DNA of 63,460 nucleotides, counting the filler, from Folioceros fuciformis (lineage: Eukaryota): NCBI GenBank assembly GCA_049999805.1. It is 9 parts of 9 records of this genome, joined end to end, with 100 filler letters (N's around TTAATTAATTAA, not from the genome) between each part and the next. Parts side by side here need not be neighbours in the genome. Positions count along the whole stretch, not along the records: positions 21,288 to 35,018 come from JBNGIO010003445.1; 8 more parts are not named here. The stretch is one strand, 5' to 3'. Position 1 is the stretch's first letter. Every line of letters starts with the position of its first letter. Positions 1-63,460 of the stretch are shown here, one piece after another. The position numbers and the translations under genes were made by a program. The notes beneath the pieces were generated by a model that did no database searches, was not told the origin of the DNA, and saw only the letters and a list, made by a program, of their open reading frames with translations.

Positions 1-513
1 GGGGCGGGGGAGTGAGTTTGAGGAAAGAAGATTAAGGTCTGCGTTGTCGTAGGGGCAGCTTGGCTCTCGCAGTTTTTCTTGGAGGAAGGCCAGAGTTGAG
101 TCGATTCCTCCGGGCTTGGAGAGGTAGAACGCGTGCTGCTTGCTTTCTGACGGTTGGTGGAATCTGGACGCAAAGTCCAGACCGCGGGAATGGATTCTGG
201 TCTGAGAGTAGATGGTGGCGAAGGATAATGTGGGGACGTTATTTCGCATGGGGCACGAATGCAGGGTGAAGTGAAGTCGAGGAGGACTATATCGTTTCTT
301 GATGGAGCGGAGACAGTCGAGTCCGGGACTGTGTAAAAGAAATTCAGGTGCATGAGCATGGATGCGGTGGGCGGGGAGTCTTTGGTTTTGTCCAAGATAG
401 GAGAAGAGATCTCCTGGCATTATTGGAAGGACTGATGAGAAGTTGGGTTTAGTGCACGCTCACCTGTTGCTGCTACTAATCCGAGTTCGTCTTTGTGGGT
501 CATTGATGGACAG

Positions 514-3500
514 AAGGGCAATGCGCGATTCTGGTCTCGATTTTTCTCCTCCTCGCGTCTCTGTGTACTGCGACATTGGAAGAAGGTGATTACCACGCAG
601 CCTTCCCCGAGAGGTCCTAGGCCTCAGTTCTTATTTTCCTAACTGGATATGATTCTTTATGCCGCAGGAAGTATCCTCATTCAGCTGATGCGAAGCTGGA
701 GGGTAAACTTTCAGTCTTGGATCCCTGCGGAAGACCCTTGCCAATGGGAGTGGCAAGGTGTGAGTTGTTTAGATGGTCATGTTGTCGGAATGTAAGCTCG
801 TCTTTCTTGACGGCTTGCTCTCCTGTTAGTCACTGAGCCCCGCTGGACACTTTGGCTCTCGGAATTGAATGGATAAAGTGCTTGGGTTTGCAGAAATCTC
901 ACCAATAAGGGTTTGAGAGGAGGAATCCCAAGTGCAATGGGCCAGCTCACGTACCTTACGACTCTAGACTTGAGCAATAATCTTGTGAACTTCACAACTG
1001 TTGGGCCCTGGAATACTCTTACGGGCAATCTACCTGATGAGCTGAGCAACTTGCAGTATTTGCAAGTCTTGTATGTCCTCCCCTTCTGTCCTTGTCCCTT
1101 TTCTTTGCTGTATTTGGAGTTCTGGTCCATCCAGCAGTTCATTTCCTTGCGGTCAGCGGCTCCTGTTGGCAGCCCTGCACTCACTGGTCGTCATCACTCT
1201 AAAGCAACGTTTCTTTATGCAGAAACCTGAACTACTTGGAGCTGAACATCCCATTCCCGGCTGTCGTCCTGAGACTACGGAACCTTATAACCCTGTACGG
1301 ACCTTACTCATTTGATGACACGTGTAGCTGGTGAGGTGTTGGATAGTGGCATTCACGGAGGGTGTGCCTGCAGAAACATGGGGAATGCGAATTTGAGTGG
1401 GACGTTGCCTGAAGAGCTTGGACGACTTTCAAAACTTCAGACGTTGTAAGATCAGTTGGACTACTGCTTATCTGTTCTGTGTGGTCATTGCTCTCGTCCT
1501 AACGGTAAACAGGTTACTGCAGGTGGTTAAGCAACAACAGCTTCCGAGGGGGAATTCCTTCAGCAATTGGAACACTACAGGATCTGTCAAGTTTGTACGC
1601 ACTCAAAACATGCTAACTACCACTAGCTCTCGTCAAACTTATACTCTTTCAAAATCTATAAAACAGCAGCTAGCTCGCATTAGAGGCTGTACTGATCTGC
1701 CAAAACACGTGTGGCTGCAGGAGTTTATCTTATATCCCATTCGATTCATCATTACCTGCAAACCTGGGGGACCTGTCTCAACTTACGTACATGTGAGAGA
1801 AACAGTCACCGAGGTAGCAAGTGTAGGGAGTCAATTCGTACTAAGGGTCAATGGTCACTGACAAGTGCCTCGATTGTATTCACATCAAGTTTGCTCTCTC
1901 CATGATTTATGCAGGAATATACATGACTCTGGAGTATGGGGTGGTCTCCCAGCTTCCTTTGGGCGACTGAAGAATCTGCAAAGATTGTATGCTGCCGGAC
2001 CCATTGGAGTGTTTCACCTCCTAGCATTATGAAGAGAGCTGCTGAGAGTCCAGTTGTACCTTGCTGAACGTAAGGCTAGAGTGTGGTTCTGTAATCAACA
2101 CGTGAAGTAGAGACTCTATTGATCATGGTGAAATTCGCGCTCTTTGTGGGCAGGCTGCTCTATGATAATCAGCTCACTGGATTCATCCCTGACCAATGGC
2201 AAGATATGACCAGCTTGAAGCAACTGTATGAAAGCTTCAATTCTCCCATTCAAGTCTTTTTAGCAGAAAAAGTTGATTGCATGTTTGTCTACATCATAGT
2301 GGATTTTGTCTGTTTGCCTGCCTGCTTGCCTAGGTCCCTGCAAAAGAACTATCTCTCAGGACTTGTTCCTTCATGGCTCTTCCGGCAACCAAATTTAACA
2401 GAACTGTAAGTCCGTTGCCAACAGTCCGTTTGAGAGCNNNNNNNNNNNNNNNNNNNNNNNNNNNNNNNNNNNNNNNNNNNNNNNNNNNNNNNNNNNNNNN
2501 NNNNNNNNNNNNNNNNNNNNNNNNNNNNNNNNNNNNNAGTTCGTCCTCCTCTTGGGTCACAGGAGGCTGCAGCAAAATCAGTTTCAAGGGGTTTTTCCCT
2601 CCTTCGTGGACGCTGGACATTTTGTAAAATTGTAAGTCCTGGTGTCTCAAGGTTTGATTGTAACTCAAGACTCAGGTTTCACTAGCCCTGGTAGCCTTCA
2701 GTGTCTTTATGTTGCTTGTGTTTCCGAAAATCACGCATCGTGTTTCTTGTTGGTTGTAGAGATCTTCAATGCAATTACTTCATTGGTCCTTTCCCAAATG
2801 TTTCACTGGATATGTAAAGTCTTCCGCCTTATCTTGAGGGGGTTTGCACCTTTGTTGGATTTCTATGTTGGAATCGCTTCTTCCTATTGTCCAAATGTTG
2901 TCGAGCTGTTGACCAGCGGTGCTCCAGTGTAACGAAAAGCTCATATACTTTATTATGGATCAGCAGTGTGGATGGCAACTGCTTCACAAATATCACCGAC
3001 AATGGAGCTGATAACTCGGGCCGAACTTGTCAAAGAAACCTTGCCTGCGATGCATTTCTGAAAACCTATCCGCCAGGTTGAAGTTCGCTCCATAAGAGTA
3101 GTCGCTTTGATTGAGTTGCTGTCTTTGATGCTGTGGATCCATCTGGGCTTTGCATTTTCTGAGAATCAAGAAAGCGGGGTGTGACTCTTATGCTGATCTG
3201 CTGCATCCTGATGGTTCACTTGCACGGGGGGTTCAGGGATTTGTGCCCCATGTCCCCCTTCGAGTTCGGTGCTTGTGGCAAATGCCAACTGTACTTGCAG
3301 TCCTCTCGGTATGTACACAGTTGCATCCGCTACCGCTTTTTTCAATCGTGAGAAGATGAGCCGAAGCTTTGTGATTCAACACTGATGGGTTTGCCACTGC
3401 AGAAGATTTCTCGCCAGGAGGATCATCGAAATCAAGAAGTTTCCCTGCTGCTCCAGTGCTGGGTGCTGCTTTAGCCGTAATAGTTATCCTGGGCCTGGCA

Positions 3501-5349
3501 ATTTCTTTCTTCCTGTGGCGAAGTCGTGGGGAGGCAGGTGCATTTGTGGATGTTTTCTCCACAAAGTCGACAAGAGAGAGCACTTATCTTGGTGGAGGTA
3601 AGCTCCTATATACTCCGTGGCAGCGTTCGCGTGATCTCTGATTACGAATAGCAAACTTGGTCTAACACTGCAACATGTGACAGAACCCGAAAACCTGCTG
3701 TGGGACATCCCTCAAGGTGTCCACAGATACACCTTCCAAACGCTGTCAAGGGCCACCAACAACTTCGATGCAAAGAACGAAATTGGAGTTGGGGGTTTCG
3801 GCAAGGTGTTCCTGGGTGCCTTTCCAAACGGTAAGCTGGTGGCAATAAAGAGAGCCTCCTCAACCAGTATGCAAGGGCTGCACGAGTTCCACAACGAAAT
3901 TGCTCTTCTCAGCCGGCTACATCATCGGCATCTTGTTCGTCTGGAGGGCTTTTGTGATGATCTAGGCCTGCAAGTAGGTATCGTGGAAACCTGTTTAGTT
4001 CTCCAATTTGCACCATGTTCCCTCTAACGTGGCACCTGTCACCAACTCCAGATACTTGTGTACGAGTTTGTAACGAACGGGAACCTGTTCTCGCTTCTGT
4101 TTGGTAAGATAAGTCGCCCTTTCTGCCTTTCCGACATGCATGTGTGGTGTAATCCCGTCCCTCTTCCTGATTGGCTTCGTTGTCACAGGGACGAGACTGG
4201 CAAAACCCTTGCACTGGTACAAGAGGCTGGAGATTGCAGTTGGCGTTGCGCAAGGCCTGGAGTATCTCCACTCGTACGCGGTACAATATTCTCACCTCTG
4301 CAAATCTTGATTGGCATCCTCCACAAGATCCTGATTTGTTTCCTGCTTGGCTTGTCCCGCAGGACCCTCCTGTCATCCACAGGGACGTGAAACCCAGCAA
4401 CATCTTGCTTGATGACAATTTCAACCCAAAGCTATCTGATTTTGGCATCTCAAGAGTGAACAAAGAGATCGACACTCACATCTCGACCAGGCCAGTTGGC
4501 ACGGCTGGGTAATCCTGCATCCCTTCCCTAATCTGGTCCTCAAACGCCTGCTACTTCTGGCTCAGTCTTTGGCGGTTGCTGCAGATACCTGGATCCGCAG
4601 TACTTCTTGCAGACGCAACTAACCGCGGCAAGCGATGTGTATGGCTTCGGGATGGTGTTGCTTGAGCTCGTTACTGGTCAGAAAGCCATAGACCATGAAC
4701 GAGAGAACGGATACAACCTAGTTGAATGGGTAAGTTACTTCTCTGGATGCCGCTTCCGGACCTAAGACAGGCGACTGAGTCGAGTCCACTAACCCAACCT
4801 GTCCCTGAATCTGGGTTGCAGGCAAGACCCAGATTCAGGAATGGTGGCATTGAAGCGATTGTAGACCCTGCATTTGAGGAGTACTCGCACGACGCCTTGT
4901 TCGCCATGGCTGATATCGCCATCAAGTGTACGGCATTTGAAAGACAAGAGCGGCCATCGATTAAGGTACGTACCTGAGAACCCCTCCTCTTGCATTTCCC
5001 ATGCCTGGCACGGACTCTGACCAACAGAAAATGCCAAGCTCCCTCCTTGCAGGTTGTACTTGGGGTTTTGGAGGCCCACATCCAACAGGTCCCGTCTCAG
5101 CTACCAACTCCAGTATCGTCTTTTTCTCTTCCCCCTGGAGAGAGCTTCACCGACATTCTTCGCTGGACAGAGTCTCCAGACGAACTCAGATGCTCCACAG
5201 ACCTCGAGAAAGCGCTGCTGTCCACAGCTGCGAACTTGGCTTCTTCTAGCGACGTCACAGAGAATGAAAACAGCGATCATCAGCAAGTGGGGAAATCACC
5301 TGTTCCCATTGTCGCCACCGGGATCAGTACATCACCAGATGCTGAGTGA
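514..5349 (+). CDS. Leucine-rich-repeat receptor-like Ser/Thr kinase (multi-exon; start codon not resolved; N-gap at 2438-2537)
   Basis: Signal-peptide-like [17 protein letters not shown], then LRRNT ([12 protein letters not shown]). Several 72-bp single-LRR exons (e.g. 1374-1445), TM segment [21 protein letters not shown] (~3456-3520), kinase motifs [41 protein letters not shown]. Stop at 5347-5349. Confidence 0.92.
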
Positions 5350-5530
5350 AGTTCTGTTGTTCGTCCGTTTTTAGGTGCCGCAGTTTCGTAGATTCAAGGT
5401 CTGTAGGACGGAGGTCGAAAACCTGCTGGTTACATATCACAATCCACAACTAGACGACTGGTAAACAATTGTCCTTCTCCGATAAAGTTGATAGTTTTTA
5501 TTTATATTTAAAATAATTTATTTAGAGAAA

Positions 5531-6347
5531 AAGTAACAACGCAAGTTTGAGTGCCAAGCAAGGAAGTTCAGTAGAGATACTAAGAGCATGGCAAGTAAGT
5601 TCAATGCATATGCATGTTTAGTAGAGCAGGTTACTAAGAGCATGAGAAGTATGTAGCCCTAAGAAAAAAGTGTGTGGTAGTGAATAATAGCTTAAGTCTT
5701 AAGTAAATGCTTAAGTAAGTAGATGCTAAGTTAGTGACTAGAGCTTGTTTATAAAAGGGGACCTAGCCAAGGGCTAAGGACAGTTCAGTACAGTGGAGTT
5801 GAGATCAGTATCTCCTCTAAGCCTTGAGAGCACTAGGTGCTTGGGCTATGCCTTGAGAGCATGTGTTGCTTGGGCTGTGAGAGCACATGAAAGGTGCTGT
5901 GAAGGAGCTGTGAGAGGAGGTCAAGAGAAGGGAGAGCTAAACTCCTAGCTTAGGCAAAGATGGGGAGTTCTCTTTAGCCCTCCAGCTGAAGGAGCTGTAA
6001 GAGGAGGTCAAGAGAAGGGAGAGCTAAACTCCTAGCTTAGGCAAAGATGGGGAGTTCTCTTTAGCTCTCCAGCTGAAGGAGCTGTGAGAGGAGGTCAAGA
6101 GAAGGGAGAGCTAAACTCCTAGCTTAGGCAAAGATGGGGAGTTCTCTTTAGCCCTCCAGCTCTGTATGTTCTTGTTGACTCGTGATTTGAATAAAGAGCA
6201 GCAGCAAGGGTGCTGGCTGCGAGTCCTCCTAGAAGAGGAGGGCGGGCTACTTGGAGGCCTAGTGCTGTGTTCGGTGTTTAAAACTGACCCTTGCTTTGGC
6301 TTCTAACTGCGTGGTTCTGCCCCACCCCGTTGAAGGGGGTGTTACTT
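5531..6347 (+). repeat. 5' LTR
   Basis: Near-identical to 10991-11481. Begins AAGTAACA and ends TGTTACTT, immediately before the PBS. Confidence 0.9.
5901..6161 (+). repeat. 3 x 87-bp tandem repeat inside the 5' LTR
   Basis: Unit GAAGGAGCTGTGAGAGGAGG...CCCTCCAGCT starts at 5901, 5988 and 6075. Only one copy is present in the 3' LTR (~11327-11413). Confidence 0.95.
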
Positions 6348-6349
6348 GT

Positions 6350-6361
6350 TGGTATCAGAGC
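6350..6361 (+). promoter_or_regulatory. Primer binding site complementary to initiator tRNA-Met
   Basis: TGGTATCAGAGC directly after the LTR end. Confidence 0.92.
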
Positions 6362-6399
6362 ATAGGTTGAAGCATCCTTGACTAGTACGCTGGTTAACG

Positions 6400-7515
6400 A
6401 TGGCAGATCCTGCTGAGCCAGGTAGAGCACAAAGGGTACGCCGCAGGAAGGATAAGGCCCCGCTTACCGAAGCCGTTATGGAAGAGCCACAAGCGGATCC
6501 TCAAGTCGTGAGAACGGCGGAGGAAGGAACTTCGGAGCAAAGGACCGGTACCACCATAGAGGACCAACTCCAAAAAATCATGAGGAGACTTGATGCTCTA
6601 GATCAAGAGATCAAAGGCAAACGTAGGCTCGTTGAAGAAGAGCCAGAAGAAGTGGAGCCCGAGCCTGAGATCAGTGCTCCTAAGAAGGCCAAGAAGTTGA
6701 GATTGAGTGTTCCTGTGCCTAAGAGTTATAAGGGCGAGCATGACGTAGAGAAAATCAGTTCTTGGTTTTTCTCTTTGGAAGCGTACTTGGAATCATGCGG
6801 AGTGCCACAAGACGAGTACTTGAAGCACGTCACGAACTTCTTGGACGAGTATGCTCTTACTTGGTGGAGGACTTACGTAGAGAACGTAAGGCAAGGCAAT
6901 CGTAGAGCAACAATCTTCACATGGGCAGACTTCAAGGAAGCGCTGCAACTCCGTTTCCGACCAGCTAATGCTGCGAGTTTAGCGCGAAGGATGCTCGACA
7001 ATGTCAAGCATACTGGAACTTTGCGGGAGTATGTGAGTGAATTCAGCTCTATTGTCTTGCAATGTCCTGAGATGCATGAGCAGGACAAACTCCACAAGTT
7101 TACTACGGGCCTTAAGAGATGGGCTCAAAACAGGATTGCATTGACTAATCCTCAGACGTTGCAAGAGGCTATGGCAGCAGCAGATGCCATACCGGACATG
7201 TTTGTCCAGGAGGCTCCAATCTCGAGGGGGAGATATCCTAGATCTCAGGGTAGATCTAGAGGCAGAGGACGAGCCACCACCACTGGGAACAGTGCAACTA
7301 CTGAGACTATTGCCAGAAGCCGGGGTAGAGGTGATAACAGGAGTCGTGGAAGACGACGTGTAGCACCTACCTCTGGTGTATGTTATAGTTGTGGAGAGCA
7401 GGGACATTTTGCTAGAAATTGTCCACATGCAGGAGCTCCCAATTTGAATCTAGTGGCTGCAAATCCACCTGTTCCTAGAGCCAAGATCCAAGAGCTCCCT
7501 GAAGAGTCTAGGTGA
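6400..7515 (+). CDS. gag: Retrotransposon gag (intact ORF, 371 aa)
   Basis: Retrotrans_gag-like core (ALTWWR..TWADFKEALQLRF, LREYVSEF) and zinc knuckle CYSCGEQGHFARNC. Confidence 0.92.
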   Translation: MADPAEPGRAQRVRRRKDKAPLTEAVMEEPQADPQVVRTAEEGTSEQRTGTTIEDQLQKIMRRLDALDQEIKGKRRLVEEEPEEVEPEPEISAPKKAKKLRLSVPVPKSYKGEHDVEKISSWFFSLEAYLESCGVPQDEYLKHVTNFLDEYALTWWRTYVENVRQGNRRATIFTWADFKEALQLRFRPANAASLARRMLDNVKHTGTLREYVSEFSSIVLQCPEMHEQDKLHKFTTGLKRWAQNRIALTNPQTLQEAMAAADAIPDMFVQEAPISRGRYPRSQGRSRGRGRATTTGNSATTETIARSRGRGDNRSRGRRRVAPTSGVCYSCGEQGHFARNCPHAGAPNLNLVAANPPVPRAKIQELPEESR

Positions 7516-10500
7516 CGCCGGGGGCCACATGTTGTAAGAACATGTGGTGAGTCATCGAGTGTCAAGGATGACACTATTTCCAGGGAGGGTGGAGACTTGA
7601 TGTATATATGTGGCAAGATCAATGGCTTGGATGTTGAGCTATTCTTAGATTCTGCAGCCACCCATAATTTTGTGACTCCACGTAAGGCAAGAGGGCTTGG
7701 CCTTGATTGGACTGAAACTTCCACGCCATATAGAATCAAGCAAGCTAAAGGAACTCTGTAATTTCTGGGTGAATTGCATGGAGTAAAGCTGCAAGTTGAT
7801 GCGTGGCAAGGAAGTGTGAGTTTTACAGTCGTGGAGATGGATGACCATGATATCATTCTAGGTCTGGAGTGGTTGAGATCTAATGAAGTGCAAATGGATG
7901 TTAAGTCACGCACTATCGAGATATCCAGAAAGCACAAAGTGAGTTGTGCTAGCAGTAACCAGAGGCTTGAGAGCGTATCAGTTTAGCTAATTACAAAAAG
8001 AGAGCTTAAGAAAGACCTCGGGAAAAAGAAGGAGTTATACTTGCTTGTTTAAGAAAGACCTCGGGAAAAAGAAGGAGTTATACTTGCTTGTACTCCAAGG
8101 ACTAGAGGATGGTCTGGAAGAAGATTCCACAGAGGAGAAGGACATCCCAAAAGACGTACAAGTTGTACTAGATGAGTTTAAGGACTTGATGCCAGATGAG
8201 TTGCCACCATTGCCATCTCGCACAGTTGTGGATCATGAAATTGAGTTGAGGCCAGGGAGTACACCTCCTTCGAGAGCACCATATAGATTGTTACAAGATG
8301 AGTTGCAAGAACTCAAGCGACAACTATCCAACTTGTTGGCAAAGGCATATGTCAGAGTTTCTAAGTCTCCCTTTGGTGCGCCTGTGTTATTCACGCGCAA
8401 AAAGAATGGAGGACTTAGATTGTGTCTGGATTACATAGCTTTGAACCAGATCACAATCAAGAATGCATATCCTTTGCCGAGAATGGACGGCATGTTTGAC
8501 AGGTTCAAGGGTGCCAAGTATTTCACCAAGCTAGACTTGATGGGAGGGTACTATCAGATTAGGATTGTTGAGGGGCATGAGTACAAAACAACATGTAGAA
8601 CAAGGTATGGATCTTTTGAGTTCCTTGTCATGCCATTTGGACTTACTAACGCACCTGCTACATTTCAGACTCTTATGAATACTATATTCATAGATCTGGT
8701 GGACAAGTGTGTTGTAATCTATCTGGATGACATTTTGATCTATAGTCATACCTTGGAGGAACATGTTGAACACTTGAGGAAAGTGTTACAGAAACTAAGA
8801 GAGAATTCTTTGTTCTCGGCAATCAAGAAGTGTGACTTTGTCAAGACAGAGATTTTATTCTTAGGTTTCATTGTCTCTGCCGAGGGCATCAGGATGGATC
8901 ATGATAAAGTTAAGGCCATTTAGGATTCGCAGTCCCCTCGAAATATTCATGAGGTGCGAAGTTTTATGGGTTTGGCTTCTGTGGTCAGGAAGTTTGTACA
9001 TATGTTTGTTAAGATAGCAGCCCCCATAACTGACCTCTTGAAGACAGCAAAAGCTTGGAAATGGGATACTGAGTGTCAAGCAGCCTTTGAATGCTTGAAG
9101 AAGAAGTTGAGCACGACTCCGGTGTTGGGAATGTATGACCCCAGGAAAGATGTGGAAGTGTTTTGTGATGCCTCAGATGTGGCTATAGGTGGAGTTTTGA
9201 TGCAAGACCAAAAGCCGTTAGCTTTTGAGTCAAGGAAGTTGCATCCTTATGAGAGGAAGTATCCCACTTATGAGAAGGAAATGACTGCTGTCATCCACTA
9301 TCTAAAGGCTTGGAGACACTATCTCTTGGGTAGGTCTTTTGTGCTGTATGCTGATAATATCAGCACAATGTACTTCTCAAACCAGTTGAAGTTGAATGCG
9401 AAGCAAGCTAGATGGCAAGATTTCCTAGCTATGTATGACGTGACTCTTAGATATAAACCTGGAAAAGAGAATAAGGTTGTAGATGCGCTGAGCCGCAAGC
9501 AGAGTCAAGACGTGAAAGCAATGGCAACTGTGATTGAACCTTTGGATGCTCACAAACAGATAAAAGAAGCTTATCTGCAAGATCCTGGATGAATGGGGTG
9601 GCAGAGAAAGGAAGCAAGTTCAAACTCAGATGGTTTGTTGATATACAAACAGAAGAGAGTTGTGATCCCTAACTCTGTACGCTTGAAGAGGAAATTGCTT
9701 GCTGAGTGTCATGATGTGCCAAGTGCTGGTCACCGTGGAGGTGATTCAACTTATGAGAAGTTGAGGAAATTGTTCTATTGGCAAGGAATGTATCAAGATA
9801 CATTAGACTATGTCAAAGCATGTGCTGTTTGTCAGCAGGACAAGGTTGAGTAGGCTAAGCCGAGAGGTTTGTTACAGCCCCTACCTATCCCAAGAAGCCC
9901 CTACCTATCCCAATGGACTTCATCATGCCCTTGCCTCCTAGTAATGGATTTACAGCTATCATGATAGTGGTTGATAGATTCATCAGACAAGCACACTTCA
10001 TCCCCACCAAGAAGCGAGTGACCACTTCTGAGGTAGCAAACTTGTTCAAAAAGTATGTGTACAACTATCATGGCTTGCCCGTACAGATTGTGAGCGATAG
10101 AGATCCAAGATTCATAGGAGAGTTCTGGCAGCACTTGATGGGGAGTTTGAATGTGCAGCTATGCATGAGTACTACATACCATCCAGATACTGATGGATTA
10201 ACTGAGCGAGTCAACTGAATCCAAGAAGAATATTTGAGGCACTATGTGTTAATTGATCAGAGAGATTGGGCTGATCCTCTTGTTGATGCGGAGTTTTGTT
10301 ACAATAACACAGTACATAGCTCCTTAGGATGTAGTCCCTTTGAGATGAGTGGAAATTCAGCTTTGGATGTGGTATCCATGCTAAATGCTGAAGTTTTCGA
10401 CACTACCACTAGAGATCCACGCCAATTTGTTGAGCAATTGAAGGCTAGGCATGAGATTGCCCAAAAAATATTAGCCAAGGCTCAAGCACGTCAAAAAACA

Positions 10501-10961
10501 TATGCTGATAAGCACAGGAGAGAAACTGTCTTCAATGTTGGGGATAAAGTTTGGGTGAAACTGAAGCATTTCACACTACCCCAAGGATTGTCTTTAAAGT
10601 TGAGACCAAAGTATGGAGGTCCATATGTTGTCTTGAAGCGCATTGGAGAAGTGGCTTACAAGTTGGACTTGCCTGATTGGATTTTTGCACACAATGTGTT
10701 TCATGTATCTATGTTGAAACCATTTGTGCTAGGCAAAGAGAAAGAGGATATGGACAGGAAGAAGTACAGTATTCTGGTGCAGATGATCAAGGACTGCAGG
10801 AGATTGAGGAATTCCTTGCAGAAGGTAGCGTGGCTACGAGACGTGGAACTCTACCACAATATATGGTAAAGTTGCGTGGGATCTCAACACCAGTTTGGGT
10901 AACATTAGAGGATATCCAGAGAGGCTCCTTGATGATTGCTCGTTACACTGGTTATCACTGA
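7516..10961 (+). pseudogene. pol: Retrotransposon pol (PR-RT-RH-IN-chromodomain) disrupted by stops and frameshifts
   Basis: ORF fragments 7774-7986, 8045-8923, 8954-9592, 9593-9853, 9913-10218, 10234-10869 and 10677-10961. A 43-bp tandem duplication (8006-8048/8049-8091) shifts the frame. The C-terminal EIEEFL..QYMVKLRG..PVWVTLEDI resembles a chromodomain. Confidence 0.92.
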
Positions 10962-10990
10962 GGGCAGTGATTCTTTCCTAGTGGGGGAGG

Positions 10991-11481
10991 AAGTAACAAC
11001 GCTAGTTTGAGTGCCAAGCAAGTAAGCTCCATGCAGAGGCATGTTTAGTAGAGCAGGTTACTAAGAGCATGAGAAGCATGCAGCCCTAGGAAAAAGTGTG
11101 TGGTAGTGAATAATAGCTTAAGGCTTAAGTAAATGCTTAAGTAAGTAGTTGCTAAGTTAGTGACTAGAGCTTGTGTATAAAAGGGGACCTAGCCAAGGGC
11201 TAAGGACAGTTCAGTACAGTGGAGTTGAGATCAGTATCTCCTCTAAGCCTTGAGAGCATTGGGTGCTTGGGCTATGCCTTGAGAGCATGTGTTGCTTGGG
11301 CTGTGAGAGCACATGAAAGGTGCTGTGAAGGAGCTGTGGGAGGAGGTCAAGAGAAGGGAGAGCTAAACTCCTAGCTTATGCAAAGACGGGGAGTTCTCTC
11401 TAGCCCTCCAGCTCTATATGTTCTTGTTGACTCATGATTTGAATAAAGAGCAGCAGCAAGGGTGCTGGCTGCGAGTCCTCC
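10991..11481 (+). repeat. 3' LTR (truncated by assembly gap)
   Basis: Follows the PPT and aligns to the 5' LTR from AAGTAACAAC onward. Confidence 0.92.
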
Positions 11482-11525
11482 NNNNNNNNNNNNNNNNNNN
11501 NNNNNNNNNNNNNNNNNNNNNNNNN

Positions 11526-11537
11526 TTAATTAATTAA
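11526..11537. other. Assembly linker TTAATTAATTAA inside N-runs (also ~21232, 35063, 36456, 38095, 54930, 59631, 61338)
   Basis: Identical 12-mer with stops in all six frames, always flanked by ~44 N. Artificial contig joiner. Confidence 0.97.
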
Positions 11538-11849
11538 NNNNNNNNNNNNNNNNNNNNNNNNNNNNNNNNNNNNNNNNNNNNAAGATCATACCCTTCCTCG
11601 TCGGTGCGTTCATGCTTGATCTCGGCTTTATAGGCTTGGCCTCCGGCAGATTTGCAATCCGGATGCGAGACAGTATAGAACAAAACAAGGATTCGGAAGA
11701 AGCCGAGGACCTGGATGTCCCCAAATCCAGGCTGGCCATTCGGAGGAATAGGGTCAGCAGAGGACGCTCCAAACAAGGATTCAAGAGACTAAGTTCCCCG
11801 GTGTAGGTCGCGTCTTGCCGGTTTATGCGGTGTCGGGTGGACGGAGAGC

Positions 11850-12302
11850 ATCTTGTTGTAGGACATCCAAAGGATTTGTGCGATAGTGTGATAGTAGAAC
11901 CTGAAGAAATACTGATCACGATAAGATTCATACCTGTACCTATCGAGGTATGTATCATTGAGTTAGCTAGCACTAGGCGGCGTCAATTATTGTGGCTAGC
12001 ACTAGGCGGCATCAATTATTGTGGCTAGCACTAGGCGGCGTCAATTATTGTGGCTAGCNNNNNNNNNNTCAATTATTGTGGCTAGCACTAGGCGGCGTCA
12101 ATTATTGTGGCTAGCACTAGGCGGTGTCAATTATTGTGGCTAGCACTAGGCGGCATCAATTATTGTGGCCAAAGAACATTTGAAAGATACTTCCAGTACT
12201 TGCCTTGTAGGAGCTTGTCTTCACATTTGTGCACAATAGACATGGCTTCAATGCAAAACAAGTACGAATGAATTATGATAAGATAAGATAAGATACATGG
12301 AT
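11850..12302 (+). repeat. Left arm of a long inverted repeat (partner 20202-20469)
   Basis: TAGGACATCCAAAGGATTTGTGCGATAG...CCTTGTAGGAGC...GATACATGGAT matches the reverse complement of 20202-20469. Confidence 0.85.
11966..12169 (+). repeat. ~7 x 29-bp minisatellite
   Basis: Unit GCTAGCACTAGGCGGCGTCAATTATTGTG repeated head-to-tail with no spacers; a short N gap lies inside it. Confidence 0.95.
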
Positions 12303-12597
12303 TATAGTAACACAAATGGAATGGATTAGGGCCATGGATGCAAACATTGACTTTCTTTTGTGTTTTTAATATTTATTAGATTTAGTGACCAAGATCGCAA
12401 AAAAGCATTGTTCCTGTTCGGTACAAGACCAAGCGTAGCCAGGCTAGGTGGTTCCTAGCAGGCTAGATGGTCTTAGGGATGGAGGCACCGTTTCCACTAG
12501 GTTTGTACTAACCAAAAGATGCATTGGGATTGGTCTAACTTGTTTCATGTGCATTCCACTAGGTTTGTACCACAAACATGACTCGTACCAAGTGGCA

Positions 12598-12599
12598 CA

Positions 12600-12677
<78 letters not shown>

Positions 12678-12775
12678 GATATGTATATGCATATAGATAT
12701 GTATATATATATATATATGTATATGTATATGTATATATATATGTATATGTATATGTATATATATATATGTATGTA
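12598..12775. repeat. (ATATGT)n / (AT)n microsatellite
   Basis: Direct reading. It generates the spurious HI/YV/MY ORFs in the track. Confidence 0.97.
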
Positions 12776-13889
12776 CCATATGTGTCAGGTTTGTACCTGT
12801 GTTTGTACCACCAGCATGACCTATATAGGTGGCACATATGTGGATGTACCGTATATGTCAGCGCAGGCACAACCCTATTTTTTAGGGAGAGGCTACGTGG
12901 ACCAATAGTGGTTCACCACAGTAATTTTTGGTGTCCAAGTGTATTTCGTTGATTCAACCCATGTGAGAGCATCTTGGTGCGGCCTAGAAGCTGGTTGGCC
13001 AAGCTAGGGCGCTCAATTGGCAAGCTGGGGAACCTGATTGCAAGCGATCTAAATGGCACACATTCGTGCCGATGGTAGCTTTCTGGAATCAGCATCTCTC
13101 CATGACCTCTTTGGTCATTCGCACTCAACTAACCCCACCGGCCATGGGTTTATTCCAATATTGGCATGGGAATTTCAGCAGCCCCCTTGTTAGGGATTGC
13201 ATGCCCCAAACATTTATTGTCTGAGCTTTCTGACCTTACAGGCTTTGGGGCAAGTGCCATTCATGCCTACCATGGGCCACCGTGGAGGAGAATCATCTAA
13301 GTATGCTTATGTGGAGGAAAATATTGTGTCCAAGGACACCACGAGGTCCACACAAACCCTTTATGTCGTTGTAGCCAAGGGATTCGATCCCAAGGGAATG
13401 ATTTGTGCCAAGTAACACAAGTTTCTTCTAATACTGACTCTTATCTAGGTCAAGCCTTTCCTACCACCAGTTCTACTACCTGCTAGTCCAACTACTACTA
13501 CCCCTCAGTTAGCCTAGCTACCGTAGGTCCTACTCTACGACTTTAGTCCCTACTCTAACACCGAGGTTGGGGTCTCCACGACCACTATCCCCTCTACGAC
13601 CGATTGGGGATTTCACAACTGGTGGCGGATTCCGCTATCGTGGTGGGTCCCACCCAAAGTCCTAACTAACACATGTTGACACATATACCATCGCGGGTTT
13701 CTCAGATCCCCTAGAGCCGCGGGTCGGGGTTATTAAACACCCCTCACAACCACATACACACACTTAAACAACCTGATTCCACAGGATGACCACACCTCAC
13801 GCTTCACAACCACACCGTGATCCAGCACACGCCAAACTCTAATGCACAGTAGCAACGGCTCATGAACGCGAACACCGAAGCCACCACCT

Positions 13890-16800
13890 TCTTGAGGAAG
13901 CTGGGCGCGAAGCGCAAAAAAGACAAAGCTCGGATTGAAGACTTTTTGCGGGAGGATTTGGGGTACATTCGAAGAATGGGGAAGAGCGTGCGCTGACTGG
14001 GGAAGAGGAAAGCCGACTCTGGGAAATTCAATGCAACATGGCAAAGCTTGAAGAGGACAGAGCTAGGGGATGGTACAAACGTGCTAAGGTGAAATGGGTG
14101 CAAGAAGGAGACTGCCCCTCTAAGTTTTTCTTCGACAAGGTGGTAGCAAATCGACATAAGTCAAGAACACCTGCTCTTCCTGATCACAGGGTAACAGGCA
14201 AGACACCCTCAGTGGTTTGAAAAAACTGATCACATGCTTTTACGTAGGAATTTTTGCAAGTCTTGGAAAACTGGCAGGTTGGGAGGATCTTTGGAACTCA
14301 GCATATGGGCAGTTACCTGCTAAAGTGTCGGAGGAGCAACGTAGTGTTCTTGACCAACCTATTACTGCTGCGGAGGTGGCTCAAGCGCTGAAGGAGATGC
14401 CGAGGAACGAATCTCCAGGGCATGACGGAATCCCCCCTGAATTTTTGGCTTGGGGATGAAAGTTTATGAGTCGACTCTTTATGGAGGCAGCCAACACGAT
14501 CTGGGAGGAAGGTAGTATGGGCCCGTGGTTTAACCTGAGCCTCATCTCCCTTCTACTTAAACAGGATGCTAGTCTCTCAATTGCTAATTGGCGTCCATCA
14601 CTTTGCTTACAACAACTAATGAAGTGATTGCCAAGGTCTTAGCAAACAGGCTCAATCCATTTCTGGACGAGTGGTTGGAGGTGGAGAAACAGGACTTCAT
14701 CTAGAACAGGTGTATTCTTGACAACTTGTTGCTGTTGCGTGAGGCTAAGTACAATGCTCTAGTCCAGCATAGTCCAGCAGTGTTCATTTCCTTAGATTTC
14801 TATAAGGCTTATGACTTTGTTGAATGGCACTTCCTATGAAGGTGTCTGCGAAGCTTTGGGTTTGGCAACAACTTCTGCAGGTGGATTGTAATTTTGTGTG
14901 AGGATGCAGGCGCTATGGTCTCTGTCAACGGCTCCTTTACCGAAAGGTTTGGTATTACGCGTTCGGTGCAGCAAGGATGCCCATTGGCCCCATTCTTATT
15001 CATCATTGTCACTGACTTTCTCTTGCGAGCAGTCAAGCAGGATTCAAGGATTGAAGGCATTCAGAATCCCGATGGCTCGCAGTTGCGTATCTCAGCTTTT
15101 GCTGACGACACTATGCTCTTCTCATCGGCAGATACGAACTCCTTAACAGCCCTACTCTCTCAGTGCAGATTTTTGGACAGTTATCAAGATGCATTGTGAA
15201 TTGGAGTAAGACCAGGATGATGTGCATTACCTTGCAGGGGGAACCGCCCGCATGTATCAGGCACATAGAGCGGGTCAAACCCGGCTCATCACACAAATAC
15301 CTGGGCCTGCCGTTCAAGGAAGCGGATGAGAATGCGGAGATTGGTAAATTTGTTTGTCTTCGGTTCATCCGGAAGGCAACCAGCTTACGACTTTTGGAAC
15401 TTAGTCTGGCAGGTAGAATTGTTGTCATTAATCATATTCTGACAGCGTCCCTGTGGTATTATTTGTTCTTGTGGGCTCCTAACAAGGCAAATCTGAGACG
15501 ATTGCAACAGATAATTTCCAACTTCCTATGGAGCAAGTCTAAGGAGCTGCTCTCTTCTTCCCATAAGGTGGTGTGGCATCATATTATTTAGTGCAAGCGC
15601 TTGGGGGGTCTAGGGTTGGTTGACCCCACGAGAAAAGTGAAGATCCTACATGCGCAATGGGTGCTAAAGGCAGCTGGACCAACGAGATACCCTTGGAAAA
15701 GTTGGTTAACCCAACACTTGCAGCTTTCCCAAGCAGTCGCTCGGGGGCGGAGGTCTATGGACAACCTCCTGGAGGATAGGCCCCTGTTGGATACCAGGAA
15801 TTGCTTCCCTCTTTTTGATTTAATCTAGCTCAGTTTCCTGGAGGTGAAAACCTTTCTTATCTATGCCAAGCCCAGGAATAGGGACGATGTGCTGGGGCTC
15901 CCTCTCCAAGGTTTAAAGGGGCTATGGTCTCAGAACTTCCTTCCCTGAGTGAACTGGTCTCAAATCTTTGGTTCCGCCAGCAGAAGCGGCATTGTGCAGC
16001 TCGGACACCTGTGGAACCATAGAGAGGCTGGTTGGAAATCAGCGGAGGAGACGCGGGAAGAGTTTGGGATCCCTATTCGACACGTGAGACTTATGCTTGC
16101 TTGGCTCCAGGAAGGGATGGCCGAGGATGTGAAGCTAGCACTGCTATAGGAAGCTCAGGTTGGCATCAATATGTGGGGAGCTTACCCCATGGACAATAGA
16201 GCAGGTGGCTCCGACCAGGAGCCAAAGCAGTGCTAGTGACATCAAGGACAGATGAGGAAGGAACCCTACCTTATAAGATGATGAACACTGAAGGGCTGCT
16301 GGAGGAAAAAGGTAGAGCTGAAGGCGCGATGGGTGGAGCCACCCTCAGAGGGATTACCATACTGTTCAGGGCTAGACGAGCCAGTTTTTGGCTTACCCAA
16401 GAAGAGCAAGGCAACAGGAAACAGGTCATGCAACATCGTCCTGTAAGATGCTGGTTTCTCTTGAAGGAGAATTGGGAGTTAGTGATACGCCCCAGCCTAT
16501 ATATGTGGCCTGGGAGCGCAGGAAGTAAGCAGGCCACTTGGAAGTCACTCTTCAAATTTCCGTCGGCAACCGTGTACCTCCGATTGGTGCGAGCGCAAAA
16601 AGGTCCTCGGCGAAGTCAATTGGCTCCTAAGTTGCAGCTCTCCTAGCGTCGGCAAAAGGAAACGATCAAACTCTTGTGGTCGACCCTAGGGATCCCCCCT
16701 AAAGTGAGGGTTACCATCTGGTGTTTTTTCCAAGCTTGCTTGCCTAACGCAGACCGATGGGACGGGCTATTGGTGGCTACGGGGGAGGAATGCTGCAGGG

Positions 16801-17407
16801 TATGCAACGTTGGCTCTCCGCATAAAAGCCAACATATTTTCTTTCATTGCGAGTATGCCCAGGGTATTTAGAACGAAGTCGGTAGGTGGCTACAAAGACT
16901 TGTCCCGAAGAGAGCCAGCTTGGTTACTGAGCAAGCTGCCTTATTTGGGCTAGACAGACAGGTAGGGAGGCCACTTCTCAAATTCCAATGGTGGGGAGTG
17001 GTTTGGTCGCTACCATTGTTTTCCTTGTGGCAAAAATGGACAGCAATGGTATATGGTGGGAGTGAGCCGGCCGCTAGGAAAGCTTTGCTATGGCGAATCT
17101 GGGAGCAGGTACTTGTGGTCGCGGAAAGTATTCAAACGTCCACTCACTATAAGTTCAGGCGGAGAGAGTGGATACTTGCAGGCTTCCTCTAGCACAATGA
17201 TCAATGGGAGTACTCTTGCCCATGGGGCAGATAAGTCTCATCAGGCCTGGGTGGCTCTTGATCATAGGGCAGTCCAGTTGTGCTCGCTTCTGCAACTTAG
17301 ATTTTGAGTCCAGGCTAAGGTATTTAGTTGCGGACGCAATTGATATGCCGATGGTGTAGCCTAAACTGCGAATAATCATATCTTTTCTTCACGAAAAAAA
17401 AAAAAAA
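13890..17407 (+). mobile_element. 5'-truncated, degenerate non-LTR retrotransposon (L1-clade LINE ORF2) with poly(A) tail
   Basis: KWVQEGDCPSKFFF, SPGHDGIPPEF, RSVQQGCPLAPFLF, FADD, KYLGLP, GGLGL, C-terminal CRVC..HIFFHC. A14 tail at 17394-17407. Many stops. The 5' boundary is approximate and no TSD was identified. Confidence 0.92.
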
Positions 17408-17624
17408 CTCTGACGCACAGTCGCTCCTCGCAAACTTGCTCCAACCCTCAGCAACATCCACAATTTCCCAAGCGGTTTCTCAGCAGTTCGTCATACCGCA
17501 GTTTCTTAATAGCGTTTCCGAGCATGCGAAGTCTCTCCAAGAATTCTTTGGCAACCTTGTCGCAACCTTAACTCTCTTCTCAAACACTCAGTCTCGTAGC
17601 ACACCCATCCGCGGCCAGCAATTC

Positions 17625-18189
17625 GGGGAATAAGGGAAGGAGAGATGCTCCTTCCACTCCACAGTCGGCGGATTCGTCCCCCTCTCTGCAGGCATAGCGT
17701 TACTCACTCCTTCTCGTCTCGACTCACTCGTTCCTTCACTTCTCTCCTTCTTACACGATCATATCTCAACACTCACTCACACCAACACTAGGACCAGGTT
17801 GCAGCCGACAGTCGAGAAATAAGGGAAGGAGGAAATCTCCCTCCACTCCGCGAGTCGGCGGATTCGTTTCCCTCATCTACAACGCACAGCCAGTCTTCAC
17901 TTCGACCCACTCCTCACCACTGTATTTGAAGAGCAATTGAAGAGTCAGGGAATAAGGGAAGCGGGCACCCCTTCTTCCACTTCGCTCGCGGGCGGATTCG
18001 TCCCCCTTACCTCAACCAGAAGCCACAGTCCATCGATTCAGGGAATAAGGGAAAGATTGTTCTCCCTCCTCTCCGCACGGTGCACGGATTCATTCCCCTT
18101 CACTTCTACTGCGACACACAACGCAAATTACCGGGAATAGAGGGGAAGTTTGCCTTCCACTCAATGAGAACCCCCACTAATTCGTCCCC
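17625..18189. repeat. Five dispersed copies of a ~58-nt structured motif
   Basis: Copies at 17625-17681, 17814-17872, 17947-18005, 18040-18098 and 18132-18189. Consensus GGGAATAAG-GGAAG..CTTCC-ACT-CCGC..GCGG-ATTCG-TCCCC. Confidence 0.8.
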
Positions 18190-20201
18190 ACTATTGGCCG
18201 TCGTGGAGCAGAGAAGTCGCGCACACCTCCTCCCAGGAACGCTGCACACACTCACCTGCCCAGATCTCCCTATCCGGCAGCGGTGGTGAGGCGCCAATAC
18301 GCCTCTTGTACACGATGGCGGGTCTGCAGCCGCCATTAACTCTAGTTTGTGGACAGGTGGGCGCTCTTAATTATGAGTGGCATCAGGTCCAAGAAACCAT
18401 CTTCTCTAGATTCTACAGTATTCTATTCTAAGATGCAATTACTATGGCCTATCTTATTGCCGCGCTCGCCTCCCGTCTAGTCGTCGCGCTCCTCTCGCCC
18501 ACCAACCTCGAGCCCTCCTCCCTCGCCTTTGGTCAGACAAATCCTCCCACAAGATTTCTACCTCACCACTGCTGGTTGACCTTTCCAGTGGCGGCATAGG
18601 TGGGGCCCATCGAGGGGTGCTCCTTCCTCCCTCCAGTCACCTATTGCTGAGGACCATCACGGGCTCTCGCTCAACCAATGCCCGTGCCTCTTCCTCTGTT
18701 AATTCTTCCAGGACTGCCTCCAAATAGTAAGGGGGCAATCCCCACACTCGACAACGGTGGAAGTAGGATCCCCTGCCAGTCCTCAGTTGCAGGCAATAGG
18801 CCCTTGTCCCTCCTAGTTCCACAAGCACATGGACAGTTGAGTTTAGCATACGGTCCCTATCCACATAAAGGCTAGGAACTGGCCTCATCCGGATACTGCA
18901 ATACAGTCTGGCCTTCTGCTGCAGATGAGGTGTTTACCCCCTCCTCCCGTGGGCAATCCCAAACTGCCTGTCTTCTACTCTCTAGTGGCACTGGGAGATC
19001 CTCCATCTCCCTAGCTACTGCTCCGCCCTGCCTTGTCCTCCAGGTTAGGAAGGCCATATGATAAAATGTGAGAATTATTTTTGTGGATTGCTCAACACTT
19101 CAGTAATGTATACAGTGTATTGTACCACTGTAGCTACACCGACTCCATACATATCAGCGGTAATATGTCGCTACAAACCACGAGCAAGGCGCTGAAGCAC
19201 CTTTGCCACTGCATGATCTAGTTGTAAAGGGTCCTGTAAAGAAGACAAAAGAATGTGAGGTTGTAGTAAACTAACCAATGAAATGAAATTGGGATAAGAC
19301 ATTGTCTAAGCAAATTGCCATTGAGCATCATGAACTCTCGCCCCGTCTCTATGCCAAGCTGTCATGTGCACATCCCTCCATAATGTTGATATTTCCACCG
19401 GGCTCTATGTTGGAGCCGCGTATTCTCCTCTTCAATTGTTATAGTCATCATAGATATAAAAATAACAATAATAAAATAATTCAAAAATAAGGGATCATTG
19501 GAAAAAAAGAATGTTCAAATAGGAAAGAAGATGACATCATTCTAGATAATTGTAAATGAGAAGGAGGAGTGTATCTCATAGATAAACTATCCATAACTAT
19601 ATGGATAAAAATCCTATACTATTGCATACCAAAATACAAAGAGGGAAAAGAACAGTTGCACACCAAAATGCAAAGAGGGAAGGAAAGGCTGCAGACCAAA
19701 GTGGAAAGAGGGAAGGGAAACTCTACTGACCTAAAATGTGTGTGAGAAGGTGGCTTACATAAGTCCCAACCATATTATAAAAAGGTATTTAACGTTAAAT
19801 CCATATTACCAATATCGGGATTGGACAAGAAGCCCGTGCCGTGTTTGGTGCCGGACCATTAAATGTAGGCCTGCGCAATTTAAACTGCTAGACACTGCTC
19901 CGTGAAAGCCTAACAGCAATCCATCACCGCACTATAGTAATTTTTCTTTGTTTAGCCTTCATTACGGTAACTATGTCCGCGCTATTCAATTTGTCGCCTA
20001 CGCCTACGTTGTGAAAGGCATTTGGACCCGAATGCCAAGTCAACAAGTGCCCTCATGACTTTGTTAAGTGGACTTGCTCATATGAGCCTTTTTCATGTCG
20101 ACATGCACGTGTCCTTGTATGTATATATGTATGTCCTGTACTGTACTGTAGTAAATGTACTCTCCTTTTCTCTTCTTGGCTGCGTCGACAATGTTCCATC
20201 C

Positions 20202-20469
20202 ATCCATGTATCTCATTTGATCATAACTCATTCGTAATTGTTTTGTATTGAAGCCTTGTCTACTTTGCGGAAATGTGAAGAGGAGCTCCTACAAGGCAAG
20301 TAGAGTAAGTACAATTCAAATGTTCTTTGGCCACAATAATTGACGACGCCCCGTACTAGCTAACTCTATGACACATGCCTCGATAGGTACAGGTATCAAT
20401 CTTATCGTGATCATTATCTTCTTTAGGTTCTACTATCGCACAAATCCTTTGGATGTCCTACAATAAGAT
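20202..20469 (-). repeat. Right arm of the long inverted repeat (single copy of the 29-bp unit)
   Basis: Reverse complement of 11850-12302 minus the minisatellite expansion. Confidence 0.85.
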
Positions 20470-21094
20470 AGCCTTCATAATGGTTACTGTAACCGCACTG
20501 TTAATTTTGTCACCTACATTGTGAAAGGCGTTTGAGATAGTACTCCGTCAAGATGGAACTAATTCTTTGGATACAAATACTAATGTTGTCGACCCTTTTG
20601 TAGTTGATGAGCTGTGTCATTAATAGTTTGTTGGGTGTATTGTTGAAAAAGTTTGGAACTAACTCTTTGGATACAAATATTAATGTTGTCGACCCTTTTG
20701 TAGTTGATGAGGTGTGTCAAGCTAAGTTACTAGCATTTGTGCCCATCTTACAGTCTTCTTGTGTTGAATTGAGTATGTTAGCACCTTACAAAATATACCC
20801 AACAAGTCAGGGGTGGGTAGTACTAACCCCATCTATTTTATGTCTTTGCGAATTATGTCTAGTCATACCTTGCAGTACTATGTCAGAGGGGATTTTCTAA
20901 ACAAAACTTTGTGATGAAAAATAGGAGAACTAATATTAATATTTTGATCCTTGATGCATCGACGAGTATATCCATGTTTTGCTTGTAAAGAAGATATAAT
21001 AGACCCACCCTAAATGTTATTTGTTTGGAGTAGGGCATTGGGTATGAGGGGAAAAGCCATTAAGGAAAGGACAACGAATGCCCACTACTATATA

Positions 21095-21187
21095 TGTATC
21101 AATACATATTAAATACGTATACAAACTATATAAAATACATAAGATAGAGGGGGTGTATGTATACAGACCATATACGGTCCCTAAAAC
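21095..21187 (-). mobile_element. Probable DNA-transposon/MITE end; a homologous copy in opposite orientation lies at 35131-35240
   Basis: Reverse complement GTTTTAGGGACCGTATATGGTCTGTATAC... matches TTTTAGAGACCGTATACGGTCCGTATAC... at 35137; repeated TACGTAT subterminal motifs. Confidence 0.55.
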
Positions 21188-21590
21188 NNNNNNNNNNNNN
21201 NNNNNNNNNNNNNNNNNNNNNNNNNNNNNNNTTAATTAATTAANNNNNNNNNNNNNNNNNNNNNNNNNNNNNNNNNNNNNNNNNNNNCCCCGCCTGCACA
21301 TTCGGCCTGCTCCTCATATTTCACTCCGCTTTCTGCCTACGGTCTCCCCGTGCGCGGATCGCTTCGTGGATGGAGGACTGGAGCGCTCTGGAAACGGCTG
21401 CTTGAGGGTTGCGGAGAGTGCGGGGTCTGGGAGAGTGTGTGGAAGTGGAGAAGCGCTGGCGAGGGAGGTGGTGGTTTGAACGTTTGAGCTCGGGGTTGGA
21501 TCTTTTTCTTGGAGCTGGCCTGGCGGGAAGTAAGGTCCGGGGAAGGGAGTTTTGCACTCACGTGCTCGAGTATGAAGCTCCCTCTTCAAC

Positions 21591-24500
21591 ATGGGGGAGG
21601 TTCACCGGCCGATGTTGCCGAGGCTGTATTTGCTTTCCTCCCTGCAGATAGGGTAGGTTTTCTGAGCGTAGGCTGTGGTTTCTTGTGCGATACTGGTGTG
21701 TGTGGAGTCTGGAAACCTGACTGACTTGAGGCTTGCTGGGGCAGAGATATGCAATCTTATGTTTCCAGGTTGTACCTGTATTTGCCAGAAAAGAGCCTTC
21801 AGCTTGTTTTTATCGTTGATAATGGTCCGTGGACTACGAAGCGGCGGAGGTCCATGCCTGCGGAACTCTGGCAGGCTATGGTCACCAAGGTGTGTGATGC
21901 TTGTTTGTTTCTATGCCGTTTCTGCCTCTTGTTTTGTGTCGAGGTGCTGAGATGTGCGTGCGCGCATGTGATTTTTGGCAGTCGAGGATTTCGCCGTTTG
22001 CGAACAGAAGGCTTAAGCTTGCGGAAGAGCATCGTTTGGTCAACAGCCCCAGAGCCCCGGAGCCGGAGAGTCCTATCGTGCCAAGTCCTGATGGAGCAGC
22101 AGGAGATTCTGGCTGGATCTCTTTGTTGCATGCCCTGCATCTGCGGTGTAAAGATGTTATCAACGTGAAGAAACCCTCTCAACTGTATGGCTGCGTGTCG
22201 TTCGAAGTAGCTTGGGCCGACGTCCGAGGGATCAACTACTTGAACGAGCTGCAGGTGCTGCCCTTCTTCTGCGCTGACGTTGCTTTGACATGGCTTGCGT
22301 CTTGTGTGGCCGTTTTTAATTGATGTTTCTTATCAGCAGACGAATACTTCTGTGTCGTTGGAAGTGCGGTACATGCGAAAGAGGGAGTTCGATAGTTTGA
22401 AGCAGGCAGAGGCTTGGTATGCGTCTCCATTGGCTTGCACTCAACGAGATCCGGTCGGGCAAAGAGGGGCGAGTGTTCTACACGTTGGCAGTCTCCCGGT
22501 AGGTGTTCAAGACTATGCAGGGAAGGAGTTTTGGTGCCAAGGGTTGTTCTCGGAGAACCCGGCATCGTCTTCCAACTCTTATGTTCTACTTACGAGTGCT
22601 TCGTCTGAAGGGGGTTTAGGTCAGGCCTCTGCGTCTGAGGCCCCTTTGGGTGATGCAACCCCTGCACCATCAGCAGTTTCTGCTGAAGGTGCTCAGCATG
22701 GTTCTTCTGCGTTGTCTGCTGGTGGATCCTGGGATTGGCTTCGTAGATTGGAATTGGAGACGAATGAAAGGGCAGGTCATACTGAGTTTGTCACTCCTCC
22801 ATCTTCGCCCAGCAGTGTTGACATGCTTCCTGATAATTCGGGAAGTAGCTTTTCCTCTGAAACCTCAGACAGTGGGCTTACTCGGAGGAAGAGAAAGACT
22901 GATTATGTTGGTGAGCGGTCAGCAAAGAGCAGGGATCGTATTGTGCCTGGTCAGCATCTGGGCCGATCTTCGTCAATGCCTGACAGCATGAAGCCTGATT
23001 TGTTCAGAGACTGTGAGATGTCATCAGGGCTGGCTTGCCGGGCTCCAGGAGTTGAAAGATACTGTCCAAGGCGAGATATTCTTGGGGACAAGGTGTTCTC
23101 CAAACAATTCATGTGTGGCACCGCAGAGAGCAGGGAGCAGTATCTTTACACCCATCTCGCCAGGTTCATATACCCAGCTGGTTCTTACAGGGATACTTTT
23201 GTCTCTTTTCGTTTTGCTGATCCCTTGCTACCCTTTGAGTTAGAGCAAATTATCACAGCGGACCAGCGCCTGTTGAAGATGCTCGAGTCAGGATTGCCTT
23301 CATGGGTTATTTTTCTCCAGTCTTATCCCATTGTTTGCCATTTCTATCGACCTTGGATGAGACCACTAGCCTCAACAGTGTATTTTATAGTGTCGATTGT
23401 AACAGTACTTATTGGGTTTTACGACTTGTACAAGAATGTTCCTGTTCTGAAAGCTACTGCAGCACATATTTTTGGGCCTCTTGCCGAGTGGATAGATTCG
23501 TGGGAGATGGTATCGAGATTGAAATATCTGGGCACCATGTTGTTTCTTCAGAACTTTGAGAAGGCATTGTCCTGGATTCTTCTGAGCTTCAAAGCTGTCC
23601 GACAGCTGTCATCCCTTGCATTGCGACCTGTGGCCGAACCTCTTATGGTCATTGCAGAGTTTTTCCTGCCTATGTGGACGGCTATTATGGACGTTTTCAT
23701 TGCGACGGGAATGTTGATCTGGACTTTTCTGTCTACGATGCACATGCTGTTCAGCAACTTGTTTGTCACACTCATGTGGCCCATTTTTGTGTTTCTCCAC
23801 ACCATATGGAATTTAGGTGCGTAAATAAGATCTCCGCTCTGTTGTTCTGATGTTAGGTCTCCATCTCTGTTGTTCATGTTTGGTTAGGTTGATGACTACT
23901 TTGCAGACGGTCCTGGAGTTTTAGTGCCTCCCCTTTGTTCGTTATGTGACTGGTTACTGCACTGGTTGTTGTTGGCAGGTGTTACGCTTGTATATCCCAT
24001 TTTTTCAGCGGTTTGGGGTCTATTGACCTTTCCAATTCAGTTGATTAAGAGTATTGTGAGCTTGATTGCTTTACTCTCCACTGGGCTGGTTGAGATGGTT
24101 CTCAATGCTTGGATGGCCGTGAGCTCCACCGTGAAGCTTTTGGTTGCAAACAGTGCACCTGCTGTAACGTCGATCAGGGCTGCCAAGTCGATATCACCTG
24201 TACCATCATTATGGCGCACTCTTTGGAATGATATTTTTTCCAAGGTACGAGGTGTCTGGCTGCCATGAAATGTCAGCTCTTGTTGGGTTAGATCCTTGGG
24301 CTTCCTCGCCGGGGCTTCACTCGGAATCTAGACTCATTTAAGGAAGGAAATTGGTTTTTGGCTTTTTCCACCGTAGATTGTTTAAGTTTGCTTCTTCTTT
24401 TTTTCTATCAGGTCTTTCGCGCAGTGAAGAGCATAGTCCAAGGATTGGCGGCATTTTCAGCCTCTGTCAACCGACATCGCCTGAGGTATGTGCGCGGATT

Positions 24501-24970
24501 GTGTCAAGTTACCCTACAGCCTTGTGAAGGTAATGAAATCTTTTTTAACTCGGGGCTACCTTGAACAGCATGTACAACAACGTTGTCGCTTTCCTCTTTC
24601 GGATGACGTGTATCATCCAGTCTGGGCGTGGTGTGGCTCAGTCCGCATGTCGGCAAATTTTCTATCATGTTGTCGACACACAAGTCCCTGCTGATAATCT
24701 GGTACCTACTCCTGTTTCTCTCTTCGCCAGGATCTTGGAATGATCGTACTGACTCCCCGCATGGATCTGCTGTTTGTGCAGCCCGAAGGAATTACTGGGC
24801 CAGCAGCAGAAGGTGAGTTTGAGCACGGAAATGAGCTGGAACAGGAGCACATCCCTGATCCTTATCAAGCACAGCAGGAGATAGTGGAGCCTGACCATGG
24901 TGACGCACAGTAGCTTGAGGATGAGGCCGAGCAACACAACGTTGCGAAAGCGGCCTACGATGAGGAGTAG
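21591..24970 (+). CDS. Conserved plant protein of unknown function with C-terminal hydrophobic helices (multi-exon; 3' end approximate)
   Basis: Spliced ORF with SSLQIGDMQSY, FIVDNGPW, LWQAMVTKSRISPFAN, FEVAWADVRGINYLNELQ, LESGLPSWVIFLQSYP, GFYDLYKNVP, LWNDIFSKVFRA. GT-AG boundaries are consistent. Confidence 0.8.
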
Positions 24971-25262
24971 AGCGAGAGATCGAGGTGCGGGGTAATTCTG
25001 CTGGCGCGATCATGTACGTTACTTGTAGGGGTGATCCATTGATCCGGCCATTAGGTTATAGCATGGCGTGATGCCTAAAATCATTCTTTTTGTGCTGGGC
25101 GGCGTTGAGGCGGACGTGTGTTGCCACAACAGGCTTGGCCCCTTAACACAGTTTCAGGGTGCTGATGGAAAATCGCCTTCAATCAAAACTCTTTATTCAC
25201 GTCCCAGTACAGGACAGCGTCTTTTATATTTCTCCAGTATGTGATATTCTCTCACATGGAAA

Positions 25263-25865
25263 TTAAACGGAACATCGCTCCTTCGCGAAGCAAATGGTAT
25301 ACTTGTTGCATACTTTGCGAGCGCAGACAGCCCACGGGCCATGCTTGGGCTTCTTCTTCTTGACGTCTGGATTCAAGCAGAAACGGACTCCCTTGTAGCA
25401 GAAGCAACAGTTGCTGCGCCCAATGGAGTAGTCGGGTGAGGGCGCCGGTGCGTATCCAGCCGGATTCTTGGAGGGAGTATACGGCCCCTTCCCGACACAG
25501 CAGACGGTAGTGTTGCACACAGTCTGGCACTGCCCGACCGGGCGCTCCGGGTTGATGCACACCTTCACCTTGTGGTGCTTGTAGCAGCAAGACTTCCCGG
25601 CAGGCGGAGGCATGGCCGGTGCCGGCACTGGAGCCTTGTGCGGAGCCGGCACGGGAGCCTTGTGCGGAGCCGAATGCGGTGCTGAGTCGGGCGCTGGATG
25701 AGGAGCCAGATGAGGTGCCGGATGGGGTGCTGGAACCGGGGCATCTGGATGAGGATGCGGAGCCAGACGCGGCGGCTTCGTCTTTGACGCTGGCTCGGCG
25801 AACCTTGCCAGGAGCGAGAGTAGCAGCGTCACCAGGACCAGGCCTTGGAGTCCCGAGCGTGCCAT
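25263..25865 (-). CDS. Secreted Pro/Ala/His-rich (AGP-like) protein with two Cys-rich modules, 200 aa, intronless
   Basis: Signal peptide MARSGLQGLVLVTLLLSLLARFA; APHP/APHK repeats; two CC..C(I/L)NP..C..VCN..C units. Confidence 0.8.
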   Translation of the reverse strand: MARSGLQGLVLVTLLLSLLARFAEPASKTKPPRLAPHPHPDAPVPAPHPAPHLAPHPAPDSAPHSAPHKAPVPAPHKAPVPAPAMPPPAGKSCCYKHHKVKVCINPERPVGQCQTVCNTTVCCVGKGPYTPSKNPAGYAPAPSPDYSIGRSNCCFCYKGVRFCLNPDVKKKKPKHGPWAVCARKVCNKYTICFAKERCSV

Positions 25866-27369
25866 GCTTGCAGCTGCAGTTATGGCCCTGCAGCGTCGAG
25901 TTCCTCGCTCCGCACAGCAGGGCAAGCGGCTTTGCCAAGAAGTGCAAGCGTGCTGCTTGCCAGTGAGGAGTAATTGCACCAGGCCGGGCCATATGTATGT
26001 ATCTACAGTACGTACTGCTCCAGACTCCATGGCTGGCCAGAATCTCCAGATCTGCAGGTCAAATGCAACGACTGGGAGCCAGCGCCGATGCCCCGTCCAA
26101 TTGCATGGAACGACGACAAGCTTAAGACACAACTTGCTTGCTTCGTCGGCTGGCGCGGGCTTCCATGGATTCCCGCCTTTTGGCGAGCTGCAGGCAGTAC
26201 TCCATTGAAATGTAATTGCGCCAAGTCGGGGCGCGCGCGCCGCAGGCCCCAGGCTCTCATGATCTGATCCTCATCTTGCTGGTTGGTGGATTGATTGCTT
26301 TGTGCACATTCCACCTTCCCGATGTCGTTGGCCTTTGCGGCCTCCAATCCGTGCCACCAGCATCTCGCCGGCTTCCCCGTCCTGCGAGCATGGGATGGCT
26401 CTCCCATATCCAGAATCGCAAGTCACATCTTCCCTTCACCTCAAGGCAACCTGGAGTTTTCAGGTCTACATACATCCATATGTACTAGGTACGTACCAGT
26501 TGTTCTTCTGTCTTGCATTGAATGGCTCCAACACCAGGATTCCGATTCCATGTCGGGTAGTTTATGACAACGTGGGCTTTTTTCTCGTTATCGGGGACGG
26601 ATTTTTCTATTGACGAGCAAACCGGCCCAACCGGAACACAGCCCACCACACGCCTCAACTTACTTATTTATGCTCTTATTATTTGCTCAAAAGTTTATAT
26701 ATAAAAGTTACAAACAGATATAAGTCTCACTTCTGAATATCTAGATTTATTAACTGCTCTATAAAAGTATTCATTCGAAGGTATGTCTGAAGGTCAGAAT
26801 GGTCCCATTTTGCATGTAGCGAGAGTTGCAGCCCATTCGATAACTTTTCAATAAGAGGTTCCAAACGTGGTTCATGATGAATATACTTTGACGCTAACTT
26901 CAGCAAACTCTTCCTTGTGAAGATATTGGGTCTTAGGTTCAAATTGGTTAAATACTTCTTCTATTTCTCCCAATGTCGATTGGTGCGTTCAATATCTGGC
27001 ACATATGGCTTTCCCATCTACGACCCTTCAATCAATACACACAAAGAGGATTCAATGCGCGCATACAACAAGCAAAGTTTGATATATTACCTAATCCAAC
27101 ACAAAGCATCTTGATCTTCTAGTCAGATCCAAAACCAAGTCAAAAGAAACACAAAATATAGATCAAAGAGGAAAAAAGGATTGATCAAAACAGAACAAAA
27201 CGCACCACTTGTTCAATCACGCAAGGTGATGCGGTGAGCAAGGTGCTTCTCACGGTGATGGTTTGGAGAGACACACAAGAGACATGATTCTTCTTTACTA
27301 TAGGACATTGGATTCTTTCTTTTGTACTCTAAGTTCTTAGATACCAATCTCAAGATGGGTTCACTCCAT

Positions 27370-28002
27370 TGTAGTGAGAGAAAGCCACCACACATGGACA
27401 AGCAAGGACTCTGGCCAAAGGAGAATGCATGAGACCGATGAGTGCAATTCGCCGTAGTGAGAAAAAGCCACCACACACGGGCAAGCAAGGACTCCGATCA
27501 AAGGAGAATGCATGAGACCTTTCACAAAATGGTCCTACTATTGCAAGAAGCTTCCATGCAGCGAATGTTTGACACAAAGTGGTAGTCATGGTTGGCTGAA
27601 GTAGAGTAGACGAGTAGACTCATGGAACGAAAANNNNNNNNNNACACACATTCTATTGGTACATATTCACTTGTTACAAGGACAAGAGCAGTAGATAGAT
27701 CTGATTGAAGTTCATGAGAGGAGGACACCGTCGGTCCTACTATTGCAACAAGCTTCCATGGAAAGAATGTCTGACACAAAGTGGTAGTCATGGTTGGCTG
27801 AAGTAGAGTAGACGAGTAAACTCATGGAATGAGAAGCCCCAAAATCTAGGTACACACATTCTATTGGTACATGTCTACTTGTTACAAGGACAAGAGCAGT
27901 AGATAGATCTTATTGAAGTTCATGAGAGGAGGACACCGTCTAATTTGTCCCTGTTACATAGCTGGAGATGGAGCCCAATTACATAGTTGGAGATGGAGCC
28001 CA
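27370..28002. repeat. Cluster of direct tandem duplications (~81-bp x2, ~200-bp x2, 25-bp x2) in AT-richer DNA
   Basis: GTAGTGAGA..GAGAATGCATGAGACC twice (27370-27518); GGTCCTACTATTGCAA..GGACACCGTC twice (27531-27940); TTACATAGCTGGAGATGGAGCCCAA twice (27953-28002). Confidence 0.85.
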
Positions 28003-29362
28003 ATGGCATGAGAGGTCGTCGTAAGTATCTTGAACACTTTCAATTTCCTTGCTTGTAATATATAGCACCGTGGTACATAGAAAGAATGAACTTGGTACTT
28101 ACAAAGGATGAACATGGTGGGCAGGATGAACATGGATGGATGGATGCGCTTTGAGCTGTGGACAAACGGTGGTCTTGTAGGTGTGATTGGTATTCTATTG
28201 AGAATATATAGCGCTTTTGATAAGTGTATTATGTGGATACGTAGATAAGCAGTAGGAGCAGCAGGAGGAGGAGGGTCGGGAGAGAAATGAGTTACGCGTA
28301 TACGGTTGAGTTGAGTAGGACGGTACGTGAAAGGGTTGCCTGCCCTATGTATCTCGTTTGCTCCATTTCAGTCTGAATCTTGCCGTGTTCTGTTTCATTG
28401 GAATCCTCTCGTCGCTTCTCTGGCTCGGTCCAGATCACTGTCTGTGTGGACTTTTGAGGATTCAGCGTGTCACTTGTTTTGGAAGGCATTGCGTGGGATC
28501 CCGGTCCTCGTGAGGATTTGTGTGATCGGGTGAGTGAAGATGTGAGCAAGAGGCACGGGCCCCTCCCCTGATGAGAAAGCGGTTTGAGGACCACAGATGC
28601 TGTTGCGAGGCGAAGGTGGTACGGACGGTTTGGGTCTGTACAGCATGAGCAGAGAATTTCTGGATTCTGTAGTAGCCGGATGGTAGGCCTCGCCTCTGGT
28701 GCAGTTGCACCAGGGAAGCTGGCATGGCGTGGTGGATCTCCTGAAGGCGGCTCCAGGTAAGGTAGCGTTTGTGTTCGACGAAATTGGTGAACCGGTGTCT
28801 GCCGAGGGAGTAGAATTGGGAAGGAACCGGAGAGAGGCTGCGTGCTTGGGGCATTGTAGAGTGCACTAGTCTATCCAGCTCACGAGATTTCGATGCGAGT
28901 GGCACTTGAGGAAGGTTGGAGGGTCTGTTCGGGAGCCAGAAATCTTCTTGTGCGGACAGGGGTTTCTGGCTGGGCTGGAGGCCATGGAATTTTGTGGAAT
29001 TTTGGACTCCAAGTGCTTGACGAACAGAACTTTCTTGCTTCTCGTTGCGGCAGAATTCTACACTGCGGTTGCGAAGTTCACGGCCAAGGTCTGCCGGACG
29101 ATCTGCGTGTAGAGTGAAAGCGGGTGTTCGAGGGGCTCGGTGAGAGTGAGGGGAGGACGATGGTGGACGGTCCAGAAGGCTACCGCAAGGGGGACGAGGA
29201 CGCGCAGAGGTTGCAGCGTGAGCTCTACGGTCTGGTGTAGGAAACCGTGCTCCCACAGGTAGCGTGGAGAGGAAGGAATAGCGGGGGGATGAGACGGGGG
29301 TGGGAAGTGAGACTCGTGGTTGCGGATCGTTTGCAGCTGAGGCAACGGCAGCAGCCGTAGCA

Positions 29363-32300
29363 ATGATCGACGAGAGTGGTATGAGGAGGGCCAGCAGTGA
29401 GAGAGGGGTTTCTAGTTTGGATTCCCCTCCGAATGAAGGGGCTAAGCAGACGAGTGAAGTGCAAGATGATGAGGAGGAGGATATGGAAGATGATGGAGAT
29501 GCAGCTGACGATGAGGGGGCGAAAGCTGCAGACTCTCCAGGGCTCAGCGAGACGAAGAATGCAGCTCTGCTCGCCAAGCTTGAGCAGCATAAGCTCAAGA
29601 AGAAAAGTCCTTGTCCAGATGTGCCTCTCTGCAGGCTCCGCAGCATGCAGATTGTAAGGCCAATTTTGAAGCAGGAAGATGTGAATGAGGTGGCTTCAAG
29701 GTTTGCTTCTTCAGGCTACCGTCGGCAAGCATGGCCCTTCTGGGTCTCTGTGATTGGGGAAGATCTGAGGGGAGCAGGGCCTTTGGAGCCAGAGAAGGGC
29801 GATCAGTGGGACGATTGCTGGGCAGAGGTGGATGCCAAATTCCAAGAGGAGCTCAGGCAAGACGCAGAGTGGAGTTTTTTGCAGGGAAAGATGCTCTGGG
29901 TTTGGGATGGAAATCACAGGCTGCAAGGCTGGCTTGAGGTGATCAGAACTCTGCACCCCAATGATCTGGATTGGCATGTTCGTGTGAAGGTGGAGGTACT
30001 AGATGTAAATGAGAGTAATCGCATGCAGATTCTCCAAGCAGCTCATGGGCTGAACGAGTAAGCATCTTGCACGGCCGTCGTTATCTGAGCAGCAGTGGCC
30101 AGGTCCTGAGATGGAGAGGCAATTTGTTAGAGCTTATCAGAACCTCTTTGTCCTAGGCACGCCTAAAACTTCTCTTGTGTTTCCATGTTACGTCAAAGAG
30201 TAATTCTGAAGAATCTATTGTACTGGCTGTCGTGAGCAGGTTCATCGGATCTGGGCACGTACAGACGAATGCCTTGCATGAGATCTACTATGTTCAAAAG
30301 GTGGGTCTTGGACCTCTGGAACAATATGCATCTCGCCTCTCCGCCAAAGACCTGCAAGAATGCCAAAAGAAACTCCCACCTGACCAAGGAGGAACGTGGT
30401 ATTGTCTCACGTTGAATTCTCTGGTTGACATCCTAGCTGCAAATGACGTAATTGCAGAATCACACAAGGCTGCCGTGCGTTATGACAAATCGACTCCAGC
30501 ATGCAGTCAATCGGAGAGAAGTAGGGCCGAAGCCATAGAAAAGGCTGTAGCAAGTGTCCGGAAGAAGACAGGCAGTCGGCTTCTGAAATTGCTGCCTGTA
30601 GCAGATCCTCGGCTTGGTGAGGAGTGGCTGCAGGCCATCAAAGAGGGAGCGGGAAAGGGGATCTTGAAGGGGGGAGGTAAATGTAACTATAAGCTGGGAT
30701 CGGAAAAGCTTTATCACATTGCTGTGGCCAAGGTGCCGGCACATGCTAAGACTGAGTGGGTTAGGCTTGGTACAGGGGATGAAGCTGAGAGACTGAGAAG
30801 AGGTTATCCAAAGCCAGTTCCCACGGAAATAGACTTCATAGAGTGGGTTGGGAGAGAGACATGGTGGTGGCAAGTGGAAGATCAGGCAGCCAGACTTGTG
30901 GCAGAGTTTGAAAACCAAGAGGTGGGGCCATTGGTAAAGCTGGCTGTGGGAACCACTGCAGCTCAGCCTCTTGGTCAGTGGTTGGAGGGCTGGAAGTGCA
31001 AATACTACAAATTTTTATTTGGGGAGCAGCTGAAGCGTGCAGACAAAAAGGCTTCTCTCAGTCAGCAGGAAGGTGGAGCTTTGGCAGCCAAGCGGATAGC
31101 ATTCAGATATGTGAAGTATCTGTTGGATAACGGATTTGCGGACCGGGAACCAGTTGGCCTTGCAGAGTTCAGGTCGGATGACTCAGAGCTAACCATGTAT
31201 GATGGTAATCAACGCCAAATCATGACATTGTGGGAGGCAGAGAATTGCCCTTGGTGGCTAGATATGTCCAAGCCTCCTGAGGAAGAGAAGCACCTGTTTG
31301 AAGACCACAAGGCGGGACACCTGAGAGTCGCTTCCAGTGAAAGGACTCGAGAGGAGAAGGAAGTCGCAGTGCAAGCTGCGAAGGAGGCTGCTGCAAAAGC
31401 TGAGGCAAGACGGATGCAGGAGTTGGGGCCTGTGAAGAACCTTAAGCGCAAGGCACAGAGACGGAAAAGAGAACATTTTGAAAAGGTAGAGGGTTCTCAA
31501 GGGGAGCAGTCAGATAGCAGCCAGATTCGCAAGAGGAGGAAGCCTGCTAGAACAGTGAAGGTTCAGACACACGTGGCCAGGGAAGCTGGAGAAGCAGTTC
31601 CACAAGATGGAGGAGAGGGTTGGATGCAAACCAGTAAGGGGCATAGGTCTTGGGCAAATTTGTCGAGACAGGCCGACTCCATGTGCCGCAATCTTCATTT
31701 ACCTCAGGAACTTCCTGGGAAACGTGTGGTTGCCGAAGTGGTTTGTGCTGCAGTGGATTATGTTGAGCTTGCGACACAGCTGGAGCAGCACCAACGGGTG
31801 AAGGCTGCAAGAATTCAAGCGGAGAATAGGGGTGAAAAGGCTGTTGGGAGCAGCAATCAGTCGGCCATGGAGGTGCCACTGCCTGCAGTATGGTTCGAGT
31901 TGGTCCATTTTCTCACTAGAAATGCAGGAGGCAGAGTTCCCACGTGCGGGGGTATCCAGAGGAAGTGGGCAGCTGAGATGGTGCTCTGCGACGTCCCAAC
32001 CGGACATCCTGTTCCTGGCTGCTCTGCCGACCTCGCTACGGTGCCCTCCTGGAACAAGTTCTCGCATGACCAGATTCCAAGGTGCATTCAGCTGGCAAGA
32101 GCAATACTGAGCGATAACGGCTGTTTGATCATGGTAGCTCAGTCCACTGTGGACACCTGTGTTGATATACATCGGCATGTGCAATCGAACAAAATGAAAA
32201 TTGCCAAGACATGGACAGTAATACAGGAGCAACCTTTGGATCACTATCAGGGACAAGAGAAAAAAACATGCATGGTGCATTGCGTGGTGAGGAAGGACTG

Positions 32301-32898
32301 CAAGTTTGCTTTCAAGCAACTCATCCGCCCTATGGACCCTGATTGTGATCCCGTTACAACGGATGTCTTAAGAAGTTTGGTGCCTCCGTGGGGCTACACC
32401 AAGAGGAGAGAAATAGGCGGAGCACCACGATTCTTGTGGCGAGGAGGCAGAGAGAAGGCTCAATCTTTGTGGCAGCAACTGATCGAGTGTTGCACATTGG
32501 AGGGAGACCGTATTGTTGACTTCACAGCAGGAACAGGCAAGCCTACAGGGCAGTCGAACTCCGTAATGTTGCAGTTAAGGAGAGCAGCTTTCTCACATTT
32601 CTTTCTTTTTCTGGTGCAGGAGGGGCCATGATCGGTGCAGAGATCAGCGGTCGACATCTGTTCGCTATGGAGCGTGATGAAGAGTTAGTGCATGAAGTAC
32701 TATTTCACTTACAGCGACGGCCACAGGAAATGCTGCCTGGTCCCTCTTCCCCATCTTCTGGTTCAGAGGTGTCAAGGCCGTATGTTTTGGATCCTTCTGT
32801 AAGAGAAGTCGCAAACTGCAACCCAAGTTCTCATCATAATCTATGCAGAATCCGCCTCTCCTCTCATACCTGTTCCTTTTTCCATACAGTTTTTCTGA
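29363..32898 (+). CDS. ParB/Srx-like domain fused to a beta-class amino-(N6A/N4C) DNA methyltransferase-like domain, ~1,050 aa (exons 29363-30057, 30240-32536, 32620-~32798; last exon uncertain)
   Basis: ParB-like: VRP..EDVNEVASRF..GY..PFWV..LWVWDGNHRLQGW (DGNHR 29906-29920). MTase: MVLCDVPTG (motif IV position, 31990-32001), REKAQSLWQQLIECCTLEGDRIVDFTAGTG|GAMIGAEISGRHLFAMERD (motifs X-I-II). Basic NLS-like KRKAQRRKR and RKRRKP. Confidence 0.8.
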
Positions 32899-33250
32899 AG
32901 CGGGGAGACTGAAGAATGCACGGAACCATGGACATCTGTTTTGACACCACATGGCACCTTGTATATAGCACAAATTCAATCCTTCTATTCTTGCGCAAAG
33001 CCAAGAGGTGTCAATACCCCAAGCCCATCAAAGGCCTTGGCTTGGTGTCGTTCCTGCCAAGGTGGCCCTGTCCCAGAGCATGTCGGATCAGAGGATCCAC
33101 TGGGGCATAGGCACGTTGACAACAGCTTGTCCAGCCTTCGGAGGAGGCAGGGGTCTGTGTTCTCGATTTAGTTCGCTATCGACACTGTGTGAAAGAGGGC
33201 TGGGACAGCGCTGAAACGAAGTTGCTGGACACAACACACTTAAAGATGTA

Positions 33251-34182
33251 TCATCTTGGAGTGACCCGTCGTCGTGGTCTCAGTGTCTCCCGTCTTAAGA
33301 ATTCTTTCTCTAAATCATTGAGCGGCCGTTGCGTACCATCCGGCAAAGCTATAAAGCGCCTTCCTCCCCCATGCTTTCCTCGTTTCCCCCCTGACCCAAG
33401 CTCCTCCACGACATAACTCCACCCTTCCGCCGGCCTCCGTCGCGACAGCATGTTGGTCTTCACAACTCCCGAAATCTGCAACCAAAACCGGGCATTCTCA
33501 GTCTACGTGCCAAACACCAAACACATGGCTCCTGACTCTACGCCAATCCCCTAACAGTACAAACAAAAAACACACTCACAATCTTCTTATTGAAGCGCAT
33601 TCGCTGCTCGAACTCCTCCACCAGCATCTGCTCCACCTTGGACAAACCCGCTCCGTGCTGCTGCTGGTCCCCCCAATCCTGCATAGCACCGTGCCGCTCC
33701 CCTTCCCCGAAATCGTGCGAGCTGGCAGGCCATGGCAACCCAAACGAATCAGCTGCAGCCTTGAACCCCCGAGACACCAGGATCGTTCACGCGCCCACTC
33801 ACCCGTGGATCTCCGCGAACTCCTTCTCCAACGCATCGTCAAGGGGCGCGCCCTTGGCAGCCTCTACCCTCTTCTCCTCTTCCTTGAGCCACAGTATGGC
33901 ATGCACCCGCTGCCTGGACACCCGGAACTCCGCCGCCAGCCTCTCCACAGTGGTCGGCCCCGGGTTGTCCAAGTACGTCCTCCAAATCGTCTCCTTGCTC
34001 TTGTCCGACAAGCAAGCTGCCTTCAAATCGGGCTCAATTCCGCCAAACTTGAAGATCATCGGCTTCTCTCCATATCCATCAGCATCTACCACAATCGATC
34101 GAGATCCCGCTCTCGCTCCGATCGGAACCCTAGCACGCAGCAGCGTGTCGGCCGCTCGAGCCGCGCGCCCGAAACGCAGCAT
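33251..34182 (-). CDS. GCD1: GAMETE CELL DEFECTIVE 1-like mitochondrial ribosomal protein (mS45 family), 3 exons
   Basis: TVERLAAEFRVSRQRVHAILWLKE, EEFEQRMRFNKK, SRRRPAEGWSYVVEELG..GKRG..LPDGTQRPLN. Introns ~33802-33722 and ~33579-33477. Arg-rich presequence. Confidence 0.85.
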
Positions 34183-34515
34183 AGGCGAGGCTGGCTCCTC
34201 TCCGCACGGTGTGCCCAGACTCGCGCGGCTGGAAACTAAGTTAGAGTTAGGATTGGAGTTAGAGTTGGAGCTGGAGAGGGTAGATTCTAGGGCTCCGAGA
34301 CCGAGCTCCTGTCCGTTGGTCCGGACACTGGACTCCCTTCTTCCCCCGCTTTTCTAGGACACTGCTCACGCGTCTCGAGCATATCGAGCCCGTCGCATTC
34401 GTGTGCGCGTCTCATCTTGCCGGTCGCATCGTCTTGCTTGGTGTCTGGTGTCTGCAGTCGAGCTGTCGAGATGGCATTCGAGCTCCGAGCAATTGCAGTG
34501 TGAAAGTTATCGGGC

Positions 34516-35018
34516 ATGGCGAGAGACTCCTTCTCGTCGCCGAAGCGCAGGCTCCCCGTGAGCCCGCGATTATGGCGGGCAGGCGGTTCGCAGCCGAAGC
34601 GTCTGGATTTTTCGAGCGTCGATGCTATCGCGGGATCGAGCAGCTCCTGCGACGAGCTTGAAGATCCGCTCAGGAACGCGCGCAAGAGCAGGCTCAGGCC
34701 CAGGCCCAGGCTGGGTTCGGGTCCGCAATCAGACGAGTCGGACGACGACGTGGTGCTTGTCGAGAGGCCTCTTGCCCAGATCACCAAGAAGGCCAAGGTC
34801 GGACCTCGGGGTCTCCCTGCCGCGGGTGCCGGGGGCCTGCATGCAAGCCATGCCGACCCCGGGCTGCCCTCTCCGTCCAAAATGCTTCCCGGCTATGACG
34901 CTGCCAGGAAAATGCTGCTGGGTTCCAAGCTCAGCTTCGGGTCCAGCAATAGCTGGGAGCGGCAATTTGGCGTTGGGGGAGGGCAGCGGCAGATGTGGAA
35001 GGAGGGGTATGCAGGTGA
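34516..35018 (+). CDS. N-terminal exon of an unidentified protein, truncated by gap
   Basis: ATG-initiated, GC-rich, Ser/Arg-rich ORF divergent from GCD1 (334-bp spacer), ending at a likely donor CAG|GTGA before the Ns. Confidence 0.5.
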
Positions 35019-35918
35019 NNNNNNNNNNNNNNNNNNNNNNNNNNNNNNNNNNNNNNNNNNNNTTAATTAATTAANNNNNNNNNNNNNNNNNNNNNNNNNN
35101 NNNNNNNNNNNNNNNNNNCTCCAAGTAAGGTGTTTTTTTTTAGAGACCGTATACGGTCCGTATACGTATACCCTCCCCCTTGTATTTTATACGGTTTAGA
35201 TACGTATTAATACGTATTAATACGTATTCCGTATACGCACCCCCGTATTCCTTTTCTTTTTATTTTCCTAATTTCCCCTTTCCTATTTTCTTCCCTATTT
35301 TTCTGGATTTAATTCCAGAAATTCCATTTCAACTCCGTTTCACCTGCTTTCTTTTCCCCTTAGTTCAGGGCCTTCCCCAGCACCCTAGGGTCAGNNNNNN
35401 NNNNNNNNNNNNNNNNNNNNNNNNNNNNNNNNNNNNNNNNNNNNNNNNNNNNNNNNNNNNNNNNNNNNNNNNNNNNNNNNNNNNNNNNNNNNNNCTCCTC
35501 CCCTAGAGGCTGGCTCAGCCACCAAGGGTGAACAGCTGCAGGGGAAGACTTAGCGGGCGACCATCCAGCAAGGAAGAGGCGGCGTCCGCAGACCTTTGAA
35601 GATCAGACATCCTCTGAAGTCTCAGGATAGTCCAAGAGGTGGTAGATCCTTGTGGTGGTAGGGCCAGGAGCTCATTGGTGGCAGGTTGTGCTAGAAGTCT
35701 AAATAAGTGGCTGGTGACAGCCGGATAGGCTATTAAAATAATATTTCTCAAGTTAGAGAGAGGTGAAGTCAGAGAGAGAGAGAGGCTCCTATAAGATCAG
35801 GTGAGCCTGTAGGAAGAAGGAGTCATTCACTTTTGGGAGTCAGTCTATCTCTTTGTGAGCTCTTGGAGGTCCTCTCTTCTTGAGCTCTTGTGGTCTGTCC
35901 CTGCTTGGTCTAGGACCT

Positions 35919-36041
35919 GCAGTGTGTTGCCGGCTGTGCAACGTCTGGTAGGATCGCAGGCAGCGTGTTGCCGGCTGTACAGTGTCTGGTAGGATCGCGG
36001 GCAGCGTGTTGCCGGTTGTATAGTGTCTGGTAGGATCACAA
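35919..36041 (+). repeat. 3 x 41-bp tandem repeat
   Basis: GCAGCGTGTTGCCGGCTGTACAGTGTCTGGTAGGATCGCRG at 35919, 35960 and 36001. Confidence 0.92.
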
Positions 36042-36538
36042 GGTGTAATGACCAGGGTGAAGGGGCTTGCCCCTAGCTCTTGATTGTAAAGGGTGTGTCT
36101 TCCTCTCGACCTGTCCACTCTTGTTCCTTGCTTGGTCAAGTGTTGTAGGCCGGCTATGTCTCATGGCGTCTGGTAAGGTTGTGGGGAGGAGATACCCAAG
36201 AGGGGAGTGTGTTCCCTTCTTCCTTTTGTTTGGGGTTAGTCTAGTGACTCTTGCCGGGTAGGAGGAGTCCGTAGGGAAGTATACAAGGTAGTGGTGTCGT
36301 TGCTGGTTGCTAGTAGTTGCTGGTGTTGGTGCTGGAGCGAGAGAGTGAGTGAAGTGAGTGAAGGAAGACGCAGATCTGAGAGGTTAGAGTCGTTGTAGTG
36401 ACTGGAGTGAGNNNNNNNNNNNNNNNNNNNNNNNNNNNNNNNNNNNNNNNNNNNNTTAATTAATTAANNNNNNNNNNNNNNNNNNNNNNNNNNNNNNNNN
36501 NNNNNNNNNNNGAAAGACATAATTGGCATGTCTACTCC

Positions 36539-37237
36539 CTATTGCTGAGCTAGAAGTGGCGCTTGTGTTTGAGCAGCAGTGTGTGAGGTCACAAAATGAG
36601 ACCAAGATTCAGGAAGGGAGAGCATGAGCCTCATCACCATTTTGTCATCAGTCATACTAACTTTGGAAGCTCCTTCCAATCTTGAGGCTAGAATCCTGAA
36701 TGTATTCACATGCTCCTCCACTGAATCACCTTCCCTCAATCTCAAGTTTTGGAAATTCCTCAAAGCAGTCATTGCACTAACCATATTCTAACCTGCATAC
36801 AATTCCTTGAGGCGTGTNNNNNNNNNNNNNNNNNNNNNNNNNNNNNNNNNNNNNNNNNNNNNNNNNNNNNNNNNNNNNNNNNNNNNNNNNNNNNNNNNNN
36901 NNNNNNNNNNNNNNNNNGTTAGGCCACTACGAATTAGGTATTTGGTTGCACTGTCTTTAGCTAACCAATCTCCTTCGGCTGCAGTCCCTACGCCAGGAAA
37001 AAATATATTTCCAGTTGCATATTTTGGGAGTCCTCTCATTTCAAGGACGCCTTCCATCCGAATAAGCCAGATATCAAAGTCAGTACCATTAAATCTATCC
37101 TTGTCTTTAAAAGTTTTTGTGCTAAGGATAGATGATGACGAAACTATATCCCTCAGGTTCGAGCTGAATGATGTAAATATAGGCTCTGCTTTGTTTATAT
37201 CAAAATTTATTTCTTGATCACTGTTTGATTCGGCCAT
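36539..37237 (-). mobile_element. Ty1/copia gag fragment (UBN2-type)
   Basis: FNGTDFDIWLIRMEGVLEMRGL and LRLREGDSVEEHVNTF..LMLSLPESWSHFVTS. Interrupted by a stop and Ns. Confidence 0.85.
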
Positions 37238-37247
37238 ACACTTCTAC

Positions 37248-37812
37248 TCACAATGCATGTTTTTGGCGCTGCAGAATCCACCCCCACACACCTCTTCTAG
37301 TTGTAGGCTTGGAGTTTCTCATATCAACTTTGTTATAAATATTTGTGGAGCACGAGGAACATATATTGGGTAAGGTAAACCTTCGTACACGTTTTGCCTT
37401 ACACGTGCGCTTACATGCTATATTTCTGAAGGCTGAATCATTAATTTGCTTGGATTTCAGTAGCACAACAAGCTTGTTGTCCAAGTAAGAAATTTGTTCC
37501 TTCAAATATTGTAAGTCCACGCTTGTTGTAGATAAATGTCCTCGTATTTGATTGCAGCATCTGTCTAAAATCTTATTGCTTGTCTCAAGATGTTGAATTA
37601 TTGTATTAACATCTATATGTGTGACAGCCTCAGCAAAAGAAGGATCATAAAAATTATGTCCTACAATGCCTTTTTGTACACATCCTCTTGATGAATTTAA
37701 TAATCCTTGTGAAGGAAGAGCAAACAACAGATTCGACTCTATTGGGTAAAGTGCTGCAATTAAAACATTGAAAGCTATTTGTAAGTTAGTAATCAAAAAA
37801 ATTGTGACTCAT
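37248..37812 (-). CDS. Unknown ~185-aa ORF directly upstream of the copia gag
   Basis: Open for 182 codons in AT-rich DNA. An ATG at 37812 is in frame if one T of a T7 run is removed. Coiled-coil-like LQYLKEQISYLDNKL and a CxxxC..CxxC cluster. Confidence 0.45.
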
Positions 37813-38150
37813 TTATTTGGCTTCACTGCATAATTCTTTGATGGAGTTGGGATGCGACTGACAATCCATCAGAAATTCTAGCTTTATTATAAATAGGGAT
37901 CCTTTCTATAGGACATCAATCCCTACGATTGTGGCTATAGTTACTAGCCATGGCTACCAGAAAATTTCTTGAATTTTAAAATGCAGAAACTCTACGTTGT
38001 TTGTTTTCTTTATTTGATATTTGACATATAATTTTGCCAGCCAGGCAGCTNNNNNNNNNNNNNNNNNNNNNNNNNNNNNNNNNNNNNNNNNNNNTTAATT
38101 AATTAANNNNNNNNNNNNNNNNNNNNNNNNNNNNNNNNNNNNNNNNNNNN

Positions 38151-38257
38151 AGTATGCTGCCGCTAGAGGAACTGGGCCTATCAGGGGTGGTGGTGGCGGC
38201 GGGGGATATGGTGGCGGTGCGTATGGTGGTGGTGGCGGCGGTTATGGTGATGGCTGA
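38151..38257 (+). CDS. C-terminal fragment of a glycine-rich (probably RRM) RNA-binding protein
   Basis: Reads YAAARGTGPIRGGGGGGGYGGGAYGGGGGGYGDG*. The upstream part is lost in the gap. Confidence 0.6.
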
Positions 38258-39918
38258 ATTCCAAGTACCAATTTTACTTGGTATGCCTGTCTTGTTCACT
38301 TCATGGATCGCCTACGAATCCTCCAAGAAGCGAGTTTGTCGGGCAACATCTGTGGGGTGTCTTCACCTACATTCCAAATCATGACCAATGAGGAGGAGAG
38401 GAAGGAGGTCGATTTGATATTGGAGTGTAAGAGGAGCTGCTTGCTTTCTTCAGAGACTTGTCAGCCCCAACCGATCCAGGAAGAACTTTTAACACCCTTT
38501 GTTATGAGATTTTAGCTGGCTGGGCGGAGTCTTCCCTGCAATATGAATGGCTGGCTGGCTTATTGGTTTGAGCAGCAACAGCGGCAGAGCTAGAGCAGTG
38601 TCAGAAATACGAATCCTGTAGCTTTAGGCTTTAGGCTTTTGGCATTATATTCTATCACTATATCGCACTGCGTATGTTTCGTACCGCTCCTGCATGACGG
38701 CCAAGGCCCACCATGTTGCTTCAACTAACGGTTGCTCTGCGTTGCTTGCAAGTTGAGAGAAGCGGAAATGAGGAGGATGAGGTTGAGGGTAACGTGGCTG
38801 CGATCGAGGCAGCGAGCGCATGACCTCGAATGCGATGAAACTTGGGCGGCTGGGGAGACGATGCACATGCGTGCCTCGCCTCTGCCTCTGCGTCTGCCTC
38901 GATACATGTTCACATGTCTTCACAGCATGGATGTACGTGGAGAGCCGGGAAAATGCATGACGCAGACCCATACCCATTCCACACCTGATGATGGGTCTAC
39001 ATCCGGAGGCGACCATGAAGGTGCGAGGTGTATGAGACACGCTTTGCGTCACAAACGCAAAACAGTGCTGCCTGCGTGGAGAAAGCAGATCTCCCCTCCC
39101 GGCCACTATGCTTCCTGGCTCCAGCTCGACCTATGATCAGCTATAGTGTAGCAGTAGAGTGGATCAAAGGTCCGCATCGACTGCGAGCGTCATCACTTGA
39201 AAACGCAAGAAAGCTGGCCAGGCTCCGCTCCTTTCTGCTCACAGGCCGCTGGCCAGAGACAGAGGCTAATAAAAACATGGTGGCAGAAGAACACACACCA
39301 GACTGCTCGTGAGAGGGAAAGCAGGAGCACTATCTAGTCCGTCCAGTGACGGGCCTGCAGGCAGTCCCAGTCCCAGTTCCATAGCCGGCGCCGCCCGGCT
39401 CGCAATCAGTTACCAGTACAAACAATGCAGGCAAGCCAAGGAGATCGCACTTTCTCATCCGCTCGTTGGCTTATGTGTGGGGCCTAGCTGTGGCAGGCAG
39501 GCCCAGGCCCCGGCCCTGGCCTTGCCCCTGGCGCTGCACCTGCAGCCAGGCCCTGGCCTGGCTCAGCTGGGACTGGGACGTCGCGTCGATCAATACGGCC
39601 AGCCCCATGTTCCACGCCTCCGCCCAAGGATTGCACTCCTCGGCGCGCTGCAATGGACGAGTAGGGTGGCGTTTTGATCACCAGGAGTTCAGGACATGGG
39701 TTGCGGAAGCAGCGGCCCGAGGGTATCTTCCGGTGTGGGCTGCCGGGATAAGGTGAAATACTGTCTCTTTACCCTGTCCTCTTTGCCTTTCATTCTTATC
39801 AATGGATCCAAAGATTCTCACTGGAGAGAATCCAGGCTTGGAAACAGTTTACATACTATGGTACAAGACGCGGAGCAAGCCTCGTTCCCCAGACACCGTA
39901 AAAGCATTGGGTGAGATT

Positions 39919-42900
39919 TCATCGTGCATCCATGGAAGAACTGGAGCCCCCCAAAAAGTAGTCGTTTGCAAAAGTGGTCCCAACTTCCCACGACGGGGTG
40001 GAAGACGTCGCCAGGGTCATGAGGGCCACCACCACTACCCGCATTGTGGGTCTCAGTTCTGGAACGTCCTTGGTGCACATTCCTGCCAGTTGGGCCATCT
40101 GTGATCCACCACAGGTCAGCCCGAGTCAGCTCCCTTACACTTTTTGCTGCAGAAACCAATACACTTGCTGCAGACACCAATACACTTGCTGCAGGGGCTA
40201 CCACAAGGGCTCACCTTCCACGCCGATTCTGGGGGGTAACTGTTGCCCAGGGCGGGGTCCATGACTGTCTTCAACTTCGCCCTCCCGTTTGCATCTTTCA
40301 ATACCTCGTCGAACTGTTGCACACCACCGGGCATGCTGCTCAGTATCGCTCATGCTTGGTACCAAGTGGCAAAAGAAAGAGACGACACAGGGAGGGAGCA
40401 TGGTGGCAAACCAAGGTGACAAGGCCTTTCTGCTCCTGTGAGGACGAGGACTTCGAGGACGTCGTGTCCACTCGTACTATAGCTTCCTTGGCAGATAGAA
40501 TCTCGAACAGCACCACACCGAAGGAGTAGACGTCCACCATAGGGGATACATCTCCAAAGCGAGCANNNNNNNNNNNNNNNNNNNNNNNNNNNNNNNNNNN
40601 NNNNNNNNNNNNNNNNNNNNNNNNNNNNNNNNNNNNNNNNNNNNNNNNNNNNNNNNNNNNNNNNNGCCTTACTCTGGGGACATGTAGCCGAATGTTCCTA
40701 CAAGCCTTGTGGGAAGTGTGAGTGACATGCTCCCCAGGCTTGACTCCGTTAACTTTGTCAGACCAAAGTCGGCAACCTGCAAACGCGACAGCATTGGAAC
40801 CACAAGGGTAGTCAGTACAAGTCTGGTAGGGTACAACAGTCACAGCAAGCCTTGACAACTTGCCTCTCACCTTGGCGTGAAAGTATTTATCGATGAGGAT
40901 GTTGCTAGATTTGACATCCCGGTGAATGTACGTCGGATTCGTGTGCTCATGGATGTATTCCAAGCCCCTTGCCGCATCCAGAGCTATTTGCACCCGCTGT
41001 GACCAGGTCAATGTCCCTGTGCATCAGCAACACAACAACGTTTCCAAATCACAACTACGGCCACCAGGATCGACCACATTGGTGAAGCGACAAGCAACAG
41101 AATTGTGCTCTAGTGTGTGCACGACGTAGGATACAAAAGATGGGGGGGAGGGTACAGTGGTGAGCACTCACCTTTCATCGATCCGTGCAAATGTTTGTCC
41201 AGTGTGCCATTCTCAACAAACTCGTAGATAAGAAATAAGGAATCCACTGTACAGTATCCCACCAGCTGAACCTGCAAACCGTTTGCCCAGCGCATGGTTA
41301 ACCCTGAAGGTGAGCGGAGTAGATGAGGATCAGCACATACTGCAAAGCTAAAATCATACCAGGTTACTGTGGTGCACATGTGTAAGCACTTGGAGCTCAG
41401 CCAAGAACTCCCTTGTTGCTTGCAAATTCATGCGTTTCACTGCTAGCTTCTGGAAGAGTCAAAAAACAGGGAATCAGCAAAAACGGAGCCCATGTGTATT
41501 GCTGTTACAAACGCAAGCAGTAATTAGCAACAACCCACAACTTGAAAAACAAACTACATCCTCACAAACAGAAGGGACAGTGGCCTTTGTGAAGCAGTAG
41601 GTTGCAACGGCAACAAGGAAGCAAGCAACACGCCAACAGTGCCACACCATGACGCTTGATGATGCTGTACGGGTTGCACTCTTCTAGTACCTGGCCTCGT
41701 AGCTCAGCCAAATAGACGGCTCCATACCCACCCTCCCCTATCTTTTTAGCAGCACTGAAATTATTGGTAGCTGCTGCAAGTTCCTCATAAGAAAATTCCA
41801 CAGATTTATAGTCGCCAAATTCTGAAAGCTCCCTTGACCTTAATGGTGGTCCATGTGATCCCGATCTTCCACTTGAGTCTGAGACTCGCGAGTTTGGTCC
41901 TAACAATCCGTCCCAGAAGCATGTTGCGGCAAATCAGATACAGGACGCTGCATTCAGACACTGCATGTCTGGTAACTCAAGATTTTAGTTATAGCACAAG
42001 AGAGCACGTCCTAACCTGATAGCATATGAACATCTGAAGAGTCCGCATGTGCTTCATGCACGTGGTTTACAGGCTTGACCGCACCTCCCAGTGGAAACCA
42101 GCCGCACCAGAAGCAAACCAACAAGACTGCCACAAGCATTACCAACCCAGCTCCTCCAGCAACCGCACCCACTATAATTCCTGTCCTGTAGTTACTTCCC
42201 CCGCTTCGATCTGCAAAAATCAACCACCCACCATGATACATCCATTCAAAAGCAAGAGTTAATCGGTGAAGATCCTTCACTGCTCCCCTCAGCCGATCCC
42301 GCTGCACCATGACAAAGGTTCCTTTGGAAACAGCTGCTGATCCATGTTCTACTTTTCTGCTCAGCTCCATGAGCAATTCCAAACACTATAAGCATCTTGG
42401 CGCCTTCACTCCAACAACCAGTGATCGTAGGAAAAACTGTAGGGGTTGATAAACTTACTGCACACATCCATCAGAACGAATACATCAGGACATCTTGGCT
42501 GAAAAACTGGGCTTGCACCATCAGAGCCAGTAACACCTTCCAGTACAACAGCGCAGCAATCCATGACGAAGTTGATCAGCTATAGCATAAGAGTTACATT
42601 CATGACCAAAACCAACTACATGATAAGGAGCCTACCTGATATATTTTGGAAAATGCTTGCTCTTGTCTGCACAGAGGCGACGATTCCAACAAGCACGTGA
42701 GCAAAGTCTTGAAACCGGAACCACACGAATATGAGATAGAGCCCCATATAGAGTTACATGAAAGTCATACGTCGCTCTGCAATGCGAAGAGTGCAAATCT
42801 TTACAGATCAAAGCACATTACCTGTAGCAGGTATGAACAAAATTGGACTGGCTTGCAAGTTTGACCAGTTAGTTCCTGGATTGAAGAACATTAGGTCGGA

Positions 42901-43446
42901 TTCGGAAACCCCATAGTTTGCGGCAAGAGACGCAATTGTGTCATTATACTTCACAGGATATGTCATGAACAAGCCATAATTCTGGTTTTGCGGACTACCG
43001 CATGAACAGTTCAGCGGAATTGTGACAGCTTGACCAGGCACAATGGAATCCCTATCCGAGATCTTAGTAGCTGCTATGATCCAGTCCACAGTTGTGAGGT
43101 TCTGGAAGCGTTGTGGGCTGTCTGCAATATAGGAAAGGCTGTCGCCTTCCGCTACCACATACGGGAAACGGTAGCTAAGCATTCCATCGGAGCAGCTGCA
43201 GGGAAATGGCACGTTTATGGTCTGGCCACTGGAAACGGTATCTATATTAGGGATGCCTGCATTGTATTCCACAATGAGGTCCGGAGAAATTCCCCCGAAC
43301 CTTGTCCCGATGATATCCAAAGTGGATCCCAGAGTTACCACATAGGAGGCCACGGCTTCGCAGCCTTCCTTGGGCACGCACACGGAATTGGCAGGAACAA
43401 TGTTTCCCATCCAACACCATGTCAGAAGCAGCAGCACAAACAACAT
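39919..43446 (-). CDS. CERK1: LysM receptor-like kinase, CERK1/LYK type (multi-exon)
   Basis: Signal peptide, three LysM modules separated by CSC motifs in one exon, [96 protein letters not shown]. Stop at 39919-39921. Upstream in-frame ATGs exist. Confidence 0.9.
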
Positions 43447-45333
43447 ATCCCGCGAGAACGATGATGATGAGCCTGCCCGAAGACCCACCATCACCCCTGC
43501 CCCGACGCTCCCCCGGTAAGCTGATAACGGGCTCCTGCTCCCTGTGATCCGCATGCAGCCCTGCATCCTGCATCCAGCTTCAGCAGCTGCATCCTCCTAC
43601 CAACGATCCACACCGCGGCTGCCAGCCCTTGTCTTGGTCAGAGGCGTCCGTGGGTGCATACCTTGTCCTTGTCCCTGTCCCTGCTGATGACTAAATCCGG
43701 GAAGACACAAATGTGCCAGAGAGACTCCACCTCGGGGGCACCTGCTACTCCCCTAGCTGGGGGCCCTCTTGTCACCTGCCTGGGCTTTGTTTTGAGGACG
43801 TTTTACTCTGATCTGCATTTACGCCTTGGCTAACCTCCACAGATAACAGCCTCGGTAGGCTCCAACTGGACATGCCCTGTAACAAGGGGCACGCATATGC
43901 ACACAGCACACTGGACTGTTTCTAGTGTGGGCCTCTCTGGCTGCTTGCCCCACAATTTCCTGCGACTCCCTCCACCCAAGAGTCGCGCGCACATTCTCAG
44001 CTGCAAACAAAATTCTTTTCTCTCTCTGCCAGGCTTTCCAGAGGGCAAAGTACACAACAGTAATGGCCATGCCCCTTCCCTAGCGCCCGGGAAGTTACAG
44101 AGTTACCAGCTCCCAGGTGAAGGCCATCATGTCCCACCACCGGGAATCGCTGTGCTGTGCCCACAAACATTGAATCATGAATGACGGGTGTGCGAGAGAA
44201 CTGTGGGTGGGGCTGGGGCTGACGATGACAGTGTGCCAACCGCAAATGCTTTTTGTAATGAATAGGAGCATTTGCAAGGTGCAACAGTTCAACACACATG
44301 GGTCCGATCATAGGCCTTGTGAGCTGGCCGGTGGAGCCTGTTCGCGGAATGGACCTGGAAGGCCTGTAAGCGAAGTGCTGGTGGGGTGTACACATGTTTA
44401 GACGACACACCCTCGATGTGCAACATGTGCTGATGAGTGTTTGTACCGCATCTGGCAGAAGCAGGCCATGAGTCATGACCCCTTTCCTTCCATGAAGCCT
44501 TCGCTGCTGCCGCCCTGACATGCCTGTGCCCTCCCTCTACTGTACTCCCCTCTTTCCTCTATCCGTTGCATCGTCATGCTGTGCTTGGCACTGTCCATGC
44601 CTGCACTTTTCTCTCTCATGCGCTGAGAGTGGTAATGAGATCGGCAGCTGCTCTGCGAATCGTACTCCTCGGCTTTTGTTGCTGTCCTATCCGCCAGATT
44701 TTCCTGCTTCTGCTTATAGCTTGCAGGAATGGAGGCTGCAGAGCGGAGCAGAGCCGGGAAGGGACGGGAAGGGAACGTGAAGTTTCTTTGCCTGCTCGAT
44801 TGCATGTTCTCGCTCTCATCAAGTTGATTGTATCCTGCCACGTTTGCAGTAATCTCCTTACCTTCCGAGACTCTATCTCCGCTGCTAGGTGCCTATACTG
44901 TGCTCGCCCTTCTCTTGCTCCGCTGTCGTACCGTCTCTCCTTTTCCCTCCAAGGGCTCGAGGGAGGCCAAACGGCCGCGCCCGGGTTGGCCTCGGTTTTC
45001 CTTTCTTGCAGTGCGCTGCTGCGTCTCGGCACGCGCTTGTGGGCAGTGACCGGAAGTAGCGTCTGATCAGATCTCGTCTCGCGATCAGTTTGATGGCAGG
45101 GCATGAACGGTATGTAGCCGTTCTTGTGACTGCGAGGTTAGGACAGGCTGGGAGCAGCGCGCACGCAATTGGGCTCCTTGCCTGCACGCGGCAATGGCTT
45201 AATGGTCTGGTTCCGGTTGCTGTCGAGCTCCGCAATCAGGAGACGAGGCAGCAGCCAAAGGAGGTAGTAGCTAGTCTTGTGTGACCAGTGTGCGAGGTGT
45301 GTTGTGTGACGCTGTAGGAAGTTGGGACATCAG

Positions 45334-46854
45334 ATGGAAGACATCTTCGAATTTGATGCACGCAGTCGTGTGGGCTCAGAGCCCGCCGGGGGAAGCTATG
45401 CAGCTGGGTGGCAGAGCCCTCGTATCTCCTTCTCGACGGGATTTGCAGACATGGGCCTGCAAGAGGTTCCCAGTTTATCGTGCAGTAGGGAAGAAAGCAG
45501 CGGCTGCGATGACGACTCGGAGGCCTCGGCCAAAAAGCAGGAGAAGGGGGAGGATCACTCGTCCGAGTTCGAGTTTTGTATCTTGGACGAATTCACGTGC
45601 GTATCCGAAGGATCTATGCTGCCAGCCGATGAGCTCTTCTACAAGGGCCAACTGCTGCCTTTGCAGCAGTCCAGGAGGTCGCTGATGGTGGAGCTGCTGT
45701 CCTCGTCCTCCTCTTTTTCTTCCTCGTCTTCATCGTCGTCTACGGATATCTCGTCAAAAGTAAGAAAGAGCAATCCTGCTGTACATTACAAGTCCGCCCC
45801 CTTTCCCTATCCCATTGTTTCGTCACCCCAGGCTGTTAGGTGCCCCCCTCAGGAGACTCCCCTCTCTTCCCCATTCCCGTATCCAATTGCCTCGTCCACA
45901 CAATCCGGTAACTCCTCTGTACCTAAATTGCCTGGGGTCTACTTGCCGCCAACCTCCAAGTGCCGGCGGTGCTCTATGTGGAAGGAGGTGCTGGGCTCCT
46001 TCAGGCGGGCGAACAAGGGTTCTGGACAGAAGCCGGGCCTGGATGCTGCCGTGGACGACTGTGACCATTCCTTCGTCGGCAAGTCTTCTTCTGGAAGCAA
46101 GAGGCCCAAGGTGTTGAGGATGTTGTTCAGAGGGAACGGACATGGCCATTGTCATGGACAGCAGTCTACTAAGGAGGAGCCAAATATGCCACAACAGCCT
46201 CTGGAAGACCACGAGCAAGGTCTGCTTGATGCAGGAGCGGAGTCCGGCTCTGACGTCTCTGGCAGCTTTAAAGCATCAATCAGCTGCAGCGATGGGCCAG
46301 GGGCAGGCAGAAGCCCATTTACTTCGGACGCTCCCTTGAGCATGCCCGATACTGTTCCGGTGGGGAGGTTGTTCGAGGCATGCCGGCCGTACAAGACTAG
46401 AGATGCAGGAGCAGGTGTGAGGGCCACCTGCAGTCCAGGGAGACGAAGCCCTGGCAGACTGAGCCCTGGCAGAGTTAGCCCAGGCAGGGTTAGCCCAGGC
46501 AGAGTAAGTCCGAGCAGAGTGTCTGTGAAGGTTGGAGACAGATTCGTGTCACGCCGAAGTGCTGCTGTGGGCAGAATCGTGCTCAAGAACTTGGAGAGGG
46601 TGAGCAGCCCCACCAAGCGAGGTATGGGCATGATGGACAGGGAGAACAGACAATCTGACAAGGCGGGCCTCTACACGGCGAGTGTGAAAGTCATGCCCGT
46701 GCTCAATGTGCCTGGTGTGTCCATCAAGCCGGCTCTCAGAGGTGCCAACGTCTCCTCCAAGTCCCGCATCACAGACCTCAAACAGCTCTTCACGAGGAAG
46801 GAGACGGCTCCGTCTCCCTCTGCTCCTTTGCTGGATCATGCCAAGACTTCCTGA
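45334..46854 (+). CDS. MAKR/BKI1-like Ser-rich intrinsically disordered protein, intronless
   Basis: SPRISFS, EFEF, MLPADELFYKGQLLPL, poly-Ser, WKEVL, VMPVLNVP motifs; SPGR repeats. Confidence 0.7.
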   Translation: MEDIFEFDARSRVGSEPAGGSYAAGWQSPRISFSTGFADMGLQEVPSLSCSREESSGCDDDSEASAKKQEKGEDHSSEFEFCILDEFTCVSEGSMLPADELFYKGQLLPLQQSRRSLMVELLSSSSSFSSSSSSSSTDISSKVRKSNPAVHYKSAPFPYPIVSSPQAVRCPPQETPLSSPFPYPIASSTQSGNSSVPKLPGVYLPPTSKCRRCSMWKEVLGSFRRANKGSGQKPGLDAAVDDCDHSFVGKSSSGSKRPKVLRMLFRGNGHGHCHGQQSTKEEPNMPQQPLEDHEQGLLDAGAESGSDVSGSFKASISCSDGPGAGRSPFTSDAPLSMPDTVPVGRLFEACRPYKTRDAGAGVRATCSPGRRSPGRLSPGRVSPGRVSPGRVSPSRVSVKVGDRFVSRRSAAVGRIVLKNLERVSSPTKRGMGMMDRENRQSDKAGLYTASVKVMPVLNVPGVSIKPALRGANVSSKSRITDLKQLFTRKETAPSPSAPLLDHAKTS

Positions 46855-47858
46855 CCTGGCCGCACTTGTATGTGTATGTATGCAGAATATGTAAATTTTG
46901 GTTTATTTCATCTCAAGAGGTGTGCAAAGCGATCATGCCATGCCAGAAAAATGCAGCACACTCTTCCCAAATGCTTGCGAGTGTGTCCTGGAGTAAGTTA
47001 CTCCAAAGCTCCATTACCACGTGTCTGTGGTTAAGAGCTGTGACGTGAGTACATACATACATGGCTTCATATGCGATTTTGTCCGTATCTCGTCTCTTCC
47101 TCTAGCCATAGGCTGTGGTCGCTTTCCGGTGGAGGCCTCCAATGGAAGGTGGCCAAATCCACACCGGTGGTTCCGTAATAATAAGGAGCAATGGTAGCTG
47201 AGCCTGACATCGTCATCTTCCCATAAGCAGCATGTCAGGCGCTGATGACATTCTCGGGAAACCGTGTCGTGCTCAAGCGCAGGCCATTGTCGGACTATAG
47301 AAAGGGCTAGTAGGCTATGCAGAGGCCGCCTAAACTGTCTTTCGGCTTCGAGATTCCAACTTAGGGTTAGGGCTGCCTGCCGGCTGCGCGCTTGGGGATC
47401 AGAACGGCGGCGCGTGGGAGCGGTTGATATCGTTGGCGCGAACTTTGCAAACATTAATGAGAGGCGTAGTAGCCGAGAATTGGCGCTTCGTCACTTGCGT
47501 GTCAGAAAAGAGGCATTATTCGCAAGGCTGTTGGTTGAAGTGCCGCGCGATCACGCAACGGCGGATTCCAGAATGCACTGGGAAGTTGCCTATTCGACTT
47601 GACATAGGGAGTTGGACGAGACATGACGGCAGGCATGGCCGTGAAGTGCATCACCAAAAGAGAAAAGTAGGCAACACGTCACGCTTCCCGGAGTTCCACC
47701 TCACATCCCGTCTCCTATGCGTGTACCGCAAATCTTTTAGCCAGCTGTTAGCACAATATTGCGAGACCGAGATTCACGTGTTTTTGGGACCGCGGCTGGC
47801 GCCCAGGAGCCGCCAGGTCGGTTCCTGAAATGCTTCCTACTTTTTCTTGCTGAAGTAT

Positions 47859-49594
47859 TCAGAACGCAGGAATTCGTGGTGTGGAAGGTTCGACCTTGGC
47901 CCTCTCCACCGGCTTGCTTGAGGTACCATAAACTATGAGGCGAGGAACAATTCTTCGGACGGCATCCACGGGGACGGCGAAGTTCACTCCCGAGGACATT
48001 CCTGATCCTGCATCGCACGTTCCCCACTTGCTTCCGGTTACATAAGTGTAGAGAATGGAAGGTTTGGGGGACGGCGTTAGCGTTGCGAGCAAGGAAACGT
48101 GAAAAGTACCTTGACGGGTGAAAGTTGCTGTGTTGATACCGATGGCCCGCCCGAACGAGTCCAGTAGGGGCCCTCCAGAGTTGCCTGCAAAAGTGACATA
48201 AGGTGGGCGCGAGTGACACCCGAAAGCATGACATCGGCAAGTATAAAGCACCCGCACCAGCATTAATGGCGGCATCGGTTTGAATGGCTCCTGGTATTGG
48301 CTGCCCAGATGGTGAGGGTATCTCCCTGCCTAGTCCACTCACAACCTGCCGAGTAGGGAAGGTGTGAGGAAAGGAGACAGCGATGTAATGCATGGTGGAA
48401 GGCACAGATGAGATGCGTACCCCGGTTGTGAGAGTATGCTCATAGCCGTAGGGGTTGCCAAGGGCATAGCAACTCTGTCCAACTCTCACATCCTCAGAGC
48501 TGCCCAAGGGAATAGGGCGCAACAGCTCCCCATTGGCTTCAATCTGTGATGAGATTAATAAACAGCTACGGTTATTACAATCGGAGATAAATGGATATTG
48601 ACATGAACCACGAATGCTGTGCGCGAGAGTAGAAAACGGTGGAATGAATCCCTCCTAACTAACCTTCAGCACAGCAAGATCCCGAGTTGAATCGATCCCT
48701 ATAAGCGTTGCCTCGAACGTTGACTCCTTGCCATCGGGGCCAAGAACTGAAACCTGCAGCGGAGATGGGATGAAACCTTGGACACGGACACATGCAGCGG
48801 ACAAGGGCTACTGAATTCGAGACATCTCACTTGAGAACGCTGCTTCCGAGAAGAATCGAGAGCAAGCTTTGCCACCACATGGTAGTTGGTAACCTGTCAA
48901 ACAGTATGTGAGGATGACTTGAACAAACACTCCACTAGCCGCTTTCAGAGAGATAACAGGTCGTCTTCCCAGCCACACAAAATTAACTCACGATGTGGCC
49001 GAATTTATCCCACACAAACCCTGACCCGATTCCTTCCACCTTAACGATCTCCTCTGCGCCGTTTTTGGGAGTCTCTACCGCCAAATCCTGGATGGACACC
49101 ACAGACCTAGTGGCATCCTGTCCCCTTCAAAACCACCAAAGCGATAGATGATGCGAGGGCGGGCAGAGTCCAGGAAGCATTACAAGCAGCTGCTGAGAAA
49201 TGAAATGCGCTACAAACGCAGACGCAACGCCTACCTGAAACAACTGCACCAGCCGCTCCTCGTCCTCGTCGAACTCGTCAGTATCTGGCTGCTCCAATTC
49301 CAATGCCCGCAGCCAGGGCACCTGTGCCCACGTCAGAGACGCAGCCGCAACCCCGAGCAACCATCTGCGCCCCGGATCCTGCCTCTGCCGGTGCCGGCTG
49401 CTGGAGCAGTGATCCCTTGCCGGCAGCTCGTCTCGACTCTCGGCAACGCAGCTCAGGGTTCTGCTCTCCCCAAATACACCCGACCCATTCCCGAATCTGA
49501 GTCCGCCGAATGCAGCCCCGCTGGCTCCATCATGCTTTTTCCGCACAGCACGCGAGTGTGGCAGGTGCCAAAGGTGAGGGCTGGTGAGCGCCAT
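47859..49594 (-). CDS. DEG5: Thylakoid-lumen Deg/HtrA protease without PDZ domain
   Basis: Transit peptide with twin-Arg (GRRWLLG); [56 protein letters not shown]. Ends right after the protease domain. Confidence 0.92.
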
Positions 49595-50236
49595 GGTCAG
49601 AGCTCGTCCCTCACAAGTCCACAGAAGTCATCGCCACACACAACAACGTTGCAAGCGTGGGAACTTGGACACAGTTGACGCGGTCGTGTTAGGTGATACG
49701 CAGTAGGTAGTCCAAGTGCTGGCTGGCCCTCGCGGAACGCAGTCAGCAAGGCAGCAATGGGCACGGAAGTTTCTCGATGCGCTTCCACCACCTTCCTCCC
49801 AGTGCGCACCTCCAGCACAACAGACCCAGATGCACATCCACATCCCTCCATAGCCGATGGCGAACCCATGCCCCAATCCCGTTCCGTTCCGTCCCGTAAT
49901 TAGTGCGACGAGTCCGCTACCTCGTAAGGCAAGAATCCAACGTCAATCCTTGACCAAACAGATTAGGCACAAGCACAAGCTTTGATTAGCTTTCTTCCAT
50001 TTCCGGATTGCTAACTATTAAGTGAATGAACTCAAATCACCGTTCCGAATATAGAAATAGAGACTTAAAAAATACTAAAATAGAATTAAAAACAACAATC
50101 TCTATATAAGAAGGAAGCTAAACGTACCACTGTTGTTATCACTAGATTAAAATATTGCTGCTCGATATTTTGAGAAAGCTCCTCCTACACAAAGCTTGTT
50201 CAATTATAGCGCTCATTCATCCTTGCTCTCCTTACC

Positions 50237-51315
50237 ATGGCAAACCATAGGGAAAGCGAATCAATTCATTGGATACAGTGGGAACTCCGTCTTCCCACTC
50301 TAGAAGGTGTCGACCAAGATATGGAGACGAATTCTGAATCAACTTCCACCATTTTGGAAGACCCACAACCACATATTCAACAGCAAATCTTACAAGGCAA
50401 TAACCAACCAAGCATTCATCACGCATCTAGCTCCTCGTCTTCGTCGCATCGATCAAGACCTCTACCCATCTTGCCTTCCGAACCAAGGATGATAGAGGAA
50501 ATGGTACACCTTGCTTTGGAGATAGAGGAAATGGTACACCTTGCTTCGGAGTTTGGAGATCAAAATTCAGAGAGTAGTTCGTCTTCAATCGTGACCTTCG
50601 AACTAAGGTCCGAGGAAGATCACTTGAGTCCCAGAAATAGTGTAGCATTGTACTTCATGGCATGAGTTTATGAGTTCTTGTACTTCACTTTGTGATGCAT
50701 GTGGCATGTAACTAATATGATATGTTATGTATGTTATTTTGCTTTTTTAGGCAACGCGTTAACATGATTGAAGATCCACAAGACTTTGATGATACACTTG
50801 CTTCGGAAGAAGATGATGGAGCTACTAGTGAGGTTATTGACATGGATGATGTTGAACCTCCTATGATCATCAACCTACTATCGACCAACATTCGTATTAC
50901 TGGAGTTCCCCTTGACGTCATTAGGGCACTACCAACCATGGTGATTGAACAATACATCTTAAACATTTCATTTAATTGCACTTAACATTGTTTTAGATTG
51001 TGGTTTGAATACAATTGTGTTCTTGTATAGAATGTTGGTACAACAAGTGAAATTTGTGTTGTGTGTCAAGAAGTGCTCACATCAAATGAAGACATTGTGA
51101 AACAACTCCCTTGTTCGCATTTATTTCATAGCAAGGTATGCCTTATATTTTCACTATCCATGTTTGCGTTAAGTTAATACATTGTTGCATAGTTTTTTTT
51201 TTTTTTTCTCTTTTATTCACTCAATATATTTTACTTGTATGTGCAGTGCATTACTGGATGGCTGCACTTAAAGGATTTCTGTCCACTTTGTAGAAAAGAT
51301 GTATGCAACGTGTAA
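50237..51315 (+). CDS. RING-H2 E3 ubiquitin ligase (4 exons), AT-rich
   Basis: GVPLDVIRALPT, CVVCQE..LPCSHLFHSK|CITGWL..CPLCR. A 30-bp duplication at 50491-50550 encodes IEEMVHLA twice. Confidence 0.8.
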
Positions 51316-51748
51316 ACATAACATGAAGTACACATCATGAAGATAATAATCTGTGATCATTTTTATATTAAAGAAGCATAAATTAATGCACATAACAGAC
51401 CCGTTAACTATGTTTATGCTGTAAAGTGTTCATGCTGTAAAAGTGCAGTGAGAAAGTGTGATGAAAAATAAAGATTAAGCACGGGTTTGTTCGTCACCAC
51501 CTGTCGCCAATACGTTCGGATCATTCGAAAGCGTGTCGGGGCACCTGCGAAAGCAAATCCCACAATCCTGGCACTTGTTTGCCTCTGCATACGGAGGTAC
51601 TCCCAGCTTCTCAGCGCAGTCTCCGGCCTCAGCTACGGGGTAGGCGTCTTGAGCCGCCTGATCCGGGAGCGGGCTTTGACAGACACTCAGTCCGCTTAGA
51701 TAATCCCGGGCAGTTGCAGTGATGCCGAGAGAGGTGACATGGAATATT

Positions 51749-54700
51749 TCAGCTGGCAATCAAACTTTCGTTGAGGACGATCGATGGTAAGCATGACTCT
51801 ACCAGCTCTTGGGGAATAGGGGAGTACTTGGACAGGGACAGGAGCCAGGCAACAGCGTTGGTGACCTCAGTAGGTACATCTTCCTTCTTCTTATTGTAGT
51901 CCCCAAAGCTGGAAGTCACAGACACGTTCTCGATTTGGGTTCTAATGTACTGCCCCAGGTATTGCACATACTCCGTGGCGTGGGAAGGGTGAAGCTGGTG
52001 AAACAAGGTACCTAAACCTACCACCAGGGGACAACAGTCTATTGCTGTCTTTTTCATCCGGCTTGTGAGGGAACCCAGGTGGCTGTCAAGCACATACCTG
52101 GGTAGCAGAGAGATGGTGACCACCAAGAGCAGCAGCGGAGTGTCCTCTGAGGTCGGTGCTGTTAGATACAGCGAGCTCAATGGGCTGTGGACACCGCACA
52201 TCTGTAGCTGCGTGATCAGCTCCTCCACGATCTTCACCTTGCCGTCCCAGAAGCTGCTATCTCCTGCGGCTTCAGAGTCTGTTGCAGGAGCAGATTTCAA
52301 CCTGGAGCTCATAGTCATATCAGCTAGGACAGCCGCATTCATTCCCTCCAAGGCGAAAGAAATGCAGCTGGAATCAACCTTGGACGCAGCACGGATTTGT
52401 GATGCAAGAAGACATCTAAGGAGCTGAATCTGTCCAACGTGTGCCAGACTCTCCACCCAAGAGCTCCAACCTTGAGACGATGCCACGAGGCCAGCAGCCT
52501 CAGCATACACAGCCGGACCTACATCAGGAATTGCCGATGGAGGAGTGAGAGCATCCTTCAGCAGCCGCAACTGCTTCTTCATTCCAGCGTCCAACAAAGT
52601 GGACGAGGGCGCTACACAGGCGAGGCATAGCTGAAGGCGTTTGGTAGCATCGAAGCTGAGCAGACGGTCAAGCCCCATCATTCCGGCAGGTCCCAGGGTG
52701 GCTTGAAGCATGGTGAACATCCGCAGCCCCACAAGTTCTTTGCCCTCTGCATCAAACCACCCACTCATGGGAGCCAAATACATGGAACGCGATGGATGCG
52801 TCAGTTGGACAAGTTTGTGAACCAGCCTTCCCATGAAGTTGAGCGAGTTAGAAGGATCTTTGGCGGGGGCCGGGCAGTTCGGTATGGGGATGGATCTGCT
52901 TTGATACAGACTACCCCATTCTTGATTCTTCCGTTTCAGATACGCTGTGCATTCCTGTTCCAAATTGTAGTTGATGATCCTGGTGAACTCTTCTTGCCAA
53001 ACATGCAACCCATGGATGTGCACATAGTCTTGAAAATACTCCATGCACCGCCGCTGCGATTGCAAAGTCAGTTTCAGCTCTTGGAGCTTTTCCTCCAGTT
53101 CCTCAACCCGCCCTGTAGGAAAAACTAGGTGCGCATTCAGAGCGATGGCGATCTGCTTCACCAGCTGTTTCCTGATGCCGTCCTCCAACAACTGCCTCGG
53201 ATCCAGCTCAATAGAGCCAATAAACGTCTTCTTCATGGACATAATTCCCTGAGTGAAGACGGCAACTCGATTAGTGGCCCTGGCCAGCGCGTAACGCTCC
53301 GTCAGCTGCGCATGATCTCGCAAATTATCTTTCACCAGCCGCGCGGGACAGTCCCGCAGCTGCTGTGTCTGGACAGCTATGATGTCGTTGAGGATGGCAA
53401 ACATGGTCACCGGTATAATCTCCAACACAGCACGCACATACGCGACTACCTCCGACGAATAGTACTCCGACACAGAAAATAAATCCGCGCTTCCACACTG
53501 CGCGATCCGAAGCAGAGGCGTGTCCAGGATGCTCCGCAGCTTGAGAAATAGGCACTGCAGCTTCATGACAGTCAGGGGATTGTCCTGAATCCGCACGTGA
53601 ATCCTCTCCGTAAATGCTCCAACCAATCCCCACGCGTACGCCGCATCCCCCACCACAGAGATGGTTCCCAGCACGCTCTCCTGCAGATTAAGAGTGCGAA
53701 TCATCTCCTGCAGCTGCGTCTTGCTCTCACTCAAGTACTGTTTCGTCTGTAGACTCCCTTCGATCTGGTGAAACTGCTCCACCTCCTTGAGCGCGGCTAC
53801 CATATGCTGGATCTTCCTCCCCGCGCCGTGCTCCTCCGCGTAGTCAAGCAACTGCACCTGTGCAGCCATCTCCGCAAACCACCGCTGCAGGTTCTCGTCT
53901 CTCACCCTCTTCGATACCACCTTAGAGCCGGAAAAAAAATCCGAGAGCTCCAGCATGCAGTCCGCGGCGTGCCCCCTGCACTGCCGCCACCTCACCTCCT
54001 TACCCTGCATCAGATCTCCGTACACCCGCTTCAGTTCGAACTCCAAACTGGCCGTGTTGAGCAGCAATGACAGCAGCACATCCTCTGTCACAGCATTAGC
54101 AGCGCAGCATCCCAACACGGCCTCCCGCAGCTTCCTGCTGCCAGTAGTTCGGTGCAGCAGCAGCCATCGCAGCGTTACATTGCATTCCCGCAAACACAAC
54201 AGCAGCGCGGGAACGTTCTTGAGCACATATTCCTGCGTGAGCACTCCCTCCAGCAGAAACACCTTAAGCTCCCCGAGCAAATTCATCACCTTCGACGCAT
54301 GCGCCTGCGCAACATCCCGGACAGCGGGCAGCGCCAAGGTCGGAGCCAGCGCAGCCCTGGCCGCCTTAAACCTGTCCCATGCCAGGGACAGGTCCATGGT
54401 GAAGCCCAGAAAGATGGGCACCACAAAGGACCCCTTAAAGTACCTGTCCACGATCTCCCGCATCACCCCGACGTCGTTGTGCAGGATCTGCGGGGCCTGA
54501 AAGAGCAGCACCAGCAGAGCCCCAGCTTGGGCTGCCAGGGCGGCTGTGCGGTGCTCCGAGCGCGGGAAGTGGCGCGCCGCGTTGTAGATGTCCCCGCCGC
54601 GGAGCCTCTCGATGGTGGTGAGCACCACGTGGCTCGGGAAGGGAAAGCGCGCCAGGAGCTCTTCTGGCCGGGGCACGGCCAGCATGGTGGACGGGACCGG

Positions 54701-54865
54701 AAGCTGCTGAGGCTGGAGCTGCAGCAAAGCCGCGGCCATGGCTGCCACGCCGGCCACCGGGGCTGCGGCCGGGGCGCGGCAAAGAGAGCACACGGCATCG
54801 AAGTTGCGCGCCTCCCCGCCCTTGGCGCGATAGAAGGCGATAAGGAGGCGCTCCCGGAGGAAGCC
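51749..54865 (-). CDS. WASHC5: WASH complex subunit strumpellin, 5' end lost in gap; visible part intronless (>1,030 aa)
   Basis: RERLLIAFYR, DIYNAARHFPRSEHRTAALAAQA, MREIVDRYF, LKEVEQFHQIE, SVSEYYSSE, IELDPRQLLEDGIRKQLVKQI, EYFQDYVHIHGLHVWQEEFTRIINYNLEQEC. Confidence 0.93.
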   Translation of the reverse strand, partial: GFLRERLLIAFYRAKGGEARNFDAVCSLCRAPAAAPVAGVAAMAAALLQLQPQQLPVPSTMLAVPRPEELLARFPFPSHVVLTTIERLRGGDIYNAARHFPRSEHRTAALAAQAGALLVLLFQAPQILHNDVGVMREIVDRYFKGSFVVPIFLGFTMDLSLAWDRFKAARAALAPTLALPAVRDVAQAHASKVMNLLGELKVFLLEGVLTQEYVLKNVPALLLCLRECNVTLRWLLLHRTTGSRKLREAVLGCCAANAVTEDVLLSLLLNTASLEFELKRVYGDLMQGKEVRWRQCRGHAADCMLELSDFFSGSKVVSKRVRDENLQRWFAEMAAQVQLLDYAEEHGAGRKIQHMVAALKEVEQFHQIEGSLQTKQYLSESKTQLQEMIRTLNLQESVLGTISVVGDAAYAWGLVGAFTERIHVRIQDNPLTVMKLQCLFLKLRSILDTPLLRIAQCGSADLFSVSEYYSSEVVAYVRAVLEIIPVTMFAILNDIIAVQTQQLRDCPARLVKDNLRDHAQLTERYALARATNRVAVFTQGIMSMKKTFIGSIELDPRQLLEDGIRKQLVKQIAIALNAHLVFPTGRVEELEEKLQELKLTLQSQRRCMEYFQDYVHIHGLHVWQEEFTRIINYNLEQECTAYLKRKNQEWGSLYQSRSIPIPNCPAPAKDPSNSLNFMGRLVHKLVQLTHPSRSMYLAPMSGWFDAEGKELVGLRMFTMLQATLGPAGMMGLDRLLSFDATKRLQLCLACVAPSSTLLDAGMKKQLRLLKDALTPPSAIPDVGPAVYAEAAGLVASSQGWSSWVESLAHVGQIQLLRCLLASQIRAASKVDSSCISFALEGMNAAVLADMTMSSRLKSAPATDSEAAGDSSFWDGKVKIVEELITQLQMCGVHSPLSSLYLTAPTSEDTPLLLLVVTISLLPRYVLDSHLGSLTSRMKKTAIDCCPLVVGLGTLFHQLHPSHATEYVQYLGQYIRTQIENVSVTSSFGDYNKKKEDVPTEVTNAVAWLLSLSKYSPIPQELVESCLPSIVLNESLIAS

Positions 54866-55529
54866 TGAGATGCGGTGCTCCAGGANNNNNNNNNNNNNNN
54901 NNNNNNNNNNNNNNNNNNNNNNNNNNNNNTTAATTAATTAANNNNNNNNNNNNNNNNNNNNNNNNNNNNNNNNNNNNNNNNNNNNGCTTTAGAAAGCAGG
55001 CATAGTACTTAAAGCACAATCTGAATGAAAGCTAAATTTTAATTAGAAATTTAAGCTACTTTTCCAAATCAATATAAATAATGGCTGAACAATTAGAGAA
55101 ATCAGATTATGAAGAGTATGGAAGTTTTGATTCTTCTCTTTCTTTCTTTATTTCTTTGTTTCCTTCTTTTCAATCATCTGGCAGACCTGTGGATTGTGGA
55201 TTGCATTGTTGATACAACCTCAACATAGTCTCACAAGTCTTGGAGAAGTAGCAAATTGTTGATTAAGCCTTCATGNNNNNNNNNNNNNNNNNNNNNNNNN
55301 NNNNNNNNNNNNNNNNNNNNNNNNNNNNNNNNNNNNNNNNNNNNNNNNNNNNNNNNNNNNNNNNNNNNNNNNNNNCACCTCTTATGACCACAAGCTCACC
55401 TTCATTAATTGAGGTTCAATTTGCATAGCATGGAAAACGATTGATACTCAATGTGCTAATTTCTGTTTAGTATGACGACATGAGAGTTTATAGGATCGTG
55501 TTCTAATTTCTTCATCTTTATGGATGTAG

Positions 55530-56315
55530 CCATTGATCCTGGAGGCAGGGGGTGATATAAGCAAATGGTTTGACTGTGATAGTGATGAGCTAATCTCCTA
55601 CAACAATCCCGTGACAGGCAAAGAAGCTGTTGCTAGATGCTCAGAAGTTATGACTGCTGTTGATCCTGATATGTGTATGGAATGGTATTACACTCCAGAG
55701 GTAACTTTGAGCTGATACTTGTACAAGACAACACTTGCATAAAATCTTGATTACAGCTGGATGAGTTAAGTTTGTCTGATCTCACATTCTTATAGTAGGG
55801 TAGATTCATCCATGTTGGACCTCCTAGTCCACGTTCTGATTGGGATATGAGCTTTGAGGCTCCTTGGTGGAAGGATCCCAAGTACATTATAGGACAAATA
55901 TCAGAACACACTCGCTTGATTAGAGTGAAAAATGTTTTGATAGACCAAGAATTCTTGTTAGAGGTAAATTGTAAGAAAGAACTCCCAATGTGATTAATAT
56001 TCATTAAATATTAAATAACATTCATGTTTTAAAATATTAATAAAAATCATAACAACATAGGTACCATGTGAGGAAACTATTGGAGAGATTCTTGTAAGGT
56101 ATATTGATATAAATGAGAATTCAGCACATTATACTTGGAAAGCAAATTGCACAACTAAAGATGGAACCTTTATAAAAGTTGATTACGACAAAACCTTGGA
56201 AGAAAATGGAATCCCAGATGAGAGACCTGAATTTGAGTCCTTGGAGATGGGTATTTTATATCACATACCTTGTCTTCATATATATTTTGAAGACGAGGGT
56301 GAGTTTGTTGAATGA
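55530..56315 (+). CDS. CYB5D1: Cytochrome b5 domain-containing protein 1 (flagellar radial-spoke FAP198-like), 5' exon(s) missing
   Basis: Exons 55530-55700, ~55798-55963 and 56061-56315: AGGDISKWFD, YTPEGRFIHVGPPSPRSDW..PWWKD, IGQISEHTRLIRVKN, YTWK, KTLEENGIPDE, IPCLHIYFED. Confidence 0.88.
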
Positions 56316-57080
56316 TTTGACAAGGGATATTTGATGATTTAACATGGGGTGCATGTACAAGATAAGTTGACTCCATTAAAATGATTTATTGACTCTTGGT
56401 ATGTTCACTATGTATATTATGTACATAGCTTACTCTTAGGTATGTTAGTGAGAGATTTAAACCTAATATTTGCTATATGAAGTGATGATAATCTAACTAG
56501 TCTCCTTCTTAGCCATATAAAGACTAAGCTTTATAACTTTGAAGGCTTCGGGTTAAACTTCTCTTGGAGAAACATGACGTTCTTAAGATATGGTGTGTAA
56601 GGGGAATCTAGTTTACTTCAAAAACAAAAGGAGGGTGAGGAAGATAGTTAAATATAAAATGAATATGTACTACATATAATAAGGCTTGCCTACCGGGTGT
56701 GGCGCACCGTACTATATAATTTGTAGCACAACTAACATGAGTTATTGATTGAGCTTACGACGACACATACTGTACGTTTTGGTGCGGTTAGATCCCTTGG
56801 TTTGTGTAAGAGGATGGTGCACTTTTGTCAACAGCTTTGGAACGTGCAACTGGCAGGCTTCGTGCTGACAGCCTGGACGAAATCTTTCGAGGAAGCGGCT
56901 GATTGGGTTGCAGAGAGCTAGAGAATTCAGGGACTCGGTCTGGCTCATTATCCTCTTGCTGAGCTTGGCGGAGCTTTGTCCACCACGAGACAGCTACTGT
57001 ACTGACTGCTCCCTTTCCTCATCGCTGCGAGCTGTAGGAGGGAGACAGCGTGAGAGACAGCGTGCAGACAGAATTCGGAG

Positions 57081-57861
57081 ATGGCAGTGGAGTTTCTGTC
57101 GAAAGCGGTCCCCATCTTCGCAGTTGGTGTGGCTTCTGCTTTTGGGATTTTGAAAGTTATAGAGGGCTCTAAGAAACAGGGGGCTGCTTCGATTATTCAG
57201 GAGTTCAACGACACGAAGGTTGTTCAAGCTTGAGCTTGCTGTTTGGCTGCTTGTAGTTCTGATCCACCGTCTGTACAGACTAAGTCACACGTTGTGGATT
57301 AAGTTGTGCTCCGGTTGGCGACTCGGACCGAGCTGACCGTGGGTGGGGATTCGCAGGACAAACTTCTGGCCGATATCCACAAGGAGAGTGCGGTGTTGCA
57401 GCACAAGGTGAAGCAAGTCCATGACTCTCTCGACAAGGATCTTCAGGTGATGCTTAATTGAGTTTCAGCATTGTTTGGCAGGAGCGAGCAGTGTTCGTGT
57501 GCGATGGGTTATGCATGCGCATGGCCTGGAAGTGAGGGCTATTGCCGGTGGGTAATGTGTGCAGAATTTACTACAGAATTGGAATGAAGAGGCAGTGAAA
57601 GAGAACCCGGATAATGCCAAACAAATCCTGGATGAGCTCGCTAAGATAGGTGATGCATAAGCACTTGCTTCGGATTTCCCTTCTTGCCTGCTAAATGTCA
57701 TTTACGGGGAGTTCAGATTTCAACTTGCCGTGTTGTGTGCAGAATTTCCTTTCGCAGAGAAAGTGAAACTGGCTGCTGACTGGGTGGGCGCAAATCTTCT
57801 GACTCCAGTAATCACTTTTTTGGGTGAAGAAGCATCCAAACTACTGCGACCAACTAAGTAA
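57081..57861 (+). CDS. DREPP/PCaP-like plasma-membrane cation-binding protein, 143 aa (exons 57081-57218, 57357-57446, 57565-57649, 57743-57861)
   Basis: SKAVP, EFNDTKDKLLADI..LQHKV, ILDELAKIEFPFAEKV..GANLLTPVITFLGE align with the PCaP1 core (YLEELVKIEFPGSKAV). Exon phases close to 432 nt. Confidence 0.75.
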
Positions 57862-58678
57862 TCCCCCACTTTTGGCATCCATGTCGTCAAGTAGGGAGTC
57901 GCAGATGGTGCTTGCTGAGGCTGTGGCTTTTCAACCCATGTTTAACTCCATTTTACGTGACAGGACGCCCGCTCCAGCAGCCTAGCATCATCCTCAAAGA
58001 GGAAGAGTGAAACATGGAATTCACTCCCACATTGTTAACAGCCTTACGTACAAGCATAAGTCTGGCTTAATCAGTCTGACTCGTGTGTGCCTCCTGGAAG
58101 ACGCACAGTGAAGGATGCGCACGCATTGACAAACCTGGCTTAATACATGCCCTCGACGGATTACAGGCTGGTTTCTTCTCCATACCACACTACATCAGTG
58201 AACATAATTGGGAACCGGAGGGTGGGAAAAGCCGATCCAAAAAGCGGAACACAACAGGAACGTTCGCACACCACTGCCTCAAAGTATGGCTACGAAGCGC
58301 CAACTCCAGAATCTGGAAGATCAACCACGAAACCCTGATCCAGGGACACAGCAATGGGAACACTGCAGGAGACAGAGTAGGGCACAGCCGACGAGGGTGT
58401 CACGCCTTTTATCATACGATTGCTCGTTGGCTGACCTGAGCTTTCTGGAAGTATGTGCCCCGTCAATCATGGGGTGACGGTGCGGAGCATAAACTGAATG
58501 AACGCTTTCGCCGTTAGTGTGAAAGCCATCCTCACCAAAACACACGCTTTGTTGAGGAACTTCCTGAGGAGATCGTTGTGAAATCCCAATCGTTGGACGT
58601 CGTTGACTCGAGGGGGGAGCGATGATGCTGTCGCTGGGTGCAACCACGGATGCCTTCTCTTCTTCAAGATTGAGGCAC

Positions 58679-59586
58679 ATGACGACATCTCCCGTTTTGG
58701 CCCACTGGGCGTTCGCTGCGCCGAGGCCATCAGCATCCCCCTTTTCTGCTCAGCAGCCTGTGCAGGTGCAGGGAGGCAGTTGCCGCCCCTATCCGTCATC
58801 ACCGCTGCCATGCCGGTGCGCTGTGGACTCATCTTCACCCGCTGAATCCAGCAGCCAGGCAGGCAGCGGGAAGGGCCGGAGTTCCAACAGGGGAGGAGCC
58901 AGCGGGAACGAGCCCTTCAGAGACACTAGGATCCATTGGGGCGACTCCGACGATGGCTGGCTTGGGATAGAGGATGGAGCATCTGGCTTTGCTCCCCCTC
59001 CCCAGGGATCTGCCTCGTCCGCAGACAACTCCGGCCGGAAATCGGAGTCCGGGCTCAGCGACGCGCTGAGGGACCTGGTGTCGCAGGCAAAGGATAGCCA
59101 CTACAGGTTCCCCTAGCCTGTGCCCCTCTTGATTCGGCTTAGCCTCAGGTCGGCAATGCTCTTGGCCAGGCTGCCTCTGTGTGGGCTGTTAACAAGGCAA
59201 GCCTCCGGAGGCTCCATTCACGCATGCTTGCATGTGTGCAGGTTTCTGGGGATTTCCACCAGCGCAGATCTGGACACCATCAAGTCCGCCTTCCGAAGGT
59301 TGTCCAAACAGTATCATCCGGACACCACCGAGCTTCCCCTGGAAGTAGCTGCCCAGAAATTTATGCAACTCAAGGAAGCCTACACAGGTGAAAGAGATGG
59401 ATGCATCTCTCAAACCCTTGTTCCATGTCTCAGCCTTTGCCTTTTTGTCTGTCTTTGAAAAGCTTTGTCCTGACCACTGAAAAGCACCGTTGGCTTACCT
59501 CGTGCAGTGCTGAGCAACGAGAGAGACCGGCTGTACTACGACTGGAAGCTTGCCCAAAAGGTGTCCAGAGAACAGGTGCAGGGGAA
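58679..59586 (+). CDS. ndhT: Chloroplast NDH subunit T (J-domain, CRRJ), 3' end lost in gap
   Basis: Transit peptide, DTRIHWGDSDDGWLG, SHYRFLGIS..IKSAFRRLSKQYHPDTTELPL..KFMQLKEAYTVLS..YYDWKLAQ. Confidence 0.88.
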
Positions 59587-59744
59587 NNNNNNNNNNNNNN
59601 NNNNNNNNNNNNNNNNNNNNNNNNNNNNNNTTAATTAATTAANNNNNNNNNNNNNNNNNNNNNNNNNNNNNNNNNNNNNNNNNNNNACCTATCATTTCCC
59701 AGGGGTCTGTTCAGCATGTGGAGTCCACAGCTAGCAAGAATGTT

Positions 59745-61293
59745 TTTTGAGGGAGGAATTGTGCTGGGTACAAAGGAGCGGTGAGGGCCGGGATTTCACA
59801 AGTGCGGAAGAGACTCGGACATCGAAGGTTCAATGCACCTTGGCCAAGTTGGAAGAAGACAGGGCCAGGGGATGGTTTAAGCGGGCCAAAGTTAAGTGGG
59901 TAAGGGAGGGGGATGGCCCCTCTAAATTCTTCTTCAACAAGGTGGCNNNNNNNNNNNNNNNNNNNNNNNNNNNNNNNNNNNNNNNNNNNNNNNNNNNNNN
60001 NNNNNNNNNNNNNNNNNNNNNNNNNNNNNNNNNNNNNNNNNNNNNNTCGCTTGAAGGTTTAAAAGCCCTTATTACCCTCATCTTTGTTGGCATTTTCTCT
60101 AGTGTTGGGAAGATGGGAGGGTGGGAACGGCTTTGGTCTTCAACATATGGTGCGTTTTCAACCAAAGTGTCCGAAGACCAATGCAGGACTTTGGATCAGC
60201 CGATAATTGCCGATAAGGTCTTCCGGGCCCTGAAGGAGATGCCGAGGGATAAATCCCCAAAGCACGATGGTATTCCCCCCGAATTCTTGCTCTAGGGGTG
60301 GGAATTTATGCTACCGCTATTCGTGGAGGTAGTTAATATGTTCTGGGAGGAGGGTAGCATGGGGAGTTGGTTCAATATGGGGGTTATCTCCCTGCTGCCT
60401 AAGCAAGACGCTAGTTTATCAATCTCCAATTGGCACCCAATTACCATGCTCATTACCACGTACAAGGTGATTGCTAAGGTACTCAATCCAATCATCAGCA
60501 CTTGTTGTAAGCGCTTCACCTCTGTCTTAGAAGGGGCGCACAAAAACAAATAAAACCATAAGGAGGCGGTAAGGATATGATTAATCACCACCAGCCTACT
60601 TGCCAGGTTGAGCTCCAGCAACTGCAGACTAGCTGCTTTGTGAAGGAATCTGAGATGTACGTACTTGCCTATCTCCCCATTCTCATCCTCCTCTAGGAAA
60701 GGAAGCCCCAAATACTTGTGGGTAGAACCCAAAGTCACTTGCCTAATGTGATTAATACACTAGGGAGGCTCCCCTCCTAAATGAAGACACATCATACGCG
60801 TCTTACCCCAGTTCACCTTGCAGCCCGATAGCTCACCAAAGACCTTGACCTCTTGGAGCAGCGCTTTCAATAAAGCCTCCTCTGTCGGGGAAAAGAGGAG
60901 AGTATCATCTGCAAATGCCGAGACCCTTAGCTGCAATCCATCAGGGTTCCAAATGCCCACCACTGTCGGGTCTTGCTTGACTGCTCTGAGAAAGAAGTTA
61001 GTGACGATAATAAATAAGAAAGGAGCAAGAGGGCAACCCTGACGTATTGACCGAGAGATGCCAAAGCGATCCGTAAAGGATCCATTAATAGCCACCTTGG
61101 CTCCAGCATCTTCACACAAGATGCCTATCCATCTGCATAAATTATTCCCGAACCCGAAACTACGACGGCATCGCCACAGAAAATGCCACTCAACAGAACC
61201 ATAAGCCTTGTAAAAGTCAAGAGAAATGAAAACGGCGGCTTGCTTCTGTACCTGAGTGTTGTACTTAGCTTCCCTAAGGAGTAGGAGGTTGTC
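59745..61293. mobile_element. Second copy of the same LINE family with an internally inverted segment (+ 59745-60490; - 60491-61293)
   Basis: Plus strand LEEDRARGWFKRAKVKW..DGIPPEF..YKVIAKVL; minus strand RQGCPLAPFLF, FADD, KYLGLP. Clearly homologous to 13890-17407. Confidence 0.9.
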
Positions 61294-62089
61294 NNNNNNN
61301 NNNNNNNNNNNNNNNNNNNNNNNNNNNNNNNNNNNNNTTAATTAATTAANNNNNNNNNNNNNNNNNNNNNNNNNNNNNNNNNNNNNNNNNNNNAAATTAG
61401 AGACTCTTGTGGTTGCTTTGGGTGTAACCATCTATCCATTTCAATTCTAAGACAAACCTTCATGGTTTAGGGTTTACTTTTAAAAATCATGAAAAATATT
61501 TTTAAAGTTCTGTAGAGTTTTCAACAATGTTCTTCATAATTGTTCATGCTTTTATAATTGTGAACCAAACTTATGGTAGAAATGGAATTATTATGAGAAA
61601 CCAAGCATGTACATATTTTCCCCCCTTCTCCTTGTGCTCTAAAGGTCGTATCCATCCTTCTATGTAGGTCATGGTAGTTAATCATGAGTTTTCTTGAGTT
61701 AAACATCATGCATATTAGATGTGTGGCATAAAATAGAACTAATGATTTAATTGTATTGCTTTGTGGTTAAAGTGCATTGCCACAAATGAAGAATTCAACC
61801 ATGTTCCAAGCTCATGTTGTCCCATTAGGTTTGTGCTAAATGAAAGCTTAGATTGGGGAGCTCTTAGAAGATGGGTAGCAAACCCTTTTTGCACTAAGGC
61901 ATGCCAACACTACAAAGAGGGTTTCAAGCAGTGAATGTTGTTATTACGAAATAGACAGCTCTCTTCCGTCTAAGGGAATCCTCCAGCAAAACACTATTAC
62001 GGTTCCAATGGTGGGGCTTATTGTGGAGCTCTTGTCTATCGCGATTATGGCTCAACTTGAGAGCAGTGATTTACTGGTTTACAATAGGA

Positions 62090-62755
62090 AAAACTCACTC
62101 AATCACATTTTCTCAATGAAGTTATCACCACCTTGACCACCTACTTCAACATTCTTCATAGAAAGACCACTCCTTATAATCCGAAGGCGAATGGGTTGAC
62201 GGAGAAGACCAATGGTCTTTTGGGGACCATCTTGACCAAGGTAACTGTGACTCACATGTATGATTGGGACACCAAGTTGCATTCAGCACTTTGGGCTTAC
62301 AGAACAGCAGAAAAGATCACCACGAAGAGGACTCCGTACTACTTGACCTATGGTATGTCGCCTGTTCTTCCCATTGACTTTGAGATTCCCACTCACCATG
62401 TCATGGAGGAGGCTAGGCTGTGAAGAAGAGCCAAGAAGCTAGGTTGGAAGCTTTCATCACCTACGAGGAGGACCGAGAAGAAGCCTTGGAGGAGATGCAC
62501 AAGATACAAGAACAAAGGAAAACCCACGATGATGGTAGGTTGAGGAAGAAGGAGACCATCCTACATAGGGATCTGGTACTACTGTATGATAGTAGGTACA
62601 TGGATTTCCCAAGTTAGCTGAGGTTGAGGTGGATGGGTCCTTACAAGGTGGAGGAAGTGTACAAGAATGGGTTTGTCCAGTTAAGGGTATTGGATGGTGA
62701 TTTGTTGCCAACTAGGGTCAATGGTTGGCAAGTCAAGAAGTACTATCAGCCATGA
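62090..62755 (+). mobile_element. Ty3/gypsy integrase C-terminal fragment (degenerate)
   Basis: TTPYNPKANGLTEKTN, DWDTKLHSALWAYRT, TPYYLTYG, DLVLLYDS, RWMGPYKV. Confidence 0.88.
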
Positions 62756-63227
62756 GAGGGTTAGTTGTTTGCGAGGATGCAAACAANNNNNNNNNNNNNN
62801 NNNNNNNNNNNNNNNNNNNNNNNNNNNNNNNNNNNNNNNNNNNNNNNNNNNNNNNNNNNNNNNNNNNNNNNNNNNNNNNNNNNNNNAGTGGTATGGTTTG
62901 GTTTTATTTTTCTACTTATTTTTCCTAATTTTCTTTTATTTTCTGGTCATTTTTCTTATCGTTTCTTGTGCTAATTAGGTTAATTGATCAAGGAATAATT
63001 GGTTTGGTTATTAGACTGGGTATAGGTTTTATCCCAGACTTAGAAAAGTTTAGGTCTGGTACCGGACGATAGGGTTGGGAAAGTTTGAATCTAGGTTTGG
63101 TGATTGGTTTAATATTAATTTAAGGTATATTACTAATACCAAAGAGGTATCCGATAAGGGAGCGACGGCCACCTAAGGATTGGAGAGAAGGACCAGAGAT
63201 TGCTTCCATTGCTATGACACACGGAAG

Positions 63228-63460
63228 GGAACCATTGACTGTGGCTGAAGCTCTACAAGGGAAGGATTACGAGCACTGGAAAGAAGCCATGGATGAGAAG
63301 ATGAGGTCCCTTGAAGGTAATGACACGTGGATATTGACAACATTGCCCGCAGGAAGGAATGCCATTGGGTGTAAGTGGGTGTTCAGAATCAAGAGAAATG
63401 CAAGTGGGAAAATTGATAGATTCAAGGCTAGGTTGGTGGTGAAGGGATACTCCCAAGAGG
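63228..63460 (+). mobile_element. Ty1/copia reverse transcriptase N-terminal fragment
   Basis: EPLTVAEAL..WKEAMDEKMRSLEGNDTWILTTLPAGRNAIGCKWVFRIK..FKARLVVKGYSQ. Confidence 0.92.

Follow-up and report, generated by a model that had tools for sequence, protein, structure and literature searches.

Within a 63,460-nucleotide stretch of Folioceros fuciformis DNA (assembly GCA_049999805.1; hereafter the window), record JBNGIO010003445.1 carries a single-copy, expressed nuclear plant gene whose product is most likely, at a confidence slightly better than even, a SAM-binding regulatory or scaffold pseudoenzyme acting on chromatin. We read this protein as an undescribed variant of a known fold. It would be a nuclear protein that binds SAM, whether as a pseudoenzyme or as a methyltransferase of a non-canonical kind, and an ordinary DNA methylase is improbable. 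Five parts can be proposed along the chain: an acidic tail with the N-domain, a helical domain, a basic linker, the methylase fold and a short C-terminal tail.

The coding sequence runs over 29363-30057 + 30240-32536 + 32620-32798 + 32890-32898 on the (+) strand and comprises 1,059 codons (1,059 aa) separated by three introns, with the start ATG at 29363 and the stop at 32896-32898 (Table 1). In the exon 1 product, the conserved N-terminal domain comes after an acidic head of low complexity. The initial annotation had proposed an open frame with two introns; the frame itself, the motifs quoted from it and its two ends are as described there, but the number of introns is three. That the gene is a spliced and expressed eukaryotic one is borne out by intron-less joints in contigs of three related organisms: contigs of X3, X4 and X6 (runs from one organism each) show joints 1 and 2, neither of which occurs in the DNA run X1, and joint 3 is found in X3 and, in near-identical form, in X6. 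X3, X4 and X6 were taken as RNA solely because their contigs are without introns, no run being annotated as RNA. The joint of intron 2 was returned as 32533>32617, an assignment ambiguous by 4 letters; a splice-like end results from the +3 placement alone. Joining of both end domains by transcripts had been set as a test of the original proposal, and a single X6 contig of 6,083 nt covers exons 1, 2 and 3, so that the N- and C-terminal domains are joined in one transcript. The same contig extends into a convergent Bot1p-like neighbour, and the neighbourhood is therefore common to both organisms. The 3' UTR overlaps the 3' end of the convergent gene. At the other end, at least 960 nt of 5' leader (10 upstream ATGs, GC 0.569) lie under RNA contigs, although Logan contigs are unstranded and some of this cover could belong to another transcript; between species the leader is more diverged than the CDS.

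Table 1. Features of the gene, in positions of the window.
Feature	Position	Strand	Residues	Details
5' leader	28400..29362	+		RNA contigs; X3 contig colinear over 28400-29940
Coding exon 1	29363..30057	+	aa 1-231 + two bases of codon 232	donor GA|GTAAGC
Conserved N-terminal domain, ParB/Srx-like candidate	29609..30055	+	aa 83-231	
DGNHR motif	29906-29920	+	aa 182-186	
Intron 1	30058..30239	+		182 nt, GT-AG, phase 2; joint 30057>30240 in X3, X4, X6
Coding exon 2	30240..32536	+	aa 232-998	2,297 nt
All-alpha middle domain	30271..31335	+	aa 243-597	~355 residues; AlphaFold, conserved in relatives
Disordered basic linker	31423..31752	+	aa 627-736	pLDDT 27-42 over model residues 395-504
NLS-like cluster KRKAQRRKR	31444-31470	+	aa 634-642	
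NLS-like cluster RKRRKPAR	31528-31551	+	aa 662-669	
Beta-class amino-methyltransferase-like domain	31726..32720	+	aa ~728-1031	C-terminal ~260 residues; interrupted by intron 2
Motif IV position, DVPT	31990..32001	+	aa 816-819	aligned to DPPY of PF01555 profiles
PSWN	32044..32055	+	aa 834-837	
Motif I, DFTAGTGG	32518..32624	+	aa 992-999	intron 2 splits codon 998
Intron 2	32537..32619	+		83 nt, GC-AG, phase 1; joint in three organisms
Coding exon 3	32620..32798	+	aa 998-1057	contains motif II, AMERD
Motif II glutamate, in AMERD	32670-32672	+	E1015	AMERD aligned to G-I-E
Intron 3	32799..32889	+		91 nt, GT-AG, phase 0; X3 joint 32798>32890, near-identical joint in X6
Exon 4, last coding bases (FF*)	32890..32898	+		9 bases, then 3' UTR

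Within exon 2 (30240-32533), the orthologous contigs of X4 and X6 carry 143 and 155 substitutions and 0 gaps over 2,294 nt (6.2-6.8%), about half the divergence of the retained intron 1 stretch (~12%, 14/116 + 2 gaps) and of the 5' stretch 28869-29940, 578 nt of which are exon 1 CDS (~12%, 126/1,072 + 6 gaps). In the DNA run X1, just one contig matches the locus at >=85% likeness. No second copy of the gene was found within the window, nor were long terminal or inverted repeats found flanking the gene on its contig. Rfam returned 0 matches on the window.

An exhaustive search recovered 38 distant relatives (21-35% identity), and all 17 that are named come from land plants: ferns, a liverwort, a moss and two conifers. 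The family is sparse and fast-diverging, and the "seed-free plant" setting initially put forward is doubtful given the two conifers. In P0005, P0026, P0003, P0032 and P0019 the N-terminal part, the middle part and the methylase follow one another colinearly, so their union in one protein, as first described for this gene, recurs in the same order in other land plants. Open-access and bioRxiv texts yielded nothing relevant on this plant family.

Copy number varies within the family: Adiantum capillus-veneris has at least 5 proteins, Riccia has 3, and Ceratodon has 2 copies that are >90% alike and lie on different chromosomes; many of the family's gene models are short or partial. Such a patchy distribution, with multiple divergent copies within single fern and Riccia genomes, the Ceratodon pair, the numerous incomplete models and the low identity between lineages would suit a gene that is the present or recent cargo of a low-copy mobile element or endogenised virus, its product serving the element and not the plant, for instance by self-marking or anti-silencing. 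PF01555-type methylases and ParB-methylase fusions are indeed described as typical of phages and giant viruses in excerpts of PMC12704722, and retroelement remains are abundant in the window, where Ty3-type gag, RT and RNase H fragments each lie in separate frames. We nevertheless consider a mobile origin of this kind very unlikely in Folioceros: the locus is single-copy in X1 at the likeness given above and without a second copy in the window, its contig shows no flanking long repeats, it holds three spliceosomal introns, one of them GC-AG, which are the same in three organisms, the Bot1p-like neighbourhood is shared with the organism of X6, and its coding exon, free of gaps, shows about half the divergence of the retained intron 1 stretch and the 5' stretch.

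The C-terminal domain is a PF01555-type (permuted) amino-methyltransferase by homology and by fold, as had been proposed from its motif order IV ... X-I-II. A home-built HMM of 43 PF01555-type proteins scored 22.3 bits against the spliced protein over two colinear stretches (aa 812-925 and aa 974-1020, corresponding to profile positions 36-146 and 202-248), while 0 of 1,000 shuffles reached 10 bits (maximum 6.8). Using hhalign, the plant family aligned, again colinearly, with the same 43-protein set (7/7 members checked are PF01555 by Pfam) at a probability of 98.8% (E 1.4e-16, 204 columns), and with the methylase half of bacterial ParB-methylase fusions at 97.2% (E 3.7e-11). PF01555 itself matches 4 of the 38 relatives, with a best E of 1.9e-7. 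Other searches were blank: Pfam, run on three exon pieces rather than on the spliced protein, found 0 families, phmmer with the exon pieces against the PDB gave chance-level rows only, tblastn against phages gave a single row at E 6, and word-index protein searches gave no match, a blank of little weight since one covered proteins of 2,086-5,000 aa and another failed to recover the members of its own alignment.

Structure comparison agrees with the sequence profiles. The AlphaFold model of exon 2 (mean pLDDT 75.3), which is without the fold's last three secondary-structure elements as these are encoded in exon 3, superposes on solved beta-class enzymes. Its top Foldseek matches are M1.HpyAVI, CcrM, M.BceJIV and M.RsrI (best E 8.7e-6), and Foldseek together with VIA matched M1.HpyAVI, CcrM, M.MboIIA, M.PvuII, M.RsrI and the rotifer N4CMT. 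The language-model atlas neighbours of the methylase domain are PF01555 families, and a BFVD search returned viral methylases only, which does not indicate an origin. Like M.MboIIA, CcrM, M.PvuII, M.RsrI and M1.HpyAVI, the plant protein has the beta-class fold with the circular order IV-VIII before X-I-II, and it keeps the glycine-rich SAM loop and the motif II glutamate, the DFTAGTGG segment aligning to D-P-F-x-G-S-G-T of the PF01555 profiles. Unlike in these enzymes, the methylase domain closes a 1,059-aa nuclear-type protein that also carries two further domains and a basic linker, its gene contains introns, its exon pieces fall below every Pfam threshold, and WRGGREK stands where they have HP-x-x-KP before motif X.

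A further difference lies in motif IV, where DVPT replaces the canonical catalytic tetrapeptide (D/N/S)PP(Y/F/W/H), DPPY or SPPY in PF01555 enzymes. Among 21 aligned family sequences, position 2 is never P (0/21) and position 4 never aromatic (0/21; E 10, D 5, S 3, T 2, K 1), while position 1 is D in 15/21 and position 3 is P in 19/21. The family loop reads D-hydrophobic-P-(E/D/S/T/K)-G-L-P-V-P-G ... P-x-W-N, in which the P, W and N of P-x-W-N are invariant (21/21). Judged from these alignments, the change from DPPY to DVPT evidently belongs to a family-wide, constrained loop. Of the 15 family members that reach the SAM loop, 8 have A, S or N in place of its first glycine, so that SAM binding may not hold family-wide.

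The initial annotation had inferred a 6mA/4mC writer. In this account the protein would be a domesticated, active nuclear methyltransferase whose ParB-type N-domain binds CTP, ATP or GTP and clamps or targets the enzyme on DNA, in the manner of phage ParB-methylase fusions. The beta-class fold and motif order, the presence of SAM motifs I and II and a catalytic loop that is constrained rather than decaying all speak for it. However, the second proline and the aromatic of motif IV are both absent in 21/21 family members, in contrast to the TSPPY of Marchantia MpDN4MT1, and the writer inference is doubtful. Every amino-methyltransferase known to us uses the second proline and the aromatic of motif IV. 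Alternatively, the protein could be an active SAM-dependent methyltransferase in which the rebuilt loop shifts the substrate off DNA base amino groups, the candidates being RNA, side chains of proteins and modified bases. The family-wide conservation of the altered loop, the invariant P-x-W-N and the retained motif II are consistent with such a shift, and the residue that takes the place of the aromatic is acidic in 15/21 sequences, which may point to a different, possibly cationic, substrate. RNA and protein glutamine are methylated by relatives of the beta-class fold, but these use N/DPP(Y/W/F); no amino-methyltransferase known to us works in the absence of the PP-aromatic element, and the other domains of the plant protein match no family and give no clue to a substrate. 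We regard a shifted-substrate methyltransferase as less likely than a pseudoenzyme, and as unlikely to a degree that places it between the DNA writer and the mobile cargo.

Further points for and against a DNA writer concern its head. The N-terminal domain is conserved in 6-8 plant relatives, and its DGNHR fits the ParB/Srx arginine motif G-x-x-R / DG-x-H-R. The position reads DGNHR, DGNRR, EGNHR, DGNHQ or DGNQQ in relatives, with the last R retained in 4/6 sequences and replaced by Q in both Riccia proteins. The N-domain's language-model atlas neighbours include ParB/Srx-named, ParB_N, DndB and DUF6551 clusters at 0.88-0.92, its best PHROG match is a ParB-like partition protein (E 0.022, on the DGNHR segment), and a low-confidence AlphaFold model (pLDDT 50) gives the order beta-alpha-beta-[insert]-beta-...-beta-alpha. 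On the other hand, Pfam returned no ParB family for the N-domain even at E 10, PADLOC, NCBIfam and PDB profile searches returned no ParB-type family, and hhalign against ParB N-domains of one ParB subfamily gave P 0.016-0.057. In the profile-profile comparison with 94 phage and bacterial ParB N-domains, 25 of 200 shuffled queries reached the score of the real one. We ran hhalign with and without the 39-residue insert, dropping in the latter case 3 rows that lacked the second half; the insert-free alignment looks sensible and its score remains within shuffle noise. PF02195 was found in 0/4 large viral records. Thus, the ParB/Srx N-terminus initially assigned is only weakly indicated: motif resemblance (DGNHR and beta-alpha-beta), the neighbour list and one PHROG match are weak leads to that fold, set against profile checks that did not return it.

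We found 11 bacterial ParB-methylase fusions as open frames of 379-574 aa (mostly 430-470 aa) with DPPY, and the N-to-C order of the plant protein is as in these, which favours the writer. Likewise, as in the phage and bacterial fusions covered by excerpts of PMC12704722, the PF01555-type methylase is preceded by a small N-domain that bears a motif of G-x-H/G-R type. But the fusions have neither a helical domain nor a basic linker, ParB_N being directly followed by N6_N4_Mtase in about 400-500 aa, whereas the plant protein has both extras, DVPT, and ~550 residues between N-domain and methylase. Homology of the plant N-domain to the fusions is not significant, and the plant methylase shows no greater affinity to the ParB-fused methylases sampled than to stand-alone enzymes, scoring lower against the former (E 3.7e-11) than against YhdJ-like stand-alone ones (E 1.4e-16). 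Taken with the altered motif IV, the ParB searches above and the Q of the Riccia proteins, these differences make an active DNA writer with a ParB-type clamp unlikely.

Between the two ends, AlphaFold predicts a middle domain of helices only (pLDDT mostly 84-97). Pfam gave 0 matches for it on the exon pieces, and fold searches barely reached it. It is followed by the linker, where both of the NLS-like basic clusters noted earlier are found in the AlphaFold-disordered stretch, the NLS reading coming from pattern alone.

Two eukaryotic enzymes of prokaryotic type offer a further comparison. The bdelloid rotifer N4CMT, which carries a C-terminal chromodomain, actively writes 4mC and is stated to be without eukaryotic homologues (excerpts of PMC8885841); unlike it, the plant protein has a non-canonical motif IV in place of an SPPY-type one, and its accessory domains are different. 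Marchantia MpDN4MT1 is sperm-specific and carries TSPPY in the excerpted text of bioRxiv 10.1101/2021.02.12.428880. Like MpDN4MT1a/b, the protein studied here is a land-plant relative of prokaryotic amino-methyltransferases, and unlike them it has DVPT, a comparison made with the published description rather than the sequence. No Marchantia-named protein occurs among the 17 named family matches. Land plants have few adenine methylases according to part of a review of eukaryotic enzymes (PMC4738411).

In the pseudoenzyme model that we favour, the protein would enter the nucleus and bind SAM, and it would not carry out canonical N6-adenine or N4-cytosine DNA writing because the second proline and the base-stacking aromatic are missing. 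It would instead act on chromatin in a regulatory or scaffold role, in a relation to active partners resembling that of METTL14 or MTA9, with the N-terminal and helical domains providing nucleic-acid or partner binding. METTL14 and Tetrahymena MTA9 are catalytically inactive, obligate heterodimer partners of active MT-A70 enzymes; unlike these, the plant protein is of PF01555 type and has no known active partner. The strong conservation of the altered loop and of P-x-W-N would be just as expected of an active site that has been re-tooled and still works, and a patchy, locally multi-copy family also fits a mobile or selfish gene. A bolder proposal, which we hold to be unlikely, is that non-flowering land plants possess an undescribed nuclear family, built from an anciently acquired prokaryote- or phage-type methylase with a rebuilt loop, a ParB-like head that binds nucleotides and a novel helical domain, that constitutes a new SAM-dependent chromatin enzyme laying a mark other than canonical 6mA/4mC or using a new catalytic geometry.

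PF01555-type methylases are rare in eukaryotes, and here a domain derived from one is found in an expressed, intron-bearing plant gene, belonging to a family that spans ferns, a liverwort, a moss and conifers with an altered yet conserved catalytic loop. The family also makes it possible to ask whether ParB-type heads were co-opted in eukaryotic nuclei. If active, the protein would be a new writer candidate in the disputed field of plant 6mA/4mC; if inactive, it would clearly exemplify the conversion of a DNA methylase of bacterial type to a pseudoenzyme or reader in eukaryotes.

The strings quoted in the initial annotation lie within three open pieces of the plus strand (stop-to-stop frames; see table), and run contigs were aligned to 28400-33800. 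X1, a DNA sequencing run of the same organism, holds a single contig at 85% likeness or more to the gene region, colinear with it and showing zero differences. Contigs of X3 (a second run, same organism) and of X4 and X6 (runs of two related organisms, with about a tenth of sampled words in common in the sequencing-run search) skip introns and are therefore transcript assemblies, though the run records do not say RNA. Thus, the end coordinate proposed in the initial annotation stands, while its two-intron model does not, the transcript joints calling for a third intron. Exons 1-3 lie on one 6,083-nt X6 contig and X3 unitigs overlap end to end across the gene; therefore, the N- and C-terminal domains are carried by one mRNA, and the predicted joining of both domains is borne out.

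Coordinates of the features described in the window
Feature	Coordinates	Strand	Remarks
Gap-free piece with studied gene	27644-35018		
Stop-to-stop open pieces	29282-30061; 30157-32631; 32520-32912	+	
CDS of studied gene	29363-30057; 30240-32536; 32620-32798; 32890-32898	+	3,180 nt, 1,059 codons
Intron 1	30058-30239	+	skipped by X3, X4, X6 contigs
Intron 2, skipped stretch	32534-32616	+	83 bases; X3, X4, X6; joint with four ambiguous letters
Intron 2, sole splice-like placement	32537-32619	+	GC-AG
Intron 3	32799-32889	+	skipped in X3; joint near-identical in X6
Minor alternative donor	29936>30238 (window 29936-30240)	+	cut +2; X3 and X4, lower depth
5' leader and 578 nt of exon 1 CDS	28869-29940	+	126 substitutions, 6 gaps per 1,072 nt
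Antisense frame	28462-29715	-	417 codons, stop-free; serine-rich, low complexity
Tandem repeats	27354-27940		units of 83 nt and ~205 nt
Bot1p-like gene	33476-34353	-	Bot1p (mitochondrial regulator) match, E 8.2e-8
Intron of Bot1p-like gene	33476-33579	-	visible as CT..AC joint
Strumpellin (WASH complex) gene	51749-54937	-	single uninterrupted 1,062-codon frame; Pfam E 0, profile positions 128-1084; start cut by N block at 54886
LysM receptor-kinase-type ectodomain	42811-43596	-	LysM, LysM_RLK, LYK-type LysM1/2/3 and plant-specific Pfam models
Ty3-type retroelement	6382-9592	+	gag with zinc knuckle, RT, RNase H in consecutive, separate frames
Linker blocks	21188-21287; 35019-35118; 36412-36511; 38051-38150		N44-TTAATTAATTAA-N44, 100-base six-frame stop linker
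N runs	2438, 11482, 12059, 27634, 35395, 36818, 40566, 54886, 55276, 59587, 59947, 61294, 62787		

The minor donor, some 120 nt 5' of the main donor, shares its acceptor; by frame reading its product would stop 13 codons beyond aa 192, shortly after the arginine motif DGNHR of the N-terminal domain. The 5' leader is unusually long (at least 960 nt, with 10 ATGs), and the start codon is preceded, at a distance of about 1.4 kb, by tandem repeats. The frame antisense to the leader and CDS start is probably a composition effect, because GC skew is strong there (0.32).

Exon 2 was compared across three organisms: over 2,294 aligned nucleotides there are 143 and 155 substitutions and zero gaps. Along 116 nt, a contig with a retained intron differs by 14 substitutions and 2 gaps; the exon 1 indels in X6 total 12 bases, with the frame kept. 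This pattern of divergence looks like purifying selection on the open frame, with dN/dS roughly estimated, from substitution densities, at 0.3-0.4. A second copy was not found in the window by tblastn of the spliced protein, nor were long direct or inverted repeats flanking the gene. The X6 contig continues into the convergent Bot1p-like gene, and this neighbourhood is therefore common to different organisms; since transcript contigs run from one gene into the other, their 3' ends overlap. The locus in the window behaves as a stable host gene. The window itself strings separate contigs together with linkers and N runs between them; genes outside the gap-free piece that holds the studied gene are therefore unreliable neighbours, and no synteny can be read across the blocks. 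The strumpellin and LysM genes lie outside that piece, as does the Ty3-type element, whose gag, RT and RNase H sit in separate frames, which suggests decay. Taken with the relatives described below, this gene content indicates a land plant.

Pfam gave no match on the exon pieces, because intron 2 splits motif I. A comparison set was seeded with E. coli YhdJ (74 related loci from viral contigs), and an HMM was built from 43 clean translations with 24-98% identity to YhdJ; the further open frames checked in that locus set were all PF01555 in Pfam (7/7). Against the spliced protein the HMM scored 22.3 bits, with aa 812-925 aligned to the motif IV half and, colinear with it, aa 974-1020 to motifs X-I-II, while none of 1,000 shuffled sequences reached 10 bits (maximum 6.8). 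In hhalign, an 11-sequence family profile matched the 43-sequence profile over 204 columns (probability 98.8%, E 1.4e-16), and of the 30 neighbours that a language model gave for the exon 2 portion, 23 fall within the PF01555 set. The AlphaFold model of exon 2, based on an alignment of 41 rows, has a mean pLDDT of 75.3, with the last ~260 residues mostly above 80; M1.HpyAVI, CcrM, M.BceJIV and M.RsrI took the top Foldseek ranks (best E 8.7e-6). Together, these results establish the C-terminal domain as a beta-class amino-methyltransferase fold, as initially proposed. In the same model, aa 243-597 (model residues 11-365) form an all-helical domain (pLDDT mostly 84-97), and aa 627-736 (model residues 395-504), which hold both basic clusters, are disordered.

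An exhaustive HMMER search with exon 2 returned 38 cluster representatives at E <=0.001, 6 of them at E <=1e-10, with identities of 21-35%. Twenty of the 38 were looked up; 17 carry names, all from land plants, and the rest are transcriptome or metagenome proteins. Among the named relatives are five proteins of Adiantum capillus-veneris, four of Adiantum nelumboides, three of Riccia sorocarpa, two of Ceratodon purpureus (>90% alike, on separate chromosomes) and one each of Taxus chinensis and Cryptomeria japonica; none of the 17 is from an angiosperm, which at this sensitivity is weak evidence of absence. In phmmer with the spliced protein, the N-terminal, middle and methylase parts are colinear in five relatives (P0005, P0026, P0003, P0032 and P0019), which makes this arrangement of three parts characteristic of the family. 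In the predicted protein P0026 (Adiantum capillus-veneris, 1,176 aa) Pfam also reports an FCP1/NIF phosphatase domain (E 2.4e-12); either the fusion is genuine or separate gene models have been merged.

The elements for SAM binding appear intact: DFTAGTGG aligns in place of D-P-F-x-G-S-G-T, and the glutamate of AMERD aligns at the motif II acid position. The tetrapeptide of the catalytic site reads DVPT. Among the 21 family sequences aligned there, the first position (canonically D/N/S) is D in 15 and the third (canonically P) is P in 19. At the second position the canonical P occurs in 0/21 (V 10, L 3, I 3, A 2, F 2, Y 1), and at the fourth, canonically Y/F/W/H, an aromatic residue also occurs in 0/21 (E 10, D 5, S 3, T 2, K 1). 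The catalytic loop is extended by G-L-P-V-P-G, and P-x-W-N, ~15 residues further on, is invariant (21/21). An altered loop followed by an invariant P-x-W-N throughout the family indicates that the site is not decaying; as read from the alignment, its rebuilding came early and the new form has persisted. Amino-methyltransferases use the second proline and the aromatic residue to place the flipped base and stack on it, and the family-wide absence of these two residues counts against canonical 6mA/4mC writing. Hence the DNA writer first envisaged is ranked third, behind a re-tooled enzyme with another substrate; ranked first is a SAM-binding protein that would act as a pseudoenzyme or regulator.

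The initial annotation had also assigned a ParB/Srx-like N-terminus. The motif pattern is real and conserved in the relatives, whose consensus starts P-x-I-P-L-C-R-L ... V-x-x-L-K-x-x-F-x-x-x-G-Y ... F-x-V-S and continues, after an insert with K-W-D..W...E-F, as W-D-G-N-H-R ... H-x-R-V; both Riccia proteins have glutamine in place of the final arginine of DGNHR. Searches of Pfam (E up to 10), PADLOC, NCBIfam and PDB profiles gave no ParB-type family for this domain. Its Atlas neighbours include a ParB/Sulfiredoxin-named cluster (0.92) and clusters at 0.88-0.89 containing ParB_N (11% of members), DndB (13%) and DUF6551, with shared-feature counts (136-163) under the level typical of true family hits. 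The top PHROG among 38,880 is a ParB-like partition protein, on the DGNHR segment (E 0.022). Against 94 phage and bacterial ParB N-domains, among them those of true ParB-methylase fusions with DPPY, the register that hhalign gave for the first beta-alpha segment was the expected one (P 0.016). Once the insert was deleted, it aligned the whole domain sensibly, at a P of 0.037-0.057. These scores lie within shuffle noise: column-shuffled templates reached 23.3 versus a real score of 17, and 25 of 200 shuffled queries reached the real score. On this evidence, a ParB/Srx fold would be about an even bet.

The 87-codon ParB-like frame of the Rac prophage of E. coli K-12 (comparison locus L082, 2001-2792) is an abbreviated version of a prophage protein of 263 aa, whose alphaproteobacterial and other relatives (L164-L177) are full ParB-methylase fusions with DPPY, mostly of 430-470 aa (range 379-574). 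The methylase half studied here matches sampled ParB-fused bacterial methylases at E 3.7e-11 and stand-alone ones at E 1.4e-16; being no closer to the fused set, it leaves descent from a ParB-methylase fusion unsupported by the comparisons made. A history as mobile cargo is possible, the family being patchy, multi-copy and divergent, but the window locus does not behave that way.

In passages of PMC4738411 on eukaryotic adenine methylases, ParB-linked cases are mentioned for haptophytes, chlorophytes and chytrids alone, and land plants are credited with few enzymes of this sort; part of a ParB-CTPase survey (PMC12704722) reports N6_N4 methylase fusions as enriched in phages. N4CMT is described in PMC8885841, and MpDN4MT1, as given in part of bioRxiv 10.1101/2021.02.12.428880, carries TSPPY where the studied protein has DVPT. 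The literature searched held no account of this plant family, although supplements might list such genes. Overall, the features initially described are confirmed, and the interpretation put on them is supported in part. The family is eukaryotic, intron-bearing and PF01555-derived, a variant of a known fold whose catalytic loop was rebuilt and whose accessory domains lack an explanation; its activity and its ParB head are both putative.
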